In this document: piece after piece, positions 1 through 64,000 of the stretch
Numbering within the stretch: the stretch's first letter is position 1
Layout of the letters: each line of letters opens with the position of its first letter
Virus record (IMG/VR): IMGVR_UViG_3300017991_000003
Location: 32,001-96,000 of that record
Strand: one strand, 5' to 3'
Source: a virus
Length of the DNA stretch: 64,000 nt
The notes under the pieces: generated by a model
Seen by the model: the letters and a program-made list of their open reading frames with translations, nothing else
Database searches by the model: none
What the model was told of the DNA's origin: nothing
Program-made: the position numbers and the translations under genes

Positions 1-1
1 C

Positions 2-1063
2 CTGTCGTACATCGACGACATCGAGCCGGACTCCCTGGCCATGCAGGTCAACTGGCGCGGCGAGCCCAGCAAGACCTACATCGAGGGCAAGCGCTACTCG
101 ATCGACATCAGCACCGTGTCCTCGGACCGGTTCCAGAAGTCGATCCAGGAGCTTCGCTCCTACCGGATGCCCATCATCCGCGTCATCGAGCAGAACACGG
201 TCAAGGACATCCACGAGATCCAGGACCGTTCCTTCATGCGTCACGTGCGCGTTGCCCTCATGCTGGGCACCCGCCGCCGCATGAACGAGCTCGTCGACCG
301 CAGCATCGTCACCCACACCGGTGACGACGGCGCGTCGACCGACGGCAAGAACTTCTACACGAAGTACGCCTTCGCGTCCTACCTGTTCACCCGCAACATC
401 GCCGACACCGTCGGCGGCGGTGGTCTGTCGGACGTCAGCCCGGCCGTCGAGTCTCCGAGCAACCACGCTTGGGGTCTGACCTCGACCTCGGACGCTACCT
501 ACAACCCGGCCAACGGTCAGTTCTCGAACATCGTGCTCTCCGAGGAGACCGAGTTCGGCCGAGCTGTCCTGCGTGATGCCATCCGCATCCAGTCGGCGCG
601 TGAGATGAAGGCTCGCTGCTTCCTGCTGCACGAGTTCGACTGGAACGCGACCGTGGGCTGGCTCGACAGCGAGGCCGGTCTGGAGGTCACCTCGGAGATC
701 GTCCGTGACGGGTACAAGTACTCGACCGTGGGCGGCTACACCTTCGTGACCACCGTCCGCGACAACCCGGACATCCTCCAGCCGGGTCAGATCTTCACCT
801 TCCCGAGCCCCGAGTTCATGGGCCGCTTCCTCCTTCTTGACGGGACCCAGTTCTACGTCAACAAGGAAGGCCGCTTCCTGAACATGGAGGCCTGGGAAGA
901 CGCCGGCATGGGCTTCGGTAACATCAAGGGCATCGGCCTCGTGCTGCTGTCTGGTGCCGAGATCACCCTGCCGACGATCTGGCAAACCGAGGGCGGCACC
1001 GACGTCGACGTGGCCAGCACCTTCCGTCTCGTCAACGACGTCTCGGACCCGGTCCCCGCCTAG
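2..1063 (+). CDS. Virion structural protein, 5-prime truncated by window edge (candidate major capsid protein)
   Basis: Frame is open from position 2 with no upstream stop, ending TAG 1061-1063; heads a same-strand block of structural-looking genes; product inferred from position only. Confidence 0.5.
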   Translation: MSYIDDIEPDSLAMQVNWRGEPSKTYIEGKRYSIDISTVSSDRFQKSIQELRSYRMPIIRVIEQNTVKDIHEIQDRSFMRHVRVALMLGTRRRMNELVDRSIVTHTGDDGASTDGKNFYTKYAFASYLFTRNIADTVGGGGLSDVSPAVESPSNHAWGLTSTSDATYNPANGQFSNIVLSEETEFGRAVLRDAIRIQSAREMKARCFLLHEFDWNATVGWLDSEAGLEVTSEIVRDGYKYSTVGGYTFVTTVRDNPDILQPGQIFTFPSPEFMGRFLLLDGTQFYVNKEGRFLNMEAWEDAGMGFGNIKGIGLVLLSGAEITLPTIWQTEGGTDVDVASTFRLVNDVSDPVPA

Positions 1064-1158
1064 GACTGATCGCCTAGCCGGTAACCCCGGCTGATCCAAC
1101 GGGGGCTCCGGTAGAGGAAACTCTCCCGGGGCCCCTTTCACCTCCCATCCGATTCATC

Positions 1159-1830
1159 ATGGTCGTCAAGAAAGTCACCTGGTTCGGCCGCGGCACGATG
1201 CGCGCGCTGGCCCTCCCCATGGGCCGTACGAAGGCCGTTCAACAATCCCTCCTGACTGGGGCGGTCCTCCGTCGCCACGGCCATCAGATGGTCATTCAGG
1301 ATGCCCGCACCGGTCTCGTCGAGCACCAAGGCTCCGAGATCCGTGACGCGCAAGTCCAGAGAATCCCCGGCTTCCGCGGATGGGCGGCCGGCGTCGAGCA
1401 CGGCGTCGCCCCTACTCCGAAGCCGGTACCTAAGCCGCGGCCTAAGCCCGCGCGTGTCCCTGATCCCGCCCCTGCTCCTGTGGCGGAGCCTGAGCCCGCC
1501 CCCGTGGTCGAGCCCGACCTGGTCGACGAGCGCGCTGAGGCGTTGCGTGAGATGGGCTACAACGATCTCCGAGCCAAAGCCAAGCGTCACGACGTCTCGG
1601 CCGGCGGAGGCCGCGATGCCATCATCGAGCGCCTTCTGGCTCTCGAGGGTGTCGACATCTTCTCCGAGACGGAGCCTGAGCCCGTCGAGCCCGAGCCGAC
1701 TCCCGAGGCTGAGGAGGAGGAAGAGCTCGAAGGCCTCGAGGAACCCGAAGAAGAGGCTGCTGACGAGGATGAAGACGACGAGGAAGAGGAAGACCTAGAA
1801 GGCATCCTCGACCCCCTCAACGATCTGTAG
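1159..1830 (+). CDS. Hypothetical protein with Pro-rich linker and polyacidic C-terminal tail
   Basis: 223-aa ORF; PKPVPKPRPKP linker followed by long Glu/Asp run; coding-like composition. Confidence 0.6.
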   Translation: MVVKKVTWFGRGTMRALALPMGRTKAVQQSLLTGAVLRRHGHQMVIQDARTGLVEHQGSEIRDAQVQRIPGFRGWAAGVEHGVAPTPKPVPKPRPKPARVPDPAPAPVAEPEPAPVVEPDLVDERAEALREMGYNDLRAKAKRHDVSAGGGRDAIIERLLALEGVDIFSETEPEPVEPEPTPEAEEEEELEGLEEPEEEAADEDEDDEEEEDLEGILDPLNDL

Positions 1831-1840
1831 GAGGCCCTAG

Positions 1841-2413
1841 GTGCCGGAAGATCCCACAAAGCTCCCAGGGGCGCCGAAGCAGGATGTCGGAGTCAACTCG
1901 GGCCGCCGAGTACTCGTGCCGAACTCCCTGATTCGGCAGCTCCGGTCGATGCTTGCGGACTACCCGGAGACTAACGAGGTCTTTGTAGGCGAGGAGAACT
2001 CCGATGAGAAGCTGGCGCGCTACATCGTGCTGGCCTTCGACGACTGGAACTCCATGCCCCCGCTCCTGCGCTACCAGCTGTCGCCCATCGACGTGGTAGC
2101 GGTCGAGAAGTTCTGGCCCTTCCGGCCCCTGCTCCTGACAGCCTCTCTTCTACACGTCCTTCAGAGCGTGATCATCAAGCTGGCGCGTAACGATGTCCCC
2201 TATCAGGCGGGCAACGTTACGCTCCAACGCAACGCCGTCTGGCGTGGGCTCACTGAGCTCCGCAATCAGATGGAGGCCAAGTATCAGCAGCAGGCACAGG
2301 CCGCTAAGGTCGGCCTCAATGTCAGTGGCTTCTACGGGGACGGCGGCTACCGCGCTTCCCTGACTGAGATGTACGAAGGCCTGGACGTAGACGCTATCAC
2401 GGTGGTTCTCTGA
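1841..2413 (+). CDS. Hypothetical protein
   Basis: GTG start at 1841 preceded by TAGGAGG Shine-Dalgarno at 1827-1833; stop overlaps next start. Confidence 0.6.
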   Translation: MPEDPTKLPGAPKQDVGVNSGRRVLVPNSLIRQLRSMLADYPETNEVFVGEENSDEKLARYIVLAFDDWNSMPPLLRYQLSPIDVVAVEKFWPFRPLLLTASLLHVLQSVIIKLARNDVPYQAGNVTLQRNAVWRGLTELRNQMEAKYQQQAQAAKVGLNVSGFYGDGGYRASLTEMYEGLDVDAITVVL

Positions 2414-2883
2414 TGAAGCACTTCGACGCCTTCCTCGAGGGGTTCCTCAAGCAAGCAGGCATCCAGGAGATCCTTCAGGATCAGCTGGCTGCCTCCAAGG
2501 CCGTCTCGGCCGGCTCAGGCCCCAAGAGACTCTTGGCTAGTCGGGAGCACGTCGACGACCGGTTGAGTCACGGGCTGTCCGGCGCGGCTAGTGTCGGTAT
2601 CCCGGCAACGGCTGCCGGCGCCTTGATCGGCGCAGGCCTCGCCATGCTCATGGACGGTGATCCCATGGCCGGCGCTGGTCTTGGTGCTGTCCTTCTCGGC
2701 TCGAGCGGCGCAGCGGTAGGCCAGGCGGCCGGCCAGCTGAAGGCTGACGAGCAGGCTCTCGAGCGCGCGGGGCTCGAGTCCAAGGTTCCGAACCCCGCAC
2801 GCTTCGCACTCCCTTATCCTGTAGCCAGCGTCTTGGCCGATCCGGGCCATGTCGCGGTGACCAAACGACCCCTCCCGGAATAG
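2413..2883 (+). CDS. Small glycine-zipper protein (paralog family member)
   Basis: ATG at 2413 overlaps upstream stop; GC3-rich codons checked by hand; Gly/Ala-rich GxxxG-like segment. Confidence 0.6.
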   Translation: MKHFDAFLEGFLKQAGIQEILQDQLAASKAVSAGSGPKRLLASREHVDDRLSHGLSGAASVGIPATAAGALIGAGLAMLMDGDPMAGAGLGAVLLGSSGAAVGQAAGQLKADEQALERAGLESKVPNPARFALPYPVASVLADPGHVAVTKRPLPE

Positions 2884-2887
2884 CCCA

Positions 2888-3319
2888 ATGAACGACAACA
2901 TCTACGACGCCCTGTACGGGGCCATCTGTGAGAGCCTGGCCAAGCACGCCGAGGCCATGGAAGCCGCTCCCGCTCCGAAGAAGCAGAAGGACGAGCAGCG
3001 CGCCGCGGTCAAGACCCTAGCGGCTGGCGGTGCGGGTGTCGGTACGTACATGGCCAGCCGCTCTGGTAATCTCAAGCAGACCCAGACCCTGGGCTCTCGA
3101 CTCAGCCGCGGCAGCGCCAAGATTCGCCGCGGGGCTGAGACCCTGAAGGCGGGTTACGAAGGCCGTGCTCCCCAGCTCAAGACAGTGCCGCGTAAGCGGA
3201 TGAAGGCCGTTGGTCGCATGCGGGCGGGTGCTCGCGGCGTCGGCGCCGGTCTCGCCGCTGGCTACCTGGTCGGCAAAGGCTACGACGCCGTCAAGGGCGG
3301 TAAGAAGCAAGAGAGCTAG
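2888..3319 (+). CDS. Small basic glycine-zipper protein (paralog family member)
   Basis: 143-aa ORF, Lys/Arg-rich with C-terminal GAxGVGAGLAAG segment; 5-nt spacing from upstream gene. Confidence 0.55.
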   Translation: MNDNIYDALYGAICESLAKHAEAMEAAPAPKKQKDEQRAAVKTLAAGGAGVGTYMASRSGNLKQTQTLGSRLSRGSAKIRRGAETLKAGYEGRAPQLKTVPRKRMKAVGRMRAGARGVGAGLAAGYLVGKGYDAVKGGKKQES

Positions 3320-3322
3320 CGA

Positions 3323-3781
3323 ATGCGCGAGGCCCTCATCCAGGGCCTGGTCGAGAAGCTGGCCAAGCTGACACGCGAGCAAGACCGGGCACTCCGACGA
3401 GCAGAGCAGGGTGAACAGACCCTCGCTCTGCGCGCCGGTCAGGCCGTGGGCGCTGCCGGCGGTGTAAGAGCTGCTAAGCCCATGGCCCAGAAGGCTGAGG
3501 TCTTGCTGAGGGCCAAGGGGCCGAAGACGGGTCGGACAAAGCTCAAAGGGGCTTACCACGCCGCCAAGGCCCTGGGTCTTGTGGCGGGTACCACCACGGG
3601 CTCGGGCATCGCCGCTAAGCGCGCAACAAAGAAGATTCAGGAATACAAGCGGCGCAAGCTGCAAGGGGTCAAAGGCCCGACGGTCGGTGAGCGGGCGCAC
3701 GCGGTCGCGGAGCAGGCCAAGAAGGAGACGGGTGAGGTCGCCCGGATCCCCGTCGAGTACAAGAACGTTCGGGGGAGCTGA
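3323..3781 (+). CDS. Small basic glycine-zipper protein (paralog family member)
   Basis: 152-aa ORF; basic, Gly/Ala-rich central segment; tightly packed with neighbours. Confidence 0.55.
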   Translation: MREALIQGLVEKLAKLTREQDRALRRAEQGEQTLALRAGQAVGAAGGVRAAKPMAQKAEVLLRAKGPKTGRTKLKGAYHAAKALGLVAGTTTGSGIAAKRATKKIQEYKRRKLQGVKGPTVGERAHAVAEQAKKETGEVARIPVEYKNVRGS

Positions 3782-4674
3782 TGGCTGAGACGCCGGCGAG
3801 ACTCGTCGAAGTCCACGTCTTCCAGCAGACCTCCGATGCACAGGTGGTCGGCTGGACTTACGTGCCGGTAGGGGGCGCGCCTACCAGCGGAGCCACGGTC
3901 AAGGTCGAGCGCTCCTATGTGGAGCACGAGGGCTTCGAGGTCTTGGACGCGGCTGTGACGGCTTCCCAAGGGTTCTACAAGGACACCTCGGTCAACCTCC
4001 ACGACCAGTGGCGGCGGGTCTACTACAGGCTGACACTGGACGACGGTGTCAATGATCCGAAGGTCATTGGCACCTACTGGATGGAGAACGAACTACCGGG
4101 CCCGGCTCGGGGGTTCATTCGCAACACCGAAACCCTCCTCCGGCTCGGCGGTGTGCCCATCCTGATCATGCAGCGGGTCTTCGATACGAGCTCCCGCTGT
4201 ACGAGCTGCTGGGATCCGGTCATGGGGATGACGACGAGCTCGAGCTGCACCGAATGCTTCAACACCGGCTACACGGGCGGCTACCACTCGGCGATCCTGA
4301 CCCTAGGCCAGCTCCAGCCGGCTGCCAAGCAATCCGACCCCTCGGACACACTGCGCCAATCCCGGAACACGGCCATCCTGATCGCCAACTACCCGATCCT
4401 GCGGCCCCGGGACCTGATCATCGAGCTCAACAAGGGCCGGCGGTACCGTGTAGGGGGTATCTCCACGGCCGAGTATGGCCGGGCCCTGATCAACCAGACC
4501 GCGGCTCTGGTGGCCCTGAACCCCTCCGACGTAGAGCATCAGGTCGACCATCCCGACCCTTCGACGCTTGAGCCGCTCTTCCACCGGGTGGGTCCCGTGG
4601 AGCATAGGTTGATCCTGACCGACAACATCCAGAGCCCTGCGGTGGATCCGACCATCACTTCCAACGTTGTCTGA
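3781..4674 (+). CDS. Hypothetical structural protein with four-Cys cluster
   Basis: 297-aa ORF; CTSC...CTEC motif; ATG overlaps upstream stop. Confidence 0.6.
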   Translation: MAETPARLVEVHVFQQTSDAQVVGWTYVPVGGAPTSGATVKVERSYVEHEGFEVLDAAVTASQGFYKDTSVNLHDQWRRVYYRLTLDDGVNDPKVIGTYWMENELPGPARGFIRNTETLLRLGGVPILIMQRVFDTSSRCTSCWDPVMGMTTSSSCTECFNTGYTGGYHSAILTLGQLQPAAKQSDPSDTLRQSRNTAILIANYPILRPRDLIIELNKGRRYRVGGISTAEYGRALINQTAALVALNPSDVEHQVDHPDPSTLEPLFHRVGPVEHRLILTDNIQSPAVDPTITSNVV

Positions 4675-4715
4675 TGCTGGTAGCCGACGCTCCTAACCGT
4701 AAGCTATAGCTGAAC

Positions 4716-5612
4716 ATGGGTCCATCCGAACACCGGCTGCTTGAGGGCATGCGCCAGGCACTCTGCCAGGAGGGGCGGGGTCTGGTCGAGCCTATGGAGA
4801 AGGACGCGGGGACGGAGCTCTCCTTCGGCCGACGCCAGGGGTTCCTGGATGAGGAGCAACCAACACTTCGGGCGGCTACTCGAGGTGCCGCGATTGGCGG
4901 GTCCATCGGGGCCTTGGCCTCGACCGCGGCGACGCTGAGCAAGAAAAACCCGTACAAGCCTAAAACACAACAGGCTCGGGCTACGGGCGCCATGTTGGGC
5001 GCGCCTGTGGGTGCCTTGATCGGCGGGAGTATGGGCTCGGCGGCCCAGCGTCGCAAGAAGATGACGGCTAGAGATAAGCGGATCTTCGATCAAGCCACGA
5101 TAGCTGGAGCGGTGCTAGGTGCCGGGGGCATGATCAAGCGCACAGGCTCCCCGACCAAGGCCCTGCTAGGCGCGGGCCTAGGCGCCGCTGCCGGCGCGTC
5201 TCTATCAGCCACAGGCATGCACGCGGCCCGTATGGGCGGCCGAGCGGCAACGAAGCGACCTAAGGAGTCGGGCCCGTCGCTGGGCCCTGTGGGTAAGACT
5301 CTCGGCCTGGCCGCCACGGGCGCCGGCGCGGGTACTTACCTGGCTGGCCGGCTGGCAGCCCGTAAGGTCCCCGGCGCGGGTGCCACCCAGCAGGGGGCGA
5401 TCAACCAGCTGTTCTCGCGTAAGCAGATGCAGCTGGCCAAGCAGCAGATCCGAGGCGCGCGCCTCAAGGTAAAAGCACAAGCTCCCAAGCACTTTCGCTC
5501 TATGGAGCGCAAGGGCGGGGGTATCGGAGCAGCGGTTGGCGCGGGCTTGGCGTTGGGCCTGCTAGCCGCGGAATCACGGCGACGCAAGAACCGGAAACAG
5601 ACTTCCCAATGA
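4716..5612 (+). CDS. Gly/Ala-rich basic protein (glycine-zipper paralog)
   Basis: 298-aa ORF with repeated GAxxGAxxG segments and basic residues. Confidence 0.55.
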   Translation: MGPSEHRLLEGMRQALCQEGRGLVEPMEKDAGTELSFGRRQGFLDEEQPTLRAATRGAAIGGSIGALASTAATLSKKNPYKPKTQQARATGAMLGAPVGALIGGSMGSAAQRRKKMTARDKRIFDQATIAGAVLGAGGMIKRTGSPTKALLGAGLGAAAGASLSATGMHAARMGGRAATKRPKESGPSLGPVGKTLGLAATGAGAGTYLAGRLAARKVPGAGATQQGAINQLFSRKQMQLAKQQIRGARLKVKAQAPKHFRSMERKGGGIGAAVGAGLALGLLAAESRRRKNRKQTSQ

Positions 5613-6112
5613 ACACGAACGAGACGACCCAGAGCCTGGAGCTCGACCTCATGCAGAAGATCGCCACGATCATGCACGAGGACGACGCTGTGACGGTGGC
5701 TGATCATGACCCCTTCCTGTCCCTGAGCGATGGTCTCGGCGCCCACGTCGAGCCTGAGGAGGAGACCAAGGAAGCCGAGGCCCAAGAGGAGCTCGAGGAC
5801 GTGGAGGAGCCTAAGACGGCTCTGGCCAGTATGTCCATGGCTCAGGTCTTCCACGCGCCTGAGTTCCGCGAGGGCGTCCAAGAGGCCCTGGCGGCTCGCG
5901 CTGAGGAGATCAGCGAGGCTGTGACCAAGGTGGCGAAGACGAGCTGGTACTCGAAGCACGTCACCGGTCTCGGCAAGAAGTCGAAGACCATGCGGGAGCG
6001 TGCGAGCGACTGGGTCGGCAAGAACAAGGGCAAAGCCCTGGCTGGCGCTGCCGTCGGTGGCGGCATCGTCGGTGCCGGCGTCGCCAAGGGCTCGAAGGAT
6101 CCCTACGCCTGA
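5609..6112 (+). CDS. Hypothetical protein with acidic N-terminal half and C-terminal glycine zipper
   Basis: 167-aa ORF; ATGA overlap with upstream gene; C-terminal AGAAVGGGIVGAGVAKG. Confidence 0.55.
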   Translation: MNTNETTQSLELDLMQKIATIMHEDDAVTVADHDPFLSLSDGLGAHVEPEEETKEAEAQEELEDVEEPKTALASMSMAQVFHAPEFREGVQEALAARAEEISEAVTKVAKTSWYSKHVTGLGKKSKTMRERASDWVGKNKGKALAGAAVGGGIVGAGVAKGSKDPYA

Positions 6113-6125
6113 GACTAGGTGACCG

Positions 6126-6947
6126 GTGACTTCGCTAGGCGCTCCCGACTTCGGGGACCTGGATACCCAGGTCTTCAACCCGATGATCTACCCCAGGCGG
6201 GTGATCATCGAGGTACTTCGGAACGTCTTCGCGCAAGCCATCTTCACCGAGTTTCCCGGTCAGACGACCAACCCGTTCCTCTTCGTCACCGACGGAGATG
6301 GGGCGATCGACACGTCCAGCAAGCTGGTTATCGCCGACACGTTCAGCGACGAGCTCAGCCGCACGGACATGAGGCCCACGATCCTCGTGGGTCGAGGAGC
6401 CTTCCGGTTCAACGATCTAGCTGTCGACGGGCAGGGGTTTGGCGGGGCAGCGCCCAGCCTACTCCACGCCCCCGACGGCGAGACCGCGGTCAAGCACCTC
6501 GGTCTTGGTGGTTCGACCAAGAAGGTATTTCAGGACATGACCACCATGTCCATCGCCATCAACTGCTACGCACGTCGCAGCCAGGAGGCGGAGTCGTTGG
6601 CCTGGCACACAGCCGGGTTCATCCGCTTCTACGAGTACGAGCTCAAGCAAGGTTCGATGATCAGCAAGATCGAGAGCCCGCTTGTCGGCGACGTAGCCCC
6701 CGCCAACACCGACTCCCAGCACGATCTGTACCTGGTGCCCATTACACTGGAAGTGCACCAGTCCATCACCTGGGTCAAATCCAACGCAGCCACGGTTGCC
6801 CAGATCCTTGCCGGACTGAACCGCCCCTCGGGCAGTCAGTTCCCGCAGTACTACGGATCGCCAGCGACAGTGACCGCCAAGCCCGCGCCGATCTTCGACA
6901 GCCCCAGTCTGTTGGATCGCTGGTTCAACCTATCCCCGTCGCCCTGA
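6126..6947 (+). CDS. Hypothetical structural protein
   Basis: GTG start at 6126 preceded by AGGTGA at 6116-6121; 273 aa with ordinary composition; preferred over the Arg-rich overlapping frame 6119-6952. Confidence 0.6.
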   Translation: MTSLGAPDFGDLDTQVFNPMIYPRRVIIEVLRNVFAQAIFTEFPGQTTNPFLFVTDGDGAIDTSSKLVIADTFSDELSRTDMRPTILVGRGAFRFNDLAVDGQGFGGAAPSLLHAPDGETAVKHLGLGGSTKKVFQDMTTMSIAINCYARRSQEAESLAWHTAGFIRFYEYELKQGSMISKIESPLVGDVAPANTDSQHDLYLVPITLEVHQSITWVKSNAATVAQILAGLNRPSGSQFPQYYGSPATVTAKPAPIFDSPSLLDRWFNLSPSP

Positions 6948-6956
6948 TCTAAGACC

Positions 6957-9900
6957 ATGGCCCTCGAAAATCTCCGTCCCGATCTCAAGATCGAGCAGAA
7001 GTTCGTGACGGCGGCGCCGCTGGTGCCCGCGTCCTCGCTGCCCGTGGTGCTAGTCGGGCTCAACCGCGACCTTCGCTATCGGCAGCTGACCGACATTAGC
7101 GCCTGGAACGGCGGCGCCTCGGTCTCTGATGTTGACTTCCCCGGTTGGCTTGGCGGTGCCGTTGAGGACACGGACCAGACCGATACGTACCTGCGGCCTG
7201 TCGTCGAGGTCTACCACGACACCTACGGGTGGGCGGCCATCACGGACGACGTGACCTTCAAGAACATGGCGACCGCCCCGGCGATGGACATCGCCTCGGG
7301 TGTCGACGCGGTGTTCGAGGTCGCATCTGGCACGACCGGAGCCTTCGCTGTGGACACCAGCGCCCCGGCGGCTAGTGCCTTTACCGACGCCAACGCGGAC
7401 TTCATCGATGACCAGGTGGCAGCTGGGGACGTCATCAAGGTCGATGGGATCGCCACCTACGAGGTCAACTCTCTAGGCCTTGTGAGCGACACCGAGCTCG
7501 AGGTGCGCCGCATGGACAAGGGTCCCGGCACGGCGGGGGCGGCCGAAGCGGCCAAGATCTTCGTCAGCGCGGAGGACACCAACGACGTTCGCACCCTCTA
7601 CAACACCTCGACGGGGTTCACCGCTGCGGGCGGCTTCACCTCCTCGGGTGTGGCTGTGGGCGATCTGGTCCGCCTAGATCACTGGAACATCGTCAGCCAG
7701 GGCTCAGGCATCACCTTCGAGGCGGTGGGCGCGGATACCACGACTGCGAACAACGCCGGCGACACCGCGAGCGCGACCGAGCGCGTCGTGACGCTGCCGA
7801 CCGCTGACGCGCTTACGGCCTGGGACAACACCACTTACACCGGTGGTGTCTTCTTCACGGCCAACGCAGACGGCGACCTGATGCCGGCTTTCTACCTGAG
7901 CCACGCTGTGGCGGGCCCTGAGACTGTGGCCATCGCCACCGACTACGGCTCCAACCACCTGGTGGATACTGAAGACGCGGACTTCGGTGTGAAGTTCCAG
8001 TTGTTCGACTACGTCTATCGCACGGCCAGCGCCAGCACCACGGGTGCTTTCACCGCTGAGAACGCTGACGGCTATCGGACCTTCACCGACTCCTCGGTCA
8101 CGACCTTCAACGGCAGCCCGACTACTGTTCAGCTCGGCGATCACATCGCTATCAAGGACGAGGATGGGATCTACCGCCCGGTCTTCCAGGTCATCGGCTT
8201 TGGTGACGCGGGTAGCCCGGCCAGCGAGAGCCCGGATACGGACGCCACTCTGGCGGTCCAGCAGTTCGGTGACATCCTCGGCTCGGCGGTCTTTGCCTCC
8301 AACGTCGACTATGTGATCCTCGGAGCCGAGGTCGAGCAGGAGTACCTGGGCGCGACCATCTCGGCCGAGAACGCCGACGCCTACGGTGCTACGACCCGCC
8401 TGCTTGAGGCGACCGGTGAGGACTTCAACGCCGATGGCGTGACCGCTGGCGATCTGGTCTTCAGCGACTCTGGCACCCTGATGTTCATCGTGGTGCAGGT
8501 GGGTGACACCGTGAGCCCGCTGACCTACGACACCCTCGTGGTCGTGGATCACCCCAACGCCGGTACTACTCTCGGGACGACCGATACGATCGCTGAGTTC
8601 GGCTACAGCGTCCGCACCTCGGCTCGCTCTGACTTCCAAGTCAAGCGAGTGGTCGACGCGGACACGCTCGAGATCACCGCGCTCTCGACGACCCCGAACG
8701 TGATTCCGGGGACTCGCTCGATCCGCGGCGCTATCTACTTCCAGACGGCTCCCAGCATTGCGGCCAGCCCCGACGAGCTAGGTACCAACCCCGTGCTGGT
8801 GACTGCTGGCGACTCCGACAGCGCCATCAACTACACCATCGAGAAGACCCTGAGCGGGGCCTCTCTCGAGGGCGATGTCTATGTCACCTACGCGGAGATC
8901 CTGAACACGAACAGCGCTTCGCTGCTCAGCTTCAACTCCTCGACCGTCACGGACGTTCTGGGCGACGCGGTCCCGGGTAACCCGCTGGGTCTGGCTGGCG
9001 CCATCGCTGCCCAGAACACCGATGCGACCATGTACGCGATCCAGGTGACCGCGGACACCTCGGCTGCGTGGCAGACGGCTCTCGAGGTCGCCAAGACCGA
9101 CACGGTCTACAGCCTCGTGCCGCTGACCCAGAACGACACGTACCTGACGCTCTTCCAGAGCCACGTGACCACGCAGAGCCTGCCCGACAACAAGCGTGAG
9201 CGGATCCTCTGGCAGTCCAAGTGGTTCAAGACCCAAGTCGACCGCACGTCCTATGACTCCTCGGTGGACACGTCCAACGCCACGGTCAGCCGATCGGCGC
9301 TCGGTGTTCAGACCCTGACGGTCTACAAGGACGTCGTGGCCCTTGGGGTCATCATCGGTGACGAGGTCACCATGACGACCTTCAACGGCACTTCCGAGGT
9401 CTCGGTCTCCGGCCGGATCACGGACATCGACAACACGACGCCGGCCCAACCGGTCCTGACGATGGTGGCGGACGGCAACGTCCCGCTCTCGACCACGGAT
9501 CTGACGGTTCTGACCTACGACATCAAGTCGAAGAGTCTGTCTCAGACGGAGCTGGCCACGTCGGTCACGACCTACCTCACGGCCCTCAGCGAGCGCCGCG
9601 TCCGCAACATCTTCCCCAGCCGCTATCAGGTGACCTTCACCGACACGACGGGGATCTACGACTCGGGCCTCGGCGATGTCGAGGATTACGAGGTCGGTGG
9701 TGAGTACGTCGGAGCCATCATGGCAGCGCTGCGTCAGGCTCGCGGGCCGGCCCAGCCGCTGACCAAGGTTGCCGGCTCGGGTATCCAGCTCGTGATCGAC
9801 CCCTTCAGCGACTCGGTGACTCTGCAAGACCAGATCATCGATGGCGGCGGCTTCTACATCGAGCAGCCGGCTGGTGAAGGCGGTTCGGTCCAGGCGATCC

Positions 9901-10214
9901 GCGCCCTGACCACGGACGTTACGACCCTGACCTTCGCCGAAGAGTCGGTGACGAGCCAGGCTGACAACTTCGCCCGGAAGCTCCGCGGCGCTTTGAAGCC
10001 TATCCTCGGTCCCTACATCCTGGATGAGGGCTTCTACACGCTGGTCAGCACCATCGCCTCCGGCGTGGTCAACAGCGTGGTTCCCGACGAACTGAAGGAC
10101 GCCCTGCTCCTCTCGATCACCGAAGACGAGACCGCGGCCGACAGCTTCATCATGGAGTACAAGATCGACGTCTGGTTCTCCGGTGCCCGCGGCACGATCA
10201 CCATCTACATCTAG
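6957..10214 (+). CDS. Large beta-rich virion structural protein (candidate tail sheath)
   Basis: 1085-aa ORF, Thr/Ser/Asp/Gly-rich with repeated small GD-x-V beta-like segments; followed by a tube-sized gene; product by context only. Confidence 0.6.
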   Translation: MALENLRPDLKIEQKFVTAAPLVPASSLPVVLVGLNRDLRYRQLTDISAWNGGASVSDVDFPGWLGGAVEDTDQTDTYLRPVVEVYHDTYGWAAITDDVTFKNMATAPAMDIASGVDAVFEVASGTTGAFAVDTSAPAASAFTDANADFIDDQVAAGDVIKVDGIATYEVNSLGLVSDTELEVRRMDKGPGTAGAAEAAKIFVSAEDTNDVRTLYNTSTGFTAAGGFTSSGVAVGDLVRLDHWNIVSQGSGITFEAVGADTTTANNAGDTASATERVVTLPTADALTAWDNTTYTGGVFFTANADGDLMPAFYLSHAVAGPETVAIATDYGSNHLVDTEDADFGVKFQLFDYVYRTASASTTGAFTAENADGYRTFTDSSVTTFNGSPTTVQLGDHIAIKDEDGIYRPVFQVIGFGDAGSPASESPDTDATLAVQQFGDILGSAVFASNVDYVILGAEVEQEYLGATISAENADAYGATTRLLEATGEDFNADGVTAGDLVFSDSGTLMFIVVQVGDTVSPLTYDTLVVVDHPNAGTTLGTTDTIAEFGYSVRTSARSDFQVKRVVDADTLEITALSTTPNVIPGTRSIRGAIYFQTAPSIAASPDELGTNPVLVTAGDSDSAINYTIEKTLSGASLEGDVYVTYAEILNTNSASLLSFNSSTVTDVLGDAVPGNPLGLAGAIAAQNTDATMYAIQVTADTSAAWQTALEVAKTDTVYSLVPLTQNDTYLTLFQSHVTTQSLPDNKRERILWQSKWFKTQVDRTSYDSSVDTSNATVSRSALGVQTLTVYKDVVALGVIIGDEVTMTTFNGTSEVSVSGRITDIDNTTPAQPVLTMVADGNVPLSTTDLTVLTYDIKSKSLSQTELATSVTTYLTALSERRVRNIFPSRYQVTFTDTTGIYDSGLGDVEDYEVGGEYVGAIMAALRQARGPAQPLTKVAGSGIQLVIDPFSDSVTLQDQIIDGGGFYIEQPAGEGGSVQAIRALTTDVTTLTFAEESVTSQADNFARKLRGALKPILGPYILDEGFYTLVSTIASGVVNSVVPDELKDALLLSITEDETAADSFIMEYKIDVWFSGARGTITIYI

Positions 10215-10232
10215 TCCCGACGGACCTGAAAC

Positions 10233-10985
10233 ATGAGTAGCTACGTCAACTGGAGCTGGGCCTCCGAGCACGTTCAAACCGAGATCACTAACGGCGAGTA
10301 CGTCAGCTCGGAGAGCACCCTCGTGCTCGCCGGCCCGTCCCGGCTGTCGATGCTCTCGGGTGATGCTTCCGGCAACCTCTCCACCACGAACTCGGTCATC
10401 CCCTTGGGTCTGATCCAGAACATCGGCATCACGCAGCAGCGCCAGCTGAGCCGCCTGTTCGAGATCGGCTCCAAGCGCGCGTACTTCGTGCCCGGCCGCC
10501 TGTTCTCGAACTTCACCATCGGCCGGATCCTGTTCTACGGTCCCAGCCTCCTGCGCTTGCTCTACGCGCTGGCGCCGCTGAACGACTCGCAGCTGGGTAC
10601 GGTGGGTACGGACCTGAACGTCGACCCGGACAGTCAGGGCGATCCGATCTCGATCCCCACGGACTACGCGGATCTCTTCCAGAGCGGGCAGCTTCAACTG
10701 AAGCCGGGCTACGGTGGTACGATCGGCGAGGCCCAGAACCGGGACTTCTTCATCAACCTAGCCAGTGAGCTCTTCAACGTGCCCTTCGGCATGATCCTGG
10801 TGTTCAAGGACACCCGGAACCGCCCGTATGGCGCGGCCTTCCTCGAGGACTGCTACATCGAGACCCACCAGATGGGTGTCGACGCCAACGCCGTGGTGAT
10901 CGGTGAGTCGGCGACGGGTCAGTTCGACAGTGTGGCCCCGATCCAGCTGGCTACCCAGAGCTCGATCTACGGGCCGACCCCGTGA
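10233..10985 (+). CDS. Hypothetical structural protein (candidate tail tube)
   Basis: 250-aa ORF immediately downstream of the large structural gene; product by context only. Confidence 0.5.
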   Translation: MSSYVNWSWASEHVQTEITNGEYVSSESTLVLAGPSRLSMLSGDASGNLSTTNSVIPLGLIQNIGITQQRQLSRLFEIGSKRAYFVPGRLFSNFTIGRILFYGPSLLRLLYALAPLNDSQLGTVGTDLNVDPDSQGDPISIPTDYADLFQSGQLQLKPGYGGTIGEAQNRDFFINLASELFNVPFGMILVFKDTRNRPYGAAFLEDCYIETHQMGVDANAVVIGESATGQFDSVAPIQLATQSSIYGPTP

Positions 10986-10991
10986 GCTGAG

Positions 10992-11108
10992 ATGAACCTA
11001 ACAGCGGCGCTGATGCTCGGTGCCCTAGTGCTGGGGGTGGCTATCGTTCTCTTGGACGATCGCCGCTCCCAGCGGCGTAAACGGGCCAAAAGGAATAGGC
11101 GGAGCTAA
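10992..11108 (+). CDS. Small single-TM protein with basic C-terminal tail (38 aa, below ORF-track cutoff)
   Basis: ATG 10992 to TAA 11106-11108 translates MNLTAALMLGALVLGVAIVLLDDRRSQRRKRAKRNRRS; weak ribosome-binding site. Confidence 0.25.
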   Translation: MNLTAALMLGALVLGVAIVLLDDRRSQRRKRAKRNRRS

Positions 11109-11142
11109 AAAGAAGGAGAAGGGGGCTGCCGCTCCCTTCTCC
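11106..11142 (-). terminator. Putative intrinsic terminator for the minus-strand block
   Basis: 9-bp GC-rich stem 11115-11123/11134-11142 (GGAGAAGGG/CCCTTCTCC); on the minus strand it is followed by UUCUUUUU. Confidence 0.4.
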
Positions 11143-11174
11143 GTGCTCACCGAGGGCTTCTCGATAAGGGGCCG

Positions 11175-11516
11175 CTAGTCCCGGAGCAGTGCGACGCTCG
11201 CGAGGGCGTCGCGATGCCTGACCAGCTCACCGGTCGTAGGGAACCGCGTGATGCCGAGGAGTTTCAGGGCTTCCGTTGCGCTGTCCGCAATGGCCCAGAA
11301 CTGCTTACCATACGGGTCCGTGTACTGGTACAGGTTCACCACGGTCTCAGCGCGCTCGAACTCGTCCCAGGCATCTACACTCCCGATCCACTTGAGCGTG
11401 GACCAGTCGAGCTCGAAGGCAACATCCCGGTTCAGGAATTGATAGGGCCCTTGGGCCGCATCGGCCAGATTGAGGGCCACAACCAGATGCTGGTCTAGTT
11501 GATAGATCTGCATCAT
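11175..11516 (-). CDS. Hypothetical protein
   Basis: 113-aa ORF, last gene of minus-strand block. Confidence 0.55.
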   Translation of the reverse strand: MMQIYQLDQHLVVALNLADAAQGPYQFLNRDVAFELDWSTLKWIGSVDAWDEFERAETVVNLYQYTDPYGKQFWAIADSATEALKLLGITRFPTTGELVRHRDALASVALLRD

Positions 11517-11908
11517 AGGTGGATCCTCCGCTTCGGCTCCTCAGCCTGCTTACCCCGCGCCTCTCGGCAGGAGGTGCACAGGGCGACCTCGCCGGCCCAG
11601 GAGCCGGCGTCGTCGATCCACTGATCGATGATCTGACAGCCGCAGATCAGCGTCAGTGGCTCCGGCTTAGACTCGAAGAGCGGCTCCTCCTCGTCCTCCT
11701 TCGGAGGTGCGAAGAAGTTGCGGGGCCTGAAGGTGCCGCACACCTGCCCAGAGAGCAGGATGTGGTGCAGCAGCTCGTAGGAGCCGAGCCCTCGCCGGGA
11801 TCCACACGCGTCGCAGAAGTGAGCACGGGCCGGGTAGTGGTCCGGATCCATCTTCAACATCTGCTTGAGATACGCGAGATCGTCGGCCCTGCTGTCAGTC
11901 CGCGTCAT
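11513..11908 (-). CDS. Hypothetical Cys-rich protein
   Basis: 131-aa ORF with CDACGS...CGCQ...CTSC clusters. Confidence 0.55.
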   Translation of the reverse strand: MTRTDSRADDLAYLKQMLKMDPDHYPARAHFCDACGSRRGLGSYELLHHILLSGQVCGTFRPRNFFAPPKEDEEEPLFESKPEPLTLICGCQIIDQWIDDAGSWAGEVALCTSCREARGKQAEEPKRRIHL

Positions 11909-12132
11909 TGCGCCCTCCTGGGCCAGTGCTGGCGGCAGAGCCGCTCAGCGTAGGCCTCAAGGGCCGCGGCCCGGTTGGCCTCGGCCGTGGCGATGCCCTC
12001 GGCCAGCTCCTCGCTGAGACCCTTGGCGGTCTCGACGTCGAGCTGGTCCTGCCGGGCCAGGAACGCCGTCACCGAGGTGACGTGTTCCTGAACGGAGGGG
12101 TGCTGGACCACACCGAGGCGTGGCACCCTCAC
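11905..12132 (-). CDS. Hypothetical small protein (start uncertain)
   Basis: Only the C-terminal ~75 codons look protein-like; candidate GTG at 12130-12132 preceded by GAGGTGA; the track ORF extends further into the upstream gene. Confidence 0.35.
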   Translation of the reverse strand: MRVPRLGVVQHPSVQEHVTSVTAFLARQDQLDVETAKGLSEELAEGIATAEANRAAALEAYAERLCRQHWPRRAQ

Positions 12133-12554
12133 CGGGTCACCTCGTCGATGTAGTCCTTGATGGGCTTGTCCATCTCGATGGCGGCCTTCATGGCCGCCCA
12201 GATTTTGTCCGCATCCGCAAGCCGAAGGACCACACAGGTCCCGTAGATCGCGATGACGCTGAGCATCAGCGCGGCGGAGCCGACCACGGCGCTCGTAGTC
12301 CACCACATCCACGTGGGAAGCGGCAGGATCGTCAGGTCGTACACGCCGGCGACGACCACGATCGTGTAGACCGCGACCAGGGTCGCCACGATGGCGTACG
12401 CGGAGCGGTTGAGGTCCTTGAGGACCCCGGCGTGCATCAGCACGATGCTGATCACGCAGGTCGCCGACACGACCAGACCCGTGTTGGGGCCCAGTCCGAA
12501 GAAGGCGACGACGGCCCAGAACAGGCCGTACAGGGTGTTGAAGGTGCGCGACAT
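12129..12554 (-). CDS. Integral membrane protein (about 4 TM helices)
   Basis: Hydrophobic helices throughout; start taken at internal Met (MSRTFNTLYGLFW) rather than the track start at 12620. Confidence 0.55.
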   Translation of the reverse strand: MSRTFNTLYGLFWAVVAFFGLGPNTGLVVSATCVISIVLMHAGVLKDLNRSAYAIVATLVAVYTIVVVAGVYDLTILPLPTWMWWTTSAVVGSAALMLSVIAIYGTCVVLRLADADKIWAAMKAAIEMDKPIKDYIDEVTR

Positions 12555-12716
12555 GGTCGGCCTCCAGTGTTGGGGTGATGATGGTGCCGGGGTAGACATT
12601 CCCCGGATCACTAAACTCATGCCCGAACCCTCGCTTGTTCTGGCGCTTTTGGGTACCTACACTTCTTGTCGATGATGAGTCGGCGCCTCTGCGGGGCGGC
12701 TTCTTTCATGGGCAGG

Positions 12717-12750
12717 GCCTCGACGCAGCGGCAGCGTCGGGGCCCTATTT
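12717..12750 (+). terminator. Terminator-like stem-loop oriented on the plus strand
   Basis: Stem 12717-12725/12733-12741 followed by CCCTATTTTGT; T-run weak and displaced. Confidence 0.25.
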
Positions 12751-12770
12751 TGTGGCACTGGCTCCCAGTG

Positions 12771-13619
12771 TCAGAGATTGGGATCGATGTCCTCGAGCAG
12801 CACCCACAGCTCTCGAAGCCCCTCGTTCTCGATCTGCCTCACACGCTCCCGAGTCCGCCGGTAGAAGCGTGCGAGCTCCCCATAGGGGGTCGGGTTCTCG
12901 TGCCCGAACCCGTAGTGCCGGCGGATGATGTCCTCAGCCTCCGGCTTCAGCTGCGCCAGGGCCCAGTTCAAGAGGTCCCGGTTCTCCTGATTGATGACCC
13001 GATCGAGCATCGCCGGGGCCGGTCCTAGCTGAACCCCCTGCGCTGTGTCCTGGGTGAGCCGGCCGCACGCCTCGGTGATCTCGGTGTCCAGGGTCACCAA
13101 CCGACTATCCCGAGCGTGCCTGTACTTCCGGATCTTGTCCGGGTCCCAGCCGAGCTCCTCGAAGATCTCCTCCTCGTCCGGGTAGTAGCCGTTGGTCTTC
13201 AACATCCGGTACGCCTTGGTCTGGTAGTCGGTGACCAGGGACCGGTGGCGAATAGGCTTGGCTGAGAGGTTGCGGTACTCCCGACGGACCTCGGCGTCGA
13301 TCCACCAGACGGCGTAGGTACTGAACTTGACGTGGCTCTTCGTGCCCTTGACGACCCGGTCAAGGTCGAAATCCCTGAGCGCCTTCATAAGCCCCACGAA
13401 CCCCGCGGAGATCATGTCGTGATAGCGCGCGTCCTTGGCCTCGACGAAGCGCTGCACTCGTCGGATTACCAGGCGGACATTGTGTTCGACCAGCCGCTGA
13501 GCTGCGGCATCATCCCCCTCGCGTAGCGCTTTGACGAGCAGCTCGCGTTCTTCCTCCTTCGACAGGACTGGGTGATCAGCTGCCTTGTGTAGGGCGATCT
13601 CGTCGAAGGACCAGTCCAC
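12771..13619 (-). CDS. RNA polymerase sigma factor, sigma-70 family
   Basis: Region 2-like segment (YHDMISAGFVGLMKALRDFD), region 3 and region 4 HTH (RTRERVRQIENEGLRELW). Confidence 0.8.
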   Translation of the reverse strand: MDWSFDEIALHKAADHPVLSKEEERELLVKALREGDDAAAQRLVEHNVRLVIRRVQRFVEAKDARYHDMISAGFVGLMKALRDFDLDRVVKGTKSHVKFSTYAVWWIDAEVRREYRNLSAKPIRHRSLVTDYQTKAYRMLKTNGYYPDEEEIFEELGWDPDKIRKYRHARDSRLVTLDTEITEACGRLTQDTAQGVQLGPAPAMLDRVINQENRDLLNWALAQLKPEAEDIIRRHYGFGHENPTPYGELARFYRRTRERVRQIENEGLRELWVLLEDIDPNL

Positions 13620-13620
13620 G

Positions 13621-14067
13621 TCAACAGCCGAACGTGTCGAGGAGAGCCTTTGCGATGCGGCGCAAAGTCTCCTTCTCGCGTAGGCGTGGTACCCCGAGAA
13701 GGACGAAGTCGTACTGGTTACGGAAGAGGGGACTCACGCCAGCCTCGGCTTGGGTCCCCTGGATATTCAGCTTGCGAGCCACGAGATCATAGAGGTATGC
13801 ACTGAGCTCCTCTAGATCCGCAGACACGATCTGCTTGAAGTGGATGAACACCTTGGATTGATCGCCCAAGGCCTGTGTTCCAATGTGAGCCTGGTAGCGC
13901 CGGCCGCCGCTGCTCTGAAGCTCCAGAACATCGGGGACGACTGCCACGCCTTTAGCCCCCTCGTAGAGGCTGGCGTCTTCAAGAGCCTTGGCGTCTTCAA
14001 GAGCGTTTTTCCACTCCTTAGATCCGGGCTTGATGACGGAGAAGGACGGGTCAGGTGTCGAGGACAT
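13621..14067 (-). CDS. Hypothetical protein
   Basis: 148-aa ORF. Confidence 0.55.
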   Translation of the reverse strand: MSSTPDPSFSVIKPGSKEWKNALEDAKALEDASLYEGAKGVAVVPDVLELQSSGGRRYQAHIGTQALGDQSKVFIHFKQIVSADLEELSAYLYDLVARKLNIQGTQAEAGVSPLFRNQYDFVLLGVPRLREKETLRRIAKALLDTFGC

Positions 14068-14359
14068 CGTTGTGCCTCAGGATGCGGGCGATGATGTCTT
14101 CGCCCTGGTAGAAGAGCTCAACCCAGTAATCGTCGGGTTTTCGAGCCAACTGGCGCTCAATCCCTAGACCGAGGAGATGAGATGCACTATTGCAGTAGAC
14201 CTCAAGCTCCCAGGCTTTGTCAACAAACTGTTGCAACCACCTAGGGGGAGCGTAGAAGGTAACCACCGGGCCTTTCTTTCGGCTAGCCCCAGGGACGCGT
14301 GCTTGTGGGAGGAGGCTGTCGAGCGTACCGTCTAGGTAAGCCTCCTCAGCGAGCCACAT
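14051..14359 (-). CDS. Hypothetical protein (start uncertain)
   Basis: Track ORF reaches 14599 but its 5-prime part overlaps the zinc-ribbon gene; internal ATG at 14357-14359 chosen. Confidence 0.4.
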   Translation of the reverse strand: MWLAEEAYLDGTLDSLLPQARVPGASRKKGPVVTFYAPPRWLQQFVDKAWELEVYCNSASHLLGLGIERQLARKPDDYWVELFYQGEDIIARILRHNDVLDT

Positions 14360-14465
14360 GATAGGCCCGCTCGCGGCCCGGTCCGCCTTCTTCAGGATGC
14401 GTAGAAGGCGTTTCTTGGTCGGGGCGGTCAAAAACGCCCGACAGTCTTGACCAGTGCTTCGGTAG

Positions 14466-14678
14466 CTAGTGCCGAATGGCCTGGAAACCGTGCCCGCAGG
14501 AGGCGCAGCAGTAGGACTCTCGGACATGGGTCCCGAGCCTAGCTGCCTCAGCCATCTTCTGTAGGTCTCGATCTCCCTGTTCCTCGAGCTGTCCGACATC
14601 CGTAGCCTCGCGGCTGGGGGCAGGCGTGCAGTCTGCGCTGTTGCATTCAGGGCAGGAAACGACTCCGTACTTCTCCAT
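14466..14678 (-). CDS. Small zinc-ribbon protein
   Basis: 70 aa with CPEC...CASC; GC3 about 70 percent by hand count; 2-nt gap to the resolvase gene. Confidence 0.5.
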   Translation of the reverse strand: MEKYGVVSCPECNSADCTPAPSREATDVGQLEEQGDRDLQKMAEAARLGTHVRESYCCASCGHGFQAIRH

Positions 14679-14680
14679 GT

Positions 14681-15208
14681 TCAGTCTTCGCTAGCAGCTT
14701 GTTGTCGACGGACCTCCGCAGATGCAGCGTAGCAGAGCACCATCGCATCCGAGATGTCCTCGTGGGCTTTGGGCACACCATCAGGATAGCCCAAATCGGC
14801 CAAGTCATCGGAAAACCGTTCATTCATTCGAGCCCGCGCCCCGTCCTTATCCTTGGCCTTGACGCGACTGCGGGCCGTCTTAGCTGTGATCAGGACCGGC
14901 TCGTAACCCGCTCGGGCGACCTCCGACATCACGGCCCCGATAGCCATGGCGACCTTGCCCATGGATGATAGGTTCCTGGCGTGCTTGTTGAACTTCAAGT
15001 CCTCGATGATCACGTGATCCGGGTTCCACTTGGCGAGCACCTCCCGCACCCGCTTCCCTAGCTGCCCGATCCGAGCAGCGAAGGTGTCCTTGGCGCGCAA
15101 CCGAAGGAGCTCGACATGCAGCATCTCCCACTCATCGCTCTCATCCATCCGCATCAAGGCCACCCCTGTTTTGAGGCTGCCGCAGTCGAATCCCATTACA
15201 ACGGTCAT
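14681..15208 (-). CDS. RuvC-like Holliday junction resolvase
   Basis: GFDCGSLKTG, HVIIEDL and DAMVL segments align with the RuvC catalytic motifs. Confidence 0.8.
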   Translation of the reverse strand: MTVVMGFDCGSLKTGVALMRMDESDEWEMLHVELLRLRAKDTFAARIGQLGKRVREVLAKWNPDHVIIEDLKFNKHARNLSSMGKVAMAIGAVMSEVARAGYEPVLITAKTARSRVKAKDKDGARARMNERFSDDLADLGYPDGVPKAHEDISDAMVLCYAASAEVRRQQAASED

Positions 15209-15609
15209 TCACGCCCCCCGGCTCCTCGGCCGCGGTTACGGATGGCCCGCTGAATGGCCTCTCGCCGGCTCGGCGGGATCTTGTGCAGGGGGAGCTCGAC
15301 CGGAGCTTCGGGGACCTTCTGGAAGGGCAGGTCACCGAAGATCTTGATCAGGGATCCAAGAACGTCTTGAGCATTCATCGTGTCGAGACGCCCATCGACC
15401 ATGGAGATCGGCAGCTCGAAGGTCATCGGCTGATCGAACGGGGTCAAGTAGTGCATTCGGAGCCCCATGTGCTCCTCATCACCTTCGGGGGCGATGTTCG
15501 TCACGTGACACCAGATGAACCAGCCGGTCACGTGGATACCGGAGGCGCCGAATCGAATGTCCTTGGAGCTGAAGGTCCAGAAAGGCTTAGGAGCGTTGGG
15601 GTTATCCAT
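15205..15609 (-). CDS. Hypothetical protein
   Basis: 134-aa ORF. Confidence 0.55.
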   Translation of the reverse strand: MDNPNAPKPFWTFSSKDIRFGASGIHVTGWFIWCHVTNIAPEGDEEHMGLRMHYLTPFDQPMTFELPISMVDGRLDTMNAQDVLGSLIKIFGDLPFQKVPEAPVELPLHKIPPSRREAIQRAIRNRGRGAGGRE

Positions 15610-15668
15610 AGCTAAAAGAGAGGAAGGGGCGAGGCCGGCACCCCGAAGGGCGCCGACCTCTGGGGGAC

Positions 15669-17387
15669 TCAGATGATCGCGTTCCAGTCGACGATGACAC
15701 CGGCCTCGTCGAGCAAGTCGTAGAACCAGGTCACGACGTGGACGTAAGCACCTAGCGGGTCCTTGGGGTGGCGCTTCTGGGCCTCCTCGCGCTTGGCACC
15801 GAACTCGTCGGTCTTGGCCAGCTTGTGCTTCTTGCAGGTCTGGCCGAGCAGGCTGAGCAGGGCACGCTGCTGAGTGGAGTTGAGCTTCGAGTAGTCAGGG
15901 CGCACGTTCTCGTCGAACGGCTCCTCTTCTTCCTCTTCTTCCTCTTCCTCCTCCTCGCCAGGCTCCTCCTCGTCCTCCTCCTCAAGATCGTCGAGCTCCT
16001 CATCGCTGGGCTCTTCTTCGTCGAGGTCCTCCTCGTCGAGCTCCTCGTCTTCTTCCTCGTCAGGCTCCTCCTCGTCGAGGTCCTCGTCTTCTTCCTCCTC
16101 CTCGTCGAGGTCCTCCTCGTCGTCTAGCTCCTCCTCGAGCTCTTCTTCTTCGAGCTCCTCGAGCTCCTCGAGCTCCTCCTCTTCTTCCTCCACATCAGGG
16201 GCGGAGGCAGCAACCGGAGCCTCCCGCTTGCCGATCATGTCGTCAGGCGGGATAGGGGTGTGAAGAGGGCCGGAGACAGCGATAGGGAACGCGCGGATCG
16301 TGTCCTCGGGAACGCCGAGCGTATCCGCGGCCTCCGCGAGGCTGGTGGCCAGCACGTAGCGCAGCGTGTCGGAGCCGTCCTCGTCTTGGCTGTAGGCCTG
16401 GTACACGGCATGGACCGACGGGAGCCCGATATGCTCTTGCATGTAGTTGGGGTCACCATCGGGCGCGACGAAGACAGCGCTGACGCCCGGGCAGCAACGC
16501 TCAGCCGCTTCTTTGAGGCGCATCAGGCCCACGGCCCGCCACGCATCGTCAGCGCCTTCGGTCAGGTGCGAGGACGCGGCCACGAGGGCCTCGATCATCA
16601 CATCACCGTCGGTCGGCCAGCGGTCAGAGTCGTCAGTACCGGACGCGGCCCGCTTGAGCAGCTCCTGGTAGGAGTAGTAGAGGTCCAGCTGCGGCTGGGT
16701 GAGTCGGAGCTTGAGCTCGCGGTACTTGGCCTCGCCGGGCTCGAGCCCCTCGTCCTCCTCGTCGTTCATGTCCTGGATCGCCTGCTGCACCCGGCGCTTG
16801 AGGTCTGCGGAGCGCAGCGCGTGCGGGTGACCCAGGGGCTCGCAGAAGGGCAGCCACTCGGAGATGTTGTCCTCGTGGATAGCGCCGGCGCGGACGCCCG
16901 GGCTCAGCTCGACAAGCCGGTCCCAGACCACGTGGCGCAGGACGGCGGGGTTCAGGCTCAGCGACAGCAGCATGGCCCACTGGCCTGCTAGCTGGTTGGC
17001 CTTGGCCGGGTTCATGTTGAGCCGCATGTCCGCGACCTGCTCGAAGCTCTCGGCGGCCGGCAGATCACCGACAGGAGCCGCGACCTCGATCCACGCACCT
17101 TCTCGCAGGTTGAACAGGTGGCAGGCCAGCTCAGCAGTCTGAGCGCCTCGGGCCTGCTGGAGCTCGACACACCGGTCCAGACGCTTGATCGCCGGGAGCT
17201 TGCCGGTGCCGGCGAAGGGGGCTCGCTGCCCCTGTAGGAGGTTCTGGGTTGCGTACTCGGCGCGCTCTTGAGCCTCTTCGAGGGCCACCAGTGCGGCGTT
17301 CTCGGAGCCCGGCTGCGGTTGGGTAGTCGGCGCAGCAGCCGCTTTCTTCTTCGTGGCCTTCTTGGCGGCCTTCTTTTTCTTAGCCAT
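15669..17387 (-). CDS. Hypothetical protein with Lys-rich N-terminal tail and long polyacidic tract
   Basis: Start taken at MAKKKKAAKKATKKK (ATG 17385-17387); about 110 residues of nearly pure Glu/Asp/Leu. Confidence 0.65.
   Translation of the reverse strand: MAKKKKAAKKATKKKAAAAPTTQPQPGSENAALVALEEAQERAEYATQNLLQGQRAPFAGTGKLPAIKRLDRCVELQQARGAQTAELACHLFNLREGAWIEVAAPVGDLPAAESFEQVADMRLNMNPAKANQLAGQWAMLLSLSLNPAVLRHVVWDRLVELSPGVRAGAIHEDNISEWLPFCEPLGHPHALRSADLKRRVQQAIQDMNDEEDEGLEPGEAKYRELKLRLTQPQLDLYYSYQELLKRAASGTDDSDRWPTDGDVMIEALVAASSHLTEGADDAWRAVGLMRLKEAAERCCPGVSAVFVAPDGDPNYMQEHIGLPSVHAVYQAYSQDEDGSDTLRYVLATSLAEAADTLGVPEDTIRAFPIAVSGPLHTPIPPDDMIGKREAPVAASAPDVEEEEEELEELEELEEEELEEELDDEEDLDEEEEEDEDLDEEEPDEEEDEELDEEDLDEEEPSDEELDDLEEEDEEEPGEEEEEEEEEEEEPFDENVRPDYSKLNSTQQRALLSLLGQTCKKHKLAKTDEFGAKREEAQKRHPKDPLGAYVHVVTWFYDLLDEAGVIVDWNAII
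15921..16192. repeat. Low-complexity GAG/GAA/GAC codon tract encoding the polyacidic region
   Basis: Plus strand is CTC/TTC/GTC-rich with internal direct repeats. Confidence 0.8.
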
Positions 17388-18429
17388 GGGCGGGGGTCTT
17401 CTTCTTCTTGGTTCTTTTGTAGGGGAAGCAGTCAAGGCGGTTGCGGCATCGCTTGGCCTTGGCGGTGTTGCGGCTAGAGCAGGCCTTCGGGCCAGCTAGG
17501 GGCTGTCCAAGCTCTACGAGGCGATGGACAGAGTCGATGTAGGGGTCGACGACCATGGGCAGGAAGTCGGGGTCATAGGCGATCTCGTAGGCCCGGTCGG
17601 CAAGTCGGTCCCTGTCAAGATATAGCAACGAAGTGCCCTCACAGAGGTCAGGATCTAGCGGAAAGATTCCTTGACGCCCCTGCTCGACCAAGATGGCCGG
17701 GTAGAGCTTGCCTTGGTAGGTGTCCTTCTCCAGAGGGAGCGGGCCCTGCCGGGGCTTGAGCACGAAGGTTCCGGGCTCTTTGCCCCGGACGCGCGACATA
17801 CTGTCGAACTGGTCCCGCTCCTTGCTCTTCATCTCCAGCACTCGCCAGTGCCCGGTGGGCTTGATCCAGATACCGTCAGCACGGCCGCGGATCATCCACG
17901 CGTCACCGCGATTCTTGGGGTCGGGCCGACGAATGCGGATCTCCTCGTAGCGCCATCTGACACGCTCCCGGGCTAGGACCCGATCGCAGTTGTTCTCGTG
18001 GACTACCCCATCCGCATCACGGTAGGCGACGGTGTTGGTGCACACCTCCTCGGGCCTGAACCCTTCGACGACCTGGTGACAGCTCATACACCTCCACAGG
18101 CCCCAGAGGCGCCCGACGTCGCCTGTGATCTCAGGTAGGATCACGGACTGGAAGTGGTCATGAACAGCGTGCCCAGCTGCGAACAAGCGTAGCGCCTGGG
18201 GACTAAAGCCCTGAGCGTCGCCCCACATATCGTGGAGGCGCTTGAAAGCGTCTTGGACCATACACCCGTTGCAGAGGCTGCTTGGGTTGAAGGCTCTGGA
18301 GACATACCCCTCACGCTCTTCTCGACGGAGAAGCGCCTGGTCGATGGCCGGCGTCCAAGACTGATCGGCCTCGACCCTCGTCGTCATCTTGCAGATGAAG
18401 TCGACGATGTCTTGTGTGAAGGTGTTCAC
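17380..18429 (-). CDS. Putative PD-(D/E)xK-type nuclease-like protein with Cys clusters
   Basis: 349 aa; CNGC and CMSC pairs plus D...E-x-K-like RADGIWIK...VLEMKSK; weak assignment. Confidence 0.5.
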   Translation of the reverse strand: MNTFTQDIVDFICKMTTRVEADQSWTPAIDQALLRREEREGYVSRAFNPSSLCNGCMVQDAFKRLHDMWGDAQGFSPQALRLFAAGHAVHDHFQSVILPEITGDVGRLWGLWRCMSCHQVVEGFRPEEVCTNTVAYRDADGVVHENNCDRVLARERVRWRYEEIRIRRPDPKNRGDAWMIRGRADGIWIKPTGHWRVLEMKSKERDQFDSMSRVRGKEPGTFVLKPRQGPLPLEKDTYQGKLYPAILVEQGRQGIFPLDPDLCEGTSLLYLDRDRLADRAYEIAYDPDFLPMVVDPYIDSVHRLVELGQPLAGPKACSSRNTAKAKRCRNRLDCFPYKRTKKKKTPAHG

Positions 18430-18430
18430 G

Positions 18431-18667
18431 CTACTCCTCGTTGAGTCCCTCAGGTGCCCAACTGAACGCGCCTCGGATCTCCCGAGGGGTTGCAGCTTCT
18501 TTCAAGTTGCCGATCTCGGCTACACCCACACGGTCCTCCTCAGGCTGCTCCTTGCCCGGGTCGGCGAGGAGGACTACGTTACCTGAGGGCGATACGAAGA
18601 TGTGGTACGGCTGCTCCGGTTGATCGGCGTAGGCGGCCGCGACCTTGGCGATTAGCTCTTGTTCCAT
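18431..18667 (-). CDS. Hypothetical acidic small protein
   Basis: 78-aa ORF between nuclease-like gene and kinase gene. Confidence 0.45.
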   Translation of the reverse strand: MEQELIAKVAAAYADQPEQPYHIFVSPSGNVVLLADPGKEQPEEDRVGVAEIGNLKEAATPREIRGAFSWAPEGLNEE

Positions 18668-19395
18668 GCGTAGTGTCTCTGTAGGTGGATGAAGGCGAGG
18701 GCTGCGGCTTCGGCAGCGTCGTACTCTTTGTCGATGTACAACCAGTTCTTGAAGCGGTTGTTGAAGGCTTGTCGATCCGGGTTTGACATGGCCCGCGCCA
18801 TCTCGGCCTCAAGCCTCGGGTCCCGAGCGGTCGGATCTAGGTTGTCGCGGCCAGGGCCTAGTAGCCCCTCCAAAGCTATGTAGAGGTGCCTCACGTGCCG
18901 GTGCTGCCCTAGGTCTGTGAAGTGGTCCTCAGGGCCTTGGTGCCCGTGAGATCCGGTCATCACGATCACCTGATCGAAGGACTCGTCTACCAAGGATCTG
19001 TAGGCCGTCCAGATGGCGCGAACCATGGTAGGGCCTCCTTTCATGAACCCTTGATAGATCAACGTGGTCAAGATTGATCGGTCGCGCAGAGCAACAGGGA
19101 TCTCACCTCCAGCTGATACAAACCCGGCCCACTCCTGCACCTGCACCGCTGTCTGTGCCATCCCTGCGATGAACAGAGCGGCGCTGGCCTGAGTACAAGG
19201 GATCTGCGACTCACCCGTACCCCCCGTCGCCTGGCCGTGGAGCACTAGCTCCCGGAGGCCTTGGATGCTATCCCCCGGTTCCCGGAAGACTCGAGCCTTC
19301 CACCCCCCGACGTTGTTGTTGATGTCGTCGCAGAGGGATTGAGCTAGGGTGCTCTTCCCGCTGCCGTCAGGGCCTTCGAGGATGATCTGGTGCAT
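18652..19395 (-). CDS. Thymidylate (dTMP) kinase-like protein
   Basis: P-loop IILEGPDGSGKST and downstream DRS...IYQG characteristic of thymidylate kinases. Confidence 0.65.
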   Translation of the reverse strand: MHQIILEGPDGSGKSTLAQSLCDDINNNVGGWKARVFREPGDSIQGLRELVLHGQATGGTGESQIPCTQASAALFIAGMAQTAVQVQEWAGFVSAGGEIPVALRDRSILTTLIYQGFMKGGPTMVRAIWTAYRSLVDESFDQVIVMTGSHGHQGPEDHFTDLGQHRHVRHLYIALEGLLGPGRDNLDPTARDPRLEAEMARAMSNPDRQAFNNRFKNWLYIDKEYDAAEAAALAFIHLQRHYAWNKS

Positions 19396-19895
19396 CAGGT
19401 GGTCTGGGCGATTACGCGTTGGAGAAGGGAGCCATGAGTCACGACCAGCTCGTGCTTGGCGGTCAGGGGATCCAGCTTGGCCTTGAAGGTCAAGCCAAGG
19501 GACCCGAGCATCCCAGTGCGCTGTCGCTCCAAGTCCTCTTGGATGACCTCTACGGGGATGCGGGTCTCCTTGGTGGTGATGTCGAAGTACCGAAACGGCC
19601 CGTCAACGAACTGCTCGAGCTCCTCAGTCATGGGCATGATCAGGAGATCAGCGGGGAAACCCTCAAACACGCGATACGTGTTGTGGTCCGTGAAGTGGTA
19701 GGCGAGGGCGATGTTCGGGCGCGCTAGCTTGCGCGCGTCTTGCACCGCCTTCTCCCACCACCGAGGCTGGAACCGGAAGTCGGTCCCTGTTCTCGACTTG
19801 GCCTCGACAAACCACCCGTAAGGGGTGCCGAGGTCTCCTCGGAAGAACGAGCCGCAGCCAGATCCGGGGACCCGCTGCAAGCCGGTCTCTCGCAT
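19395..19895 (-). CDS. Hypothetical protein, possible PD-(D/E)xK nuclease fold (start uncertain)
   Basis: GDLGTPYGWFVEAKS resembles a D...E-x-K core; start set at internal Met to avoid overlap with the recombinase gene. Confidence 0.45.
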   Translation of the reverse strand: MRETGLQRVPGSGCGSFFRGDLGTPYGWFVEAKSRTGTDFRFQPRWWEKAVQDARKLARPNIALAYHFTDHNTYRVFEGFPADLLIMPMTEELEQFVDGPFRYFDITTKETRIPVEVIQEDLERQRTGMLGSLGLTFKAKLDPLTAKHELVVTHGSLLQRVIAQTT

Positions 19896-19914
19896 CAGGC
19901 GAAGCTCGTGCGCG

Positions 19915-21525
19915 TCACCCGTCCTCTTGTTCGAGGCCGGCCTCGAGCGCATCGAGGGGGTCACCTCCCTCTGCTTCTTCTGAATCTTCGGCAGCCCCAG
20001 CGGCTGGCTGATGTCCTTTGAGTCGGTCATGGGCTTCGTGAATGAGATCCTGGAGAGGGTCGTCGAAAGGCCCATAGAGATGGGCCTCTGCGTCGAGGTG
20101 GCCTCGGAAGGTCCGCGGCATGATTGCGGCAGCCAGCGGATAGCGCAGGCGATAACCGATGTCGGGCCGGCTCAGGAAGGCCTTGATGTCCGCGATCTTG
20201 GTGAAGGTGCGGCCGAGGATCTCATACCCCCGCGAGGTCTTCTTGAACCACCTGTCATCAGGCGGCAGCTCCCAAGCGCCCTCAGATAGGGCTTTCAGGA
20301 GCTCAAACACGCGCGCACCCTCGTCGGTCTCGCCGGCTTCGTAGTGGACACGGTCAAACAGACGATCCTTGAGGAACAGCCGAGCCTGGGCGCTAGCGTT
20401 GGTGCCGCCCCCGGACGCCTTGTCCTTCTTCATCGTCATCGTCATCTCCGCCATGGCGGCGGGCTCACGGTAGCCGCCGTCCCACGGGTTGTAGCGGGTG
20501 CGGATCTCCATGTTCTGCATGAGCGCGTACTTGAGGGCGTTACCGCCCGACGCGATCTTGGAGGGACCGCCGTAGCCCCCGGGGCCCGACTGGATGTTGG
20601 CGCGCCACTGGTTGGTCTGGATGAACGTGGGCATCACGCCCGACTGGTTCCAGGCCTCGTTTTGCGCGCTGATCAGCTTCGGGTACAGGCGGGACAGCTC
20701 ACGAGCCCGGGACGCGGTCTGCTTACGACCCGCCAGGTCCTCGTCAATCGCAGCCATGGCCACACTGTCGAGGATGATCAGATCGGCAGCGCCGTTCTTG
20801 ATCAGGTGGGAAGAGAGGATCTCGACCTGGTTCAAGGACGTGATGCGGGCCACAGCTACTGTCGAATCCGGGCTGATGAGTAGGCCCTCTTCGACCTCCT
20901 CGTACTCAGCCATCGGATCGCTCATGTCCACACGATCCGCGATCTTGAACCCCCAGGACTGTGCCCATAGCGGGTCGAAGTCACCCTCGACATCGATGAA
21001 GAGGACGGTCGACACATCGTTGGCACCGCAGCCGCAGCGGATCACGTTATCCCGCTCACCCAGGTCATCATGGAAGGTGAGGATCGGAGTCATGCAGCGC
21101 CGGCAAGTGCGCTGGAAGGAGCCGGCCAGTAGGTAGCACATGAGCGACTTGCCCACATGCTCCGGGCCAATGATCTGCGTCCGGGTGCCGATGGCCATGC
21201 GGATGTTCATGTCCATCTCGACCAGTCCCGTGAACAGGAGCCGGCGGCGGAACTCAGCTGCGGCCTGCGTCGCTCGCCAAGAACCCGTGGGCTGCTTGTT
21301 GAGCTCGACTGTCGCAGACTTCATCCCGTCGCTGAACCGAGCGCTGGTGCGTGTGTCGCGCGGGCTCTTCACTCCGGCCGTCAGCGCCCGCTTCGGAGCG
21401 TCGTCCTTGGCTGCGGCCTTCTTGGTCCGCTTCTTGGCCTTCTTCTTGGTCGCCTTCTTCTTGGTGGCCTTCTTGGTCACCTTCTTTGTGGCTTTTTTGG
21501 CGACCTTCTTCTTCTTGGCCGCCAT
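19915..21525 (-). CDS. RecA-like recombinase with Lys-rich N-terminal tail
   Basis: Walker A IIGPEHVGKS, Walker B LIILDSVAMA, GGNALKYA matching RecA GGNALKFYA; N-terminal AKKKKVAKKATKK tail. Confidence 0.6.
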   Translation of the reverse strand: MAAKKKKVAKKATKKVTKKATKKKATKKKAKKRTKKAAAKDDAPKRALTAGVKSPRDTRTSARFSDGMKSATVELNKQPTGSWRATQAAAEFRRRLLFTGLVEMDMNIRMAIGTRTQIIGPEHVGKSLMCYLLAGSFQRTCRRCMTPILTFHDDLGERDNVIRCGCGANDVSTVLFIDVEGDFDPLWAQSWGFKIADRVDMSDPMAEYEEVEEGLLISPDSTVAVARITSLNQVEILSSHLIKNGAADLIILDSVAMAAIDEDLAGRKQTASRARELSRLYPKLISAQNEAWNQSGVMPTFIQTNQWRANIQSGPGGYGGPSKIASGGNALKYALMQNMEIRTRYNPWDGGYREPAAMAEMTMTMKKDKASGGGTNASAQARLFLKDRLFDRVHYEAGETDEGARVFELLKALSEGAWELPPDDRWFKKTSRGYEILGRTFTKIADIKAFLSRPDIGYRLRYPLAAAIMPRTFRGHLDAEAHLYGPFDDPLQDLIHEAHDRLKGHQPAAGAAEDSEEAEGGDPLDALEAGLEQEDG

Positions 21526-21953
21526 CAGGCTCCTTCGTCAGCCCCCTCAGTGAGCTGCTCGGTGTGGAACAGCGGGTCCTTGCCGACCGACTGTAGGACG
21601 CGGTTGAAGATGTCGCGGTTGGCCACGACGCAGCGGTGCTGGAACTCCTCGACGATGCCCTCCATGTTCTCGGCAATCTCTTCCCGGGAAGCAGGCACGT
21701 TCACGGTGACGTGAACCTCATGGCTCGAGTAGGCGCCGTAGACCTCGGAGATGCGGGCGTGGTGGCCGACCGAGATCGATCCGACATTAGCGGGGTTGGT
21801 CATGATGTGGCGGGTGTCGATGATGTGGGTGTTGCTATAGCGGAGGACGTACTTGGTGCGTCCTCGCGGGATGGCTCGAATCGTCACCTCGAGGGTGACC
21901 GGGCGGGCTGTGATCTCACAGCCCTGGATAGTCGATGACATGGCAGCGGGCAT
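21525..21953 (-). CDS. Hypothetical protein (start uncertain)
   Basis: GC3-rich codons checked by hand; the first 38 nt overlap the helicase gene. Confidence 0.5.
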   Translation of the reverse strand: MPAAMSSTIQGCEITARPVTLEVTIRAIPRGRTKYVLRYSNTHIIDTRHIMTNPANVGSISVGHHARISEVYGAYSSHEVHVTVNVPASREEIAENMEGIVEEFQHRCVVANRDIFNRVLQSVGKDPLFHTEQLTEGADEGA

Positions 21954-23379
21954 CCTTGTAGGAGGCTAGCCGGCGGCGCCCGAGCGCGGCCAGAACGGGG
22001 GAGTTGGTGTGGACCGGGTCCACCACGATCGGGACCGGCTTCCCGTCGACCTCTCGCTCGATACGCCCTCGGGTCTGGCGAACATCACGACGGGGAGAGG
22101 CGAGTACAGCGGCATCCTTCCATGGTACATCAAGGGCCTTGTCAGCAATGCCGTAAGTGCAGAAGGTGACCGGCTTGTCGAGGGAGGCGTCCCGGCCGAC
22201 GCGCCCAACCTTGGCATGCTTACCGAAGAACAACCCGCTCGAGCCCGGATGCCGGGCTTCCCATAGCTCGTGCAGGTGGATGAGCTGCTTCTGGAACTGG
22301 CCGAATACCATGACCTGACGCCCCTTTTGGAACAGGTGGCCGACGATGTTAACCAACCAGGCTGAGTACGCAGGGTCAGCGATGACCGTCTGAATGTAGG
22401 CCGTGTAGTTGTGCTTGTCCTTCCAGGCGACGTCCGGGGGAGTCACCATCGGGTTGAGCGGGGGCCGGCCCGGGCAGCTAGTGGGAAAGCCGGCGAAGTC
22501 CGGGCACTCACGGCATCCTGCGAGTGTTGTCATCCCGACCTTCGCCTTGCACCACGCCATCCGGTAGTCGTCGTACTCGACGAGGGTCGTAACTGGGTAG
22601 CGGTAGATCGTGGCAGGGACCAGCTTGGCCGCGGCTTCGACCACGTGGTTACCCAGCGCCGCCTTGAACACCCACTCGAGCCCATCCCGGCGATCCGGGG
22701 TGGCGGTCAGGGCGATGCTCCAGGTGAAGGCTAGGTTCGTGAGGCTGCCGAAAAAGCAAGGTGCTGAGAACACATGCGCCTCGTCGACGAGGAGCATGTC
22801 GAGTTCCATCGGGTCTTCGGCCCACTCTTGTCGCCAGAGGCTCTGACCGACCATGATCGTGAACCGAGCTCGCGTGTCTCGACGCATCTGCCCGTGGCCT
22901 CCGCCGAGGATCTCGACGGTGGCCTCGGGCAGGAAGCGCTCGATCGCACCTTTCCACTGCTCGGCGATGTCGACCTGATCGACCAGCACGCCGACCCGCG
23001 CCGCTTGCAACGCGTCAGCGCAGTAGAGGCCCATGACTGTCTTGCCAGTGCCGCAATCAGCCCGCAGAAGCAGCCCCTCCTTGCGAGGCAGCTCATGTAG
23101 GATCTCACTGACCGGCGTCTTCTGGTTGTCTCTCAGCTCGCCCTTGAACTGCCGCTGTGGGTGCTCTTGGATCGGAGCCCGAGCCGGCAGCGCTCGGGTG
23201 AAGTTCTCTAGCCAGAAGCGAGGTACAAGCAGGGAGCCGTCACTGAACTCATGCCACAACGGGAAGGGCTCTCGATCTCCTTCAGGGCGCGCGATAAGGT
23301 CTTGGTCCCGATCAAAGGGCCACAAGGCAGGATCGCCGAGGATCTCGGCAGGGACGTGGACGAGGCCGCGTAGTTTCAT
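21916..23379 (-). CDS. Superfamily 2 DNA helicase (DEAH-type)
   Basis: Motif I CGTGKT, motif II LLVDEAH, motif III ALTATP. Confidence 0.7.
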   Translation of the reverse strand: MKLRGLVHVPAEILGDPALWPFDRDQDLIARPEGDREPFPLWHEFSDGSLLVPRFWLENFTRALPARAPIQEHPQRQFKGELRDNQKTPVSEILHELPRKEGLLLRADCGTGKTVMGLYCADALQAARVGVLVDQVDIAEQWKGAIERFLPEATVEILGGGHGQMRRDTRARFTIMVGQSLWRQEWAEDPMELDMLLVDEAHVFSAPCFFGSLTNLAFTWSIALTATPDRRDGLEWVFKAALGNHVVEAAAKLVPATIYRYPVTTLVEYDDYRMAWCKAKVGMTTLAGCRECPDFAGFPTSCPGRPPLNPMVTPPDVAWKDKHNYTAYIQTVIADPAYSAWLVNIVGHLFQKGRQVMVFGQFQKQLIHLHELWEARHPGSSGLFFGKHAKVGRVGRDASLDKPVTFCTYGIADKALDVPWKDAAVLASPRRDVRQTRGRIEREVDGKPVPIVVDPVHTNSPVLAALGRRRLASYKDARCHVIDYPGL

Positions 23380-23396
23380 GGCATTGGTAGGGGGTG

Positions 23397-23804
23397 TCAG
23401 TAAACAGTGGTCAGGATCGGGGTAGCCATCGACAAGTCAAAGACCCAGGTCATCTCCAGGTACCGGTGCTTGGCCATAGGTCTTCCGTGATGGTTGTGCT
23501 GCGCAGGCTTGGTCTGTTCAACAGCCTCCAGAGCCGTTCGGCAAAGCCAGGTATGGAGCCCCTCATTCGTCTCTTCGTCGCGGTGCTTGAGGAACACGTC
23601 AAGGCAGCGGATCGATGCTCGATCCACCGCGTGGGCGGTGACTTCAAGGCTTGTGGCCTGCATCAACATGCCGCGCCGCTTCAGTTCTTCAGCAGCGTCT
23701 TTCGCTTGATCGTGCTCTACACGCACCATCCAGCGCAGGTACCCAGGCGGTACACGTGTGATCGGCTCACCTGTATGTTTTCCGCGTTGCATCACAACCG
23801 CCAT
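23397..23804 (-). CDS. Hypothetical protein
   Basis: 135-aa ORF. Confidence 0.5.
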   Translation of the reverse strand: MAVVMQRGKHTGEPITRVPPGYLRWMVRVEHDQAKDAAEELKRRGMLMQATSLEVTAHAVDRASIRCLDVFLKHRDEETNEGLHTWLCRTALEAVEQTKPAQHNHHGRPMAKHRYLEMTWVFDLSMATPILTTVY

Positions 23805-24046
23805 GGCTCACAGCCCTCCTCGTCGGCCAGGAGACGCGCTAGCGCCTCGTCCTTGGTGTAATCCTTTGGCCACTCTCTGACTTCCACTGTAGGGTTGCGG
23901 AGACCGGCGCTAAGGCTTTGAAGATCCTTCCCCAGCCGGCGGAGGACCCCATCGAAGAGGTCCTCCTCTGGCTCGAGGAAGATGCGGGGAAGTTCGATGT
24001 AGGAGTCGAACCCCTCTGCACAGACTCGGACGTCAATACCCCTCAC
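23792..24046 (-). CDS. Hypothetical small protein
   Basis: 84-aa ORF. Confidence 0.4.
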   Translation of the reverse strand: MRGIDVRVCAEGFDSYIELPRIFLEPEEDLFDGVLRRLGKDLQSLSAGLRNPTVEVREWPKDYTKDEALARLLADEEGCEPWRL

Positions 24047-24929
24047 AGCCCTACTGGGAGGACAGTAAGCGGGTGATCGACGCGGAATCTAGCCGGTATC
24101 CCCCTAGTGGTGTCCTCCGTAGGGGTAGTCCGGGTCGGGGTGCGCCAGCGTCTGGTAGCGTATCTACTCACCATATGATGGTGTTCCAGTAGGCAGATCC
24201 CCGAGCTACCTCGGGTATTGGCAAGTTGGGCCATCCGCGTACTGATGCTCCGGGCCCACTGTCTGGCGTAGTACGCATTGGTAGTGTGGCCTAGAGGAGC
24301 ATACGCACTCGGCCACTCCCACCCGATCCAGGAAGCTGCATGGTTGGGCAGCTTGATGCTCACTCGAGGAATATTGCGGGCCTCCTCAGACCAGCGGCGT
24401 CGGTGATAGGAGAGGTCCGTAACACCAATACTCCCATCAGGTACCAACGCGTTCATGAGCTCTCTTGGAGAGTACCACGCAGCGTTGGTTGCATACGCCC
24501 AGGCCGCGTACGGGTGGGCGGCGTAACGAAAGTACCTCCGCAACGCCATCCGCACCCCCTGCTTCGACGCCAGATCACCTGCCCGCACATTTGGTACTCG
24601 AATAGCTGGGATCAACCCGCGAACTTGATCGAGCGGAAATAGCGTGTCAGGCCGGAACAGTACCGGGATTGCCACGCACCACACGCTCAAAGACTTGCAT
24701 GACACTGAGCTGCGCTTGGAGTAGAAGGCATAGATGACGCGCCACTGGAAGTTGGGAAATGTCATCTCCCACGACAGCTTCCCATAGCGCCCGGGAGGGG
24801 ATGTGGGGTCGATGTGAGGCCGCTGCGTGCGGCCTCGGCAGCGGTAGCGTGCGTACATGAGCGACCGATCGTTTGGGCCTGACCACAGCATCTGCATCGC
24901 CGCAGCACGCCGCGCCTCCCACGTCATGC
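24043..24929 (-). CDS. Hypothetical Trp/Arg/Tyr-rich protein (start uncertain)
   Basis: Only long ORF in this interval; wobble GC only about 65 percent; start set at internal Met downstream of the UvrD-like gene stop. Confidence 0.35.
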
Positions 24930-25024
24930 CGGCTGGGTTGTTGTTCAAGAAGCGCGACGCGGCTTCGGTCAGTCGATGATCTGCGACGTCGAAAGGAAAG
25001 CGGTCGGTGAGTGGGTCGAAGTCC

Positions 25025-26971
25025 CTAGCCGTGGCCGACTTCGTCGCCTGGAACCCGTAGACCGCCGCCCTTAGTCGCCAGGTCTCCGGGGGTCCGATCC
25101 TTGTCTTGAGTGATTTCGGCATCCTCGTTCTCCATATTGATGGCTTGAGGTTCAACACCCATCTCCTTGAGGAAAGGGCTGTCGATGTCGTATGTGGTGG
25201 TGTAGAGGTGGTTGATGGCGCGGGTAATCGCCACATAGGCGAGTCTCCGCTCCTCATCCTCACGGCCGTTCTTGTGTGGAATGAGCCCATCACAGAACCC
25301 GGCGATGAAGACAGTGGGGAACTCGAGTCCCTTGGCCCGGTGAATCGTGAGCAGCTGCACACGGGACCGGCCATCTTGGCGAGACTTGCTCTCCTGCTCG
25401 ACGAGATTGACGTGGGTCAGGAACTCCTTGATCGTGCGGAAGCGCGGCAAGGTCTGCATTAGTACCCGAGACACGGCATCCATCATCTCGTCAGGATCCT
25501 TGCGCTGGTTGCGGGCAGCCAGTTCACGAATGAACCCAGCAAAGCCGAGGCTCTGCCAGATGTGGTGGCCGATGTTGGCCGGCGTGTGACCCTCCTTGAC
25601 CAACATGTCCAGGTCCTGGAGGAGCGTACACAGAGATCCCGCGGCCTGCTGTTGCCGGAACCCTCCCCGCGTAGCTGCCATGACTTGCATGACAGATGCG
25701 GCAGAGCCGTCCGACTTGCCCATGCACTCAGCCACCCAGTCCCGACGCAGAAACCGGTTGGGCTTGTTGAGCACCCACCGCAGCGACGTGATGTCGTTCG
25801 GGCGGGCTGCTAGCCGAAGGTAGCTGACCAGGGTGCGGATCTCGGTACGACCGTAGAACCCGCCTTGATCATCGATGACCTCATAGGGGATCTTCCGCAT
25901 GCTGAGCTCATCCTCGAATGCGCCTGACTGGGCGTTCGTTCGATAGAGCACCGCGATGTCAGAGGCCATACCTCCGGCATCAAGGATCTCCTCGATCCGA
26001 TCGGCCGTGTACTGCGCCTCCTCGACAGGATGCTTCACACGGACCGAGGTGATAGCGCCCTCGCCTGTGAGCGTCGGTCGGAGGACCTTGTCCACTCGCA
26101 GGTCGTTGCACTTGATCAGCTGGTTAGCCGCGTCAAGGATCGGCGCCTGAGACCGGAAGTTCTCTTCCATCGAGATGGCAACCCCTCCGTAGATCTCAGG
26201 GAACTCGATGATGAAACGCGGGGAGCATCCCCGGAACCCATACACCGACTGATCATCGTCACCGACGACCACGAGGTTGCCTTTCTCGAGCTTCTTCAGG
26301 ATCTCGGCCTGCGCCGGGTCAGTGTCCTGGAACTCATCGACCAGGATGTGATCCAGTCGATTCTTGAGCACGTCGACCAGTTCCGGGTCATCTCGGAAGA
26401 GCTGCAAGCAGTCGATGATCATGTCATCGAACAGGTACTTCCCGTTCTTCACGATCGACTGATGGAGCGCATGCAGGAGCTCGACATACCCCGGGCCTAG
26501 GTTCATATGCGCGTGAATGCGGTCAGTCATCGCAAGCCACGCGTCGGGGTGAAACCCGTTGAGCTTGAGCAGGCTGATGTCCCGCAGCATGTCGGCAGGG
26601 ACGCCAACGGCGTTCGGGGTTTCTCTGAGCAGCTCCTCGGCCCACTTGATGAGCAACCACTCCTCCCGACCCTCCACGACTTCGCGGTTTTGGTACTGGT
26701 TCGGGCAGCGGCGATTGAGAACCTTGAAGCAGAAGCTGTGGAAGGTGCCAATGAAGCTGCTGGGGGTGAGGGGCACCCCCACACGCTTGTTGAGACTCTC
26801 TGCCGCCTTCTTACTGAAGGTCAGCACCAACTGGCTCTCGCCAGCCTCGGCATGCTTACGAATGCGCTCGACCAGGACGGTCGTCTTGCCGCTGCCGGCC
26901 ACGGCGAAGATAACGAGGTTCGAGCCCTCGTGATCAATCGCCTTCTTCTGCGCCGCTGTGAAGGAGGTCAA
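25025..26971 (-). CDS. UvrD/Rep-family (SF1) DNA helicase
   Basis: N-terminal AAQKKAI...FAVAGSGKTT Walker A in UvrD-like context; 648 aa. Confidence 0.85.
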   Translation of the reverse strand: MTSFTAAQKKAIDHEGSNLVIFAVAGSGKTTVLVERIRKHAEAGESQLVLTFSKKAAESLNKRVGVPLTPSSFIGTFHSFCFKVLNRRCPNQYQNREVVEGREEWLLIKWAEELLRETPNAVGVPADMLRDISLLKLNGFHPDAWLAMTDRIHAHMNLGPGYVELLHALHQSIVKNGKYLFDDMIIDCLQLFRDDPELVDVLKNRLDHILVDEFQDTDPAQAEILKKLEKGNLVVVGDDDQSVYGFRGCSPRFIIEFPEIYGGVAISMEENFRSQAPILDAANQLIKCNDLRVDKVLRPTLTGEGAITSVRVKHPVEEAQYTADRIEEILDAGGMASDIAVLYRTNAQSGAFEDELSMRKIPYEVIDDQGGFYGRTEIRTLVSYLRLAARPNDITSLRWVLNKPNRFLRRDWVAECMGKSDGSAASVMQVMAATRGGFRQQQAAGSLCTLLQDLDMLVKEGHTPANIGHHIWQSLGFAGFIRELAARNQRKDPDEMMDAVSRVLMQTLPRFRTIKEFLTHVNLVEQESKSRQDGRSRVQLLTIHRAKGLEFPTVFIAGFCDGLIPHKNGREDEERRLAYVAITRAINHLYTTTYDIDSPFLKEMGVEPQAINMENEDAEITQDKDRTPGDLATKGGGLRVPGDEVGHG

Positions 26972-27485
26972 AGTCGGACTCCGCGCTCGGGGGGTGAATG
27001 AAGGACTCGAAGTCCACGTTCTCCGGCTCGATGAGCGCTCGGAAGGCGTGGATCTGGCGGATGCGACGCCACGAGACTCCGCCCATCTCGGGGTCGATCG
27101 AGAGGATGAACTCGTCGGGGTCGAACGTCGTCTCGGCCACGAGGCCGTCGACGAAGAGATTGACTGCGTCCTCGATCCGGTTGGGATCGATCTCGATCAC
27201 GTCGGCAGGCTCGGTCGGGCGGGCGATCTGGATGCAGTCGTTGAAGTGGTACATCTCGATCTTGCCTCGATAGACCACACGACCTCCGCTCTGCATGCAG
27301 TTGCGGATGCAGAGCTTGAGCAGGGCCATCGAGACCTCGTGCGCCTGCGTGATACAGGCTCTGGGCTTCTGGGCGAAGTAGGGATTGCGCTTCATGGAAG
27401 GAAACCGAAAGGGGTAGAAGCCGAGGAAATCATCAATGTCCCTAGACACCTCTGCCCAGGCTCGAGTGATTGGATCAACGTCCAT
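26934..27485 (-). CDS. Hypothetical protein
   Basis: Start taken at internal Met (MDVDPITRAW), 5 nt after the upstream gene stop. Confidence 0.5.
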   Translation of the reverse strand: MDVDPITRAWAEVSRDIDDFLGFYPFRFPSMKRNPYFAQKPRACITQAHEVSMALLKLCIRNCMQSGGRVVYRGKIEMYHFNDCIQIARPTEPADVIEIDPNRIEDAVNLFVDGLVAETTFDPDEFILSIDPEMGGVSWRRIRQIHAFRALIEPENVDFESFIHPPSAESDFDLLHSGAEEGD

Positions 27486-28197
27486 AGTCAGGACGTACAC
27501 GCACGATGGTGTTGGCCCCGGTATCGCTGTAGTACAGCATTCCATCCAGACCGTCGCGGTCTGTGAACGGCGGGCCTAGGGACTCGCGCAGCTTGTTGAA
27601 ACAGTCGAGTACCTGCTGATCGACGGGTACGTCGGGCTGCTCATTGACACAGCAGATGACGCGGATGCAGAAGTCCAGCTCGCGACGACGTGGCATGGGC
27701 CCGGCTGCATCTAGGAGCTCTTGGAAGACTGACTGGACCTGCTCGGTAGATACTTGAACGTGTTCTTCACCAGACTTATGACGCATTGAGCTCTCAGGAC
27801 GGGGGTCGGTCCAAGAGTGCGCGCCCTCGATCTGGGCCTTGGTAGGGAAGTCCTGTGGCCCTTCGAAGCGCCAGGCCCGGTCATCGATGTAGAGACGGGC
27901 GATGGGCTTGTGCTTGGGGAAGGTGATGCACTTGAGGCCGCGCGTATGTTCGAGCCCGTACCACATCGGGGGGTTGGCGTGCTTCTTGAGCCAGCGGCGC
28001 ATGGCTCGACGAGCCCGCCAACTCCGGCTGCGCGCCGAGACGATGGCGATGTCGTAGTCTTGGATCATCTTCCAGAGCCACGCGAGAGCGTGATTGATCG
28101 GCTCCCCCTGGACGTCGTGAGCCTTACCCGCAGTGGGGATGTAGCGGTGGATGACGCCGTCGAAGTCGACGCAGAGGTGTTGACGGAACTTCTTCAT
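27475..28197 (-). CDS. HAD-superfamily phosphatase / nucleotidase-like protein
   Basis: Motif I CVDFDGVI (DxDGV) near the N-terminus; later IAIVSARS and LYIDD segments. Confidence 0.5.
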   Translation of the reverse strand: MKKFRQHLCVDFDGVIHRYIPTAGKAHDVQGEPINHALAWLWKMIQDYDIAIVSARSRSWRARRAMRRWLKKHANPPMWYGLEHTRGLKCITFPKHKPIARLYIDDRAWRFEGPQDFPTKAQIEGAHSWTDPRPESSMRHKSGEEHVQVSTEQVQSVFQELLDAAGPMPRRRELDFCIRVICCVNEQPDVPVDQQVLDCFNKLRESLGPPFTDRDGLDGMLYYSDTGANTIVRVRPDYGR

Positions 28198-28427
28198 CGG
28201 CGATGTCTGGTATCCCGCTTGATCTCGCGGAAGTTGGTAGTGACGGCCTTGCCCTGACGGCGGTCAAAGATGTAGGCCAGCGTGCGGTTATCGGTGAAGA
28301 CAGCGAGCGCCCGAGCGGCGCTCACCTGTCTTTTGAAGCTCTCGTGGTACTGGTACCGGTCGTGGGTGCCGTAGAACCAGACCTCGAAGCGGGGGACGCC
28401 CTTTTCAGGGTTCGGGATCCTCGTCAT
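28194..28427 (-). CDS. Hypothetical small protein (start uncertain)
   Basis: Track ORF trimmed to internal Met to limit overlap with the upstream gene. Confidence 0.35.
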   Translation of the reverse strand: MTRIPNPEKGVPRFEVWFYGTHDRYQYHESFKRQVSAARALAVFTDNRTLAYIFDRRQGKAVTTNFREIKRDTRHRR

Positions 28428-28953
28428 GATCAGGGGGATGGCAACAGCCGTCACAGCCGTGGATGCCGAAGATGTCAGAGACGTGACCCTGCGCAGCGAA
28501 GAACGCGAGAGCATCGGGATCGGGGTGACCGACGCCGTGCTCGCAGTGCCTCTCGGTCATGCCCGAGGCACGAATGCTCTTGGGCCAGTCCTTCATGTGG
28601 TGATCCGACGGGTTGTGGAAGGGGCAGTGGTGCCCCGCACAAGCGTCCGGCGGGTGTGCCGGGATCGGCTCGGGGTTGTTGGCTAGCCCCAAGGCGGCCA
28701 GATCATCAGCCACGGCGGCGCTGATTACAGCCTCGTGGGCAATCGCGGACCAGTGGCCGATCACGGCTCCGGTGCGGATGTTCGCCCACATTTTCGAGGT
28801 GTATGGCGGGTCAAGATCCTCGATACGTATCCACGTACCCGCTAGACGGCCGGTTGGGATCGTGACCTTATAGCCGGGCTCTGCGTGTTCGATCCGCTTG
28901 ACGATCGGGAGGCCTTCGATCTTCTTCCAGCTGTGCTCTTCTTGATCAGCCAT
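28405..28953 (-). CDS. Hypothetical His/Cys-rich protein
   Basis: 182 aa; C-terminal HHCPFH...HCEHGVGH...GCDGCCH metal-binding-like cluster. Confidence 0.5.
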   Translation of the reverse strand: MADQEEHSWKKIEGLPIVKRIEHAEPGYKVTIPTGRLAGTWIRIEDLDPPYTSKMWANIRTGAVIGHWSAIAHEAVISAAVADDLAALGLANNPEPIPAHPPDACAGHHCPFHNPSDHHMKDWPKSIRASGMTERHCEHGVGHPDPDALAFFAAQGHVSDIFGIHGCDGCCHPPDHDEDPEP

Positions 28954-29179
28954 CGGCTACATCTCCTTCGACCGTGGGGGTTGTCCAGGCAGCCGCTAGG
29001 TGGTCGCCGGGGATCTCGAGTGTGATGAGCTTCATGTGGCTGCTAGATAGCTCCGCCTCCTCAAGGGCTTGCGCCCAGCCTGTGGGGTTCTCGTCAATCG
29101 TGTACTCATCCCACGCGTCTTTGAGCCAGGCTTCGGACCAGTTGCCGCTGTCCGACAGCCAGATGGTGTGGATCTTCAC
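28946..29179 (-). CDS. Hypothetical small protein
   Basis: 77-aa ORF. Confidence 0.45.
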   Translation of the reverse strand: MKIHTIWLSDSGNWSEAWLKDAWDEYTIDENPTGWAQALEEAELSSSHMKLITLEIPGDHLAAAWTTPTVEGDVADG

Positions 29180-29445
29180 TTGTCGATCTTCTCCAGTAGC
29201 CAGGTAAGCAGCCGACCCAGATCAGGCCTGACTAGGTCGTTGCCGGGGTTCGCCGCGCGCCAGCGCTTGACCGCCTCGGTCATGCGCGTTTCCTGGAGCT
29301 CGAACAACCCCTCGTACTCGCGGACCTCGTTTTTGAGCTTCTTGTTCTCCTCCTCGAGCGCAGCGATCCGCTTGCGAAGCTCGAGAGTATCTCTCCAGGG
29401 TGCTTTCATAATCGGTGTGGGGCAAAAAGCGGCGCGGGTCACCAA
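29176..29445 (-). CDS. Hypothetical coiled-coil protein
   Basis: 89 aa; heptad-like RIAALEEENKKLKNEVREYEGL. Confidence 0.5.
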   Translation of the reverse strand: MVTRAAFCPTPIMKAPWRDTLELRKRIAALEEENKKLKNEVREYEGLFELQETRMTEAVKRWRAANPGNDLVRPDLGRLLTWLLEKIDK

Positions 29446-29487
29446 GTCTACAAACTGATGACACCGCGCCGCTAGGCTTCTCAGGGA

Positions 29488-29682
29488 CTACCTCGGGCCT
29501 CTACGCAAAGCTCTTGTCTTTGAAGGACTTAGACTCGTGGTCGAGTGCGCTTGGATAGCATCAGCGAGTAGATCTGCTAGATGATCCGCACGCTCCTCAG
29601 GGGTAGGTGCTTTACGGGCGCGTAGCTCGCGCTTACGTATCCATCTTTGGCGGCGCCTGTGTCGGCGCTTGCTACTGGTCAT
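29488..29682 (-). CDS. Hypothetical small basic protein
   Basis: 64 aa, Arg-rich; may be spurious. Confidence 0.3.
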   Translation of the reverse strand: MTSSKRRHRRRQRWIRKRELRARKAPTPEERADHLADLLADAIQAHSTTSLSPSKTRALRRGPR

Positions 29683-30083
29683 AGGTATGCGATCTGGAAG
29701 AGGCCTTGAGTACCGCCGTCGATCGGGTTCACGGCTTGCACGCCGATCTCGTCGTCATCCGCTAGATCACGCGTACCCATGAACACACCCGTTGGGGGAT
29801 CAATACTATTCACGGAGAGGCCGACGACCTCGCCCGCCGCTAGGTCCCGATGAGCCTCCAGCTGGTACAGAACGCCCCATCGTTTCGCTCGCCAGATCGG
29901 CCCGGTACGTCGAACGACGGGTTCTGGCTCCTCTTCTTGAAGGTGCTCCTGAAAGTGCTCCCGGATGCGATTCTCGATCTTGCGTACCTGCTTCGAGGTC
30001 CCGAGCTCGCTAGCAGCTGAAAGAGCCTCGAGAAGATCATCCAGACGCTGCATCGGCGTGGGCTCGTCGAGGGGTCTACGCAT
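29679..30083 (-). CDS. Hypothetical protein
   Basis: 134-aa ORF. Confidence 0.5.
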   Translation of the reverse strand: MRRPLDEPTPMQRLDDLLEALSAASELGTSKQVRKIENRIREHFQEHLQEEEPEPVVRRTGPIWRAKRWGVLYQLEAHRDLAAGEVVGLSVNSIDPPTGVFMGTRDLADDDEIGVQAVNPIDGGTQGLFQIAYL

Positions 30084-30441
30084 GACTGGCTAGGAGCTCT
30101 CGCAAGACCTCGTAGTCCTCCCTCCTCATCTGGAGCGATACGTAGCCGCGAGGCCACGGACCACCGCTGGGGCGGGCCAGGGAGTCCAGGAGTTCCCGGA
30201 TTTGCTGGCACTCCTTCGCAGTGTCACGGTGACGAAGCGTGACCGGGACGATCTTGTAGCCCCGCCGAGACGCAGACTGGCGAGACTCTCCCCACTTCTT
30301 CCAGAAGCGGTCCGCCCACTCGCTGCCTAGGTGGTAGGCCACATGCTCGAAGGACTCGCCCCAGGCAGCGTCTTGGCTGTCGGAGACAGTGTCTGGCTCG
30401 ATGGTGCCGTCGGGTAGTTGTAGTGCGTACAGCATGATCAA
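30076..30441 (-). CDS. Hypothetical protein
   Basis: 121-aa ORF. Confidence 0.5.
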   Translation of the reverse strand: MIMLYALQLPDGTIEPDTVSDSQDAAWGESFEHVAYHLGSEWADRFWKKWGESRQSASRRGYKIVPVTLRHRDTAKECQQIRELLDSLARPSGGPWPRGYVSLQMRREDYEVLRELLASHA

Positions 30442-30537
30442 TCCTCGCAGTTGCCCGCGGGTCTGGGGTAGTTGCAGTAGGGGCAGGGGTCGTCATGGCA
30501 GGTCTCCGCCGGCCGATCCAACTCGGCCCCGCACATG

Positions 30538-31044
30538 TCACAGGTCGGTTTCAAGTGACTGATCCAGCTCCGCGAGCTGATCAAGGACCTCGGCGCGGTC
30601 TCGCCACTCATCAGGATGAGGCAGGATGCTCTGGTACGTTTCTAGTAGGCGCTCACCGCGACAGAGCCAGCACCAGTCCTTCTCGCTTTGATGACGCTCA
30701 GGACAGGGGCATGGGAGCTCATCCGGGTCGGCGTAGGCGTTCACACGCTCTTTGATGAACTCGATAAGAGGGGCCACCTCCTCAACACGCACAAGATTGT
30801 GCATCTGCTGATTATCGATCACCGTATGCCAGACCCCGCTCATTCGGGCTCGCTCAGCTTTGAGTCGAACAGCGGCATGAAACTCTTCCCAGGCCGCCGG
30901 ATCCCACCACCACGCAGCATAGACCGGACAGCTGGAGCTGTCGCATCGGACCTTGTGCGGGGTTGATGGGGTTAGCGGCACCTCAGTCGGCGGCTGCTCA
31001 CACAGGGAACAGGAGCACAGCTCTTTAGTCATCATCATCACCAT
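30538..31044 (-). CDS. Hypothetical Cys-rich protein
   Basis: 168 aa; CSCSLCEQ and CPCPERH...CWLC clusters. Confidence 0.5.
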   Translation of the reverse strand: MVMMMTKELCSCSLCEQPPTEVPLTPSTPHKVRCDSSSCPVYAAWWWDPAAWEEFHAAVRLKAERARMSGVWHTVIDNQQMHNLVRVEEVAPLIEFIKERVNAYADPDELPCPCPERHQSEKDWCWLCRGERLLETYQSILPHPDEWRDRAEVLDQLAELDQSLETDL

Positions 31045-31375
31045 CTAGATCGAGGCCGCACTTCCAGCAGATACGAGCGAGCGGATCTTCGGGCGTACCG
31101 ATCGGATCATGGCGTCCAGCAGCGCAGCCGCGGGCTCCGCACTCGGTGCAGATCCACTCACCAAAATCGTCGTCGAACCTCATCGACTCATGAGGGCAGT
31201 TCTCATCCCCACCGCGGGCCTCGTCGATGGCATCAACGATAGCCTCTTGGAGGTCCTCAATAGCAGACACAGTGTGCGCAACCAGGAGTAGATCCGACTT
31301 TACGACGTTGATCAGGTGCTCGATCTTCTTGGTAATCAAGTCCGGGCACTTACGCGCTTTAGAGGTATCACTCAT
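31025..31375 (-). CDS. Hypothetical zinc-ribbon protein
   Basis: 116 aa; CTECGARGC...CWKCG. Confidence 0.5.
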   Translation of the reverse strand: MSDTSKARKCPDLITKKIEHLINVVKSDLLLVAHTVSAIEDLQEAIVDAIDEARGGDENCPHESMRFDDDFGEWICTECGARGCAAGRHDPIGTPEDPLARICWKCGLDLDGDDDD

Positions 31376-31841
31376 CGCAGTGGTAGGGATTGAGGCGGGC
31401 TAGGGACTCAGCATCGTGCCCGCGTGGGCAGAACTCGAGAGCCCCCGCCAACCAGACATCCGAGAGGTACCCCCGGACCGCGTGCTGGGCCTGCACCAGA
31501 TCGAACTCGATTGTGGTCTCGGGGCACAGCAGGCATGCCGGATCGCCGCATACGCCGGGGTCGGTGAGTAGGCCCGTGCAGATGACACAGCGCTTATCAA
31601 CCGCCGAATCGGCCTCGATGAGCGGAGGGATCTGACCAAGCAGCTCTTCAAGCTCGACGAACCGATCGCCGTCGGAGACATAGGCCTCCCAGTTTTCGGC
31701 ATCATCGCAGAGCCCGGCCTCGGCCTTGGCCTCTTCAACCATGTAGTCGTAGGTGAGCTGCAACTGCTCACGCACGGTTGCAAGATCTAGCTCGTGATGA
31801 TTCTTAGTACTCATGCGAACGCCTCCTGGCAGTTGACGCAT
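31368..31841 (-). CDS. Hypothetical Cys-rich protein
   Basis: 157-aa ORF with multiple Cys pairs. Confidence 0.5.
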   Translation of the reverse strand: MRQLPGGVRMSTKNHHELDLATVREQLQLTYDYMVEEAKAEAGLCDDAENWEAYVSDGDRFVELEELLGQIPPLIEADSAVDKRCVICTGLLTDPGVCGDPACLLCPETTIEFDLVQAQHAVRGYLSDVWLAGALEFCPRGHDAESLARLNPYHCDE

Positions 31842-32302
31842 CTGTTGGTGTTCGGGGGGTTGATGTTGTCACACTGCTCACAGGTCCAGGTGGCGCCGGC
31901 AGGTACTTCCCCCTCAGCCTTGCGGATCTCTTCGATCTCCTTGCGGAAGGCCTCCTCGTCAGCGGCCCACCACTGGCCGGGCGCCTGCCCGTCGAGCTGG
32001 AGGTATCCCATGATCTGGACGCCCTCGCTCAGGTAGCGCTTGATCACCGCCCGCCGGGCCTTGGATTGCATCTCACCCGGGACCAGGATTCCGAAGGTCA
32101 GAAGCGCCCGGTAAGCCTCGTTGAGATGATCGTAGAGCGCTGCCCTGATATTGCTGTGCTCGGTTCGAGCGGCATCACCTAGCCGCTGATTGCGGCTGAC
32201 ATGGGCGAGGGCGTAGTCCAGCGCTACGATGCGAGACTCGCAGTCCTTGATGCGCTCGAGGCAGGTGCTGAAAGCCTGCTCGATGATTGGTGTGTCGGTC
32301 AT
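31811..32302 (-). CDS. Hypothetical zinc-ribbon protein
   Basis: Start set at internal Met giving ATGA overlap with the upstream gene stop; C-terminal CEQCDNINPPNTNRCVNCQ. Confidence 0.5.
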   Translation of the reverse strand: MTDTPIIEQAFSTCLERIKDCESRIVALDYALAHVSRNQRLGDAARTEHSNIRAALYDHLNEAYRALLTFGILVPGEMQSKARRAVIKRYLSEGVQIMGYLQLDGQAPGQWWAADEEAFRKEIEEIRKAEGEVPAGATWTCEQCDNINPPNTNRCVNCQEAFA

Positions 32303-32628
32303 GGCTTGTCGGGGGTTATCGCCAGGAGACGGCCTCGGGGGCAGTCGGTTTCGTGACCACCGTCGGGGAGGTGGGCGTGACAGGTCGGGCACGCATGGCC
32401 CTGGCTTTTGCGGTAATCGTCCTCCTGACGAATGATGTCGATGGCTTCGTAGAGCGCCTCGATGATCTCGGGGATGTCACGCACCATGGCGACTGCCTCA
32501 ACACCCGAAAGCGGGACTCGGCCAACGTTCAGGTAGTGGCCGATACGGGCCAGGTTCTCCGGGACATCCCAGGTCTGGGCGATCTCGGAATACATGTCGA
32601 GCGGTAGATAGTGCCAGCGGTCGGTCAT
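32299..32628 (-). CDS. Hypothetical zinc-binding protein
   Basis: 109 aa; CPTCHAHLPDGGHETDCPRG. Confidence 0.5.
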   Translation of the reverse strand: MTDRWHYLPLDMYSEIAQTWDVPENLARIGHYLNVGRVPLSGVEAVAMVRDIPEIIEALYEAIDIIRQEDDYRKSQGHACPTCHAHLPDGGHETDCPRGRLLAITPDKP

Positions 32629-33149
32629 GCTTTGTCTCGTAGGAATGGAGCTAGCGCTTTGATCAAGGAGTCACGCTGCTCAGGTGTGAGGTCTTCTAGT
32701 ACGGCCTTGGCGTTATCCACCAGGTCCTCGACAGCCGTCGGTTGAATCACATGGCCGTGGAGGACCATCGAGCCTTGCAGGCGGAACGCGCTCGTCTTGC
32801 TCGGCATCATGGCAGCCATCCTGAACACACCACGACATCCGCTTCCAGCGTCGCAAAGATGTCCGAGCTTGTAGCTAGAGCCGAAGCCGCAGCCGGTGCA
32901 GTAGCAGAGCCACGGGACATCGCCGTCAGGGTCGCTTCCCTCACGCCATTGATTCGCGCGCCGAAGCTCCTTGATCCGCTTTACCGTATGCAGCGGCGTC
33001 TCCGGATCACGGTAGCCGTTCAGCATCCGATTGACCCAGTCGCGCACGGACTCGCCGTGATCACGCTGCCATCCGGCGGCGCCGTGGGTGATCGAAGAGC
33101 CCTCAAGGGAGATGCGGAGCTCGGTCCACCAGTCGTGGTCGTCAGTCAT
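32625..33149 (-). CDS. Hypothetical protein
   Basis: 174-aa ORF with CYCTGCGFGSSYKLGHLCDAGSGC cluster. Confidence 0.5.
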   Translation of the reverse strand: MTDDHDWWTELRISLEGSSITHGAAGWQRDHGESVRDWVNRMLNGYRDPETPLHTVKRIKELRRANQWREGSDPDGDVPWLCYCTGCGFGSSYKLGHLCDAGSGCRGVFRMAAMMPSKTSAFRLQGSMVLHGHVIQPTAVEDLVDNAKAVLEDLTPEQRDSLIKALAPFLRDKA

Positions 33150-33657
33150 TTTGATAGAAGGTGTCAGAGCCTAGACCAGCGCGGTGAAGCTCGAAGACGA
33201 GCTCCTCGTGTAGAGGCTCGAGAGCCCGCCACGCTACAGCGTGAACGAGGTCGTTCAGGGCTTGGTGTTGATGCTGGGGGGTGGATCCAGCTGGGACAGA
33301 ACTCATCACCCTGAGAGGGTCAAGACGTGCCTCGAGCGTGCGCGTTTCAGTGTTGACCTGGATCAGCACCTCGACATACGCCGGCTCTAGGCGATCCCTG
33401 CACCCCGGGACTCGAGTGACCTGTAGGACGCGGATCAGGTTGCTCTGGATCTGGGAGAAGGCGTACTCTCGAGCAACCCGCTGAGCGATGTTTTCACGGG
33501 CCTCGACCTGCTTGATCAGGTCAAGCCGATGCTTGGAGACGAGGCGCTTCAGCTCTCGGCGATCTGGCTCAGTCATCATAGCGCTCCTCTTGCCACTTCT
33601 TGTGGAGCCACTCAGCCAGCTCCTCCATGTCGCGCTCAGCCGCAGCTCTGCGGACAT
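33142..33657 (-). CDS. Hypothetical protein
   Basis: 171-aa ORF; start uncertain. Confidence 0.5.
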   Translation of the reverse strand: MSAELRLSATWRSWLSGSTRSGKRSAMMTEPDRRELKRLVSKHRLDLIKQVEARENIAQRVAREYAFSQIQSNLIRVLQVTRVPGCRDRLEPAYVEVLIQVNTETRTLEARLDPLRVMSSVPAGSTPQHQHQALNDLVHAVAWRALEPLHEELVFELHRAGLGSDTFYQND

Positions 33658-33734
33658 CGGAGTCGATGTAGGGATCTACGTGGTCGTCGTCGCACAGCTG
33701 GAGCAGGCGCTCCAAGAAGGCCGTCATGCGGGGG

Positions 33735-34040
33735 TTAGTCATCGGTCTTGTTCTCCATCATCCAGTGCCAGACGGAGTAGGCCCACTTGGAGCCGTAATC
33801 CACGTGGCCGGCAGCGGACTGCTCGGCCTCTTTGATGAGCTCGAGGGGCGGCCGGGGGAGGCCGTGAGCCTCCGCCTGGTCTCGAGCTTCTCGCCAGACG
33901 GCCATGACCTCAGCGTTGTGCCACTCCCGGAACCCGCGTTCTTCTCGATGAGCCGCCTCCTTCTGGAAGGCGTCGTAGAGAGCGCGCGGGATCTCGTGGG
34001 TCGGGCGGAACCAGTCCCTGCCGCCGCTCATGTCTGGCAC
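33735..34040 (-). CDS. Hypothetical protein
   Basis: 101-aa ORF. Confidence 0.5.
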   Translation of the reverse strand: MPDMSGGRDWFRPTHEIPRALYDAFQKEAAHREERGFREWHNAEVMAVWREARDQAEAHGLPRPPLELIKEAEQSAAGHVDYGSKWAYSVWHWMMENKTDD

Positions 34041-34525
34041 TCCTCGGGAGTGTCAGCGAGTTGGTCGGGCTTGATGACCGTGGTCTTCACATCAGCCGTG
34101 CCAGTCAGCGCAGCCATTTCGAGCGCATGTCGAATAGCACTGTTGACCTGGTTCCAGCGCGCGCGGAGTACACCGGCCGTAGAGCCGAAGACGCAGTGGG
34201 GGTTGTGGTGCTTGACTAGCTCTTCACCGAACAGGGTCGTGATGGTAATGGAGCCATCACAAAGGGCGCAGGACTCGGTCGGGGCGCTTATGTCTTCCCC
34301 CTCGAGGCTCTCTGCGCAGTTGTTGCAGAGGCACATCCAGAGCCCGTCCGCGTACTTGAGCTGCGAGCACTTCTTGCAGGAGAACTCCCCGCAGGAGTCG
34401 CAGGTATCCGTGATCTGGCCTTCGGGATCACCAGGGGCCCAGCCCCCGCTACCACCCCACCCAGGTGGGGCAAGGCAGTCGTAGTCGGCTACGCGGCAGT
34501 AGCCCTTAGTGGCATCGTTTGTCAT
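34028..34525 (-). CDS. Hypothetical Cys-rich protein
   Basis: 165 aa with many CxxC pairs. Confidence 0.5.
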   Translation of the reverse strand: MTNDATKGYCRVADYDCLAPPGWGGSGGWAPGDPEGQITDTCDSCGEFSCKKCSQLKYADGLWMCLCNNCAESLEGEDISAPTESCALCDGSITITTLFGEELVKHHNPHCVFGSTAGVLRARWNQVNSAIRHALEMAALTGTADVKTTVIKPDQLADTPEECQT

Positions 34526-34763
34526 GGGCGCATGTTTGGCAGTAGCGATCGTCGGGAGTCTCTATCGGTTTGAAGCTGTCGCAGACGTCGGGGACGTCGG
34601 TGATGTTGCCCCAATCGCGAGGATCACACTTACACGTCAGAGGGATGAGTACCGGTTTGAAGTGGTGATGATCGTCCTCGGGTTGGAGGCAGTACTGGCA
34701 CATGTCGATGCGGCGTCTAGCCTTCGTCATTGATCGTCTCCATATAGATGCGGGTGGTGTCAC
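34506..34763 (-). CDS. Hypothetical small Cys-rich protein
   Basis: 85-aa ORF. Confidence 0.45.
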   Translation of the reverse strand: MTPPASIWRRSMTKARRRIDMCQYCLQPEDDHHHFKPVLIPLTCKCDPRDWGNITDVPDVCDSFKPIETPDDRYCQTCAHDKRCH

Positions 34764-34889
34764 CCTGCCGGTCGATTACAAGAGCTCGCCGCCCATCCAC
34801 CCAGTACAGGACGAATATGGCGGCGATGATGATGAGGATGGATGCGAGGTCTCCGCCGCAACCGCGGGGGGCCTGGACCTTGATCTCAC

Positions 34890-35306
34890 TCACCCGCGTC
34901 TCCGGTTACCGCGGGACTCACCCCGCTCCCAGAGGGTCTCGCACGCGTCGCATCGGCACTTGGTCCAAGGCCCGTCACGTAGCTTGCCGACGGCTCCGCA
35001 GAACTCACACTCCTGGCTACTACGCTCCTCTGCACGCTCAATGATGGGCGTGAAGACGTCCATGACTCCACTGGTATAGATGCGGAGCGTGCCGAACTTC
35101 TCCTTGATCTGGACAACTCGGCAGTCGTCTTGGATCACAGCCCGCCGACGCGGACTCATGTGCAGGGATAGCCGGGCAGCTTCCTCCATATCCTCGAGGG
35201 CCTCGAACAGGATGTTGAACCAACCGTCGTGGCAGGAGATGACGTCGGGGTCTGGGAGGGTTAGCGGGGCATGCGCCCCGAGGCATGTCCTAAGTGCTTT
35301 TAGCAT
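34890..35306 (-). CDS. Hypothetical Cys-rich protein
   Basis: 138 aa; CEFCGAVGKLRDGPWTKCRCDAC. Confidence 0.5.
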   Translation of the reverse strand: MLKALRTCLGAHAPLTLPDPDVISCHDGWFNILFEALEDMEEAARLSLHMSPRRRAVIQDDCRVVQIKEKFGTLRIYTSGVMDVFTPIIERAEERSSQECEFCGAVGKLRDGPWTKCRCDACETLWERGESRGNRRRG

Positions 35307-35595
35307 GCTTCAAGGCGCGGCTGCGCTGGAGGTAGGTGAGCCGGATACTAGAGGCGCGGGCCCTCGAGGATGCCATCTCCGCTTTCCACAACTCGTGGTC
35401 ATGGATGGCTTTGAGGCAGTTCAAACAGGTTGTGCCCTCGATGTCCGGGTGCGCGTCCTGGCTGTAAGCCGGTTTGACAGTGTTGGGTACTTTTCGGCCG
35501 CACCATGTGCGCCAAGTCCCGTCATGTCGGTAGCTACCGCCGACGTAGTGACGCCAGGCGTGGTTAGCGCGTGCCACGAGCCTCGGCGACCTCAT
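35290..35595 (-). CDS. Hypothetical protein (start uncertain)
   Basis: Track ORF trimmed to internal Met; contains CLNC pair. Confidence 0.4.
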   Translation of the reverse strand: MRSPRLVARANHAWRHYVGGSYRHDGTWRTWCGRKVPNTVKPAYSQDAHPDIEGTTCLNCLKAIHDHELWKAEMASSRARASSIRLTYLQRSRALKHAKST

Positions 35596-35797
35596 TCCAC
35601 CAACCCGGGCCAACCTGCCGACCCGTGCAGCCGGCGGTGCTGCAATCTTCGTTGAGCCGTTCCTCGGTACCCAGTACCCCACACGCGGTGCAGTAGATAC
35701 GAGTGTAGGGCGGGTCCTTACGCTTGGAGCAGATCCGGCGGTTCTCGCGTCGGACGGAGATAATGAGACGGCACGCCTCAGGAGTGAGCTCTTCCAT
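35564..35797 (-). CDS. Hypothetical small zinc-finger-like protein
   Basis: 77 aa; CTACG...CSTAGC. Confidence 0.4.
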   Translation of the reverse strand: MEELTPEACRLIISVRRENRRICSKRKDPPYTRIYCTACGVLGTEERLNEDCSTAGCTGRQVGPGWWNEVAEARGTR

Positions 35798-35799
35798 GA

Positions 35800-36249
35800 T
35801 CAGGGGATGAGGAGGTTGTGGCAGGGGACGCAGAGACTGGCGGACTCGCCGGCGTTACCCGAGTCGAACTCGACGGGCATCTCGCCGATCGACACGAGCT
35901 CGTGCTCCATGTGGATCGTCTCGCCGCAGTGGTCGCAGAAGACGGGCTCCTTGAGCTCCTCGTCGATGAAGACGATCTCAGCACGGGTCACGCGGCCCTC
36001 GTCGTTGGTGGTGACGATCACACGGTAGGCGCCGTCGCCGTATCCGCTGGGGATGGCCAAGCCGATGCCGGATCCGAGAGGTTCCTGCACACCCGAGCCG
36101 TCAGCCTTTTCGCTTCGGTCCAGGTCTTTGCAGAAGTCGGCCCAGGTCAAGGGCCCGTGGGAGGAGTCCGCGCCGATGATGTAGCAGGGGTCGCCTAGCC
36201 AGATCATGCCGGCGTCGACGCCGATGGTGTGGTAAGTGCGTTTAGGCAT
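35800..36249 (-). CDS. Hypothetical protein
   Basis: Start taken at internal Met (MPKRTYHTIGVDAG); C-terminal CDHCG...CVPCH. Confidence 0.5.
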   Translation of the reverse strand: MPKRTYHTIGVDAGMIWLGDPCYIIGADSSHGPLTWADFCKDLDRSEKADGSGVQEPLGSGIGLAIPSGYGDGAYRVIVTTNDEGRVTRAEIVFIDEELKEPVFCDHCGETIHMEHELVSIGEMPVEFDSGNAGESASLCVPCHNLLIP

Positions 36250-36427
36250 CAGGGGTCTCCTCGATGTGGGCAGCGGGATCGGGGCACGTGTTCGCAGCAA
36301 GCCTCGCCCGGTAGTCGACCGAGGTGAAGTAGACGACAGCGACAAGGAAGGCGCCTAGAGCGAGGCTGAGGGAGATGACAACAGCAGCGCTCGGCCAGTC
36401 GAGGCTTGTGGGTTTTTGGCTATTCAT
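36242..36427 (-). CDS. Small single-TM membrane protein
   Basis: 61 aa with one hydrophobic helix. Confidence 0.4.
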   Translation of the reverse strand: MNSQKPTSLDWPSAAVVISLSLALGAFLVAVVYFTSVDYRARLAANTCPDPAAHIEETPDA

Positions 36428-36443
36428 GAATCAGATAGGAGCA

Positions 36444-36481
36444 GGGCCTGGTGTACATGAGACTCATGCCACACCAGGCCC
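36444..36481 (-). other. Perfect 11-bp stem-loop downstream of the DNA polymerase gene
   Basis: GGGCCTGGTGT at 36444-36454 pairs with ACACCAGGCCC at 36471-36481; loop holds a nested CATGAG/CTCATG palindrome; no U-run. Confidence 0.35.
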
Positions 36482-36486
36482 TCGCG

Positions 36487-39027
36487 TCAGTTGCGCATAG
36501 CTAGCTCTTCTTCCCGCGTCATGACTCGGGAGGTGCTGGGCTGGGTGATCAGCGGACCACGATCGGGGATCAAGGTCTTGCACCACTCCTGCTCCTCCGG
36601 GAGCAGACGCGCACAGCTGGAGGCCAGCTCAACATCGCCGTTCTCGTCGGCTTCGACGAAGTCGGCCCAGTTCTCTGCGGTGAACAACCGATCCTCGCCC
36701 TTGATCCGAGCGAAGAAGGTGCCGACGGGCGGGACGTTGTCATCGCCCTCTTCAGCCCAGTTGTTGTAGCAGATAGAGGTGTCGGCCAGGATCGGGACAG
36801 ACAGCCCGAACCAGTCGTACTCCATGACGTACTTGATGAGCATGGCCGCCTCTTTGGCGAAGCGGATCGGGCACGCATAGATCAGCTCGTCGTGGACCTG
36901 CCCGATCACCCGTAGGCCTGGGTATCGAGGCAGCACGTACTTGCGGATGATGAACATGTTGGCCTTGATCATGTCCGCCGAGGAGCCTTGCACCTTGGCG
37001 TTCAGGATCTTGCCGGGCATGACGTCGTTGTCGTTGAAGTGACGGTGACGTCCGCTGATCATCAGGAAGCTGCGTTGACCTTTCTGCCACTTACCCTGTA
37101 GCGCCTGCATGTAAGCAGGGATGCCGCTGTAGGTCTGGAAGAAGCCATCACGCCAGAGCGCTGCCTTTTCGATGTCGTACTCGCCCTTAGGCGTGAGTAG
37201 CGGCACCATACGGGCGAACTTCTCCGGCCCCATCCCGTAGTTGAAGCCGAAGTTGACGTTCTTGGCCGGCTTCCGCGGGATCCCGAGGCTCTGCGAGGTC
37301 TTGGCGTGAACATCGCCCGTGTGAAACACGAGCCCGTGGCTCGTGATCGTCTCGTGGTAGACGTTGCGTAGGTTGAAGTCGCCAGTGAAGTGAGAGATCA
37401 CTCGAAGCTCGACCTGGCTCTGGTCGCTGACGATCAGGCAGTAGCCCTCAGGTGCCCACTCATCAGGGGGCGGGCACACGAAGACTTCACGTAGCGCCGG
37501 GCCCAGGCCCTGGATCCTCTCGTCGAAGTGCGCGGGCTTTTTGCGGGAAGGGATGTTCTGGAGGTTGGGTCCAGAACTGCTGAACCGGCCAGTATCCGTA
37601 CCGAAGGAGTTGAAGCGACCGTGCACTTGACCATCCCCGGAGTCTTCAACCTTCTCGCCCATGCTTTCGACATAGGTGCTGAGGAGCTTCGAGACAGTTC
37701 GGAAGTTCAGGATGGCCTGCCCGATCGGATGATCGAGCATGCTCAGCGTGGTGGTGTCCGTGCTGATGTACTGCTCCCGGATCTCGTCCGGGATACGGTC
37801 CGGGTTGCGTAGGTCGACTACGCAGTCTTCCCAGAAGATCCGACCGTTGGCAGGGTTGCGCTTCATGTACCCCTGCTCGAGGCACCACTTGACGCCGTCC
37901 TTGGTCAGCTTCGGTAGCGGGATACGCTCCCCGTTGATCCAAGCCCACCGGAACGTGGGAGGCGTCAGGTACAGCGTCTGGAACAGGAGGGTGCAGAGCT
38001 GCTTCGGGCTGTTGGGGTTGAACTCCTGCTTGGCCAGCTCGTAGCAGTGGGAGCGGAACTCCTCGACTAGCGGACGCATGATATTGCCGCGCTTCTTGAG
38101 CTCCTCGAGATCGATCGTCATACCGGCGATCTCCATGCCGATGGTCTGCCACCGGACATCCATCTCGATCTCCATCCACGTACCTGCGCCATCCTTGCGG
38201 ACCTCGGCGAGGAGCTTACGCAGGAGGGGGAACAGGTAGCGGGCGTCGTCGCGGGCGTAGTCTTTGAGGAGCTTCAGAGCCTGCGCGCGCAGGTTGGCGA
38301 TCTTGGTCTCCGCTCGGGCTGTGTGGGCTCGGACGTAGTCCTCGTACTTCCACCGCTCGAGCTCATCAAAGAGTTCATCCCGCCAGGCCAAGAGAGCGCC
38401 ATTCTCCTCTTTCGACAGGTCCTTGCCGGTGATGCCGCGCTCGTCCAACACTTTCTTGCGGATGGCGTTCCAGGACATGGCAGGGTCGTCGAAGGACGGG
38501 TACGGCCGCCACCAGGTCCCAGGCTGGGACCACTTCTCCAGGTTGTCCTTGTGCATGGCCAGTCGCGCGTTAGTCAGATCGATCTCACGCAGGAGCGGAT
38601 TGTCGAGCGCCGCCTCCTCGTAGGTTGTCATCTGCTTACGCAGCCATTTCTGGACCAGCAGCTTGAGGCCCTTGGGACGCTCCTCGTCAACTGCCCAGGC
38701 GTAGCCGAGCGTGTCGAGGCAGCGGGCCTGCCACTCCTCGTACAGCACCATGCCGGCTCGATGGCCGACGATCACGTCGTAGGGGGCGTTGTGCGCCATC
38801 CCGAACAGCTTCGGGTTCGTAGCTAGGCGCTTGAATGTCTCGCACAGCTCAGGCGTGATCTCGAAAGCCCCGGCGCGGTTAGGTGTCGCCAAAGCTAGGA
38901 CGGTGGGTCGCGCCGTCCACGCGTTCTTCGCGTCCTCAGAGCGTCCGGTCTCCGACTCCGTCTCGAAGTCGAACGCAAAGTAGCCCGTCTCGAGGGCGTC
39001 GGCTTCAATCAGATGTAGAGGATCCAT
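36487..39027 (-). CDS. Family A DNA polymerase with 3-prime to 5-prime exonuclease domain
   Basis: Exo I FAFDFETE; motif A SDQSQVELRV; motif B RKPAKNVNFGFNYG; motif C QVHDELI. Confidence 0.92.
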   Translation of the reverse strand: MDPLHLIEADALETGYFAFDFETESETGRSEDAKNAWTARPTVLALATPNRAGAFEITPELCETFKRLATNPKLFGMAHNAPYDVIVGHRAGMVLYEEWQARCLDTLGYAWAVDEERPKGLKLLVQKWLRKQMTTYEEAALDNPLLREIDLTNARLAMHKDNLEKWSQPGTWWRPYPSFDDPAMSWNAIRKKVLDERGITGKDLSKEENGALLAWRDELFDELERWKYEDYVRAHTARAETKIANLRAQALKLLKDYARDDARYLFPLLRKLLAEVRKDGAGTWMEIEMDVRWQTIGMEIAGMTIDLEELKKRGNIMRPLVEEFRSHCYELAKQEFNPNSPKQLCTLLFQTLYLTPPTFRWAWINGERIPLPKLTKDGVKWCLEQGYMKRNPANGRIFWEDCVVDLRNPDRIPDEIREQYISTDTTTLSMLDHPIGQAILNFRTVSKLLSTYVESMGEKVEDSGDGQVHGRFNSFGTDTGRFSSSGPNLQNIPSRKKPAHFDERIQGLGPALREVFVCPPPDEWAPEGYCLIVSDQSQVELRVISHFTGDFNLRNVYHETITSHGLVFHTGDVHAKTSQSLGIPRKPAKNVNFGFNYGMGPEKFARMVPLLTPKGEYDIEKAALWRDGFFQTYSGIPAYMQALQGKWQKGQRSFLMISGRHRHFNDNDVMPGKILNAKVQGSSADMIKANMFIIRKYVLPRYPGLRVIGQVHDELIYACPIRFAKEAAMLIKYVMEYDWFGLSVPILADTSICYNNWAEEGDDNVPPVGTFFARIKGEDRLFTAENWADFVEADENGDVELASSCARLLPEEQEWCKTLIPDRGPLITQPSTSRVMTREEELAMRN

Positions 39028-39177
39028 TCAACTCCGGTGGTTAGTTGTAAGCGGGGCTCGGCCACCCGCACCCTCCAGCCCGTGCTAGAGCCAGGACCGA
39101 CACGTCCAAAGCACGTGGAGATTCGCCGAGGCGCAAAGAAGCCCGGACCCCGCGCGGGGATCCGAGCTCCTCAGTCA

Positions 39178-40539
39178 TCAGCCCGAGAAGGGGTCGCCGG
39201 CCAAGGGGTCCTGCCCCTCAGCCGGCTCCTTACCGTCACCGGCCTGCTGAGCCCCCGCATCCGGGAGATCCTGGAGCGCGCCCAGGGCCGATCCCGACGT
39301 CTGAACCGGCTGAGTCGCCGGAGCTTGCGTCACTTCGGGCTGGGCCGGCGGGGCAAGGGGCCCTCCAAGAGGAGGAGCGGCGGGGGCAGCGGGCGCGGGG
39401 GCTGCGGCAGGTGCGGAGCCGGGAAAGGGCAGGCCGCCACCCTGCGGGGCCGGCTGCGGCGCCGGGGCCTGCTGCGGGAAGAGGCCGCTACCCTGCGCCG
39501 GCTGCTGGAACAGCGGGGTCGGAGCAGGCTGAGGCTGAGCACCGGATTGCTGCATCGGCTGCTGCATCGGCTGCTGCATCGGCTGCTGCATCGGCTGAGG
39601 CGCCGCCCCGGCCGGCGGCATTTGACCATAACCCGCGCCGCCGGGGACCGTGCCGGTTGCTTGGGAGCCAGGACAGATCTGATCCATGACCCCCGCGTTG
39701 TAGGAGAGGCCTCGAACACCCGGGTGCTCGTCGCAGATCTGCCGGTGCAGACGCAGGATTTCACGAGCCTCCGCCTCGGAGTAGGCCGGGTAGATCTTGT
39801 TGAAGTCCACCGAGCCGGCCAGAGCCGCGAAGTCGCCCTCAGGGTTGGGGGCCATGTAGGCCGCTAGGGCTGTGACTAGCTCCTCGGTCGTGCCGAACGT
39901 CTGTCCCTGGTTCTCGCCCAAGTAGTACATCGGCATCCAGTTACCCAGCTTCGGGGCCTGCTTCTCGTGGGTGCGGTTCACGTTCCACACCGAGCCAAGG
40001 ATCGAGCGGTTCTTCATCTGACTGAAGGCCAGGAACTGATCGAGCATGGACTGGTTAGAGAACATGACCCAGCGGATGCTCCACGGGATCGTCTGCTGCT
40101 GCTTGTTGACCCAAGGGGTCATGTTGAGGACGGCCGCGGCCATTCCCAGCATCGGTTTCGGCTTACCGAGAGCGGGTCCGAACAGGTCCGGCTGACCGTT
40201 CTCGACCGGGTTACCCGCGTTATCGACGCCGGTGATGTGGGCAGCACGAACGATCTCCCACGTGGGGAAGCTAGCGTTCGGCGTGTTTTTCCACCCAGTA
40301 GCCACCCGGTAGTGCGGGATGAGGGTGACGTCGGAAAGGAAGGCGACCTGGATCTGCTGGCCGCGGGGCGCGAAGAACTCGCGATGAGGCTTGCGCTCGT
40401 CCCAGGTCTTGGACCACGGTCCGCTGCCGGCACCGATGGAGACGTTCTCGTTCTGGGCGATGGCCTGGTACTGCTGAAGGCCGCCCTGGGCTTGACCGCC
40501 TTGAGCGAAGGGGGTCGCGGGGTTCGTGGGGTCTGTCAT
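39178..40539 (-). CDS. Hypothetical protein with Pro/Gln/Ala-rich low-complexity C-terminal half and acidic tip (candidate SSB)
   Basis: 453 aa between primase and polymerase genes; disordered linker and acidic ...DPLAGDPFSG terminus reminiscent of SSB tails; assignment weak. Confidence 0.55.
   Translation of the reverse strand: MTDPTNPATPFAQGGQAQGGLQQYQAIAQNENVSIGAGSGPWSKTWDERKPHREFFAPRGQQIQVAFLSDVTLIPHYRVATGWKNTPNASFPTWEIVRAAHITGVDNAGNPVENGQPDLFGPALGKPKPMLGMAAAVLNMTPWVNKQQQTIPWSIRWVMFSNQSMLDQFLAFSQMKNRSILGSVWNVNRTHEKQAPKLGNWMPMYYLGENQGQTFGTTEELVTALAAYMAPNPEGDFAALAGSVDFNKIYPAYSEAEAREILRLHRQICDEHPGVRGLSYNAGVMDQICPGSQATGTVPGGAGYGQMPPAGAAPQPMQQPMQQPMQQPMQQSGAQPQPAPTPLFQQPAQGSGLFPQQAPAPQPAPQGGGLPFPGSAPAAAPAPAAPAAPPLGGPLAPPAQPEVTQAPATQPVQTSGSALGALQDLPDAGAQQAGDGKEPAEGQDPLAGDPFSG
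39547..39594. repeat. Four tandem copies of a 12-bp unit
   Basis: Plus strand TGCTGCATCGGC x4 read directly; encodes the QQPM repeats on the minus strand. Confidence 0.9.
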
Positions 40540-40554
40540 GATTCGTTGCGTCTG

Positions 40555-41574
40555 CTAGAGGAGGGAGGAGTATCGATCTGAGAGGTCTTGTTGCGTCAGG
40601 TACTTCGGGTCCTGATCGAGGTGGTACAGCATGCTAGGCACGCCGTGCTTCGTCAATACTTTGTTGACATTTTTGGCGGCATTCTGACCCTCGACATCGG
40701 GGTCCAGGAGGATGCCCACCAGGGACGGTTCGGAGGCTCGAATCAGCTTGGCCTTCTCCGCTGAGAAGGCGAGCCCGTTGATACCCGCGGCACGAGCCCC
40801 AAGCTGGACCAGGTGCATCGCATCAAAGGGGCCTTCAACCAAGGACAGGGGCTTACCGGCCCCATAGGGCAGTAGATGCTCGCCGAACAGGTGACGGCCG
40901 CTCACGAAAGGCCAGATCGTCCAGTACTTGAGGCCGTTTCCTGCTAGGGGCCGAACCTGTGCTCCGACGCAGCGAACGATGCCGACGTCTGGAGACACCA
41001 GGATGGGGAATACGAGGCAGGGCGCCTTGGTCGTTTTCGGGTTGTCGTATCGGTCGGTCCCCATGCCGTCGTCGGTGTAACCGGCGGGGACGGTGGTGCA
41101 GTAGAACTGCTCGATGGCAAAATCGGGATCGACCCCCTTAGCGGCCAGCACATCCCGTCCGAGGGGGAGCATCGGCACACGTAGCAGGTCAGCTAGGAAC
41201 ACGGTGTAGTCCGTGTCCGGGGTCGTACGGGTCTGTCGAGTGACGCCGGCAGCGGAGAAGTCCAGGCTTTCTAGCGCCAACTCCCGCTCTCGGGCCTTCA
41301 TCTGGAGGGCCAATCCCGCATACTGACCACCACTGAGGCGGTTCAGCTCGAGGAGCGTATCCCCCAGTGATGACAGGTGTTTACACGCGTGGCACTTCAG
41401 GAGGGTCACTCCAGGACCCACCGTCGCGGTCATCGACGGCCTTCGATCAGATCCTTTCCCATGAGTCCACGGAGCCAGCAGGCAGGAAAACTTCACATGG
41501 CGGTCCCCCGCGGGTCGAAGCTCCCCCGCTTGGGGCAGCTGGGCGAGGACGGTTCGGAGCTCTACCTCTTGCAT
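40555..41574 (-). CDS. DnaG-like DNA primase (zinc-binding plus TOPRIM-like)
   Basis: CHC2-like CLLAPWTH...CHACKH; LVEGPFDAMHL and LLDPDVEG TOPRIM-like acidic motifs; start set at internal Met to avoid overlapping the divergent fibre gene. Confidence 0.65.
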   Translation of the reverse strand: MQEVELRTVLAQLPQAGELRPAGDRHVKFSCLLAPWTHGKGSDRRPSMTATVGPGVTLLKCHACKHLSSLGDTLLELNRLSGGQYAGLALQMKARERELALESLDFSAAGVTRQTRTTPDTDYTVFLADLLRVPMLPLGRDVLAAKGVDPDFAIEQFYCTTVPAGYTDDGMGTDRYDNPKTTKAPCLVFPILVSPDVGIVRCVGAQVRPLAGNGLKYWTIWPFVSGRHLFGEHLLPYGAGKPLSLVEGPFDAMHLVQLGARAAGINGLAFSAEKAKLIRASEPSLVGILLDPDVEGQNAAKNVNKVLTKHGVPSMLYHLDQDPKYLTQQDLSDRYSSLL

Positions 41575-41632
41575 CTTTTCGGGTTCTCGGGGTTGGACTT
41601 CATAAGCTAAGACAGGGGAGGACCCCACACAC

Positions 41633-44600
41633 ATGGCCGATAACGTCCAGCTCTACGACGCGCATCTAAACCTCTGGACCCTCAGGACATCCGAGGACAC
41701 AGAAATCCACACGCCGCACCACGTGTCGCGGCTGGCGGACGGGGAGGGGCGCTTCTACAGGCCCGGACGGCCGGTACCTGTGTCGATCTACGGGACGGAC
41801 GGGGTCGAGATCAACATCGAGGCCGGCTCGATCGCTGTCAGCACAGACCACAACGAGGACTCAGTAGCGGTCTTCGGGTCGTCGACCCCTGAGGGGCTGG
41901 AAAACTTCAGGTCGCTGGTGGTGGACCCCCAGGGGCACCTCCAGACCACAGTGGTCTCAGCGCCTGGGGTGGAGCCCGTCGGGGACTCGCCCGACGCGGG
42001 GCAGCTAGGTACGGTCATCCTAGGGGTCCAGGTAGGGGCAACGCCAGCTAGTCAGGTCACGGGGGACGGTCGGACAGCCCCTCTGATCATGGACGATCGG
42101 GGCCGGCTCTTCGTCTCTTTCGGCAACTCCGTCGCGGTTCTGCCCTTCACGCAAAAGGGTGACCTACTTACTTATGACGGATCTGACGAAGTTGTCCTGG
42201 GCCCGACGGTCGACGACGCGCTTCTGACACTGGACTCCAGTACCAGTACCGGCCTCAGGTGGGTGAGCCCGGTGACGAGCTCCCCCAGCCCCGTGCTCTT
42301 CCTACGCGAGGATCTAACATGGGCTCTGCCCTCAGCAGGGGCACCGGGCGGGGCTGCGGGCGGAGACTTGGGCGGGACCTATCCGAACCCGTCTGTGGTC
42401 GCTATCCAAGGGATTTCCACTTCTGCGGCTGCGCCAACGCCTGGGCAGACCTGGGTGTACACCGGCAGCGCTTGGAGTCCGGGAAGCCCGGCTACCGGAG
42501 CTGCTACGGACCACGGGACGCTCACAGGGCTCCTCGACGATGATCACACCCAGTACATCCTGGCTGATGGCTCTCGAGACTTCTCAGGCTCAATCGGCAT
42601 GGGTGGGAATGAGATCACGGATGTGGCCTCTCCTATCCTCGTATCCTGGGCAGCTAACAAGGGTTACGTTGATGATCAGATCACCGCGTCCGTCATCACG
42701 GACCACGGCGGGCTAGGCGGGCTCGGGGATGACGACCATACCCAGTACGTGTTGGTGGCTGGCACTCGTGCGTTCACGGGCGATCAGAGCCTAGGCGGTA
42801 ACAAGATCACGAGTCTGGGGTCCCCGACCACCGCAAGCGATGGAGCCAACAAAGGTTACGTCGACGCTAACGTGGTCACGGACCACGGCGCTTTGATCGG
42901 GCTGGGGGATGATGACCACACCCAGTACATCCTGACTGCGGGGACTCGAGCCTTCAGTGGTAACCAGAGCCTAGGCGGCAACCTGATCACAAGCCTAGGC
43001 TCGCCTACTACCGCAAGTGGTGGTGCTAACAAGGGTTACGTTGACGCGGCTATCACGTCGGCAGTGATCACGGATCACGGAGGGCTTGGCGGCCTGACGG
43101 ACGACGACCATACGCAGTACGTCCTGGTCGCAGGTACTCGAGCGTTCACAGGCAGCCAGAGCCTGGGCGGTAACCTGATCACGTCGCTAGGGTCTCCTAC
43201 TGTTGTAAGTGACGCAGCTAACAAAGGTTACGTTGATGCGCAGATCCCGACGAGCCTACCCCCTAGCGGGGCTGCTAGTGGTGATCTAGGCGGCACGTAC
43301 CCCGGGCCTACTGTGGTGGCCATTCAAGGCACCGGAGTCAGTGCAAACGCTCCAAGTACTGGTGATGGCCTGGTTTACACCGGAGCGGCTTGGAGTCCGA
43401 CCGCGGTCTATCGACCTGGCGGGACGGATGTGGCTGTGGCAGACGGGGGCACCGGGGCGTCGGACGCGTCCACGGCGCGTAGCAATCTAGGCCTGACCAT
43501 CGGGCTCGACGTCCAAGCCCACTCCGCAGTTCTTGACGCTACAACGGCCAGTTACACAACCGCGGCCGAGGGTAAGCTCTCGGGCATCGAGACCAACGCT
43601 GATGTCACGGACACAGCCAACGTGACGGCCGCTGGCGCTGTCATGATCGGCACAACGGCCGCGGCCGGGGACCTGAGCGGTACCTACCCGAGCCCGACGG
43701 TCGTGGCCATTCAGGGGACTGGCGTCTCGAGCACTGCGCCGAGCTCTGGGCAGGCCCTGATCTACTCCGGCACTGTCTGGAGCCCCAGCACGCTCCCCAG
43801 CGGGGTGACGGACCACGGGGCCCTGACCGGACTCGGAGACGACGACCATACCCAGTACATCCTGGTTGGTGGCACTCGCGCCTTCACGGGCAACCAGTCG
43901 ATGGGCGGCAACCTGCTCACGTCGTTGGGGAGCCCGGTGGCGGTAACAGACGCAGCTAACAAGGGTTACGTCAATGCCTCGATCACCGCGGCCGTCGTCA
44001 CGGACCACGGGGCCCTTGACGGGCTGGCCGATGACGACCACACCCAGTACCACAACGACGCTCGGGCGCTGACGTGGTTGGGGACGCGCGACACAGATGA
44101 CCTGGACCCGAGCGCCACCCGTCTCTACATGAGCCCGGGTGAGCGCACCAAGCTCGCCGGGATCGAAGCGCTTGCCGATGTGACCGATGCGGCCAACGTG
44201 GCCGCGGCCGGCGCTGTCATGGTCGGTGACGCTGCGGGCGGTGATCTTAGCGGTACCTACGCAAACCCGTCCGTGGTCGCGATCCAGGGTACGGGTTGCT
44301 CTTCAGCAACGCCGACCGCCGGCCAGACCTGGGTCTACTCCGGGTCCCAGTGGAGTCCTGGCTCACCCGCTGTTGGTGGCGCGTCAGATCACGGAACCCT
44401 GACCGGGCTGGGCGACGACGACCACACTCAGTACATTCTTGTTGACGGTACACGGGCCTTCACAGGCGCAGTTAGTCTCGGTGGGAGCCAGATCAACAGC
44501 CTGGCTTCGCCCACGCTCCCAGCAGATGCAGCCAACAAGGGCTACGTCGACGACCAGATCCCGACGAGTCTACCCCCTAGCGGGGCAGCGTCTGGCGACC

Positions 44601-45409
44601 TTGGTGGGACCTACCCGGGCCCAGACGTGGTGGCTATCCAGGGGACCGCGGTCAACTCGGCGACGCCGACGACGGGTGAGGCCCTGCTCTACTCGGGAAC
44701 GCAGTGGAGCCCTGGGCCGATCAACTTCCTCGAGCTCAACGACGTCGATCCCACAGGCCTGACCAACCTCGACCTGTTCTACTACAGCTCGGCGTCGGGG
44801 ACTATCGTCCGGTCTAGCGGCCTCACGACCTACGCGTTCTACACGCACAGCGGATCGCACATCCACGGACAGTACGACGCAATCGACGGGGATCAGCTAT
44901 CGATCACCCAGCCGGGCGTCAACTACTCCCCGACGACCGACGCGACATACGGCACCAACACGGCGCACCTCGCTGCCCATCTGCGGGGTATCGGTCTGGT
45001 CCTGGAGGATGTCAGTCCCGCGGTCACCAAGCTCGCCGGGATCGAGGCGGGCGCTGAAGCCAACGACGTTCAGACCAAGAGCATCACGATCGAGGCGCCG
45101 ACCACGACGGAAGACATCTCGTTCTTCTACGCTCCGGTAGCGATGACGATCTCAGAGATGGTCACGGTCCTGGTGGGCTCTCCTACGCCGTCCCTAGCGT
45201 GGACGCTCCGGCACAGCACCGACAGGAGCGCTGTGGGCAACGAGGTCATCACCGGGGGATCCACGGCGAATAGTACGACGACCGGTAACGTGCTGACCTC
45301 CTTCAACGACGCAACGGTCCCAGCCAACTCCTTCCTGTGGGTTGAAACGGCGAGCCCCAGCACGAACGTGACGAGCTTCCAGCTCAGCGTTGAGTACACC
45401 GACGACTGA
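41633..45409 (+). CDS. Tail fibre / receptor-binding protein with internal repeats
   Basis: 1258 aa; seven copies of a unit containing TDHGxLxGLxDDDHTQY...GANKGYVD and five copies of a second unit DLxGTYPxPxVVAIQGT; AGGGGAGGA ribosome-binding site before ATG. Confidence 0.7.
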   Translation: MADNVQLYDAHLNLWTLRTSEDTEIHTPHHVSRLADGEGRFYRPGRPVPVSIYGTDGVEINIEAGSIAVSTDHNEDSVAVFGSSTPEGLENFRSLVVDPQGHLQTTVVSAPGVEPVGDSPDAGQLGTVILGVQVGATPASQVTGDGRTAPLIMDDRGRLFVSFGNSVAVLPFTQKGDLLTYDGSDEVVLGPTVDDALLTLDSSTSTGLRWVSPVTSSPSPVLFLREDLTWALPSAGAPGGAAGGDLGGTYPNPSVVAIQGISTSAAAPTPGQTWVYTGSAWSPGSPATGAATDHGTLTGLLDDDHTQYILADGSRDFSGSIGMGGNEITDVASPILVSWAANKGYVDDQITASVITDHGGLGGLGDDDHTQYVLVAGTRAFTGDQSLGGNKITSLGSPTTASDGANKGYVDANVVTDHGALIGLGDDDHTQYILTAGTRAFSGNQSLGGNLITSLGSPTTASGGANKGYVDAAITSAVITDHGGLGGLTDDDHTQYVLVAGTRAFTGSQSLGGNLITSLGSPTVVSDAANKGYVDAQIPTSLPPSGAASGDLGGTYPGPTVVAIQGTGVSANAPSTGDGLVYTGAAWSPTAVYRPGGTDVAVADGGTGASDASTARSNLGLTIGLDVQAHSAVLDATTASYTTAAEGKLSGIETNADVTDTANVTAAGAVMIGTTAAAGDLSGTYPSPTVVAIQGTGVSSTAPSSGQALIYSGTVWSPSTLPSGVTDHGALTGLGDDDHTQYILVGGTRAFTGNQSMGGNLLTSLGSPVAVTDAANKGYVNASITAAVVTDHGALDGLADDDHTQYHNDARALTWLGTRDTDDLDPSATRLYMSPGERTKLAGIEALADVTDAANVAAAGAVMVGDAAGGDLSGTYANPSVVAIQGTGCSSATPTAGQTWVYSGSQWSPGSPAVGGASDHGTLTGLGDDDHTQYILVDGTRAFTGAVSLGGSQINSLASPTLPADAANKGYVDDQIPTSLPPSGAASGDLGGTYPGPDVVAIQGTAVNSATPTTGEALLYSGTQWSPGPINFLELNDVDPTGLTNLDLFYYSSASGTIVRSSGLTTYAFYTHSGSHIHGQYDAIDGDQLSITQPGVNYSPTTDATYGTNTAHLAAHLRGIGLVLEDVSPAVTKLAGIEAGAEANDVQTKSITIEAPTTTEDISFFYAPVAMTISEMVTVLVGSPTPSLAWTLRHSTDRSAVGNEVITGGSTANSTTTGNVLTSFNDATVPANSFLWVETASPSTNVTSFQLSVEYTDD
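42507..43250 (+). repeat. Four tandem in-frame copies of a ~186-bp (62-aa) repeat in the fibre gene
   Basis: DDDHTQY codon strings recur at about 42537, 42731, 42911 and 43101. Confidence 0.85.
43801..44560 (+). repeat. Three further copies of the same 62-aa repeat interleaved with AIQGT-motif units
   Basis: DDDHTQY codon strings at about 43845, 44033 and 44413. Confidence 0.8.
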
Positions 45410-46545
45410 TGAGTGACTTCCTAGTCCAGCGCGATCAGACCGACGTGCCCACCGCCGGCACGACTGCGTCGATCACCGCCGTCTCGAGCCTGAACTCTGC
45501 ATTCGAGATGATGAGCAGCAACCGCCGGATGTCTGGCGGCCCCTCTGCGGTTACGACCAACCAGGAGGCTGATGACCTCTCCGCGGCCGGCGTGCTCACA
45601 GACACGAGCACGATCACCTACTCGCGAGTCTCCGGGTCGAGCTCGAACACGATGCGCTGCGCCATGGAGGTGGTGGAGTACACGGGCCCAGCGGGCGGCC
45701 CCAACGAGTTCATCGTGCGGGGGCGGTACACAGGTCTACTGACCGGCGGCACCAACTCAGTAAGTGTCACCGTGTCCGGTGTCTCTGACAAGGACAGGTG
45801 TATCCCGATCATCACCGGCATCTTGTGCGAGGACACAACGGACGGGGGTGCCCGGGCTACCGGTCTGGTCCTGCTCACAAACGCGACTACCGCAGTGGTC
45901 TATGCAGGCGGGTCCGCCTCTCGTGTGACTGTGCACTTCACGCTAGTTGAGTTCACTGGATCGGCGTGGACTGTCGGGCACGCTGCGGCTGGTCCTGTCT
46001 CGGCTGACTCGGGGTCCGCTACGATCGTCACGGGATCAAACGGCTCGAGCGGAACGACCGTGGATGTCGGGGACTGGGGTACCGCTTGCATCTTCGCGCA
46101 TCATGCGGGCGATCTGGGCTCGGACGCCAATCAGGCCATCGCAGATAACTGGCCCAACATCACACCCACCTCCGGGAGCACGACCTCAGTCGACTACACC
46201 TTCAACTCCCAGCACGACGGGGTCAACAACCTACACCTGGCTCACGTTCTCCAGCACGACGATATGGTCGTGCAGCGGATCACAGACACTGGCAGCCATA
46301 CCGGGGCACGGAACGTGTCGATCCCGTCCACGCTCTCGTCTATTAGCGAGGCTTTCGTGCGAGTGTGCCGAACCTCGAGCGGTGCGGGTACGGCCTACGG
46401 CCGTGGTTGGGTCAACGCCCGGCTGACTACGACCAGCAACGTAGAGCTCTGGGTCCACCGAAACGGCAACTCGATCGATACCCGCATCGAGGTTGTTGAC
46501 CTCTCTAGCATCTCCTCGGCTACCAGGAGGATCTTCGTCGTCTGA
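45409..46545 (+). CDS. Beta-rich tail fibre-associated protein
   Basis: ATG overlaps fibre stop (TGATG); Ser/Thr/Gly-rich 378-aa ORF. Confidence 0.6.
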   Translation: MSDFLVQRDQTDVPTAGTTASITAVSSLNSAFEMMSSNRRMSGGPSAVTTNQEADDLSAAGVLTDTSTITYSRVSGSSSNTMRCAMEVVEYTGPAGGPNEFIVRGRYTGLLTGGTNSVSVTVSGVSDKDRCIPIITGILCEDTTDGGARATGLVLLTNATTAVVYAGGSASRVTVHFTLVEFTGSAWTVGHAAAGPVSADSGSATIVTGSNGSSGTTVDVGDWGTACIFAHHAGDLGSDANQAIADNWPNITPTSGSTTSVDYTFNSQHDGVNNLHLAHVLQHDDMVVQRITDTGSHTGARNVSIPSTLSSISEAFVRVCRTSSGAGTAYGRGWVNARLTTTSNVELWVHRNGNSIDTRIEVVDLSSISSATRRIFVV

Positions 46546-47354
46546 TGACTGACAACATCCGAATCCAGACGGTCGACGGAGAGCGGTGGATCCGCACCTC
46601 CGAGATCGGCGGGGTCCACCACCCACACCACATCGCGCGCCTGTCCGACGGCTTGGGCGTGGTGTACAGTCCGGGCTATCCCGTCCCGGTCTCGATCTTT
46701 TCCGCAGATGGGTCGGCAACCATTACGCTTAGCGGCGGCGACCTAGCTGTTGGTCTGGACCATACCGAGGACTCGATCACGATCTGGGCGCACACCAACG
46801 CGGCGGGCTCCGGCAGCCCTGTCGCTGTCGTGGTCGACACCGATGGCCACCTCCAGGTCGACGTGCTCTCGAGCGATTGGCCGCAGCAACCTTTCGACGA
46901 ACCGGTACCAGCTGAGTACTCCGGCATGGTTATGCTCGGGGTCCAGACGGGTAGCCCTGAAGCACAAGCCACGGATGGCGCCTTCGCGCCCTTCCAGTTT
47001 GACAAGCAGGGTCGCCTGATCGTATCGATCGACCAGTCCTACCAAGGCGGGGCCTTGAAGCTGGTATCGGCCACCAAGACGAGCCCGTTCGTCGTGTGGG
47101 AGGATGATGTGCCCGCCTCTCTCCACTATGTCGACGTCTATCGTTGTTCTGGAACGTACACAATTGGCCTCCCTTCTCCCGCTGATCCCGCGGCAGCGGA
47201 TGGCCGAGTAGTCTGGATCAAGAACATAGGCACAGGCATGCTTACACTGAGTCCTGAAGGCGGGACCCTTGAGCTCAAAGCGGGGCTACTGCTAGCTAGC
47301 CGATCCTCTATCACCTTGCGCTCCAACACTGTAGACGACTGGGAGATTCTCTAA
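46545..47354 (+). CDS. Second fibre-like protein sharing the N-terminal domain of the 41633 fibre
   Basis: Residues 1-130 align by eye with the fibre N-terminus (shared HHxxRLxDG, YxPGxPVPVSI, DPxGHLQ blocks); ATG overlaps upstream stop. Confidence 0.6.
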   Translation: MTDNIRIQTVDGERWIRTSEIGGVHHPHHIARLSDGLGVVYSPGYPVPVSIFSADGSATITLSGGDLAVGLDHTEDSITIWAHTNAAGSGSPVAVVVDTDGHLQVDVLSSDWPQQPFDEPVPAEYSGMVMLGVQTGSPEAQATDGAFAPFQFDKQGRLIVSIDQSYQGGALKLVSATKTSPFVVWEDDVPASLHYVDVYRCSGTYTIGLPSPADPAAADGRVVWIKNIGTGMLTLSPEGGTLELKAGLLLASRSSITLRSNTVDDWEIL

Positions 47355-48127
47355 TGACGTTCCTACCGCTCGACACAGACTATTACGCCGCCGTCGAGGC
47401 AGGCGAGGTTCCAGGTGCGACCCTGCTCAACAAGTTTGGCAGGGCGGAGATCGGGACATCGTTGACGCCTATCAGTCGGGAGCTGGTCTACCAGACCCCT
47501 ACAACGGCCACAGTGCTGGAGTTTGTATCGGATGATGCCAACGATACGAGCGCAGGGACTGGGGCTCGGGAGATCTCGATCATTGGCCTGAACTCCTCGT
47601 GGGAGGAGGTGATGCAGACCGTCACAACAAACGGGACAACAGCGGTAGCCCTCTCGACCCCGCTAATCAGGATGTATCGGTGGTACGTGACGAAGTCCGG
47701 AACCTACGCCACGTCATCAACGGGATCACATGCCGGGACGCTGACTATCCAAGAATCTGGTGGCGGCACGGTGTGGTCGTCAATCGGCGTAACACCCTTC
47801 CCCACCGGGCAGTCCCAAATCGGGATCACGACCATCCCCATCGGTAAAAGAGGCGTCCTGCTGTCTACTCACGTGTTCGTTGACACGTCTAAGAGTGTTG
47901 ATCTGTACCTGTTTCAGCGGCCTAACGCGGACGTCGTTACAGCGCCCTACACAGGAGCGATGCGCGTTGTTCGAGAGTTCCAGGGTGTCACAGGCCCGAT
48001 TACCTACGTTCCCCGCGGAGGGGCCGGCGCATTCGTCGGGCCTTGTGATATCGGGTTTATGGGCCAGGTAACAGTTGGCACGGCCGCTGTGTCCTGCGAC
48101 TTCGAGCTGCTTCTGCTAGATCTTTAG
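47354..48127 (+). CDS. Beta-rich tail fibre-associated protein
   Basis: 257-aa ORF; ATG overlaps upstream stop (TAATG). Confidence 0.6.
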   Translation: MTFLPLDTDYYAAVEAGEVPGATLLNKFGRAEIGTSLTPISRELVYQTPTTATVLEFVSDDANDTSAGTGAREISIIGLNSSWEEVMQTVTTNGTTAVALSTPLIRMYRWYVTKSGTYATSSTGSHAGTLTIQESGGGTVWSSIGVTPFPTGQSQIGITTIPIGKRGVLLSTHVFVDTSKSVDLYLFQRPNADVVTAPYTGAMRVVREFQGVTGPITYVPRGGAGAFVGPCDIGFMGQVTVGTAAVSCDFELLLLDL

Positions 48128-48129
48128 GT

Positions 48130-48164
48130 AAAAAAGAGGAGAGTAGCGAGCCGCTGCCCTCCTC
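48130..48164 (-). terminator. Putative intrinsic terminator for the minus-strand block
   Basis: Stem GAGGAG 48136-48141 / CTCCTC 48159-48164 with nested stem; on the minus strand it is followed by CUUUUUU. Confidence 0.4.
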
Positions 48165-48208
48165 CACACCGTGGGTCATCACCCCCTAGGATCCTCCCCG
48201 CAGTGTCG

Positions 48209-49174
48209 CTAGATCTGGTACGCGTCCAGCGGCGTGCCGCGGGTCATCCCCAGCCTGAAGCCAGCCGCCTTCGCGTGACCGCCACCGGAGATGGCGATGC
48301 CGCGGTCGAACAAGTCGCGCGCGACGGCCGAGACGTCGATGTCGTTGTCTGCGTGAGTGCGGAGACTGACGATAAGCTGATTGGTATCTCGATCAATGCG
48401 CCAGTTGCCCACAATCGCATCGCCCATCTTGTTGTAGAGAAGCTCAGCAGCCTCAGAGATGTAACGATCCTCAGGAGCCAACCACATCTGGTACCCGCCG
48501 ATCTCGTACAGCGAGACGTTGTAGTTGCTCTCGGCTGCTTGCTTGTAGATGTGCCGGCGGATGCCTCGACCCTCGGCCACAAGCCGGTCCCGGCCATCCG
48601 GGCAATCAAGACTTTGGTTGAGCATGTCCCAGTTCTCCCAGTGCCGGGGATAGCTCTGGATAGCAGCGGCAATCTCCTCAGTGTCCGGAAGCTCCTTCAG
48701 CCATAGATCACGATCACGGATGTACTCGATGAGCGGGGTCGAGTGCTCGAAGAGCAGACGATTTGTCAAAGACGCTCCGCACTCCTCCATGTCGAACACG
48801 GCGAAGTCCCGGCATCCGCTGAGCGCATCCTTGGCGGTCTTGTGGTGATCGATGACCACCAGGTTCTTCATGCGCTCGAGCCAAGCGAGCAGGACATCAC
48901 GGCCCCAAGAGAAGTCCACGATGATGATCTGCCAACCATCCGGGACCTCTGGCACGGTGCCGTCGTAGTTGACTCCGCTGAAAGTCAGCTGGGTCTTACC
49001 GTCCCACAACGTATCGAACCCCTTGCAGAGATCCGTGAAGCCGTGGGCCATGAACCACTTGCGAACAAGCCACGCAGCCGTGAAGCCATCGGAGCAGGGG
49101 TCGTGATAGAACACGACTGTCGGGACGTCCAGGAGGATGCGGACGCCAGGCTCACTTCGGGGCTTGATAGACAT
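48209..49174 (-). CDS. DHH-family phosphoesterase (NrnA/RecJ-like)
   Basis: Motif I YHDPCSDG, DHH motif VVIDHHK, DHHA1 GGGHAKAAGF. Confidence 0.65.
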   Translation of the reverse strand: MSIKPRSEPGVRILLDVPTVVFYHDPCSDGFTAAWLVRKWFMAHGFTDLCKGFDTLWDGKTQLTFSGVNYDGTVPEVPDGWQIIIVDFSWGRDVLLAWLERMKNLVVIDHHKTAKDALSGCRDFAVFDMEECGASLTNRLLFEHSTPLIEYIRDRDLWLKELPDTEEIAAAIQSYPRHWENWDMLNQSLDCPDGRDRLVAEGRGIRRHIYKQAAESNYNVSLYEIGGYQMWLAPEDRYISEAAELLYNKMGDAIVGNWRIDRDTNQLIVSLRTHADNDIDVSAVARDLFDRGIAISGGGHAKAAGFRLGMTRGTPLDAYQI

Positions 49175-49562
49175 GAGGAAGTTTCTCGAGGATGAGGTAG
49201 ATGTCGCCAGCGTCCCAGGCAGCGGGATCGGTGAGGGCCTTGAGTACCTGAGTAGACGCCTTCAAATCATCCGGCGCGTAGGGGTCGCCGGTCTTGGCGT
49301 TCGACCACATTTTGGGCGTCAGTCGAAGCGGGCCGGCCCCAACCGGGGAGGACGCAATGTCGCCGCGGTACAGGAGCACGCTGATGACGTAAGCGATCTC
49401 TTGATCATCGAGGTGCTGATCCTCGACAACCTCGGAGGGCATCGACTTCGTCAGCTTGGGACTCACGTAGGTACTGAACAGGTCCCAGGACACGAAGCCG
49501 AGGAACCCGACAAGCAGGAGCGCTACTACGGTAGCGGTAACCCTAGCGATGAAGGTTTTCAT
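49152..49562 (-). CDS. Secreted or membrane-anchored protein (N-terminal signal/TM)
   Basis: Start at MKTFIARVTATVVALLLVGFLGFV; adjacent to the lysozyme-like gene. Confidence 0.5.
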   Translation of the reverse strand: MKTFIARVTATVVALLLVGFLGFVSWDLFSTYVSPKLTKSMPSEVVEDQHLDDQEIAYVISVLLYRGDIASSPVGAGPLRLTPKMWSNAKTGDPYAPDDLKASTQVLKALTDPAAWDAGDIYLILEKLPHVYQAPK

Positions 49563-50106
49563 GGTAAGCGCGGACACGGGTCCAGAAGGGGATGGTGGAG
49601 ACCCGGGTCATGCCCATGGGTCCTCCGTTATGAATTCGAGCGATGGTCTCCAAGTCTCGAGCTGCCCAAGCCTCGGGGACCCAGCGAAGCATGTAGGCTT
49701 TGACGACCTGAGCTCCCATGGGGTAGATGCGGCAGAGCTCGTAGTCATCCGGGATACTTGGATCCTGCTCGCGAGCATCCTGCCAGTAGGCGCGGCTGAT
49801 CTGAAAGGGGCCGATTGATGTTCCGCCGCCCCCATCCGGCGGGTCGTACTGGCCGTCGGTCTCGGCAAGCCAGATCAGCTCGAGGACCTGCTCTTCGGTG
49901 AGTACAGGCTCTGCCGGAGCCGGGACACGGTCGGCCGCTTCAACGCCTGCGGCAGCACCATCCTTGAAGCCTTGGTCGTAGGCCAGGCCGCTGTCCTTGC
50001 GGTAGTTGTACGCGGTGATTGACGCACTCAGCACCACCAGGATGGCGGTGACGAGAAACCACGCGACCCAATCGCGGGTGTGGTTGGTGAATGGTTGAGT
50101 AGTCAT
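49543..50106 (-). CDS. Lysozyme-like protein (destabilase-like signature) with N-terminal TM anchor
   Basis: Start set at internal Met; TM helix WVAWFLVTAILVVLSASITAY; SIGPFQISRAYWQDA resembles the GxFQI...YW.D lysozyme core. Confidence 0.45.
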   Translation of the reverse strand: MTTQPFTNHTRDWVAWFLVTAILVVLSASITAYNYRKDSGLAYDQGFKDGAAAGVEAADRVPAPAEPVLTEEQVLELIWLAETDGQYDPPDGGGGTSIGPFQISRAYWQDAREQDPSIPDDYELCRIYPMGAQVVKAYMLRWVPEAWAARDLETIARIHNGGPMGMTRVSTIPFWTRVRAYHENLHR

Positions 50107-50198
50107 GCTGGTTCTCTGGGTGGTTGTTACAAGACGTTTGTAGCCAAGGGACTTATGACCGATAGGAGACCCGAGCTGAGCACCCGGATCCCCTGTGG

Positions 50199-51593
50199 CT
50201 AGTAGGCAGCCTGACCACCGCTGCTCGCCATGTCCTGGACAGGGCCGAGCTGCGCGAACCGCATGTCGTAGAGATCCCATTGAACACGATAGGGTTGGTC
50301 GACCGCACCGTCTCGGACCTTGCCGAGCTTCATGTCGATGACGCGGGCGTTGTTACCGGCATCCTTCGGCGGTACCAGGAAGACGAGGTTGTTGGAGTCG
50401 TGCGAGATGCTCTGGCTGAAAGCCACAGCATCAGCGTTCGACCGGGCCAGCGTGCCTTCATTTCGGCGCAGCTGCGTGGCCAGCATGTAGTGACGGTTGG
50501 ACATCAGCGTATGCAGACGCATCTGCCGCATGTTGCCCTCCACCTTCTGCCAGCGCTCCTTACCAGGGCCCTCCATGTAGTAGAAGCCGTCGATCAAGAC
50601 CAGGTCCGCGCCAAACTCCTCAGCCTGTGCGGCAACCTGATCAGGAGTCGTAGCCTGGTTAGGGCCCACGATGCGCAGGTTCTCACCAACGCGAGCGTGC
50701 GGCCCGTCTGCTTTCAGGCTACGCAATGCCTCGAAGTAGGCCGCCTTCTCCACGTCACTTAGCTTCTGCTTCATGAGGCGGTTGAAGCTAGTGCTCGAGA
50801 GCACCGCGGCTTGGCGTCGAGCCACATCGATGGGTGCCATCTCCAGACTGACGATCAAGACCCGAGCGCGGGCGGCGTCCTTCTGCTCCTGCGTCCACGC
50901 CGGGATGTCGGGTGGGCGGTGGAAGATGTAGGGATCTCCCAGGAGGCCGGCGGCACTGTTGAGCACGATGAACCAAGTCTTGCCGAGGCCGGTAGGAGCC
51001 ACACAGCTGGTGATCTGCGCAGGGTGCCAGCCCCCAAGCTGTTCCTGAATGAACAGGAACGGACAAGGGATGCCGAGCTTCACGCCGGCCAGCCGATCGT
51101 TGTAGTCCTGCTCGAGATCCTCAGCGTACTCTCGGAAGTCCTTGATCTCCGTCTTGTGTGCCGAGTACCTAGCTTGCAACGTATGAGCGTACAAGGACAT
51201 CGCGTCCTTGATGTCGAACGGGTCGGTGCGCTCGGTCAGCTGCTTGTGAAGATCCTGAAGGCTCTCTAGCACATCTACACGCACCGCCTCCTTAGCGACT
51301 TCGTCGTAGAGAACCGAGATGCTCGCTTCCGGGATCTCAGTACCAGCCAAGATCGTGGGAAGCTCAGGCCAGGCGCGCTGCGCCGTGTCAGGCGTAGGAA
51401 GCTCGTTGTACTGTGCTCGGTACCCGACGACCCACTCGATGATCTCCGTCATCGGCTCTTGAAAGAACCCGGGGTTGAGTCCGTTCTTGGCGACGTGGTG
51501 GTCGAAGGCGGCTAGGTTCCGGTCACTCAGGATCTTGGTCAGGAAGAGAGCCTCGACCCTGTCTCGAGAGTTGACGTTGGTGAACCCGGTCAC
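50199..51593 (-). CDS. DnaB-like replicative DNA helicase
   Basis: Walker A APTGLGKT, SLEM motif VLIVSLEM, LVLIDGFYYM and LATQLRRNEG segments. Confidence 0.75.
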   Translation of the reverse strand: MTGFTNVNSRDRVEALFLTKILSDRNLAAFDHHVAKNGLNPGFFQEPMTEIIEWVVGYRAQYNELPTPDTAQRAWPELPTILAGTEIPEASISVLYDEVAKEAVRVDVLESLQDLHKQLTERTDPFDIKDAMSLYAHTLQARYSAHKTEIKDFREYAEDLEQDYNDRLAGVKLGIPCPFLFIQEQLGGWHPAQITSCVAPTGLGKTWFIVLNSAAGLLGDPYIFHRPPDIPAWTQEQKDAARARVLIVSLEMAPIDVARRQAAVLSSTSFNRLMKQKLSDVEKAAYFEALRSLKADGPHARVGENLRIVGPNQATTPDQVAAQAEEFGADLVLIDGFYYMEGPGKERWQKVEGNMRQMRLHTLMSNRHYMLATQLRRNEGTLARSNADAVAFSQSISHDSNNLVFLVPPKDAGNNARVIDMKLGKVRDGAVDQPYRVQWDLYDMRFAQLGPVQDMASSGGQAAY

Positions 51594-52159
51594 TGGTATA
51601 GCCCCAGCTCAATAGCTGTTCGGTACTCGCGATGCACCGGATAGGTCTCGATCACCTCTCTCGGGCAGATCACTAGCGTGACCTTGTTTGCAACTGATAG
51701 GCGCGGTGTGAGGATGCCTGACACACTTCGACAGAACCTATCAGAGACGTCGTACGGCGGGAGACCTGTCAGGACGGCGAAAGGACAAGCACGGAGCTCT
51801 TCCCACATGGTCAGCTCAGCGTTTTCGATGCGCGGCTGGTCACGGATAATGGCTCGCTCGGCTGCCGCAATGTCACACCAGAGCAGCCAGTCAGCCCGCC
51901 ACCGGTAGAGCGCGTACAGGGTCTTGAGATCGGCTAGAAACTCGGCATCAAGCTCGACGGCGTGGACGTATCCAGGCTGTTTTGCTAGCCGCGGTTCCCA
52001 ACGTTCTTGCTCAGCCGGGGTAGGTTCGGGCAGATCTTGGAGGGCCTGGATGACGGGAGCAGGGAACCCGTAGTCCGCCAACCAATCAGAGCCAGTCCCT
52101 CTGATCCTCTTCAAGTTGTCGCAGACCCCGTGGTCCGCGGGCCAGATTCGATAGCTCAT
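51590..52159 (-). CDS. Hypothetical protein
   Basis: 189-aa ORF; GTGA overlap with the helicase start. Confidence 0.5.
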   Translation of the reverse strand: MSYRIWPADHGVCDNLKRIRGTGSDWLADYGFPAPVIQALQDLPEPTPAEQERWEPRLAKQPGYVHAVELDAEFLADLKTLYALYRWRADWLLWCDIAAAERAIIRDQPRIENAELTMWEELRACPFAVLTGLPPYDVSDRFCRSVSGILTPRLSVANKVTLVICPREVIETYPVHREYRTAIELGLYQ

Positions 52160-52394
52160 ACTGATCGTCGGTGTAGGAGTCGTATAGCTGCTTGATCACC
52201 GGCTCGGTAGCGATGATCCGGTCGAGCCGCTCACATTGAAAATCGGACAGCGCTTTCAAGGCGACGAGGAGCTCGAGCACCTCGAGGCGACTCTGGAGCA
52301 GCACGAACTTGTGCGTGGGGTCCTGAGTACGCAGCGCCTCGTGTTCGAGATGCTCGAGCTCCGTCAAGAGCTCAAAGGGATCGAGCTGGGTCAT
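52086..52394 (-). CDS. Hypothetical small acidic protein
   Basis: 102-aa ORF; overlaps downstream gene by 74 nt, so one start is wrong. Confidence 0.4.
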   Translation of the reverse strand: MTQLDPFELLTELEHLEHEALRTQDPTHKFVLLQSRLEVLELLVALKALSDFQCERLDRIIATEPVIKQLYDSYTDDQYELSNLARGPRGLRQLEEDQRDWL

Positions 52395-52711
52395 GTCGTG
52401 ACTTGTCGGGTCTTCACGGGAGGGCCGGCTCGCATGCCTTTGTAGCGGCGCTTCGGAGTCACCTTATTGCGCCGTCTACGTTCCCGCTCTCGAGCCTCCC
52501 GAGTACGGGCAGCGCGCTGAGCCTGAATCCGACGCAACGCATCATCGGCAAGACAGGCTGCACACCAGCCCTCTTTACCGTGATCGCTCAGGTCCGAACA
52601 GATGCTTCCGCCTTGGGACCACATCTCAGAGCAACCAAGGCTCCGGATGCGGACTAGCGCATCGCGCCAGACCCGCTCATCCGCATCCGGGCTTGAGAGC
52701 TGTCTAGGCAT
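52391..52711 (-). CDS. Hypothetical small protein with basic C-terminus
   Basis: Start set at internal Met 2 nt after the upstream gene stop; contains CSEM...CSD...CAAC. Confidence 0.45.
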   Translation of the reverse strand: MPRQLSSPDADERVWRDALVRIRSLGCSEMWSQGGSICSDLSDHGKEGWCAACLADDALRRIQAQRAARTREARERERRRRNKVTPKRRYKGMRAGPPVKTRQVTT

Positions 52712-53924
52712 CGGACTCAGCCGGTGCCACCTCTTCAGGGGCCTCGGCCTCCGTGGGCTCCTCGGTCGGCTCTTCCTGGCACTGGGGGCCAGTGTCAGAG
52801 ATGGCCTCGCGATCGAGCTCGAGCCGGCCTTCGAAGAGCTTGTAGAGCGCCACATCGCTCTCCGCGCCAGCCAGGCCGGGCGCGTCCTCGAACACACCGT
52901 AGGTGTTCAGCGACACCGGCCCCTTCGGGTCCGGCTGCTGGATCGTCCAGCTCTTGCCGCCCATGATCAGGCCCTGGCCGGTGCGGATGGCCACACTGAC
53001 CGTGATACCCTGAGGCTGCTGGGCAGCTTCCTGCATGTCGATCACGCTTCCCGAGCGCTCCAGCGGACCCAACTGGGTCAGGAACAGGGCGTAAGCGTCG
53101 ATGCGGTCGATCTCACGGCGCAGAACATCGAGGCGATAGGCGTCGCTGTTGACGTTGCACTCGGTCAGGTTCATCAGGACCGTGACCTCCGGGCCGGCGA
53201 TCACGGCGATCATCGGCAGGGGAGCGGTGCGGTTCTGGATCATGGCCAGGCGGTTGGGCTGCTCCAGGATCCGGCCGATACCGAGGGTCACGGGCCTGTC
53301 GAGGTCCTTGTGCTCGTGGTCAGCCCACTGGAAGCGCGTCAGACCCTTAGCGTAGTTCGGGTCCAAACCCAGGCGGACGGTCGGCAGCTCCAGGAAGGGG
53401 CAGCCGTAGTCCACCCAGCGCGCCGGCTGGCAGTTGGCGATGGCGACGATCTCGGGGCGGGCCGAAGTGCCTAGGAAGGCGGGGAGCATGGCCTCGATGT
53501 CCCCCATGGCGCGGCTGTACAGGGAGCCTTGGGTGATGACGTCGCGGCTCATCACCACGGACTCGCCGGGGGTCGGCCGGCGCACGGTCACGGTGAAGGG
53601 CTCCTGCGCCGTGTTGAGCTGCAAGGGCAGCACACCCCCCAGCCGGCGGCAGACGCTGCGCAGGAGGGACGTGGATTGGGTGCTGTGACGGAAGCGCAGG
53701 TCTTCGAACTCGAAGTAGGACTCGGCTAGATCGGTGTCGACATCACCGGTCATCCGGGAGCAGCCGTTGAAGACCTCGATACGGAGCTCGTTGATGTCGT
53801 CAGCCATCTTGGCGATCTCCGAGAGCGACTGCTTCTCGGGATCGGTGAGGTCGATGACTTGGTCGACCTCGAAGGTGCGGCCGTTGATCAGAAACGTGTT
53901 GGGGGTTAGCTGTGCGGTGAGCAT
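52704..53924 (-). CDS. Hypothetical protein with acidic C-terminal tail
   Basis: 406-aa ORF; C-terminal EEPTEEPTEAEAPEE. Confidence 0.55.
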   Translation of the reverse strand: MLTAQLTPNTFLINGRTFEVDQVIDLTDPEKQSLSEIAKMADDINELRIEVFNGCSRMTGDVDTDLAESYFEFEDLRFRHSTQSTSLLRSVCRRLGGVLPLQLNTAQEPFTVTVRRPTPGESVVMSRDVITQGSLYSRAMGDIEAMLPAFLGTSARPEIVAIANCQPARWVDYGCPFLELPTVRLGLDPNYAKGLTRFQWADHEHKDLDRPVTLGIGRILEQPNRLAMIQNRTAPLPMIAVIAGPEVTVLMNLTECNVNSDAYRLDVLRREIDRIDAYALFLTQLGPLERSGSVIDMQEAAQQPQGITVSVAIRTGQGLIMGGKSWTIQQPDPKGPVSLNTYGVFEDAPGLAGAESDVALYKLFEGRLELDREAISDTGPQCQEEPTEEPTEAEAPEEVAPAESDA

Positions 53925-53980
53925 GGGCGTTCAGGGGGTTGCGGGTGTGTCGCTGATTGTTGACAGACGGCAGGCTGCTG

Positions 53981-55402
53981 TCAAGGGTTGGGGATGCCTC
54001 GGCGAGCGGCTGTGTACAGCGTGTCGAAGGCCTCGCCCCGGAGCTTGTAGGACGCCATGATGACGTCGCCTTTCCCGGTCGGAGGTGTCTTGTAGGACCT
54101 GAGAGCCTTGACGGCCAGCTCGAGGACCTCGGGCTCGTCGACCCACTCAGGGTAGATGTCCAGGACGCCGTTACGGATCATCGCGTCATGATCCTCGGTC
54201 GAGACAGGAGCGGCGTTGATGTACTCCATGTCGGACATCACGTGGTTGCGCAGCCAGGGGAAGATGTTGTTCCAGGCGGCGGTCCAGTAGGCAGGGATGA
54301 AACCGACGTCTTGGCACCTCTGAGGGCGCATGAAGTCCTTCCAGTCCCGGATCCAGACCTTCAGGAAGACGGCCTGCTGCTGGTTGGTCCTGATCCCCGA
54401 GCTGGCTAGGAGCTCGCGGAACTGGTTCATGATCTGGGTCGTACGGGCGATGGAGTGGGCTAGGCGACCGTTGGGGAGGGTCTCGTTGAACAGGCACTTG
54501 ATCCCTGAGGCCTTACAGGCTGCTCGGATCATGCGGACGAAGTCCATGGACTTCCAGCGATCGACGTGGGAGAGGTCGAGGGGATCGACTCGCTCAGCCG
54601 GCTTGGGGTGGGCTGGGTCCTCCTGAGGGGCCCTGTACTTGGACAGGGTCTGCTTGGACTTCTTCTTGACCCGGTCATCCTGACGGGCCTTCTCCTCGCT
54701 GTAGGCGGACCCACTGGTCACGTCTTGGATGCGCTTCTTCGGGGCCCTATCCCTTCGGGTCATATCCCCCTCCTGAGGGCTTGGCGGGTCCTCCCGCCTC
54801 GACGAGGAATGCGAAGCATTCCGAGGAGAGTCAGAGTCCTTGTAGGACTCTTCCTCGTAAGGGCGGAAGCCGGCTTCACCCTGCTGGCGGCCCCTAGAAG
54901 CGGGGTCACCCCCCGCCGCGGCCACGGTACCGGCCTTGGCCGCCTCCGGGCAGTGCTCCTGTACCCAGGGGTCGTCTCGGTACCTGGCCCACAGTGCTCG
55001 CCAGCACCTGTGGGTGATCGTTCGGGGCCGGAGCTTGACCACTAGGTCCAGCGTGATCGGGACCGGCACGAGCAGGCTCGAGGCCCGGACGCGGTGGGTC
55101 CGATGAAGCAGGCCCACCTCCACAAGCCGGTTCAGGATCGTACGGATCTGCCGGCTCGACAGGTCGCAGACGTCTCCGAGCACACGCGCGGACGCCGAGC
55201 AGATCCCGTTACTGGACGCCTCCGCGAAGGAGACCACCTCCTGATAGACAAAAACCTCGGTCTTGGTGAGGACCGAGGAGCGTCTGACAGCCTTGGACAT
55301 CCGGTCGTAGCCGGAGACCTCCGGGGAGGGGGGCAAAATAATCGCATTTCCCTTAGCAGAAGGGACTTGCGTTCTACCAGTCTCGTGTCCTAGACTACTC
55401 AT
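53981..55402 (-). CDS. Helix-turn-helix domain protein (candidate replication initiator or regulator)
   Basis: N-terminal winged-helix-like segment (SSRQIRTILNRLVEVGLLHR); 473 aa. Confidence 0.55.
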   Translation of the reverse strand: MSSLGHETGRTQVPSAKGNAIILPPSPEVSGYDRMSKAVRRSSVLTKTEVFVYQEVVSFAEASSNGICSASARVLGDVCDLSSRQIRTILNRLVEVGLLHRTHRVRASSLLVPVPITLDLVVKLRPRTITHRCWRALWARYRDDPWVQEHCPEAAKAGTVAAAGGDPASRGRQQGEAGFRPYEEESYKDSDSPRNASHSSSRREDPPSPQEGDMTRRDRAPKKRIQDVTSGSAYSEEKARQDDRVKKKSKQTLSKYRAPQEDPAHPKPAERVDPLDLSHVDRWKSMDFVRMIRAACKASGIKCLFNETLPNGRLAHSIARTTQIMNQFRELLASSGIRTNQQQAVFLKVWIRDWKDFMRPQRCQDVGFIPAYWTAAWNNIFPWLRNHVMSDMEYINAAPVSTEDHDAMIRNGVLDIYPEWVDEPEVLELAVKALRSYKTPPTGKGDVIMASYKLRGEAFDTLYTAARRGIPNP

Positions 55403-55461
55403 GTCGAATGACTACTCGGCGTTGTGACCCAGGGCGCATACACCTTCAGGGTCATGAATAT

Positions 55462-55499
55462 GCGGGTGCCCGCCTTGTGCGGGCCCCGCTTCTTTTTTT
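55462..55499 (+). terminator. Intrinsic-terminator-like hairpin plus T-run oriented on the plus strand
   Basis: GCGGG-T-GCCCGC-CTTGT-GCGGGC-CCCGC followed by TTCTTTTTTT at 55490-55499. Confidence 0.35.
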
Positions 55500-55563
55500 G
55501 GGTACCCCGCACCCTACGCGGTCCTGGGGACCGTTTCAAGGTGCGGGGCTCCACAAATCGCAT

Positions 55564-56193
55564 CTAGCCGTCCGTCGTTACCCAGGTGGTCGTCCAGTTA
55601 CCAGCTCCGGCGTCCGGCCCTGTGTAGGTCACCTGCATCACCTGGTCCGTCGTGAGGTCGACCCTCTGCACGTTTGGTTGCGGCTGGGGCCGGGGCTCCT
55701 CGTAGGTGAAGCGGCTCCAGAACTGATCCTCGTCGATAGCCTTCAGCTCGTTTGAGCGCCGGCGGATATCGACCGTACCTGGAGCTAGCTTGAATAGTGA
55801 GACGTGGAAAGTGCCTAGGAGCTCTGTCGCATTGGCCTCTTGGAGTTGCTCGTGACCGTCCAGGTGCCGGAACGGGTACCACCTGTCCGTGACGCCCTGC
55901 ATCCTGCCTCCGATGTCCGAGAAGTGCGGGTAGTCTCGCATGCACGCATTGAAGATACGCTTCCACCATCGGGAGGAGTAGAGCGGATTGGTGCGAGCTC
56001 CGATATCTCGGCCCCTGAGGTGCTCTTCAATGTGTTGGAGGACCCTGAAGACGACAGCGCGGTGATCGCGATCCGTCGGGCCTCGAGAGCGCAGGGTGCG
56101 GAGCGGGAACGTGGCTACGTGAATGCTCTGCTCCTGGAGGTGGCGGGTGTTCGTGATGTGGAGGACCTGGATAGGGCGGGGCCGGCGACTCAT
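55564..56193 (-). CDS. Hypothetical protein
   Basis: Start at internal Met giving ATGA overlap (56190-56193) with upstream gene. Confidence 0.5.
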   Translation of the reverse strand: MSRRPRPIQVLHITNTRHLQEQSIHVATFPLRTLRSRGPTDRDHRAVVFRVLQHIEEHLRGRDIGARTNPLYSSRWWKRIFNACMRDYPHFSDIGGRMQGVTDRWYPFRHLDGHEQLQEANATELLGTFHVSLFKLAPGTVDIRRRSNELKAIDEDQFWSRFTYEEPRPQPQPNVQRVDLTTDQVMQVTYTGPDAGAGNWTTTWVTTDG

Positions 56194-56900
56194 GGCTTGG
56201 TCAGGGTCAGGATGGTGATCATGTAAGGCGTGCGCAGGAGTAGGTACTTGTCCTGGACTGCCCATAGCACGGGGCTCTTGCCTAGGAGGATCAGGCACTG
56301 GCGGAGCTTGGTGACGTTGACGGCCGGGTAACGGCGCTCACCCGAGATGGGGTACTCAGTCGGCTCGGCTCGAAGACCCTGCTGTGGGCAGATCTCCATG
56401 AACTGGTAGTTCAGGGCTGACTGATGTGCTCGCGATTGCGGGATGACACCCAGCGGGTCTCCGGTCACGCGCTTGAAGGCTGCGGAACGAGCAGCCAGTT
56501 GCTGCATCAGATCTGCGTGCGGGTAGTCAGGGCCGGCCTTCACTGGCGCAGCCCTCGGGGTGTCGAGCTGCGTGCTGCTGTAGATCGTGGTGACGGTCAT
56601 GTTGCAGACCATTCGATCTAGCGGCCAGTCCTCGACCCAGGTCAGCTCTTTGGTGATCGAGGGGTGCAGTTGGTAGAGCAGGCGGCCTCGACCGCGTGCT
56701 AGGTAAGGGCGCTTCCACGCAGCCAACCGGTGCGAGCCTTCGACCCGTTGAGGTGTTTGGTACTCCGCAAAGGGGCCGGCCGGTTCTGTCGGTTCTGCGG
56801 CTTTTCGAGGCTGCTCCAGGTGGGTCAGCAGGGTAAGGACTCGCGCCTGATCACCCGCGCTCAGGGCCTCGATACGCTCAGCGATGGTCTTGTCGGTCAC
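56190..56900 (-). CDS. Hypothetical protein
   Basis: GTG start at 56898-56900 preceded by AAGGAG 7 nt upstream; track ORF extends further into non-coding sequence. Confidence 0.5.
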   Translation of the reverse strand: MTDKTIAERIEALSAGDQARVLTLLTHLEQPRKAAEPTEPAGPFAEYQTPQRVEGSHRLAAWKRPYLARGRGRLLYQLHPSITKELTWVEDWPLDRMVCNMTVTTIYSSTQLDTPRAAPVKAGPDYPHADLMQQLAARSAAFKRVTGDPLGVIPQSRAHQSALNYQFMEICPQQGLRAEPTEYPISGERRYPAVNVTKLRQCLILLGKSPVLWAVQDKYLLLRTPYMITILTLTKP

Positions 56901-57127
56901 TAAAAAGCTCCTTGGTGAATCAACCGGAGCAGAGCTCCGGAGGTGAAAGGTGCCCCACCCGCCGAGAGGCGAGTGGGGCGGTTGCCAGGATGCACACGAA
57001 CTACTGGAGTGGTGGACCTGAGCTGAGCCGGAGTATGGCACCGGATCGAGCCGGATTCAGTGACTGCGTATAGCTCGTTGGGTTTGTCTACCTCGTGGAT
57101 GAGCTCGGAGTCACGACTCGAGCGGAG

Positions 57128-57289
57128 TCGCCTGCCTCGAGCTCATTGTTGCCATCATCTCGTCTGGTTGATGAGATGGCGGCGGCTCCTCCTCTCCTGT
57201 TATCCTGCGCTTACAGTATTCTCGGTGCCCGAGCTCGACCCATCTCGTCAACCTGACGCGATGATGGCAACAATGAGCTCGAGGCAGGC
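57128..57289. repeat. 31-bp perfect inverted repeat pair separated by 100 nt
   Basis: 57128-57158 is the exact reverse complement of 57259-57289, verified base by base. Confidence 0.9.
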
Positions 57290-57438
57290 GCCGCAGCGAG
57301 AGGCGCCGTGGCTCAGCCTCGTGGTGGGCAAACCCACGAGTTATTCGCAGACACTGAAGCCGGCCCGGTTGACATGCTCTGGCTCAGCTCAGGGTCTACC
57401 CGTAGGTGCAAGTGTGGCCGAGGTTGCTGTTGCGCTAT

Positions 57439-57457
57439 CTGCGGCGATGCGCCGCAG
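57439..57457 (+). repeat. Hairpin motif copy 1 (CTGCGGCG-ATG-CGCCGCAG)
   Basis: 8-bp stem, 3-nt loop; shares core GGCGATGCGCCGC with two other copies. Confidence 0.8.
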
Positions 57458-57785
57458 GACCCTCAAGTCAAGAGGGAATAGCTCTTCGTGTGCGGGGATT
57501 CCAAGGCAAGAGCCTGGATGGGCGCGCAGAGCATGATCCCGGTCGTGGAGGCGTGCCCGAGCTTTGTACGCGACCCGGTTCGGGTCGAGGATAAAGCGAA
57601 GGACCAGCACGCTGTAACGATCCGTGGATTATGCTCCGCGCTGTCCCAGCCAGCGCTTCGTTGGTAGTGGGAGGCGCCTCCGCTAGGAGGCGACGTCCTC
57701 GAGTTGCGCTACTGAAGCGACCACACATGCTGGCATGTGTAGCTTCAGGTGCGCAGTGCTCGAGGCCCACGACCAGTCGTACAGT

Positions 57786-57802
57786 GGCGGCGATGCGCCG
57801 CC
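57786..57802 (+). repeat. Hairpin motif copy 2 (GGCGGCG-ATG-CGCCGCC)
   Basis: 7-bp stem, 3-nt loop; same core. Confidence 0.8.
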
Positions 57803-58040
57803 TGAAGACGTTGTGGATTAGGCCTCCGGTAGGCCCGTTCCAGTCTTTCTACTCCCTTGGAAAGGTAGTCACCTCTTGCGAGGCTGGCTGGCTACCTTGG
57901 TATCGGCGCTCGTAGAGACTACCCGGTCACACGCCCGCCGGAGGCGGGCTTGTGGACGCGTGGTCTCAACGTAATGTGTCACAGGAGACAGCTCGAGGCG
58001 CAGCTCGAGCGGGCCTCCGGCCACAGTTTCTATCACTTGA

Positions 58041-58053
58041 CGGCGATGCGCCG
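58041..58053 (+). repeat. Hairpin motif copy 3 (CGGCG-ATG-CGCCG)
   Basis: 5-bp stem, 3-nt loop; same core. Confidence 0.75.
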
Positions 58054-58265
58054 CCGCGGAAGTCAGATGGGCTAGCTAGACCACTTCTTTCCTTGCTCCG
58101 CCGAAGATGTACCTGTTGGCAGCCCTGGTACTGGGCTTTTGGCTATGAAGAACGGATCATCGGGGCCAACTACCCTCCTGCTCTTCGTGCCTGTTGGTAC
58201 CGGCCTTTGGCCGGCAGCCGAGCCTGCTCCGGATTATGTGGAGCAGACTCGGTTCACTTGGTGCG

Positions 58266-58733
58266 CTAGCCGCGCTCCTTGACGGGGACCTTCATGATGA
58301 GGACGTCGCCCTCCTTGAGGGTCATCCCGTCGGTCACCTCCTGGCCGCCGATGTGCGGCTTCGACCCCTCGGGGGTGCCGAAGCGGCGAGCGTACTCGGT
58401 CCGCGCGTCGGCGACCGAGGTGCCGGCGGCGACGTTGAGGCGGCCGGGCTCGCCCAGACCGTCGGTGGCCGCGGCGGTGACCGTGGCGACCGGACCCGCC
58501 TGCGGGGTCTCCTGGGTCGTCGGCGCCGTCGTGGCGGTGGGAGCGGTGCGCGTCACGGCGACGGCCACCTCGGTGTCCGTGGGCAGACCCGTGGTCTGGT
58601 CCCACTTGGTCGGATCCGAGTGGTCGACCTCGTAGAGCACGGGGTTGCCGGCCGCGTCGTTCGCGGGGGAGTCGGCGTAGCGGATGCGACGGTTGAGGGT
58701 GTCGAACGCGGGGCGCTTGATGTTTCCGGTCAT
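58266..58733 (-). CDS. Beta-grasp (ThiS/MoaD/ubiquitin-like) domain protein with N-terminal extension
   Basis: C-terminal ~60 aa (GRLNVAAGTSVADARTEYARRFG...TLKEGDVLIMKVPVKERG) matches the ThiS/MoaD pattern by eye; ends in a single Gly; no clear ribosome-binding site. Confidence 0.5.
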   Translation of the reverse strand: MTGNIKRPAFDTLNRRIRYADSPANDAAGNPVLYEVDHSDPTKWDQTTGLPTDTEVAVAVTRTAPTATTAPTTQETPQAGPVATVTAAATDGLGEPGRLNVAAGTSVADARTEYARRFGTPEGSKPHIGGQEVTDGMTLKEGDVLIMKVPVKERG

Positions 58734-58756
58734 GGTGCAGAGGGTGTGTAGAGGGT

Positions 58757-59491
58757 TCAGGTGAGTTGGAGGGAGTGCTGCGTCTGCGGCGCGGCTTTCC
58801 CACCGAGCACGTCGACCACGATGGTGTTGAAGCTGGGCTTCATCGGGTCGTCGATCGTCAGGACCTGGGCGAACCAGGTCTGCAACATGGCCTGGGCGAC
58901 CGCTTGGTTCGCCAGAGCCAGTTGCGGCTGCGTCTCGTACTCCTGGGTGCAGTCCAGCTGATCGGGAAACTCGTTCCCAGGAGTCTCATGACGCATCTCG
59001 GGGTTCCGTTCGGTGAGCGACGCGCAGACGTCCTCGCTGTTGATGCGGCGCCAGAGCATGGCCTGGCCGCTGTCGAGGTCGTTGCCGCCGTCCACCCACG
59101 TGAACTCGTCGAGCTTGTCGAGCTGCTCCTCGAGGAAGCAGCGGGTCTTGTTGTTGTCCACGCAGCCGAACAGCGTGACGCCCTCGACCAACCACTCACG
59201 GTGGTGGTTCAGGAGCCGATCGCTCAGGTACATGGAGATCACCCGGACGTCCAGGCCCGGGAAGGTGTCTCGCAGGGTTCGGGCCATGATCTCGGCTTTG
59301 TTCTGGCCGATGGCCGCGGCGCCGTGCTGGCGCGCGAGGTTGTGGTCCTCGACCTCGTCGCCGTCGATGATGAAGAGGGTCGGATTCTGGATCCGATCCC
59401 CCACCATCTCAGGCGGGTGGGCGAGAAGACGAGCGAGCGGCTCGGCTAGGTGGTAGCCGATGCCGCCCGCTCCGAGGATGGCGTAGATCAT
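58757..59491 (-). CDS. E1-like adenylyltransferase (ThiF/MoeB family)
   Basis: Start at MIYAILGAGGIG (Rossmann GxGxxG); IIDGDEVEDHNLARQ matches the E1 Arg-finger; GCVDNNKTR matches the conserved DN..R segment. Confidence 0.7.
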   Translation of the reverse strand: MIYAILGAGGIGYHLAEPLARLLAHPPEMVGDRIQNPTLFIIDGDEVEDHNLARQHGAAAIGQNKAEIMARTLRDTFPGLDVRVISMYLSDRLLNHHREWLVEGVTLFGCVDNNKTRCFLEEQLDKLDEFTWVDGGNDLDSGQAMLWRRINSEDVCASLTERNPEMRHETPGNEFPDQLDCTQEYETQPQLALANQAVAQAMLQTWFAQVLTIDDPMKPSFNTIVVDVLGGKAAPQTQHSLQLT

Positions 59492-59495
59492 GAGG

Positions 59496-61394
59496 TCAGG
59501 GGTAGATGGGGAGGGTGGCTTCTGTTTCGGACTTGTTGCAGAAGGCGATCTCCTCGAGGAGGACATCGTCTTCCATGTCGTCGGGGTCCTCGAGGACTCC
59601 GTCCATCTCGAGCACCAGTCGATCCATCTGATCGAGGATCTCTTGGTAGTCCTTGCGGTAGGGAATGCCGGCGTTCTGGGCCGCCTTGCGGACGACAAAG
59701 TAGGTCAGCCGGAACCACTCGAGCAGGACGCCGTCGGAGTCCTCTCGCGAGAATGCCTCGACGTAGCTCAGGTTGGTCTCGATCACGGTCTCGATCACGG
59801 TGTCGATCGACGTCTCGGGGAACACAGTTTTCACCGTCGGGTCGGCGTAGACGTATTTCGAGAGCTTGTCGATCCGGGCATCCAGTGCGATCGACTTGAA
59901 TAGCCGGTCGAGAAGGTCGTCGATGCGATTCATCACCTCGTCGATGACGTCTCGAACCAGCATGCTGTAGAGGGTCTGACGACTCTCGGATGCGCTGTTC
60001 TGCGCTTCTTCGACGATCTCTTCGATCGTGGGGGCGTTATCGAACCACTCACTGGTCGAGGCGTGGTTCATGAGCAGATGCAGGGCTAGGGCCGTAGCGT
60101 TGCTCGACGTCAGACTGTCCTTGAACGAGGTGCAGTACGCCCACACGGCTCGTGGGAAGGTCGTTTGCTGACCCTCCGCCTTCTTGATCAGCTGAAGGGG
60201 GTAGTGCGCTTGCGGTGAGATCACCATGCCGTAGAAGCCGGTGTGCATCCGCTGGATGCGGAACTTCTTATCAGCGACCAGCGAAGGGCCAGAGGCTGTC
60301 TTGCTGACAGGTACCAGTGAGGTAGTCGTCTTCTTCGTCGTCTGGCCAAGGCCACCCTGCGCCCCCGTACCCCCAGTCTTGCCGCCAGGAGTCGAAGGCG
60401 TACCCGCTTTGCCGCCGGTCCACTTTTTCGAGCCATAGCCGCCATACCTGCTGGTCTTGGCTTTCTTCTCCGCCTCCTTGATGGCCTCGCTGGCCAACTT
60501 GAACGTGGTAAGACAACGGGCGGCCTCGCCCATCCTGTCCTTCCAACGCCCCAGGCTTTCCATCGACCCACAGAAGGTCATCACAGTGCTCGTGTCGACG
60601 TCCTCGAGCTTGTCGACGCTGAGACCGACGGCGAGCTCGTCGGGATCGACCCCGGCCTTCAGCATGGCTTCGCACAGTCCGGGGTGGGCGACCCGGTTCA
60701 GCCACAGCTGAATCAGATCCAGGCCGCCCTCCACGAAAGGGATGTCGAACAACTCCTCGAGACCGGTCGCGTGGCGGATGCCCTGCGCCTTCTCGTTGCG
60801 GTAGCCGGGGAGGGCGGTGACGAACGACGGGCACACCGAGAAGGGCGGCTTGTCCACGTTCCCGAAGGTGATGTGGAAGCCCGTCTGGTTGAGCTCGTTG
60901 GCGTCGTCGGTCGAGCTGTGGTAGGCTCCACCAGCGCCGTGACTGTGCGCGGTGCCGACGCAGATGAACTCGACAAGCTCTCCATCCTCGCAGATGGGGC
61001 AAGCGTTGCCGGCTTCGAGCTCGATCGAGCCGATGCGACAGGTCGTGCAGAAGCTCTTGACGTTGGGATCGTACTTCACGTGCCCCGCGGAGGCGGTGTA
61101 CCACGGCGGACTGACGAGGGTGTAGGCGTCGTCGACCGGCCCTCGGTGGAAGAGCACGAAGGCCTCGGTCTTCCACAGGCGGTAGACCTCGGCGAAGTAG
61201 CGGTAGACGAACATCGTCTCCGCCATGGAGATCTTGGGCCAGTTGGTGAGGTCCAGGTCACGCTGGATCTGGTCGGTTTCACCGAGGTCCTCGGCCCGGG
61301 CGGGAACGAAGGCCTGAGCCCAGGCGGCCCCGCCTGGGCCGATGGTCTTCAGCACGTGGGCTTGGTTGCCCTTGTAGTAGATGTCGGTGGTCAT
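59496..61394 (-). CDS. JAB/JAMM metallopeptidase-domain protein with zinc ribbon and large C-terminal domain
   Basis: Exact JAMM signature HSHGAGGAYHSSTDD preceded by CTTC...CPIC; GC3-rich codons checked across the gene; start at internal Met giving ATGA overlap with upstream gene. Confidence 0.7.
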   Translation of the reverse strand: MTTDIYYKGNQAHVLKTIGPGGAAWAQAFVPARAEDLGETDQIQRDLDLTNWPKISMAETMFVYRYFAEVYRLWKTEAFVLFHRGPVDDAYTLVSPPWYTASAGHVKYDPNVKSFCTTCRIGSIELEAGNACPICEDGELVEFICVGTAHSHGAGGAYHSSTDDANELNQTGFHITFGNVDKPPFSVCPSFVTALPGYRNEKAQGIRHATGLEELFDIPFVEGGLDLIQLWLNRVAHPGLCEAMLKAGVDPDELAVGLSVDKLEDVDTSTVMTFCGSMESLGRWKDRMGEAARCLTTFKLASEAIKEAEKKAKTSRYGGYGSKKWTGGKAGTPSTPGGKTGGTGAQGGLGQTTKKTTTSLVPVSKTASGPSLVADKKFRIQRMHTGFYGMVISPQAHYPLQLIKKAEGQQTTFPRAVWAYCTSFKDSLTSSNATALALHLLMNHASTSEWFDNAPTIEEIVEEAQNSASESRQTLYSMLVRDVIDEVMNRIDDLLDRLFKSIALDARIDKLSKYVYADPTVKTVFPETSIDTVIETVIETNLSYVEAFSREDSDGVLLEWFRLTYFVVRKAAQNAGIPYRKDYQEILDQMDRLVLEMDGVLEDPDDMEDDVLLEEIAFCNKSETEATLPIYP

Positions 61395-61816
61395 GTGGTG
61401 ATCAGGGGTGGGTGGAATCGACGTAGGACGGTCAAGACCGCCTGGGTGTCTTCGTTGATGTCTTGCTCGGCTAGTAGGTGATCGAGCCGGCGCATCCAAT
61501 CACGTAGGGTCGTGAGCTGCTCGGGGCCCATGCTCGCCGGAGGGTCGACGACAGGACGTCGGTCGCTCTCGTCTCGGATCAAGTTGAAGCGGATGTTGTT
61601 GATCCTTCCACCGTCTAGCGCAACTGGATAGGTGCGTTGGAAGATCTGACCAAGAGCCTCGATCATCTCTCGAGTAAGACCCGTCCCCTCAAGATCGAGA
61701 AGGTGCGGTCGGTTCTCGAGGATCCGAGATAGAAGCTCCTCGCGTCTCCGGATAATGGCCTGGTGATCATTGTGTCGATCACGCGCGCCTTGCACGGTGT
61801 CCAGAATGGTGGTCAT
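61391..61816 (-). CDS. Hypothetical protein (operon member)
   Basis: 141 aa; ATGA overlaps at both ends (61813-61816 and 61391-61394). Confidence 0.55.
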   Translation of the reverse strand: MTTILDTVQGARDRHNDHQAIIRRREELLSRILENRPHLLDLEGTGLTREMIEALGQIFQRTYPVALDGGRINNIRFNLIRDESDRRPVVDPPASMGPEQLTTLRDWMRRLDHLLAEQDINEDTQAVLTVLRRFHPPLITT

Positions 61817-62655
61817 CGGACCACCTCTCGCCACTTCTCGGCCGCCGTACCGAGCTCCCGGCCCAGTACGATCTCATCGACGTCCGTCTGCCAGGTCATG
61901 ATGCGATCCTCGGTCCAGCGCTGCCATCGACAGAACTGCCAGAGCATGACAGTGTTCATGTTCAGGCCCAGATCACGCCGCCTGTCGTAGTCGGTGTAGT
62001 CACCTTCGGGGAGTTGCTCGAAGTACGGGACCTCTCGAAGCGCTTCGGGAACCTCAAACCCCTCAGGGAGCGGCCCGCTGAAAGGTGGCATGGTCAGGGA
62101 GTGCTCGTAGTGCGCGTTGTAGCCGGACTCGTTGATGAGCTTGAGGACCATCTCCGGGATCGACTGGAGCCCGTTGTACCGGTACTGGCGGAACACAGCA
62201 CCCGTGCACATGCCTCCCGTATCTTGCTGGTTCGGTAGGAATGATTTGTACAGAACCGGGGTGTACCCCGCCTCCAGATGCGGCTGCTGCTTGGTGAAGA
62301 AGCAGCGGGCATCGGAGAGGCGCCCGTCGTAGATCGAGATGATGAAGACGCGCGCAGGCATGGCGACCAGGAATCGAAGACCCTCCGGCCAGCCGCGGTT
62401 CTCGCGGACGTCGATGGAGATCCTCTCAGCCCGCGGAGGCACGACTGCCATGAAGTGCTCGTTGTGGGCATCCTTGGTGTGTGCCAGGATGTTTACGTAG
62501 GGGTGGTACGGAAAGAGGGCGCCAGCGCGCCGGCCTCGTTCCTCGAGGGCGGTCACGACGTCTTCTTCCCGCGTGATGCGGTTGACGTGAACCGTTTGAT
62601 GGATCACGTGACCATCGACGATGACGAGTCGATCGTGGGTTTCGAAGTTGGTCAT
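61813..62655 (-). CDS. Hypothetical protein (operon member, candidate effector)
   Basis: 280 aa; ATGA overlap with the RT stop at 62652-62655. Confidence 0.6.
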   Translation of the reverse strand: MTNFETHDRLVIVDGHVIHQTVHVNRITREEDVVTALEERGRRAGALFPYHPYVNILAHTKDAHNEHFMAVVPPRAERISIDVRENRGWPEGLRFLVAMPARVFIISIYDGRLSDARCFFTKQQPHLEAGYTPVLYKSFLPNQQDTGGMCTGAVFRQYRYNGLQSIPEMVLKLINESGYNAHYEHSLTMPPFSGPLPEGFEVPEALREVPYFEQLPEGDYTDYDRRRDLGLNMNTVMLWQFCRWQRWTEDRIMTWQTDVDEIVLGRELGTAAEKWREVVR

Positions 62656-63755
62656 GGGAGGTACGCGCGTGTCTCGGCGCTGTAGTTGGTGGGGGTGTTG
62701 TGGTGCACGTCTTGCGCGACACGCAGTTGTAGTTGGAGCGAGGCTCCTTGATCAGGGTTGATGAAGTTGACGTGGTTGACGAGGCCGGCGAGGTGGTCAA
62801 AGTTCACCGGCACAGGGCCTCGGTGCGTCAGCTCTCCCCCACGGGGACAGCGGCCGAAGTGCGCGTCGCAGATGATCTTGTGCAGCCGGGCGCGAAGCGC
62901 GCGCCGTCGAGGCCTGGGAGCGCTTAGCTTCTCGTTGACGACGACGCCGCAGACCGTCATGCGACTGCCGATGGAGCGGAATCGGATCTTTTCGGGGGCG
63001 ACCTTGTAGCCCAGCTTTTTCAGGAACCCGATGACGGGGTACTGGAACTGGTACAGCTTTCTGTAATCCGCCGTGAAGGTCATGTCGTCGCTATAGCGGG
63101 TGTACGCGATCGGCAGGAGTCTGATCTGAGTCTGCGTCTTTCGCCGGCGCTCTCCGTGGTTGTCGACCCACCGCATCGTGGGGTTGGTCCGCCAGGACTC
63201 GATCAGCTTCAGGATGCCGAAGTCCACCTGAGCCCCTGCCAGGTTGGAGAGGAAGGGGGACGTGGGGGCTCCTTGTGGTAGGCCACCATCCAAGAAGCAG
63301 GCGCGTTTGACTCTGTCAAGGAAGAGCCTGTCGGCACGTGACATCGGTTGCATGTACCCCCTGGTCAGGAAGTACTCCAGCTGCTCGAGGACGACGTGGG
63401 GAGACACGGACGGGAAGAAGTCCCGCAGATCGATGTCCAGCTTGTACCGGTGACCTACATGCGGGGCGGCGTTGGTGTGGATACCACGCTTGCGGACGTA
63501 GGCATGAGCTGCTGGGGAGGCCCCGATCCCGAGCGCTTTGAGCTCGCTGAGGATGAGCTTTTGAGCAGCCATTAGCTCCGGGCAAGGGATCTGGAGCTTT
63601 CGCATCTTCTGACGTGTCCGACCGTTCGAAAGCGTCTCGAGTACCGGGACTTCTCGACCATCCCGGGTACGCCTGGTCTTGGGGATTCGTGCGAATCGGT
63701 AGTGCTCAGCTTGAGCGGTGTCCGTCAGGACATTGAATGATGGGTAGCCAGCCAT
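62652..63755 (-). CDS. Reverse transcriptase, retron-type
   Basis: TNAAPH (NAxxH), YKLDIDLRDFFPSV, GLPQGAPTSPFLSNL (QGxxxSP), YTRYSDDMTF (YxDD), RMTVCGVVVN (VTG-like); GAGGG ribosome-binding site 6 nt before ATG. Confidence 0.8.
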   Translation of the reverse strand: MAGYPSFNVLTDTAQAEHYRFARIPKTRRTRDGREVPVLETLSNGRTRQKMRKLQIPCPELMAAQKLILSELKALGIGASPAAHAYVRKRGIHTNAAPHVGHRYKLDIDLRDFFPSVSPHVVLEQLEYFLTRGYMQPMSRADRLFLDRVKRACFLDGGLPQGAPTSPFLSNLAGAQVDFGILKLIESWRTNPTMRWVDNHGERRRKTQTQIRLLPIAYTRYSDDMTFTADYRKLYQFQYPVIGFLKKLGYKVAPEKIRFRSIGSRMTVCGVVVNEKLSAPRPRRRALRARLHKIICDAHFGRCPRGGELTHRGPVPVNFDHLAGLVNHVNFINPDQGASLQLQLRVAQDVHHNTPTNYSAETRAYLP

Positions 63756-63814
63756 GATCTACCCTCAGATGACGGCGCAGATTGCGCTCAAGGCAAGAAG
63801 TAGCATGTGCTTCA

Positions 63815-64000
63815 CTCCGTGGTTTGAGGAAGTAGCGGGAGGTCCGCCTGGTGAAAGGCCTGGAAGATCGCCGAGGCGACGGTCTTCAGACGGCTTTCGA
63901 AGATCAGGTGGTCCGGGTGAGACATCTCCCCAGCGGGCGGGAGCTCTTTGAACAGCCGGTCGATGATGGCTACGAGCAGGTCGTTAGCGTCGGCCTGGCT
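63815..64000 (-). CDS. Hypothetical protein, 5-prime part outside window
   Basis: Reverse-complement frame open from the window edge to TGA at 63815-63817 (...LPQTTE*); GC3-rich codons. Confidence 0.5.

Follow-up and report, generated by a model that had tools for sequence, protein, structure and literature searches.

A predicted membrane-anchored destabilase-type lysozyme, its probable degenerate paralogue, and a neighboring DHH phosphoesterase gene in a large uncultured phage

Lysozymes of the destabilase type are classically known from animals, and self-inhibition by dimerization has been proposed for the clam i-type lysozyme. For many enzymes with a lysozyme fold, a single carboxylate suffices for catalysis. 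Among phage hydrolases, the SAR endolysins (e.g., P1 Lyz and R21 of phage 21) possess an uncleaved N-terminal hydrophobic segment and are exported by Sec without a holin. Wall hydrolases that work with noncatalytic partners are represented by PlyC (PlyCA and PlyCB) and by the amidases activated by EnvC and NlpD. Among DHH/DHHA1 enzymes that stand alone are phosphodiesterases acting on c-di-AMP and pApA. In the leech destabilase, Glu34 is the catalytic Glu and Asp46 is the second catalytic residue (PMC10126035). PhaLP 2.0 gives “destabilase” only as a miscellaneous domain (PMC13237592). Our literature search revealed no experimentally characterized phage member of this family, and PHROG has no family for the phage destabilase lysozyme.

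The locus described here lies in a 64,000-nucleotide stretch of DNA (here, the window) from a large uncultured phage, whose source contigs are 175 to 193 kb long, among them the 174,660-bp contig k141_2423138 (ENA ERZ27256773). As the original prediction had it, a lysozyme-like gene (positions 49543 to 50106; 187 amino acids; N terminus, MTTQPF), a partner gene (49152 to 49562; 136 amino acids), and a DHH/DHHA1 phosphoesterase gene (48209 to 49174; 321 amino acids) follow one another, all on the minus strand. The first two share the predicted 20-nucleotide overlap (49543 to 49562), and the partner and DHH genes overlap by 23 nucleotides. An alternative GTG start of the partner gene exists at 49577; when genes were called independently on the source contig, the start of the partner gene came out the same as ours. 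Directly upstream of the lysozyme gene is a DnaB-like replicative helicase gene (50199 to 51593, minus strand; phrog_19, 1.6e-40; Pfam DnaB_C, 29.7 bits); the trio is located at the 3′ end of a block of replication genes, with convergent tail fiber genes beyond the DHH gene. The order DnaB helicase, lysozyme, partner, DHH, and convergent tail fiber genes recurs in two divergent relatives, L085 and L088, in which the genes of the trio overlap by 4 nucleotides (L085) or leave a 7-nucleotide gap (L088). The DnaB-to-lysozyme spacing is 42 to 92 nucleotides across the three phages. Because the lysozyme and DHH proteins match known families and the gene order is kept in both relatives, the three open reading frames (ORFs) are more than chance ORFs.

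The likeness of the first protein to destabilase and invertebrate-type lysozymes is confirmed by family, profile, and predicted fold. The domain scores 36.7 bits against Pfam Destabilase PF05497 (cutoff, 26.2), and orthologues score 43.2 and 35.8 bits; among solved i-type lysozymes, the profile finds leech destabilase 8bbu at an E value of 1e-18. An AF2 model has a mean pLDDT of 89.6, with values of at least 96 over most of the catalytic domain (residues 71 to 187; 49546 to 49896, minus strand). In a Foldseek search of the PDB, the top six matches of this model are all i-type lysozymes with a probability of 1.0, the best being 8bbu, 2dqa, 3ab6, and 4pj2 (target-normalized TM scores, 0.70 to 0.73). 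The absence of a muralytic fold, named beforehand as the outcome that would count against the assignment, is thus not what the model predicts. By family and modeled fold, the 187-amino-acid protein is a membrane-anchored destabilase/i-type (GH22-i) lysozyme. With the animal enzymes (8BBU/8BBW; Tapes japonica 2DQA; Meretrix lusoria 3AB6) it shares family and fold, the catalytic Glu, and three motifs (GPxQI, YWxD, and HNGGP), whereas it differs from them in coming from a phage, in its added N-terminal membrane anchor, and in having one Cys in its lysozyme domain where the aligned 8bbu has many.

Glu82 (codon 49861 to 49863, minus strand) is invariant in 53 family members and, in the profile match to 8bbu, aligns with the catalytic Glu of that enzyme. 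The GPFQI, YWQD, and HNGGP motifs are likewise invariant in the family and kept in the window lysozyme, in which the core IGPFQISRAYWQD spans residues 98 to 110. The window lysozyme departs from the family at the second catalytic Asp, which is Asp46 in destabilase (PMC10126035): it has Gly93 (codon GGC, 49828 to 49830, minus strand) in a column that holds Asp in at least 90% of the 53 aligned members and matches the catalytic Asp of 8bbu. Three orthologues (P0002, P0011, and P0039) retain the Asp. An IMG/VR contig assembled from a different sample carries the Gly93 base too, with 0 mismatches over 3,385 nucleotides. Two residues ahead of Gly93, in the glycine-rich loop common to both, is Asp91. 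Unless Asp91 takes over, the loss of the second catalytic Asp may leave the enzyme with little or no muramidase activity.

The N-terminal transmembrane segment that had been proposed for the lysozyme was recovered at residues 13 to 33 (WVAWFLVTAILVVLSASITAY; 50008 to 50070, minus strand) by hydrophobicity and as part of a long AF2 helix (residues 8 to 51). A comparable anchor exists in the same three orthologues, so that all four clade members have one. Its Kyte-Doolittle mean is 2.28 over 19 residues, its G/A/S/T fraction is 0.42, and it contains no Gly. Two SAR domains have a hydrophobicity of about 2.1 and a G/A/S/T fraction of 0.53 to 0.63; compared with these, the window anchor appears more hydrophobic and less rich in Gly and Ala. 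Because it is free of Gly and apparently more hydrophobic than the SAR domains, the anchor may never leave the membrane and release of the lysozyme perhaps never occurs. The window protein resembles the SAR endolysins as a lysozyme-fold enzyme with a putatively uncleaved N-terminal hydrophobic segment that would allow export by Sec without a holin, and it differs from P1 Lyz and R21 in its catalytic family, in its Gly-free, apparently more hydrophobic anchor, and in having no adjacent pinholin.

The partner had been described as a secreted signal peptide protein. It does have an N-terminal hydrophobic stretch (19 residues), but on inspection by eye of the sequence no obvious cleavage site is seen, so that an uncleaved signal-anchor appears more likely than a cleaved signal peptide. 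Nor does it seem to be an unrelated secreted protein: residues 76 to 127 (49182 to 49337, minus strand; GPLRL..W..A.QVLKA..AWDAGD) appear homologous to the middle portion of the destabilase domain. A comparison of the partner and destabilase profiles with hhalign gave a probability of 81% and an E value of 1.2e-5 over 57 columns. Against a true score of 39.5, 249 of 250 column shuffles run as a control scored 22.7 or below; the remaining one was an outlier at 130.7. When the partner HMM was run against 12,269 ORFs, all 26 matches were destabilase ORFs (best E value, 9.3e-6). Searches of Pfam and of PDB sequences with the partner gave no destabilase or lysozyme match. A single-sequence AF2 model has a pLDDT of 65, and a fold search with it returned no meaningful matches. 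Orthologues with 30 to 34% identity occupy the same position in L085 and L088, and a search of 5.8 billion proteins revealed three members of the family, all from the clade of the window phage; a metagenome scan found no further relatives, and IMG/VR gave only the same phage. In a manual alignment of a region left unaligned by hhalign, the three members have Y/H/M-R-G in place of the conserved catalytic Glu, and HNGGP is absent in the manual alignment as well. The window partner ends soon after the homologous segment, the C-terminal part having been lost in this phage. We conclude that the partner is a paralogue of the lysozyme, degenerate but conserved and probably inactive. Two other assignments were considered for it and rejected: a spanin, as its external domain is lysozyme-like and no embedded lipoprotein ORF was seen, and an SLT domain (suggested by GAGPLRLTP), for which Pfam gave nothing even at an E value of 5, the significant relationship being to the destabilase family. 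By analogy, the pair may be likened to PlyC and to the EnvC/NlpD-activated amidases, in that a wall hydrolase stands beside a noncatalytic partner that probably binds the enzyme or the wall. Unlike in those systems, the window partner appears to derive, in degenerate form, from the enzyme's own domain, with a membrane anchor predicted for each of the two proteins.

The third gene is indeed a DHH/DHHA1 phosphoesterase gene, as is borne out by a phrog_4771 match at 1.4e-53, a DHHA1 domain at 28.1 bits (cutoff, 25.9), and the full set of catalytic motifs (D29, D87, D109-H110-H111, and G297-G298-G299-H300), which are invariant in three clade orthologues; the N-terminal DHH domain scores 20.3 bits, below its cutoff of 28.1. 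The protein is similar to phage phrog_4771 and NrnA-type enzymes in size (321 amino acids), in its DHH plus DHHA1 architecture, and in its catalytic motifs, and it is 24 to 34% identical to phage DHH proteins. It gave no NCBIfam equivalog match, and its PDB sequence matches were marginal, with none to the solved NrnA or RecJ structures being significant. Many large phages carry a member of this family, among them phages of Caulobacter, Brevundimonas, Xanthomonas, Pseudomonas, Acinetobacter, Serratia, Klebsiella, and Vibrio, and in cultured phages these genes stand among early genes and genes for nucleases and other nucleic acid functions. None of 80 other metagenomic loci with DHH relatives has a destabilase family lysozyme within 6 kb, nor is a DHH gene found in the best 80 of at least 581 viral loci with destabilase relatives. 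These surveys thus show no general linkage of the two genes; in them, linkage of DHH with the lysozyme pair is specific to the clade of the window phage. The DHH neighbor is ordinary, and its inclusion in a lysis module finds no support.

Stem-loops flank the trio on both sides. Immediately beyond the end of the DHH gene, between it and the convergent tail fiber genes, a terminator-like hairpin (48129 to 48165, minus strand; GGAGGAGGG...CUCUCCUC followed by UUUUUU) was predicted by folding positions 48120 to 48215 of the minus strand; its z score is -2.1, and 3 of 200 shuffles fold equally well. In the gap that separates the lysozyme gene from the stop codon of DnaB is a 13-bp stem-loop (50164 to 50194, minus strand), which has counterparts at the corresponding place in L085 and L088 (z scores of -3.2 to -4.7 in the three phages, with 0 of 200 shuffles as good); in the window it is not followed by a U run. 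Neither sigma-70 promoters (positions 47800 to 51800) nor Rfam families (46000 to 58500) were found.

The “lysis-like module” of the original prediction stands as far as the lysozyme is concerned. This is the only peptidoglycan hydrolase recognizable by Pfam in about 83 kb of contig examined, although the other 92 kb or so may hold a conventional endolysin. However, there is no holin, pinholin, or spanin, nor any gene for a small membrane protein, next to the trio, and a reading of the listed alternative-frame ORFs gave no lipoprotein-like embedded ORF. When tested against a canonical cassette, in which holin and spanin genes are adjacent, the neighbors proved to be DnaB, the pseudo-lysozyme, DHH, and the convergent tail fiber genes. 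The only holin-like gene seen encodes a protein with four transmembrane segments that matches no family (12129 to 12554), and it is 37 kb away. Because no holin or spanin is adjacent and the trio follows DnaB in the relatives too, the trio is no more than a putative lysis cassette.

Our preferred reading, to which we assign a probability of about 0.45 and which is therefore tentative, is that the lysozyme is an endolysin exported by Sec and tethered to the membrane, that its partner is a pseudo-enzyme, and that an unrelated DHH gene is cotranscribed with them. The trio would be expressed as one cotranscribed and translationally coupled unit. The lysozyme would be inserted by the host Sec system into the cytoplasmic membrane with its N terminus inside and its C terminus outside, so that a flexible linker of about 20 residues would hold the catalytic domain in the periplasm, where this domain would cut peptidoglycan glycan strands, with Glu82 as the general acid. 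The lysozyme would most likely act as the phage endolysin, exported without a holin like SAR or signal peptide endolysins. The partner, a catalytically dead membrane-anchored paralogue made in step with the enzyme, would bind the enzyme or the wall and would restrain or position the enzyme until the membrane is de-energized. The DHH protein, in the cytoplasm, would most likely break down short RNA, pAp, or single-stranded DNA. Its function would place it with the neighboring replication genes, and it would have only the transcript in common with the lysozyme pair. If this is true, the pairing of a phage lysozyme with its own inactive, membrane-anchored copy would be a novel principle of endolysin construction or control.

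The conserved place after DnaB could mean that the trio is expressed with the replication genes rather than late, and this bears on a somewhat unlikely alternative, in which the lysozyme pair is a wall-remodeling device that loosens or marks the peptidoglycan locally during infection while other genes, elsewhere in the genome, lyse the cell; cell enlargement, superinfection exclusion, and preparation of an exit site are possible purposes. The 42- to 92-nucleotide distance from DnaB in three related phages, the strongly hydrophobic and perhaps permanent anchor, the lost catalytic Asp with the weakened enzyme that it suggests, and the missing adjacent holin and spanin all fit such a device. So do the nearest homologues, since cellular, secreted Planctomycetota proteins encoded among housekeeping genes suggest a physiological wall enzyme captured by a phage. 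However, DnaB and the trio are parted by a strong stem-loop in each of the three phages, which makes their coexpression uncertain. Moreover, no second wall hydrolase was recognized in the approximately 83 kb of contig, and relatives in other uncultured phages end putative tail modules, the usual place of lysis genes. The same Asp-to-Gly exchange, seen in independent assemblies, could instead mark the first lysozyme as decaying, so that both lysozyme-like proteins would be noncatalytic and would serve as peptidoglycan-binding anchors or be in the process of being lost. The partner, already without the catalytic Glu and in the window also without its C-terminal part, is in line with this idea, which we nevertheless hold to be quite improbable: all other invariant residues (Glu82, GPFQI, YWQD, and HNGGP) are kept in a domain modeled at very high confidence, the orthologues retain the Asp, and single-carboxylate lysozyme-fold enzymes exist, with Asp91 only two residues away.

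A joint action of all three proteins has also been weighed, in which DHH would remove a nucleotide signal or metabolite (c-di-AMP/pApA, nanoRNA, or a cyclic oligonucleotide defense signal) and the loss of this signal would sensitize the envelope or switch off a defense as the lysozyme pair acts. The gene is tightly coupled to the pair in three related phages (with overlaps of 4 to 23 nucleotides in two of them), hairpins bracket the trio, and c-di-AMP and pApA phosphodiesterases are known among stand-alone DHH/DHHA1 enzymes. The locus surveys speak against it (0 of 80 metagenomic DHH loci with a destabilase gene within 6 kb, and no DHH gene in the best 80 viral destabilase loci), as does the place of DHH genes among early and nuclease genes in cultured phages. 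The trio gave no match to defense system models, DHH included, and overlaps of phage genes are common with or without a functional link. Both parts of this proposal, the removal of the signal and its consequence for envelope or defense, are in our view very unlikely. A bolder version of the endolysin reading, which we regard as quite improbable, makes the enzyme and its dead paralogue a membrane-tethered heterodimer that would serve as a self-contained, holin-independent lysis timer, inhibited by the pseudo-enzyme in a manner similar to the proposed self-inhibition of the clam enzyme, with DHH clearing a nucleotide signal that might govern envelope homeostasis or defense, in a clade that may infect Planctomycetota.

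Our analysis shows that the destabilase family is widespread in uncultured phages, with relatives of the window lysozyme domain in at least 581 IMG/VR contigs. Among the best 80 viral loci, 37 have the lysozyme gene a few kilobases downstream of a gene for a protein of about 1,100 amino acids, putatively a tail protein, and none has a degenerate second copy, DHH, or DnaB nearby, unlike the window. In deposited phage genomes the domain was found in 7 of 50,697 (three queries). Seven Cellulophaga phage records contain a distant member, annotated in Calle_1 as “lysozyme (Destabilise-like protein)”; the same catalytic domain is present in Cellulophaga phages Calle_1-3, phi38:1, and phi40:1 and in UniProt A0A6J5P067, “Destabilase [uncultured Caudovirales phage].” The destabilase lysozymes of other phages are at most about 50% identical to that of the window, most of those sampled have about 126 to 140 amino acids, and several have a short N-terminal hydrophobic leader like that of the window lysozyme. 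The window phage has no nucleotide match among deposited phages, none of which has a DNA polymerase with more than 30% identity to that of the window phage. To our knowledge, few phages of Planctomycetota have been described. The nearest cellular homologues of the lysozyme are secreted, chromosomally encoded proteins of Planctomycetota, the phylum in which bacterial destabilases are concentrated. Their genes were considered as prophage remnants, and this was rejected because no other window gene matches those loci and the neighbors look cellular. The planctomycete link provides a host lead for a lineage of 175- to 193-kb phages with almost no recognizable genes.

As in the original prediction, the minus strand carries the lysozyme, partner, and DHH genes. 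The lysozyme-like gene (187 aa; 49543 to 50106) is overlapped by 20 nt by the gene for its partner (136 aa; 49152 to 49562), which has the same start in an independent contig gene call and in turn overlaps the DHH gene (321 aa; 48209 to 49174) by 23 nt. A DnaB-like helicase gene (50199 to 51593, minus strand) lies 92 nt upstream of the lysozyme gene, and four plus-strand genes, the last ending at 48127, converge with the trio; one of them encodes a repeat-rich protein of 1,258 aa, and we read all four as tail-fibre genes. Two divergent relatives (loci L085 and L088) share this arrangement (DnaB, anchored lysozyme, partner, DHH, convergent tail-fibre genes); their lysozymes are 63% and 57% identical to that of the window in the catalytic domain, and their trio genes are separated by short gaps or overlap by 4 nt. 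In each of the three phages, RNA folding placed a strong stem-loop immediately 3' of the stop codon of DnaB (window 50164 to 50194, minus strand; L085, 3227 to 3274; L088, 9964 to 9995; z = −3.2 to −4.7; 0 of 200 shuffles); its position is conserved, and its sequence is not. In both relatives the stem-loop extends to the lysozyme start codon, where it could gate translation or transcription, and in L088 it is followed by a U-run. Another stem-loop, followed by six U residues, lies downstream of the DHH stop codon. Because of the conserved arrangement, the overlaps, and the flanking stem-loops, the trio is a discrete, translationally coupled unit. This lends support to the module part of the proposed "lysis-like module," but not to the purpose assigned to it.

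The start of the lysozyme gene differs among these phages. Positions 50150 to 50157 of the window (minus strand) read GTCATAAG, where L085 and L088 have GTCATGAG with the lysozyme start (MSLVT...); the window gene starts 48 nt further downstream in a different frame (MTTQPF...). The window phage seems to have lost the ancestral start and dropped the N-terminal extension.

The lysozyme scores 36.7 bits against Pfam Destabilase (curated threshold, 26.2), and a profile combining its sequence with those of five relatives picks up leech destabilase (8bbu; E = 1e-18) as well as three clam i-type lysozymes. An AlphaFold2 model based on 53 sequences (mean pLDDT, 89.6) consists of a long N-terminal helix (residues 8 to 51), a poorly ordered linker (about 52 to 70), and a domain (71 to 186) with pLDDT mostly at or above 96. 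The top six matches of the model among solved structures are all i-type lysozymes (probability, 1.0; target-normalised TM score, 0.70 to 0.73), with lytic transglycosylases far behind. Since the sequence profile, the model, and the structure matches all point to i-type lysozymes, the predicted muralytic fold is confirmed. The catalytic Glu of destabilase (Glu34 in the numbering of PMC10126035) aligns with E82, which does not vary among the family members. The residue aligned with Asp46 of destabilase is Gly93 (codon GGC at 49828 to 49830, minus strand; DGGGG instead of DGDGG), at a position where at least 90% of the 53 members carry Asp. Because three orthologues from related phages keep Asp and an independent IMG/VR assembly also has Gly, this change is real and recent and not an assembly error. 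Asp91, two positions away in a glycine-rich loop shared with Gly93, is a candidate substitute. By its sequence, its fold, and its catalytic Glu, the enzyme belongs to the i-type lysozyme family, although the second catalytic residue is not kept. Its domain has one Cys, versus many in the aligned 8bbu.

Residues 13 to 33 of the lysozyme (WVAWFLVTAILVVLSASITAY) form a strongly hydrophobic segment without Gly. Read by eye, the flanking charges favour an N-inside/C-outside orientation for the window protein and for orthologues P0002 and P0039, and are ambiguous for orthologue P0011. The segment is somewhat more hydrophobic, with fewer small residues, than what we take to be the anchors of two SAR endolysins.

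Searches of Pfam, PHROG, NCBIfam, and PDB sequences with the partner gave no match, and its single-sequence model is poor. It is a real, conserved gene: two related phages have orthologues of 176 and 185 aa (30 to 34% identity) at this position, and R-G, G-P, W, and W-x-x-G-D are invariant across the family, of which no more than these three members turned up among 5.8 billion proteins. Profile-profile alignment matched the partner to destabilase (probability, 81%; E = 1.2e-5; 57 columns), with partner residues 76 to 127 in register with lysozyme residues 98 to 158, a stretch spanning GPFQI through the helix that precedes HNGGP. The observed score was reached by 1 of 300 shuffles of the single sequence; for the three-sequence profile it was 39.5, versus at most 22.7 in 249 of 250 column shuffles and 130.7 in the remaining one, which we take to be a probable artefact. 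In an independent check, a partner-family HMM was run against all 12,269 ORFs of 80 viral loci, and its 26 matches were destabilase ORFs without exception (best E = 9.3e-6). In a by-eye alignment upstream of the homologous segment, the partner lacks both a conserved Glu at the catalytic position and HNGGP. Judged from these sequence comparisons, the partner is a membrane-anchored, degenerate paralogue of the neighbouring enzyme and is almost certainly inactive. No second, degenerate lysozyme copy was found in the 80 other viral loci examined.

The DHH protein matches phrog_4771 (1.4e-53); its DHHA1 domain scores above threshold and its N-terminal DHH domain below. The three orthologues share the DxD, D, DHH, and GGGH motifs without variation. 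Of the deposited phages, 111 encode relatives, and many of these phages are 200 to 350 kb in size; the relatives are set among small early genes and nucleases, with phosphohydrolase, oligoribonuclease, or ssDNA exonuclease as their annotation. No destabilase-family gene was found within a distance of 6 kb in any of 80 metagenomic loci with DHH relatives. Such an enzyme is unremarkable in a large phage, and the link with a lysozyme is specific to the clade of the window phage.

Taken as a whole, the observation behind the original prediction holds, and its interpretation as a lysis module is partly supported. That the lysozyme is an endolysin is the most likely reading, with a probability of about 0.45, a grade that reflects evidence on both sides. 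The ~83 kb read contain no other wall hydrolase recognisable by Pfam, and the family is carried by at least 581 IMG/VR contigs and by UniProt entries titled "Destabilase [uncultured Caudovirales phage]"; a distant member occurs in seven Cellulophaga phage records and is annotated as lysozyme in Calle_1. In 37 of the 80 best viral loci the gene lies a few kilobases downstream of one for a protein of ~1,100 aa, which we take to be a tail protein. However, no holin or spanin is adjacent to the trio, the location beside replication genes is conserved, the second catalytic Asp is lost, and a further ~92 kb of the genome lies beyond the part read. The main rival to the endolysin reading is a non-lytic role in wall remodelling.

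The only holin candidate seen (12129 to 12554, minus strand; 141 aa) has four hydrophobic segments, ends in a charged C-terminal tail, and matches no family; its gene adjoins one for a sigma factor and is 37 kb away from that of the lysozyme.

We interpret the finding as an i-type lysozyme that serves the phage as an anchored wall hydrolase and has a pseudo-enzyme as its partner. In its probable mode of action the enzyme most closely resembles Sec-exported (SAR or signal-peptide) endolysins, its SAR class being putative. No described system known to us pairs a lysozyme with a dead, membrane-anchored copy of the same enzyme; two-component endolysins, and hydrolases under the control of inactive paralogues, come closest. 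The only mention of phage "destabilase" domains in the searched literature is in PhaLP 2.0 (PMC13237592), which lists them as miscellaneous.

A relative with the search motif is encoded by 188 of the representative genomes of 185,579 species; the best 80 are nearly all from Planctomycetota, on large chromosomal contigs with cellular gene neighbours, although the search pattern may bias this taxon list. No other genes of the window phage lie near the planctomycete relatives. In the catalytic domain, no sequences from beyond the clade of the window phage come closer to its lysozyme than these relatives (50 to 58% identity); other phage versions reach at most ~50%. This closeness suggests gene exchange between the window phage and Planctomycetota and gives a host lead. 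In loci L094 to L173, bacterial destabilase members with ARxHNGGPxG are almost all planctomycete, small proteins encoded among cellular genes. In the searched literature, no paper connects the destabilase family with Planctomycetota.

The DNA comes from a tailed phage that is large, uncultured, and very divergent. A metagenomic contig of 174,660 bp (ENA ERZ27256773 k141_2423138; record positions 32001 to 96000) contains the window, and G+C is ~62%; the same lysozyme protein is also recorded on a contig of up to 193 kb, and over the 3,385 nt compared the window is identical to an IMG/VR viral contig of 91.6 kb obtained from a different sample. The window has no nucleotide match to deposited phages, and the phage DNA polymerase is at most 30% identical to known polymerases. 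Gene content comes from the ~83 kb read, with ~92 kb outside: DNA polymerase A, Toprim primase, UvrD-like and DnaB-like helicases, RecA-like protein, RuvC, large terminase, sigma factors, ThiF, reverse transcriptase, and a long plus-strand block presumably of structural genes. At least two sigma-70-family proteins are encoded (window 12771 to 13619, minus strand; L092, a locus outside the window, 45 to 785), with regions 2 and 4 and a faint region 3 match, which suggests that the phage directs its own promoters. Such control would account for the absence of sigma-70 consensus promoters in a search around the trio.

The reverse transcriptase (367 aa; 62652 to 63755, minus strand; Pfam RVT_1, phrog_2825) matches the PADLOC retron-type models RT_III-A (2.4e-44) and RT_Ec107-like (3.6e-41) and looks like a retron-like enzyme on a large phage. 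An inverted repeat without a match to any Rfam family (57114 to 57179 and 57240 to 57305; 66-nt arms, 86% complementary, 60 nt apart) is apparently intergenic. The four-gene plus-strand block sits inverted within the long minus-strand replication region, and the gene for its 1,258-aa presumed tail fibre (41633 to 45409, plus strand) contains, besides further repeated segments, seven copies of a 90-nt repeat, spaced mostly 180 to 192 nt apart, each encoding TDHGxLxGLxDDDHTQY.

What the first reader, a model, noticed from the sequence alone, without database searches (positions are those of the whole stretch)
56901..58265. 1.36-kb gene-free, hairpin-dense region next to the RT/E1/JAB/Ubl operon
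Between the GTG start of the 56190-56900 gene and the stop of the beta-grasp gene there is no ORF with coding-like composition; the longest track ORF, 57060-57536, is Arg/Ser-rich and junk-like. The region is packed with perfect short-loop GC stems: 57571-57587, 57670-57681, a nested hairpin at 57712-57748, 57821-57835, 57933-57949, 57991-58010, 58200-58214, plus the repeats described separately. This is the largest non-coding stretch in the window and could be a structured RNA, a replication origin or a regulatory hub.
Basis: seen in the sequence. Interest (0 to 1): 0.7.

Follow-up and report, generated by a model that had tools for sequence, protein, structure and literature searches.

The report
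Retron-like RNA array with giant hairpins
The 1.36-kb gene-free stretch of this uncultivated phage most likely encodes three tandem structured RNAs built like retron template RNAs, one with a 377-base hairpin, so the phage's own retron-type reverse transcriptase may copy them into unusually long single-stranded DNA.

Summary
Window 56901-58265 has no coding signal and is about 6.6-fold enriched in perfect hairpins. Its folding z-scores run from -9.6 to -18.8.

The window is a viral metagenome contig. About ten related phage lineages, with RT identity of 32-51%, keep the same operon followed by a 0.6-2.3 kb gene-free gap.

Read on the operon (minus) strand, the gap holds three tandem modules. 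Each runs: closing repeat a1, a G, short hairpins including a conserved 7-bp/3-nt-loop GGCG hairpin, long hairpin(s), then closing repeat a2. The a1/a2 pairs sit at matching positions in four lineages with different, fully complementary sequences. This is the architecture of a retron msr-msd RNA, and the RT is of the retron clade.

Short hairpins carry G.U pairs only in the operon sense. Long hairpins carry wobble pairs about 5:1 in the opposite polarity, which is the polarity of a cDNA.

Best reading (about 0.5): a phage-borne, retron-like template array with giant msd hairpins, placed downstream of the operon. A replication origin is not supported. No reverse transcription has been shown.

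The parts
56901..58265 (-). Whole gene-free, hairpin-dense gap between the stop of the Ubl gene and the GTG start of the 236-aa gene. It is read here on the operon (minus) strand. Gap position p corresponds to window coordinate 58266 minus p.
58200..58252 (-). Two hairpins just after the Ubl stop (58218-58252 and 58200-58214). They may act as an attenuator or a processing site. They are more stable in the operon sense.
57903..58104 (-). Module U1. In order: a1 TCGGCG (58099-58104), GAGC (58095-58098), GGCG triloop hairpin (58039-58055), hairpins (57976-58023 and 57911-57971), a2 CGCCGA (57903-57908). This is the weakest of the three closing helices in this window (6 bp, p = 0.28). In relative L010 the same position has ATCTAGCG|GAGC ... 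CGCTAGAT.
57499..57896 (-). Module U2, the unit shared by four lineages.
56992..57493 (-). Module U3. In order: a1 GCACACGAA (57485-57493), GAGC (57481-57484, candidate priming G), hairpin A (57460-57476), GGCG triloop hairpin (57439-57457), 45-nt spacer, giant hairpin, a2 TTCGTGTGC (56992-57000).
   Evidence: (p = 0.0016)
57017..57393 (.). Giant imperfect hairpin of 377 nt, the candidate msd template. It folds better, and carries its wobble pairs, in plus-strand polarity, which is the polarity of a cDNA made from minus-strand RNA.
56924..56979 (-). GC-rich hairpin (56952-56979) followed by the conserved CACCTTTCACC motif (56941-56952) and a second hairpin (56924-56940). The hairpin-plus-motif arrangement recurs after a2 in relatives L006, L009 and L010. 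It is a candidate end of the sense transcript, but it does not pass the consensus terminator scan.
62652..63755 (-). Retron-clade reverse transcriptase, 367 aa, with NAAPH and VCG motifs. It is the first conserved gene of the operon.
58266..62655 (-). The rest of the operon: a 280-aa and a 141-aa protein of unknown function, a roughly 632-aa protein with a JAB-like HSH...D core, a ThiF/E1-like protein (244 aa), and a 155-aa protein with an invariant C-terminal K-x-R-G.

Best explanation
The gap encodes a tandem array of three retron-like non-coding RNA modules that serve the retron-type reverse transcriptase of the adjacent operon.

Proposed mechanism:
1. The gap is transcribed on the minus strand, either by read-through from the RT-...-E1-Ubl operon or from an internal start near the conserved GGTAGCCAGCC hairpin. 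Transcription ends at the hairpin 56952-56979.
2. Each module folds so that its ends (a1 and a2) pair.
3. The RT recognises the short stem-loops, above all the conserved 7-bp GGCG triloop hairpin.
4. The RT primes from the conserved G just 3' of a1 and copies the a2-proximal long hairpin into single-stranded DNA.
5. The expected products are hairpin DNAs of about 146 nt (U2) and at least 377 nt (U3). The second is far longer than the classical msDNAs I recall (roughly 50-160 nt; recalled, not checked here).

Shown: absence of coding signal, hairpin excess, conservation of the gap and of its architecture across lineages, compensatory a1/a2 pairs, the opposite polarity of wobble pairs in short and long hairpins, and the retron-clade placement of the RT.

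Inferred: transcription, the direction of transcription, RT binding, priming at the G, any cDNA product, and the biological role. That role might be a DNA decoy against host defence, or a link to the replication genes just downstream; I could not test either.
For: 1. RT class. The 25 best of 50 PADLOC matches are all retron RT models (best 2.4e-44). The best NCBIfam hit is retron St85 RT at 132 bits. Eleven of the 13 solved-structure hits, including the ten best, are named retron proteins, led by Ec86 at 2.7e-20. The protein carries NAAPH, which fits the retron NAXXH motif, and V-C-G at the VTG position. Two sister lineages have canonical VTG (motif definitions from PMC7736814).

2. Conserved gap. 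The operon is followed by a gene-free gap of 0.6-2.3 kb in about ten lineages.

3. Conserved module order. The order is a1, G, hairpin A, 7-bp triloop hairpin, long hairpin, a2. It recurs in win, L006 and L010 (U3), in win, L006, L009 and L010 (U2), in win and L010 (U1), and in AT-rich L014. The a1/a2 sequences differ but are complementary: GCACACGAA/TTCGTGTGC, GCAGCAGTTGA/TCAACTGCTGC, ACTTCTAA/TTAGAAGT; TTCCAAGG/CCTTGGAA, CTCAAGG/CCTTGAG, CTCAGTG/CACTGAG. Per-unit shuffle p-values run from 0.0004 to 0.28, and I combined them by hand with Fisher's method to about 2e-8. In 8 of 10 units a G directly follows a1, and in 9 of 10 there is a G at +3.

4. Triloop hairpin. My motif scan found 14 copies of the GGCG triloop hairpin in the gaps of seven lineages and two looser matches elsewhere in those loci. 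A covariance model built on the 14 copies found no further match below E = 0.7 in 764 kb of loci.

5. Polarity. Triloop hairpins carry 8 G.U pairs in the operon sense and no A.C oppositions. Other short hairpins fold better in the sense orientation. The 11 long hairpins of six lineages carry 19 G.U pairs in the sense orientation against 91 in the antisense, with a binomial p of 9e-13, or 2e-7 against a 60:40 null. They are also up to 55 kcal/mol more stable in the antisense polarity.

6. Canonical position is empty. The region upstream of the operon, where a retron RNA would normally lie, is unstructured (z = +1.9).

7. Natural controls. A JAB-ThiF module without an RT has no gap (L067). A divergent RT lineage without the downstream gap has a closed 118-nt structure abutting the RT start (L065, z = -3.2).
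Against: - No transcript, cDNA or 2'-5' branch has been observed. Everything here is sequence inference.
- The RNA lies 4.4 kb downstream of the RT, behind five genes. Retron RNAs are described as contiguous with the RT (PMC7736814).
- Genome-wide synteny means that adjacency alone does not prove a functional link.
- The giant hairpin is absent from several lineages (L009, L016, L052).
- The L052 group has a differently shaped 235-nt RNA.
- U2 has two sizeable hairpins rather than one msd hairpin.
- The U1 closing helix in this window is only 6 bp (p = 0.28).
- The triloop instances were selected for being hairpins, so their 100% pairing is partly circular.
- Only four lineages are close enough to compare module by module, and they cannot be aligned outside short motifs, so no R-scape-type test was possible.
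- The plus strand is G+T-rich genome-wide, which could account for a small part of the polarity bias.
- The RT has VCG rather than VTG.
Confidence: 0.5

Rival explanations
1. The gap encodes one or several large, stable structured phage RNAs that have nothing to do with reverse transcription. They would be comparable to the GOLLD and ROOL RNAs, or to the stable RNAs of phage tRNA regions, and would be expressed from the operon strand.
For: Distant relatives carry tRNA genes in the operon sense in the same gap. The L052, L062 and L060 gaps share a 235-nt RNA with 16 doubly changed pairs and sense-strand G.U pairs, and it does not look like a classical msr-msd. Genome-wide synteny could explain the adjacency to the RT. 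From memory, GOLLD and ROOL RNAs occur in phages next to tRNA genes; I did not check this in the literature here.
Against: No Rfam family, GOLLD and ROOL included, matches the window or seven related loci. This reading does not explain why the long hairpins carry their wobble pairs in the polarity opposite to the short hairpins and the tRNAs. Nor does it explain why each module has the a1 - G - short hairpins - long hairpin - a2 order next to a retron-clade RT.
Confidence: 0.27
2. The long hairpins are made as RNA from the plus strand, antisense to the operon. They could be long double-stranded RNA decoys or RNase III substrates. The short hairpins would belong to the 3' untranslated region of the operon.
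For: The long hairpins fold better and carry their G.U pairs in plus-strand polarity.
Against: All flanking genes are on the other strand, as are the tRNAs lying between long hairpins in L053. No promoter-like or terminator-like site was found on either strand. The a1/a2 helices enclose short and long hairpins together, which suggests one folded molecule.
Confidence: 0.1
3. The region is a DNA-level element: a replication origin or priming site with iterons and extruded hairpins, serving the O-like initiator and the DnaB helicase encoded just downstream.
For: An O-like initiator gene (53981-55402) and a DnaB gene (50199-51593) lie 1.5-6 kb away. There are three copies of a palindromic 13-17-mer. 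The strand-specific hairpins could act on single-stranded DNA.
Against: GC content stays at 0.60-0.64 with no AT-rich stretch, and the cumulative skew does not turn. The repeats are 253 and 346 nt apart. The outer base pairs of the repeat hairpin covary within and between genomes, which fits a structure rather than one protein's binding site. The closing helices and the sense-strand G.U pairs are not expected of an origin.
Confidence: 0.07
4. The region is an inserted mobile or decaying sequence, such as a miniature inverted-repeat element, a DGR template, or pseudogene debris.
For: It contains a large inverted repeat and junk-like ORFs.
Against: No other copy or partial copy exists in the 64-kb window. 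There is no match among phage or plasmid records. The gap and its architecture persist across lineages whose RTs are only 32-51% identical. No TR/VR pair exists, and the RT is not of the DGR class.
Confidence: 0.03

Closest known systems
Bacterial retrons (msr-msd RNA plus retron RT, giving msDNA)
   Same: The RT belongs to the retron clade and carries the NAXXH motif. The RNA ends pair (a1/a2). One to three short hairpins are followed by a long hairpin next to a2. A G lies immediately after a1. Sequence diverges while structure is kept.
   Different: The system is carried by an uncultivated large virus with no detectable relative among deposited phage genomes, not by a bacterial defence island. 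The RNA lies 4.4 kb downstream of the RT, after five genes, instead of being contiguous with it. There are three tandem modules. The long hairpins of the family reach 377-494 nt, against roughly 50-160 nt for the classical msDNAs I recall (not checked here). The partner genes are E1-like, JAB-like and Ubl, which are not among the retron effector types I recall ('ThiF' does not occur in the main text of PMC7736814). Motif 7 reads VCG.
GOLLD and ROOL large ornate RNAs of phages (from memory)
   Same: Both are large (0.5-1 kb) structured non-coding regions in phage genomes from lakes and other environments, and relatives of this phage carry tRNA genes in the same gap.
   Different: No covariance-model match was found. 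The region here is modular, made mostly of simple long hairpins, and conserved only in short motifs. It is linked to an RT.
Defence-associated RT systems with template RNAs (DRT2, DRT9)
   Same: An RT copies a dedicated structured non-coding RNA.
   Different: The RT scores 21 bits on the Drt2 model, whose cut-off is 390. The template is a hairpin with no coding signal, so a 'neo'-type concatemer gene is unlikely.
PRTRC cassettes and bacterial E1/JAB/Ubl (Bil-type) systems
   Same: The ThiF-like and JAB-like proteins weakly match PRTRC ThiF and PRTRC protein A, and also the E1-E2 models of PADLOC. The Ubl ends in Gly.
   Different: Scores are far below the curated cut-offs. No E2 was recognised. 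I know of no RT or non-coding RNA described with those systems.

Membership tests
Retron | RT belongs to the retron clade | tested here: met
   The 25 best of 50 PADLOC hits are all retron RT models, best 2.4e-44. NCBIfam retron St85 scores 132 bits, below its equivalog cut-off of 235. The ten best solved-structure matches are retron RTs, led by Ec86 at 2.7e-20.
Retron | NAXXH motif in region X (PMC7736814) | tested here: met
   NAAPH at residues 93-97 of the RT. The H is invariant across the 14 aligned RTs (12 operon-linked plus two bacterial-type homologs).
Retron | [quoted passage not shown] | tested here: inconclusive
   The window RT has V-C-G. The L016 and L052 lineages have VTG. The G is invariant.
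Retron | Non-coding RNA contiguous with the RT in one cassette | tested here: not met
   The structured region starts 4.4 kb downstream of the RT, after five genes. The region upstream of the operon is unstructured, z = +1.9.
Retron | Complementary 5' and 3' ends of the RNA (a1/a2) | tested here: met
   There are 6-11 bp perfect pairs at matching positions in ten units of five lineages, with different sequences. Nine were tested by shuffling, p = 0.0004-0.28, combined by hand to about 2e-8.
Retron | msr with one to three short hairpins, and msd as a single long hairpin next to a2 | tested here: met
   U3 has two short hairpins followed by one 377-nt hairpin that ends 16 nt before a2. U2 departs from this by having two sizeable hairpins.
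Retron | Conserved priming G at the 3' end of a1 | tested here: inconclusive
   A G directly follows a1 in 8 of 10 units, mostly as GAGC or GAGT. Whether it is a branch point cannot be read from sequence.
Retron | Production of branched RNA-linked msDNA | not testable with these tools
   There is only indirect support: the wobble pairs of the long hairpins lie in cDNA polarity, 91 against 19.
GOLLD / ROOL / any Rfam family | Match to the family covariance model | tested here: not met
   No match at gathering score in the window or in seven related loci, apart from tRNAs. Nothing relevant at E up to 10 in the gap.
Phage replication origin | Clustered iterons, an AT-rich unwinding element, and a skew inflection | tested here: not met
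   Repeats are 253 and 346 nt apart. GC content is 0.60-0.64 throughout. The cumulative skew rises monotonically.
Diversity-generating retroelement | Template repeat / variable repeat pair, and a DGR-class RT | tested here: not met
   The gap shows no similarity to any other part of the window. The RT matches retron models.
DRT2 | Drt2-class RT | tested here: not met
   The Drt2 model scores 21 bits against a cut-off of 390.

The most novel reading that the evidence does not exclude
A family of large uncultivated phages carries its own retron-derived system. A retron-clade RT, operonic with an E1-like enzyme, a JAB-like peptidase and a Gly-terminated ubiquitin-like protein, reverse-transcribes a downstream array of template RNAs into giant hairpin DNAs of up to about 400-500 nt. 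The phage would use these during infection, for example as a DNA decoy against host immunity or as a primer or scaffold for its adjacent replication module.
Probability: 0.4. Interest if true: 0.88.

Novelty: new variant of a known kind. Interest (0 to 1): 0.74.

Why it matters
Retrons are known as bacterial anti-phage systems and as genome-editing tools, and their usefulness is limited by how long a DNA they can make. A phage-borne relative would matter in three ways. First, retron machinery would have been taken over by viruses. Second, natural templates of about 400-500 nt would point to RTs able to make long single-stranded DNA. Third, it would link reverse transcription to ubiquitin-like conjugation, a pairing I could not find described. 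Even if no DNA is made, this is a conserved family of large structured phage RNAs that is not in Rfam.

Tried and rejected
- **Rfam.** Gathering scores on the whole window, E up to 10 on the gap, and gathering scores on seven related loci gave nothing but tRNAs in relatives.
- **tRNA/tmRNA scan of the window.** None found.
- **blastn of the gap against phage and plasmid records.** No match.
- **tblastn of the JAB-like protein and the RT against cultured phages.** No phage carries this operon.
- **Sigma-70 promoter and intrinsic terminator scan.** None on either strand.
- **IMG/VR scans.** Single proteins returned only the window's own contig. A ThiF alignment gave only unrelated ThiF loci, which I used as negative controls. 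A DNA motif scan gave one spurious hit inside a coding region.
- **RNAalifold on a MAFFT alignment of the U2 5' domain.** The variable hairpins misalign, so the result is uninformative except for the triloop.
- **DGR, MITE or repeat-copy idea.** The gap has no similarity elsewhere in the window.
- **Cloverleaf (tRNA-derived) reading of the modules.** I considered it because the 7-bp/3-nt hairpin has the length of an anticodon arm and tRNAs sit in the same gap in relatives. I rejected it because the spacings do not fit and there is no T-arm.
- **L065 region between the RT module and ThiF.** It is unstructured (z = +2.4) and holds small ORFs, so it is not an equivalent of the gap.
- **Microdiversity between L010 and L011/L012.** Six differences, none informative.
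- **Solved-structure sequence searches for the 280-aa and 236-aa proteins.** Nothing found.
Full report
**Source and setting.** The window is part of an uncultivated viral contig, IMG/VR UViG_3300018080_003942. The same sequence sits on ENA contigs of up to 175 kb, and the RT's protein record lists contigs of up to 193 kb. The minus strand carries, in order:
- a reverse transcriptase (RT, 62652-63755);
- 280-aa and 141-aa proteins with no family match;
- a protein of about 632 aa with a JAB-like core;
- a ThiF/E1-like protein;
- a 155-aa protein;
- the gap 56901-58265;
- a 236-aa gene, and further on an O-like replication initiator and a DnaB helicase.

- The gap holds 8 perfect stems of at least 7 bp, or 5.9 per kb, against 0.89 per kb for the window. 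No other window of the same size has more than 5.
Its z-score against dinucleotide shuffles is -16.2 as minus-strand RNA and -18.8 as plus-strand DNA. The segment 57490-57910 has z = -9.6.
- The 13-mer GGCGATGCGCCGC occurs three times in 64 kb, all in the gap and in one orientation. None of 100 shuffles reached three copies.
- ORFs in the gap have GC3 of 0.50-0.63 and GC2 of 0.53-0.71. Real genes have 0.74-0.94 and 0.38-0.55.
- The gap ORFs have no Pfam hit and no tblastx conservation between related gaps. Public gene calls leave the gap empty.

**What it is not.**
- No Rfam family matches, even at E = 10.
- There is no tRNA and no consensus promoter or terminator.
- Nothing similar exists in deposited phages or plasmids, or elsewhere in the window. 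That excludes a DGR template/variable pair and a multicopy mobile element.
- GC content is flat at 0.60-0.64 and the cumulative skew does not turn. The three repeats are 253 and 346 nt apart. Nothing here looks like an origin with phased iterons and an AT-rich element.

**Relatives.**
- RT homologs at 34-51% identity lie on large contigs with the same gene order: RT, two small proteins, JAB-like, ThiF-like, Ubl.
- In almost every lineage a gene-free gap follows: 1.1-1.2 kb (L006-L008), 0.6 kb (L009/L055), 1.6 kb (L010), 0.98 kb (L014), 1.16 kb (L016/L059), 1.09 kb (L052/L062), 2.3 kb (L053), 0.92 kb (L066), and at least 0.9 kb before the contig ends (L013).
- The gaps cannot be aligned except for motifs of about 17-29 nt.
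- No cultured phage has the operon.

**Conserved architecture, read on the operon strand.**
1. *Triloop hairpin.* A 7-bp stem with a GGCG/CGCC core and a 3-nt loop recurs 14 times in the gaps of seven lineages. My motif scan found two looser matches elsewhere in those loci. A covariance model built on the 14 copies found no new match below E = 0.7 in 764 kb, which included about 30 unrelated ThiF loci as controls. Its outer three pairs change in a compensatory way within and between genomes (GAC/GTC, CGT/ACG, GAA/TTC, GTA/TAC, CGC/GCG). The instances were chosen for being hairpins, so the strength of this point lies in where they occur, not in the fact that they pair.
2. *Long hairpin after the last triloop.* About 30-45 nt downstream of the last triloop lies a very long imperfect hairpin: 377 nt here, 413 nt in L006, 435 nt in L010, 494 nt in L014, plus 298 and 196 nt in L053 and 203 nt in L066. 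In each locus scanned whole, these were the only palindromes that passed the cut-offs (at least 100 nt, E below 1e-10). Their sequences are unrelated.
3. *Closing repeats.* A short segment just upstream of the small hairpins is perfectly complementary to a segment 3-16 nt after the long hairpin, with a different sequence in each lineage:
   - window GCACACGAA / TTCGTGTGC;
   - L010 GCAGCAGTTGA / TCAACTGCTGC;
   - L006 ACTTCTAA / TTAGAAGT;
   - L014 AAGGATC / GATCCTT.
4. *A second module (U2).* It lies upstream and is shared by the window, L006, L009 and L010. It begins with the best-conserved sequence of the region, AGGTAGCCAGCC in a hairpin. It is closed by TTCCAAGG/CCTTGGAA, CTCAAGG/CCTTGAG, TCTCAAGG/CCTTGAGA and CTCAGTG/CACTGAG respectively.
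5. *A third module (U1).* It exists in the window (TCGGCG/CGCCGA) and in L010 (ATCTAGCG/CGCTAGAT).

Shuffle p-values for the nine closing pairs tested run from 0.0004 to 0.28. I combined them by hand with Fisher's method to about 2e-8. The 5' repeat is directly followed by G in 8 of 10 units, mostly as GAGC or GAGT.

After the last module comes a GC-rich hairpin followed by CACCTTTCACC. This arrangement is shared by the window, L006, L009 and L010. In L009 it directly follows U2, so that lineage has a single module and no giant hairpin.

**Comparison with retrons.** The order is: paired ends, a G next to the 5' repeat, one to three short hairpins, then a long hairpin next to the 3' repeat. That is how retron msr-msd transcripts are described (PMC8632793 section 7; PMC7736814 section 16).

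The RT belongs to the retron clade:
- the 25 best of 50 PADLOC hits are all retron RT models (2.4e-44);
- NCBIfam retron St85 scores 132 bits, below that model's cut-off;
- the ten best solved-structure hits are retron RTs (Ec86, 2.7e-20);
- it has NAAPH for the NAXXH motif, and V-C-G where retrons have VTG, with VTG kept in the L016 and L052 lineages.

The place where a retron RNA would normally lie, upstream of the operon, is unstructured (z = +1.9).

**Polarity of wobble pairs.**
- In the triloop hairpins, non-Watson-Crick positions are G.U on the operon strand eight times and never A.C.
- Other short hairpins are also more stable in that sense.
- In the 11 long hairpins of six lineages the reverse holds. 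MFE structures contain 19 G.U pairs in the operon sense against 91 in the opposite polarity. The antisense fold is up to 55 kcal/mol more stable.
- The binomial p is 9e-13, or 2e-7 against a 60:40 null that allows for the mild G+T richness of the plus strand.
- The short hairpins go against that compositional bias, so they serve as an internal control.

So selection appears to keep the short elements folded in the RNA sense, and the long hairpins folded in the sense of a complementary copy. A cDNA made by the neighbouring RT explains this with one transcript. The alternative is separate antisense RNAs in a region where all genes point the other way, as do the tRNAs that sit between long hairpins in L053.

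**Limits.**
- Nothing here shows transcription or DNA synthesis.
- The RNA is not contiguous with the RT. The whole genome is syntenic, so adjacency is weak evidence of a functional link.
- Two natural variants help a little. A JAB-ThiF module without an RT has no gap (L067). One divergent RT lineage lacks the downstream gap but has a 118-nt structure, closed by a 13-bp stem, abutting the RT start codon (L065, z = -3.2).
- The giant hairpin is missing in several lineages.
- The L052/L062/L060 group has a differently shaped 235-nt RNA. It is well supported by 16 doubly changed pairs and sense-strand G.U pairs.
- tRNA genes share the gap in distant relatives. A reading as a cluster of stable phage RNAs unrelated to the RT therefore remains a serious rival.

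**Verdict.**
- About 0.5: a phage-borne, retron-like array of three template RNAs, with a giant msd-like hairpin.
- About 0.27: a new large structured RNA region unrelated to reverse transcription.
- About 0.10: antisense hairpin RNAs.
- About 0.07: a DNA-level origin.
- About 0.03: mobile or decaying sequence.

On any of the RNA readings it is absent from Rfam, and I found no description of it in the papers searched.

Noticed in passing
window 58266-58733 (minus strand) and homologs in L006, L009, L010, L013, L014, L016, L052, L053, L066: The small protein at the end of the operon has an invariant C-terminal K-x-R-G in all ten lineages. Three lineages carry one or two residues after the Gly. 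In three lineages the protein is only 74-84 aa. This fits a ubiquitin-like protein activated by the E1-like enzyme and trimmed by the JAB-like peptidase.
   Followed up: partly
L013:15796-15949, L014:15087-15160, L053:7618-7690, L057:8489-8722: In distant relatives the equivalent gap holds tRNA genes on the operon strand: tRNA-Ala(UGC) in four lineages, plus Gly, Pro and Asn. The window clade has none.
   Followed up: partly
L052:15120-15400, L062:8228-8500, L060:3848-4100: These three gaps share a roughly 235-nt RNA closed by ACAACCAAA/TTTGGTTGT. It has 16 base pairs with changes on both sides and G.U pairs on the operon strand. Its shape differs from the modules in the window.
   Followed up: partly
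L065:9893-10010: A divergent RT lineage (34% identity) has no gap after its Ubl gene and only a 174-aa ORF where the JAB-like gene lies in the other lineages. It has a 118-nt structure closed by a 13-bp stem that abuts the RT start codon (z = -3.2), which is the canonical retron position.
   Followed up: partly
L067:4728-6662: A contig binned with a Candidatus Vogelbacteria genome carries JAB-like, ThiF-like and small-ORF genes. It has no RT and no non-coding gap.
   Followed up: partly
L053 gap, about L053:6975-7065: Several (about five) tandem copies of a 16-nt unit (GCACTGCGTGCTTGCC) lie inside the gap, upstream of the first long hairpin.
   Followed up: no
window 62652-63755 (RT) and alignment A7: The phage RT family has an insertion of about 40 aa between RT motifs 4 (LPQGAPTSP) and 5 (YTRYxDD), relative to bacterial retron-like homologs.
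   Followed up: no
window 55401-55700: This 300-nt bin spans the 161-nt intergenic stretch (55403-55563) between the O-like initiator gene and the 209-aa gene. It folds better than shuffles on both strands (z = -3.3 and -4.5).
   Followed up: no
L010:9422-10027 (minus strand): A 201-aa gene called on the public contig lies largely inside the 435-nt hairpin of that phage's gap and is probably spurious.
   Followed up: partly
window 41633-45409: This 1258-aa ORF failed my GC3-based coding screen, unlike the neighbouring genes. I did not examine it further.
   Followed up: no

What the first reader, a model, noticed from the sequence alone, without database searches (positions are those of the whole stretch)
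57128..57289. 31-bp perfect inverted repeat with a 100-nt spacer
57128-57158 is the exact reverse complement of 57259-57289, the longest perfect inverted repeat I found in the window. The spacer contains further small palindromes (CATCTC...GAGATG, CTCGG-TGC-CCGAG). A repeat of this size can form a cruciform or long RNA stem and is typical of origins, recombination or packaging sites, or of long msd-like stems.
Basis: seen in the sequence. Interest (0 to 1): 0.6.

Follow-up and report, generated by a model that had tools for sequence, protein, structure and literature searches.

The report
Giant hairpin beside a phage retron
The 31-bp inverted repeat is the core of a roughly 380-nt hairpin that probably serves as an unusually long DNA-coding template for a retron-type reverse transcriptase carried by a large uncultured phage, which would be a much bigger and differently organised retron than any described.

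Summary
The repeat is real but lies one base to the right of the reported coordinates: 57129-57159 pairs with 57260-57290, with a 100-nt spacer. It is the core of a roughly 380-nt imperfect hairpin (57011-57400), the only large inverted repeat in the window (fold z about -18).

The hairpin sits in a 1.37-kb non-coding gap at the end of a tight minus-strand operon. That operon encodes a retron-type reverse transcriptase, a JAB-like protein, a ThiF/E1 enzyme and a ubiquitin-like protein. The source is a 175-193 kb metagenomic phage.

Six of ten related phage lineages (RT 36-51% identical) carry a 300-500-nt hairpin at the same place. The sequences are unrelated but the layout is the same: a closing stem, two short stem-loops on the 5' side, and a hairpin almost flush with the 3' arm. 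That is retron msr-msd topology.

Wobble pairs fall 96 to 21 on the strand opposite the operon, which is the sequence a cDNA would have.

Best reading (about 0.55): a retron-like template RNA with a giant msd. No DNA product has been shown. The element lies 5 kb downstream of the RT, not upstream. Four lineages have only 75-105-nt hairpins. Rivals are an antisense hairpin RNA or a single-stranded-DNA replication element.

The parts
57129..57159 (.).
   Evidence: Exact reverse complement of 57260-57290.
57260..57290 (.). Right arm of the perfect 31-bp inverted repeat.
57011..57400 (-). Giant imperfect hairpin, the msd-like region. It has about 161 pairs as minus-strand RNA and about 167 pairs, 11 of them G-T wobbles, in plus-strand sense. 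A cDNA would have the plus-strand sequence, starting near 57001.
   Evidence: Folds; self-alignment; strand asymmetry.
57485..57493 (-). a1-like 5' arm of the closing stem (GCACACGAA). The G at 57484 directly after it is the candidate branching G.
   Evidence: MFE helix table. A 9-bp perfect complement was reached in 45 of 5000 shuffles.
56992..57000 (-). a2-like 3' arm of the closing stem (UUCGUGUGC), preceded by a G at 57001. It lies only about 10 nt from the hairpin base.
57460..57476 (-). Short stem-loop SL1 (CCCUC-UUGACUU-GAGGG) in the msr-like 5' region.
57439..57457 (-). Short stem-loop SL2 (CUGCGGCG-CAU-CGCCGCAG; 8-bp stem, 3-nt loop). A hairpin of this type lies upstream of the long hairpin in the related lineages.
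56952..56979 (-). GC-rich hairpin downstream of a2, terminator-like but without a U-tract. It contains a U-G pair in the operon sense.
   Evidence: not called by the terminator scan.
57645..57900 (-). Second structured RNA unit. Its conserved sequence block is shared with L004, L007 and L008. It includes a second copy of the SL2 motif (57785-57803) and a 67-nt hairpin.
   Evidence: Alignments A3 and A5; folds.
58038..58056 (-). Third copy of the SL2 motif (GGCGGCG-CAU-CGCCGUC), followed by an 85-nt hairpin at 57937-58021.
62652..63755 (-). Retron-type reverse transcriptase, 367 aa.
   Evidence: PADLOC retron RT models at 2e-44; NCBIfam retron_St85_RT at 2e-38, below cut-off; nearest solved structures are all retron RTs, Ec86 at 2.7e-20; NAAPH, YSDD and VCGVVVN motifs.
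61813..62655 (-). 280-aa protein of unknown function. Its start overlaps the RT stop by 4 nt. Conserved in all related loci.
61391..61816 (-). 141-aa protein of unknown function.
59496..61394 (-). 632-aa protein with a weak JAB (deubiquitinase-like metalloprotease) match.
   Evidence: Pfam Prok-JAB at 2.8e-5, just below the cut-off. The same family is recorded for homologues in L011, L012, L013, L257 and L258.
58757..59491 (-). ThiF/E1-like adenylyltransferase, 244 aa.
   Evidence: Pfam ThiF at 4.7e-14; PRTRC_ThiF at 9e-15, below cut-off; PADLOC E1-E2 at 2e-8.
58266..58733 (-). 155-aa protein whose C-terminal 55 residues look like a ubiquitin-like beta-grasp domain. It ends in ...KERG followed by the stop codon.
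   Evidence: Foldseek top hits are ubiquitin, SUMO and MoaD, but weak (E from 0.24).

Best explanation
The repeat is the core of the msd-like hairpin of a retron-type non-coding RNA encoded at the 3' end of a phage operon.

Shown here:
- The operon (minus strand, genes overlapping or nearly abutting) encodes a reverse transcriptase with retron hallmarks.
- The non-coding gap after the operon holds a structure with retron topology: a 9-bp closing stem (a1 57493-57485 / a2 57000-56992), two short stem-loops on the 5' side, and a long hairpin almost flush with a2.
- A G follows a1 directly, and a G precedes a2 directly.
- The same layout recurs with unrelated sequence in related phages.
- The hairpin's non-Watson-Crick positions are wobble pairs mainly on the strand complementary to the transcript.

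Inferred, not shown:
- The operon transcript runs through the gap.
- The RT binds the short stem-loops, primes from the 2'-OH of the G at 57484, and copies the RNA from 57001 towards about 57400.
- The product would be a roughly 400-nt single-stranded DNA with the plus-strand sequence that folds into a hairpin of about 170 bp.
- A-C mismatches in the RNA template would ease read-through, and they become G-T wobbles in the product.

What the DNA does is unknown. By analogy with retrons it would bind and regulate the co-encoded proteins, here a ubiquitin-like/E1/JAB set. The purpose could be phage-versus-phage or phage-versus-host conflict.
For: - RT identity: PADLOC retron models at 2e-44. All 13 PDB sequence hits are RNA-directed DNA polymerases, 12 of them explicitly retron RTs or shared with retron entries. 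The NAXXH motif is present as NAAPH, and the VTG region as VCGVVVN. These features are defined in PMC7736814.
- Synteny RT-280aa-141aa-JAB-ThiF-Ubl-gap is conserved in ten lineages.
- The gap is non-coding by GC3 and is an RNA island: tRNA genes lie on the operon strand in L011, L013, L258 and L259.
- Giant hairpins occur at the same place in the window, L004, L008, L013, L015 and L258 (two in L258), with z from -12 to -21.
- There is no sequence similarity between lineages.
- Closing stems of 7-13 bp leave a 5' gap of 60-114 nt and a 3' gap of 1-5 nt in the four lineages where the helix table gives these gaps (window, L004, L013, L015); the L008 fold shows the same layout. Shuffle p values are 0.009, 0.031, 0.0006, 0.18 and 0.042, Fisher combined 1.1e-5.
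- G follows a1 in the window, L008 and L015, with an opposing G before a2. This matches the branching G and the first templated G reported in bioRxiv 10.1101/2024.01.25.577267.
- Wobble pairs: 21 in operon sense against 96 in the complementary sense over seven hairpins, binomial P = 2.5e-7 even against a 0.6 null.
- Four-fold-site skews give no consistent mutational explanation for that bias.
- In L013 a2 ends 21 nt before the next gene's start codon, so operon-sense read-through is very likely.
Against: - No msDNA, branch point or transcript has been observed.
- The element lies about 5.2 kb downstream of the RT stop codon, after five ORFs. Described retrons place it next to the RT.
- Upstream of the RT there is a gene, not an ncRNA.
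- There is no match to any Rfam family, including retron msr.
- The stem is 3-4 times longer than the 10-50 bp described for msd.
- Four of ten lineages keep the operon but have only 75-105-nt hairpins, and I could not show closing stems for them.
- L004 and L013 lack the pair of opposing Gs.
- The closing stems and short stem-loops are Watson-Crick and so fold equally well in antisense. Transcription direction is inferred from context only.
- A crude control on 25 other retron-RT loci showed no significant cDNA-sense wobble bias (67 against 84), so the bias is not an established retron signature.
- Background composition favours folding of the same strand mildly. The energy difference alone is only 0.75-2.9 sd beyond control windows.
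Confidence: 0.55

Rival explanations
1. An independent long-hairpin RNA transcribed from the plus strand, antisense to the operon. It could be an RNase III substrate, a double-stranded-RNA decoy or a regulator, and would have nothing to do with the RT.
For: The wobble-pair bias (96 against 21) says the plus-strand-sense molecule is the one under selection, and an RNA of that sense would satisfy it directly. The gap is rich in structured RNA and tRNA genes.
Against: All flanking genes and all tRNA genes in the equivalent gaps are on the operon strand. No sigma-70-like promoter or terminator was found on either strand of 56800-58400. In L013 only 21 nt separate the structure from the next operon-strand gene, leaving no room for an antisense promoter outside coding sequence. 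This reading does not explain the constant link with a retron RT operon or the retron-like asymmetry of the flanks.
Confidence: 0.15
2. A DNA-level replication element: an origin, or a single-strand initiation or priming site that forms a hairpin on the plus strand when that strand is transiently single-stranded.
For: The gap lies directly upstream of a replication module: an O-like initiator at 53981-55402 (weak PHROG hits, 9e-6) and a DnaB-like helicase at 50199-51593. A single-stranded-DNA hairpin would also tolerate G-T wobbles on one strand only. Long hairpins of about 300 nt are known for plasmid single-strand promoters such as Frpo (my own knowledge, not tested here).
Against: There are no closely spaced iterons; the three copies of the 17-nt motif are 253 and 346 nt apart. 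There is no promoter-like -35/-10 pair in the hairpin and no dip in GC content. Four lineages with the same replication genes lack the hairpin, and L258 has two. The closing stem with asymmetric stem-loops has no obvious role in an origin.
Confidence: 0.15
3. A selfish or accidental palindrome with no function of its own: a MITE-like insertion, an inverted duplication, or an assembly artefact.
For: Long imperfect palindromes are typical of miniature transposable elements. Several contigs end in or near this gap (L011, L095).
Against: It is single-copy in the window, and its arm sequence is found in only one IMG/VR contig, the source phage itself. The arms are imperfect, with a structured loop, and identical in independent assemblies (L001, L014), so it is not an assembly artefact. 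Unrelated sequences occupy the same position in six lineages. The mismatches are strongly biased to wobble pairs on one strand, which indicates selection on the structure.
Confidence: 0.05

Closest known systems
Bacterial retrons (msr-msd ncRNA plus retron RT plus effector; classification of Mestre et al. 2020, PMC7736814)
   Same: The RT has the NAXXH and VTG-region motifs and is closest to retron RTs. The ncRNA has complementary ends (a1/a2), two short stem-loops on the 5' side and one long hairpin abutting a2. A G follows a1. Accessory genes sit in the same operon.
   Different: - The ncRNA lies about 5 kb downstream of the RT at the end of the operon, not next to the RT.
- The msd-like stem is about 160-230 bp, against 10-50 bp.
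- There may be several units per locus.
- The host is a large, apparently lytic phage, not a bacterium or prophage.
- The accessory genes are a ubiquitin-like/E1/JAB set, which is not among the 13 described types.
- There is no Rfam msr match.
Bil and type II CBASS Cap2/Cap3 ubiquitin-like conjugation modules; PRTRC cassettes of mobile elements
   Same: A ThiF-family E1, a JAB-like protein and a small beta-grasp protein ending in Gly are encoded together. The weak best NCBIfam hits are PRTRC_ThiF and PRTRC_A.
   Different: All hits are below the curated cut-offs. No E2 was recognised, no ParB, and no CD-NTase. The link with a reverse transcriptase and a structured RNA island has not been described as far as my searches went.
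Single-strand DNA promoters and initiation sites of conjugative plasmids (Frpo, ssi)
   Same: A hairpin of several hundred nucleotides that would function on one particular DNA strand.
   Different: Those act on transferred single-stranded plasmid DNA and carry -35/-10 boxes in the stem. None was found here, and the element is in a double-stranded-DNA phage.

Membership tests
Retron | RT with region X (NAXXH) and region Y (VTG triplet in RT7) | tested here: met
   NAAPH at residues 95-99; A96 and H99 are invariant in the clade. VCGVVVN has an invariant G270, and one relative has VTG. Definition taken from PMC7736814.
Retron | RT sequence closest to retron RTs rather than group II, DGR or UG/Abi RTs | tested here: met
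   PADLOC retron RT models at 2e-44. NCBIfam retron_St85 at 2e-38, against group II at 2e-10 and Drt2 at 1e-4; all are below the curated cut-offs. PDB hits are all retron RTs.
Retron | ncRNA gene contiguous with the RT gene in one cassette | tested here: not met
   A coding gene lies directly upstream of the RT. The candidate ncRNA starts 5.2 kb downstream of the RT stop, after five ORFs, on the same strand.
Retron | Complementary ends a1/a2 enclosing msr and msd | tested here: met
   Closing stems of 7-13 bp in five lineages; Fisher combined p = 1.1e-5 against shuffled flanks.
Retron | [quoted passage not shown] | tested here: met
   Two short stem-loops lie between a1 and the long hairpin in the window, L004, L008, L013 and L015. 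The 5' position depends on the inferred direction of transcription.
Retron | msd is a long hairpin with a stem of 10-50 bp | tested here: inconclusive
   It is a single long hairpin abutting a2, but with about 160-230 pairs, 3-4 times the described range.
Retron | Branching G with a 2'-5' linkage, and production of msDNA | not testable with these tools
   A G follows a1 directly in the window, L008 and L015; L004 has AUG and L013 has AAAG. No biochemical data exist.
Retron | Similarity to a curated retron msr RNA family | tested here: not met
   No Rfam hit at gathering score in the window. No retron family at E up to 5 in 56800-58400.
Replication origin | Clustered initiator-binding repeats and an AT-rich unwinding region | tested here: not met
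   The only repeated motif has three copies, 253 and 346 nt apart. GC content stays at 0.61-0.65 across the gap.
MITE / repetitive palindromic element | Multiple copies of the same element | tested here: not met
   Single copy in the window and in all fetched loci. The arm 21-mer is found only in the source contig in IMG/VR.
Intrinsic terminator | Short GC-rich stem followed by a U-tract | tested here: not met
   The scan found no terminator-like site in 56800-58400, and the hairpin is about 380 nt.
Ubiquitin-like conjugation module (Bil/PRTRC-like) | E1 (ThiF), JAB peptidase and a beta-grasp protein with a C-terminal Gly | tested here: inconclusive
   ThiF is above the Pfam cut-off. JAB scores 24.4 bits against a cut-off of 25. 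The Ubl rests on a single-sequence model (pLDDT 72-84 in the domain) with weak Foldseek hits, plus the terminal Gly. No E2 was identified.

The most novel reading that the evidence does not exclude
A clade of large environmental phages carries a new type of retron. One RT uses one or more template RNAs encoded at the far end of its operon to make hairpin DNAs of 300-500 nt, several times longer than any natural msDNA. This DNA works together with a phage-encoded ubiquitin-like conjugation system (Ubl, E1, JAB) during infection.
Probability: 0.35. Interest if true: 0.85.

Novelty: new variant of a known kind. Interest (0 to 1): 0.72.

Why it matters
Retrons are known as bacterial anti-phage systems with msDNA of roughly 50-160 nt and the template next to the RT. 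If this reading holds, several things would follow.
- Virulent-type phages would be shown to use retrons themselves.
- The natural size range of reverse-transcribed DNA would extend about three-fold.
- A retron would be linked to ubiquitin-like conjugation for the first time.
- A naturally processive retron RT with a long-template scaffold would become available, which matters for retron-based genome editing, where donor length is limiting.

The wobble-pair strand test used here may also help more generally to tell whether a hairpin functions as a transcript or as its complement.

Tried and rejected
- DNA searches of the gap and of 25 kb of the window against 50,697 phage records found nothing.
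- The Rfam gathering-score and E-value scans found no relevant family.
- The promoter and terminator scan of the gap found nothing.
- IMG/VR scans with the flanking 236-aa protein and with an alignment of the O-like initiator returned only the source contig. I therefore could not find relatives that lack the RT operon, and could not test whether the hairpin travels with the RT or with the replication genes.
- The metagenome and genome scans with the RT alignment added only one close relative, L094 of the L007 lineage. No bacterial genome had an RT above 34% identity.
- The homology search for the 280-aa partner protein returned only itself.
- PDB sequence searches for the 280-, 632- and 155-aa proteins gave nothing meaningful.
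- A control for wobble bias in other retrons was too crude to be informative; the first version timed out.
- Protelomerase site: rejected because the palindrome is imperfect and has a loop.
- DGR template: rejected because there is no direct repeat pair and the RT is retron-type.
- Assembly artefact: rejected because the arms are imperfect and identical across independent assemblies.

Full report
**Observation.** The perfect inverted repeat exists but is shifted by one base. 57129-57159 is the exact reverse complement of 57260-57290, with a 100-nt spacer. The next longest perfect inverted repeat in the 64-kb window is 15 bp.

The arms extend to 66 nt at 86% complementarity and are nested in an outer repeat at 57017-57040 / 57370-57393. 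Gapped self-alignment gives 163-nt arms at 79% identity, and no other inverted repeat in the window comes close.

The segment 56990-57420 folds as one hairpin. As minus-strand RNA the energy is -248.9 kcal/mol with z = -17.8. As plus-strand DNA, 57001-57484 gives -173 kcal/mol with z = -18.4.

**Setting.** The window is part of a 175-193 kb metagenomic contig, also present in IMG/VR. It encodes phage-type proteins: DNA polymerase, UvsX-like recombinase, helicases and a tail fibre. No DNA relative exists among deposited phages.

GC3 analysis shows that 56901-58265 is non-coding. All neighbouring genes are on the minus strand.

Upstream in the sense of transcription lies a tight operon whose genes overlap by 4 nt or are separated by 4-23 nt:
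- a retron-type RT (62652-63755);
- a 280-aa and a 141-aa protein of unknown function;
- a 632-aa protein with a borderline JAB match;
- a ThiF/E1 enzyme;
- a 155-aa protein.

The last 55 residues of the 155-aa protein model as a beta-grasp domain, and the protein ends in Gly.

Downstream of the gap lie a weakly O-like replication initiator and a DnaB-type helicase.

**The reverse transcriptase.**
- It scores 2e-44 against PADLOC retron RT models.
- All 13 of its PDB sequence hits are RNA-directed DNA polymerases, 12 of them explicitly retron RTs or sharing a sequence with retron entries; Ec86 is the best at 2.7e-20.
- It carries NAAPH, YSDD and VCGVVVN. These correspond to the NAXXH and VTG hallmarks given by Mestre et al. 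2020 (PMC7736814).
- The sequence directly upstream of the RT is coding, so there is no ncRNA in the canonical place.
- No bacterial or archaeal genome among 185,579 species has an RT more than 34% identical.

**Relatives.** Ten lineages with RTs 36-51% identical keep the order RT, about 280 aa, about 140 aa, JAB-like, ThiF, Ubl, then a non-coding gap of 0.5-2.3 kb.

The gap is an RNA island. tRNA genes sit in it on the operon strand in L011, L013, L258 and L259.

Six lineages have a hairpin of 300-500 nt in the gap:
- the window;
- L004 (16076-16488);
- L008 (about 9606-10040);
- L013 (15500-16017);
- L015 (15916-16315);
- L258, which has two (7225-7555 and 8005-8400).

Their z-scores run from -12 to -21.

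The hairpins share no sequence: blastn finds nothing between lineages, and GC content ranges from 36% to 64%. So the structure is conserved while the sequence is not.

Four lineages (L007/L094, L011, L012, L257/L259) have only 75-105-nt hairpins there.

**Architecture around the hairpin.** In all five lineages examined in detail, a closing stem of 7-13 bp encloses the hairpin asymmetrically. In the window, L004, L013 and L015 the helix table gives 60-114 nt on the 5' side, holding two short stem-loops, and only 1-5 nt on the 3' side; the L008 fold shows the same layout.

In the window the elements are:
- a1: 57493-57485;
- SL1: 57476-57460;
- SL2: 57457-57439;
- hairpin: 57400-57011;
- a2: 57000-56992.

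Against shuffled flanks, the longest complement between 150 nt upstream and 35 nt downstream has p = 0.009, 0.031, 0.0006, 0.18 and 0.042. The Fisher combined value is 1.1e-5.

A G follows a1 directly and a G precedes a2 directly in the window, L008 and L015. In mapped retrons the branching nucleotide and the first reverse-transcribed base are both most often G (bioRxiv 10.1101/2024.01.25.577267).

SL2 is a 7-8-bp GC-rich stem with a 3-nt loop, of the form ...GCG-NNN-CGC.... Hairpins of this kind are 3-9 times denser in the gaps than elsewhere in most loci. The exact window motif occurs three times, all in the gap.

This layout is the a1-msr-msd-a2 topology of retron ncRNAs, provided that transcription runs in the operon direction.

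**Which strand matters.** A transition in a Watson-Crick pair leaves a tolerated wobble on one strand and an A-C mismatch on the other. The distribution of wobbles therefore shows which single strand is under selection.

Wobble pairs number 3, 1, 5, 2, 2, 4 and 4 in the operon sense. In the complementary sense they number 11, 18, 16, 13, 13, 14 and 11. The totals are 21 against 96, with P = 2.5e-7 even against a null of 0.6.

The complementary strand folds 28-56 kcal/mol better. Control windows in the same loci also favour that strand, but by only 7-15 kcal/mol (sd 15-18). Their wobble fractions differ 1.25-fold, against 3-17-fold in the hairpins.

At four-fold degenerate sites the GC and AT skews point in opposite directions. 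A simple strand-biased deamination therefore does not explain the bias.

The selected molecule has the window's plus-strand sequence. Three molecules fit:
- a cDNA copied from the operon transcript;
- an antisense RNA;
- the plus strand as single-stranded DNA.

**Weighing.** The cDNA reading is the only one that uses all the facts. It accounts for the constant partnership with a retron RT, the retron-like flanks in operon sense, operon-strand transcription, and a hairpin optimised in the complementary sense. Operon-strand transcription rests on the tRNA genes, and on L013, where a2 ends 21 nt before the next gene's start codon.

The cDNA reading remains unproven, and several points count against it.
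- The position 5 kb downstream of the RT breaks the usual definition of a retron cassette.
- The stem is far outside the described size range.
- There is no Rfam match.
- Four lineages lack the giant form.
- My crude control on other retron loci showed no significant cDNA-sense bias.

The antisense-RNA and single-stranded-DNA origin readings each get about 0.15. The first lacks a promoter and room for one. The second lacks iterons, an AT-rich region or a stem promoter, and it fits poorly with zero to two copies per lineage.

A MITE or an assembly artefact is unlikely. The element is single-copy, imperfect, identical in independent assemblies, and shows strand-specific selection.

**Literature.** Full-text searches found no report of a retron linked to ThiF, JAB or ubiquitin-like genes. 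They also found none of a phage-encoded retron with a very long msd. ThiF does not occur in the retron classification paper.

**Verdict.** The most likely identity is the msd-like hairpin of a new, phage-borne variant of a retron, at a confidence of about 0.55. The decisive experiment is simple: co-express the RT and the template and look for an RT-dependent DNA of about 400 nt.

Noticed in passing
window 57645-57900 (minus strand); L004 15594-15850; L007 15488-15740; L008 9098-9330: A second structured RNA unit upstream of the giant-hairpin unit. Its sequence block is conserved across four lineages (C[AG]AGGTAGCCAGCC ... CAAGGGAGT ... CTCACAG, then a GGCG-NNN-CGCC hairpin, then a roughly 67-nt hairpin). 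It matches no Rfam family and may be a second RT template or an RT-binding RNA.
   Followed up: partly
window 58038-58056, 57785-57803, 57439-57457: Three copies of a 7-8-bp stem / 3-nt loop hairpin (GGCGGCG-CAT-CGCCGCC). They occur only in the gap, and each is followed by a longer hairpin (85, 67 and about 380 nt). This suggests an array of three units.
   Followed up: partly
window 58266-61394 (minus strand): A ubiquitin-like protein ending in Gly, a ThiF/E1 enzyme and a JAB-like protein share the operon with the RT. In L012, L257 and L259 the Ubl is a stand-alone ORF of 56-78 aa. No E2 was recognised.
   Followed up: partly
window about 23380-25025: A possible second non-coding RNA island: no ORF there has coding-type GC3. 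A GAGGTAGCTCGG motif near 24210 (minus strand) resembles the start of the conserved block, and GGGGTTCGACTCC resembles a tRNA T-arm, although ARAGORN calls no tRNA.
   Followed up: no
L258 7225-7555 and 8005-8400: One relative (RT 36% identical) has two giant hairpins in a 2.3-kb gap with a tRNA-Ala gene between them. Both show the same wobble bias towards the strand opposite the operon.
   Followed up: partly
L011 15796-15949; L013 15087-15160; L259 8163-8324: tRNA genes (Ala, Gly, Ile, Leu) lie in the equivalent gap of relatives on the operon strand. The window's own gap has none.
   Followed up: yes
L011 (contig end 919 nt after the Ubl gene); L095 (contig end about 400 nt before the expected hairpin position): Some assemblies break inside this gap. 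This could reflect assembler trouble with long inverted repeats, or uneven coverage. It would be worth checking for extra read depth from multicopy DNA.
   Followed up: no
window 57933-57949; L008 9009-9025: An identical 17-nt hairpin (GCCCGCC-TCC-GGCGGGC) is shared by the window and L008, although the rest of their gaps has diverged.
   Followed up: no
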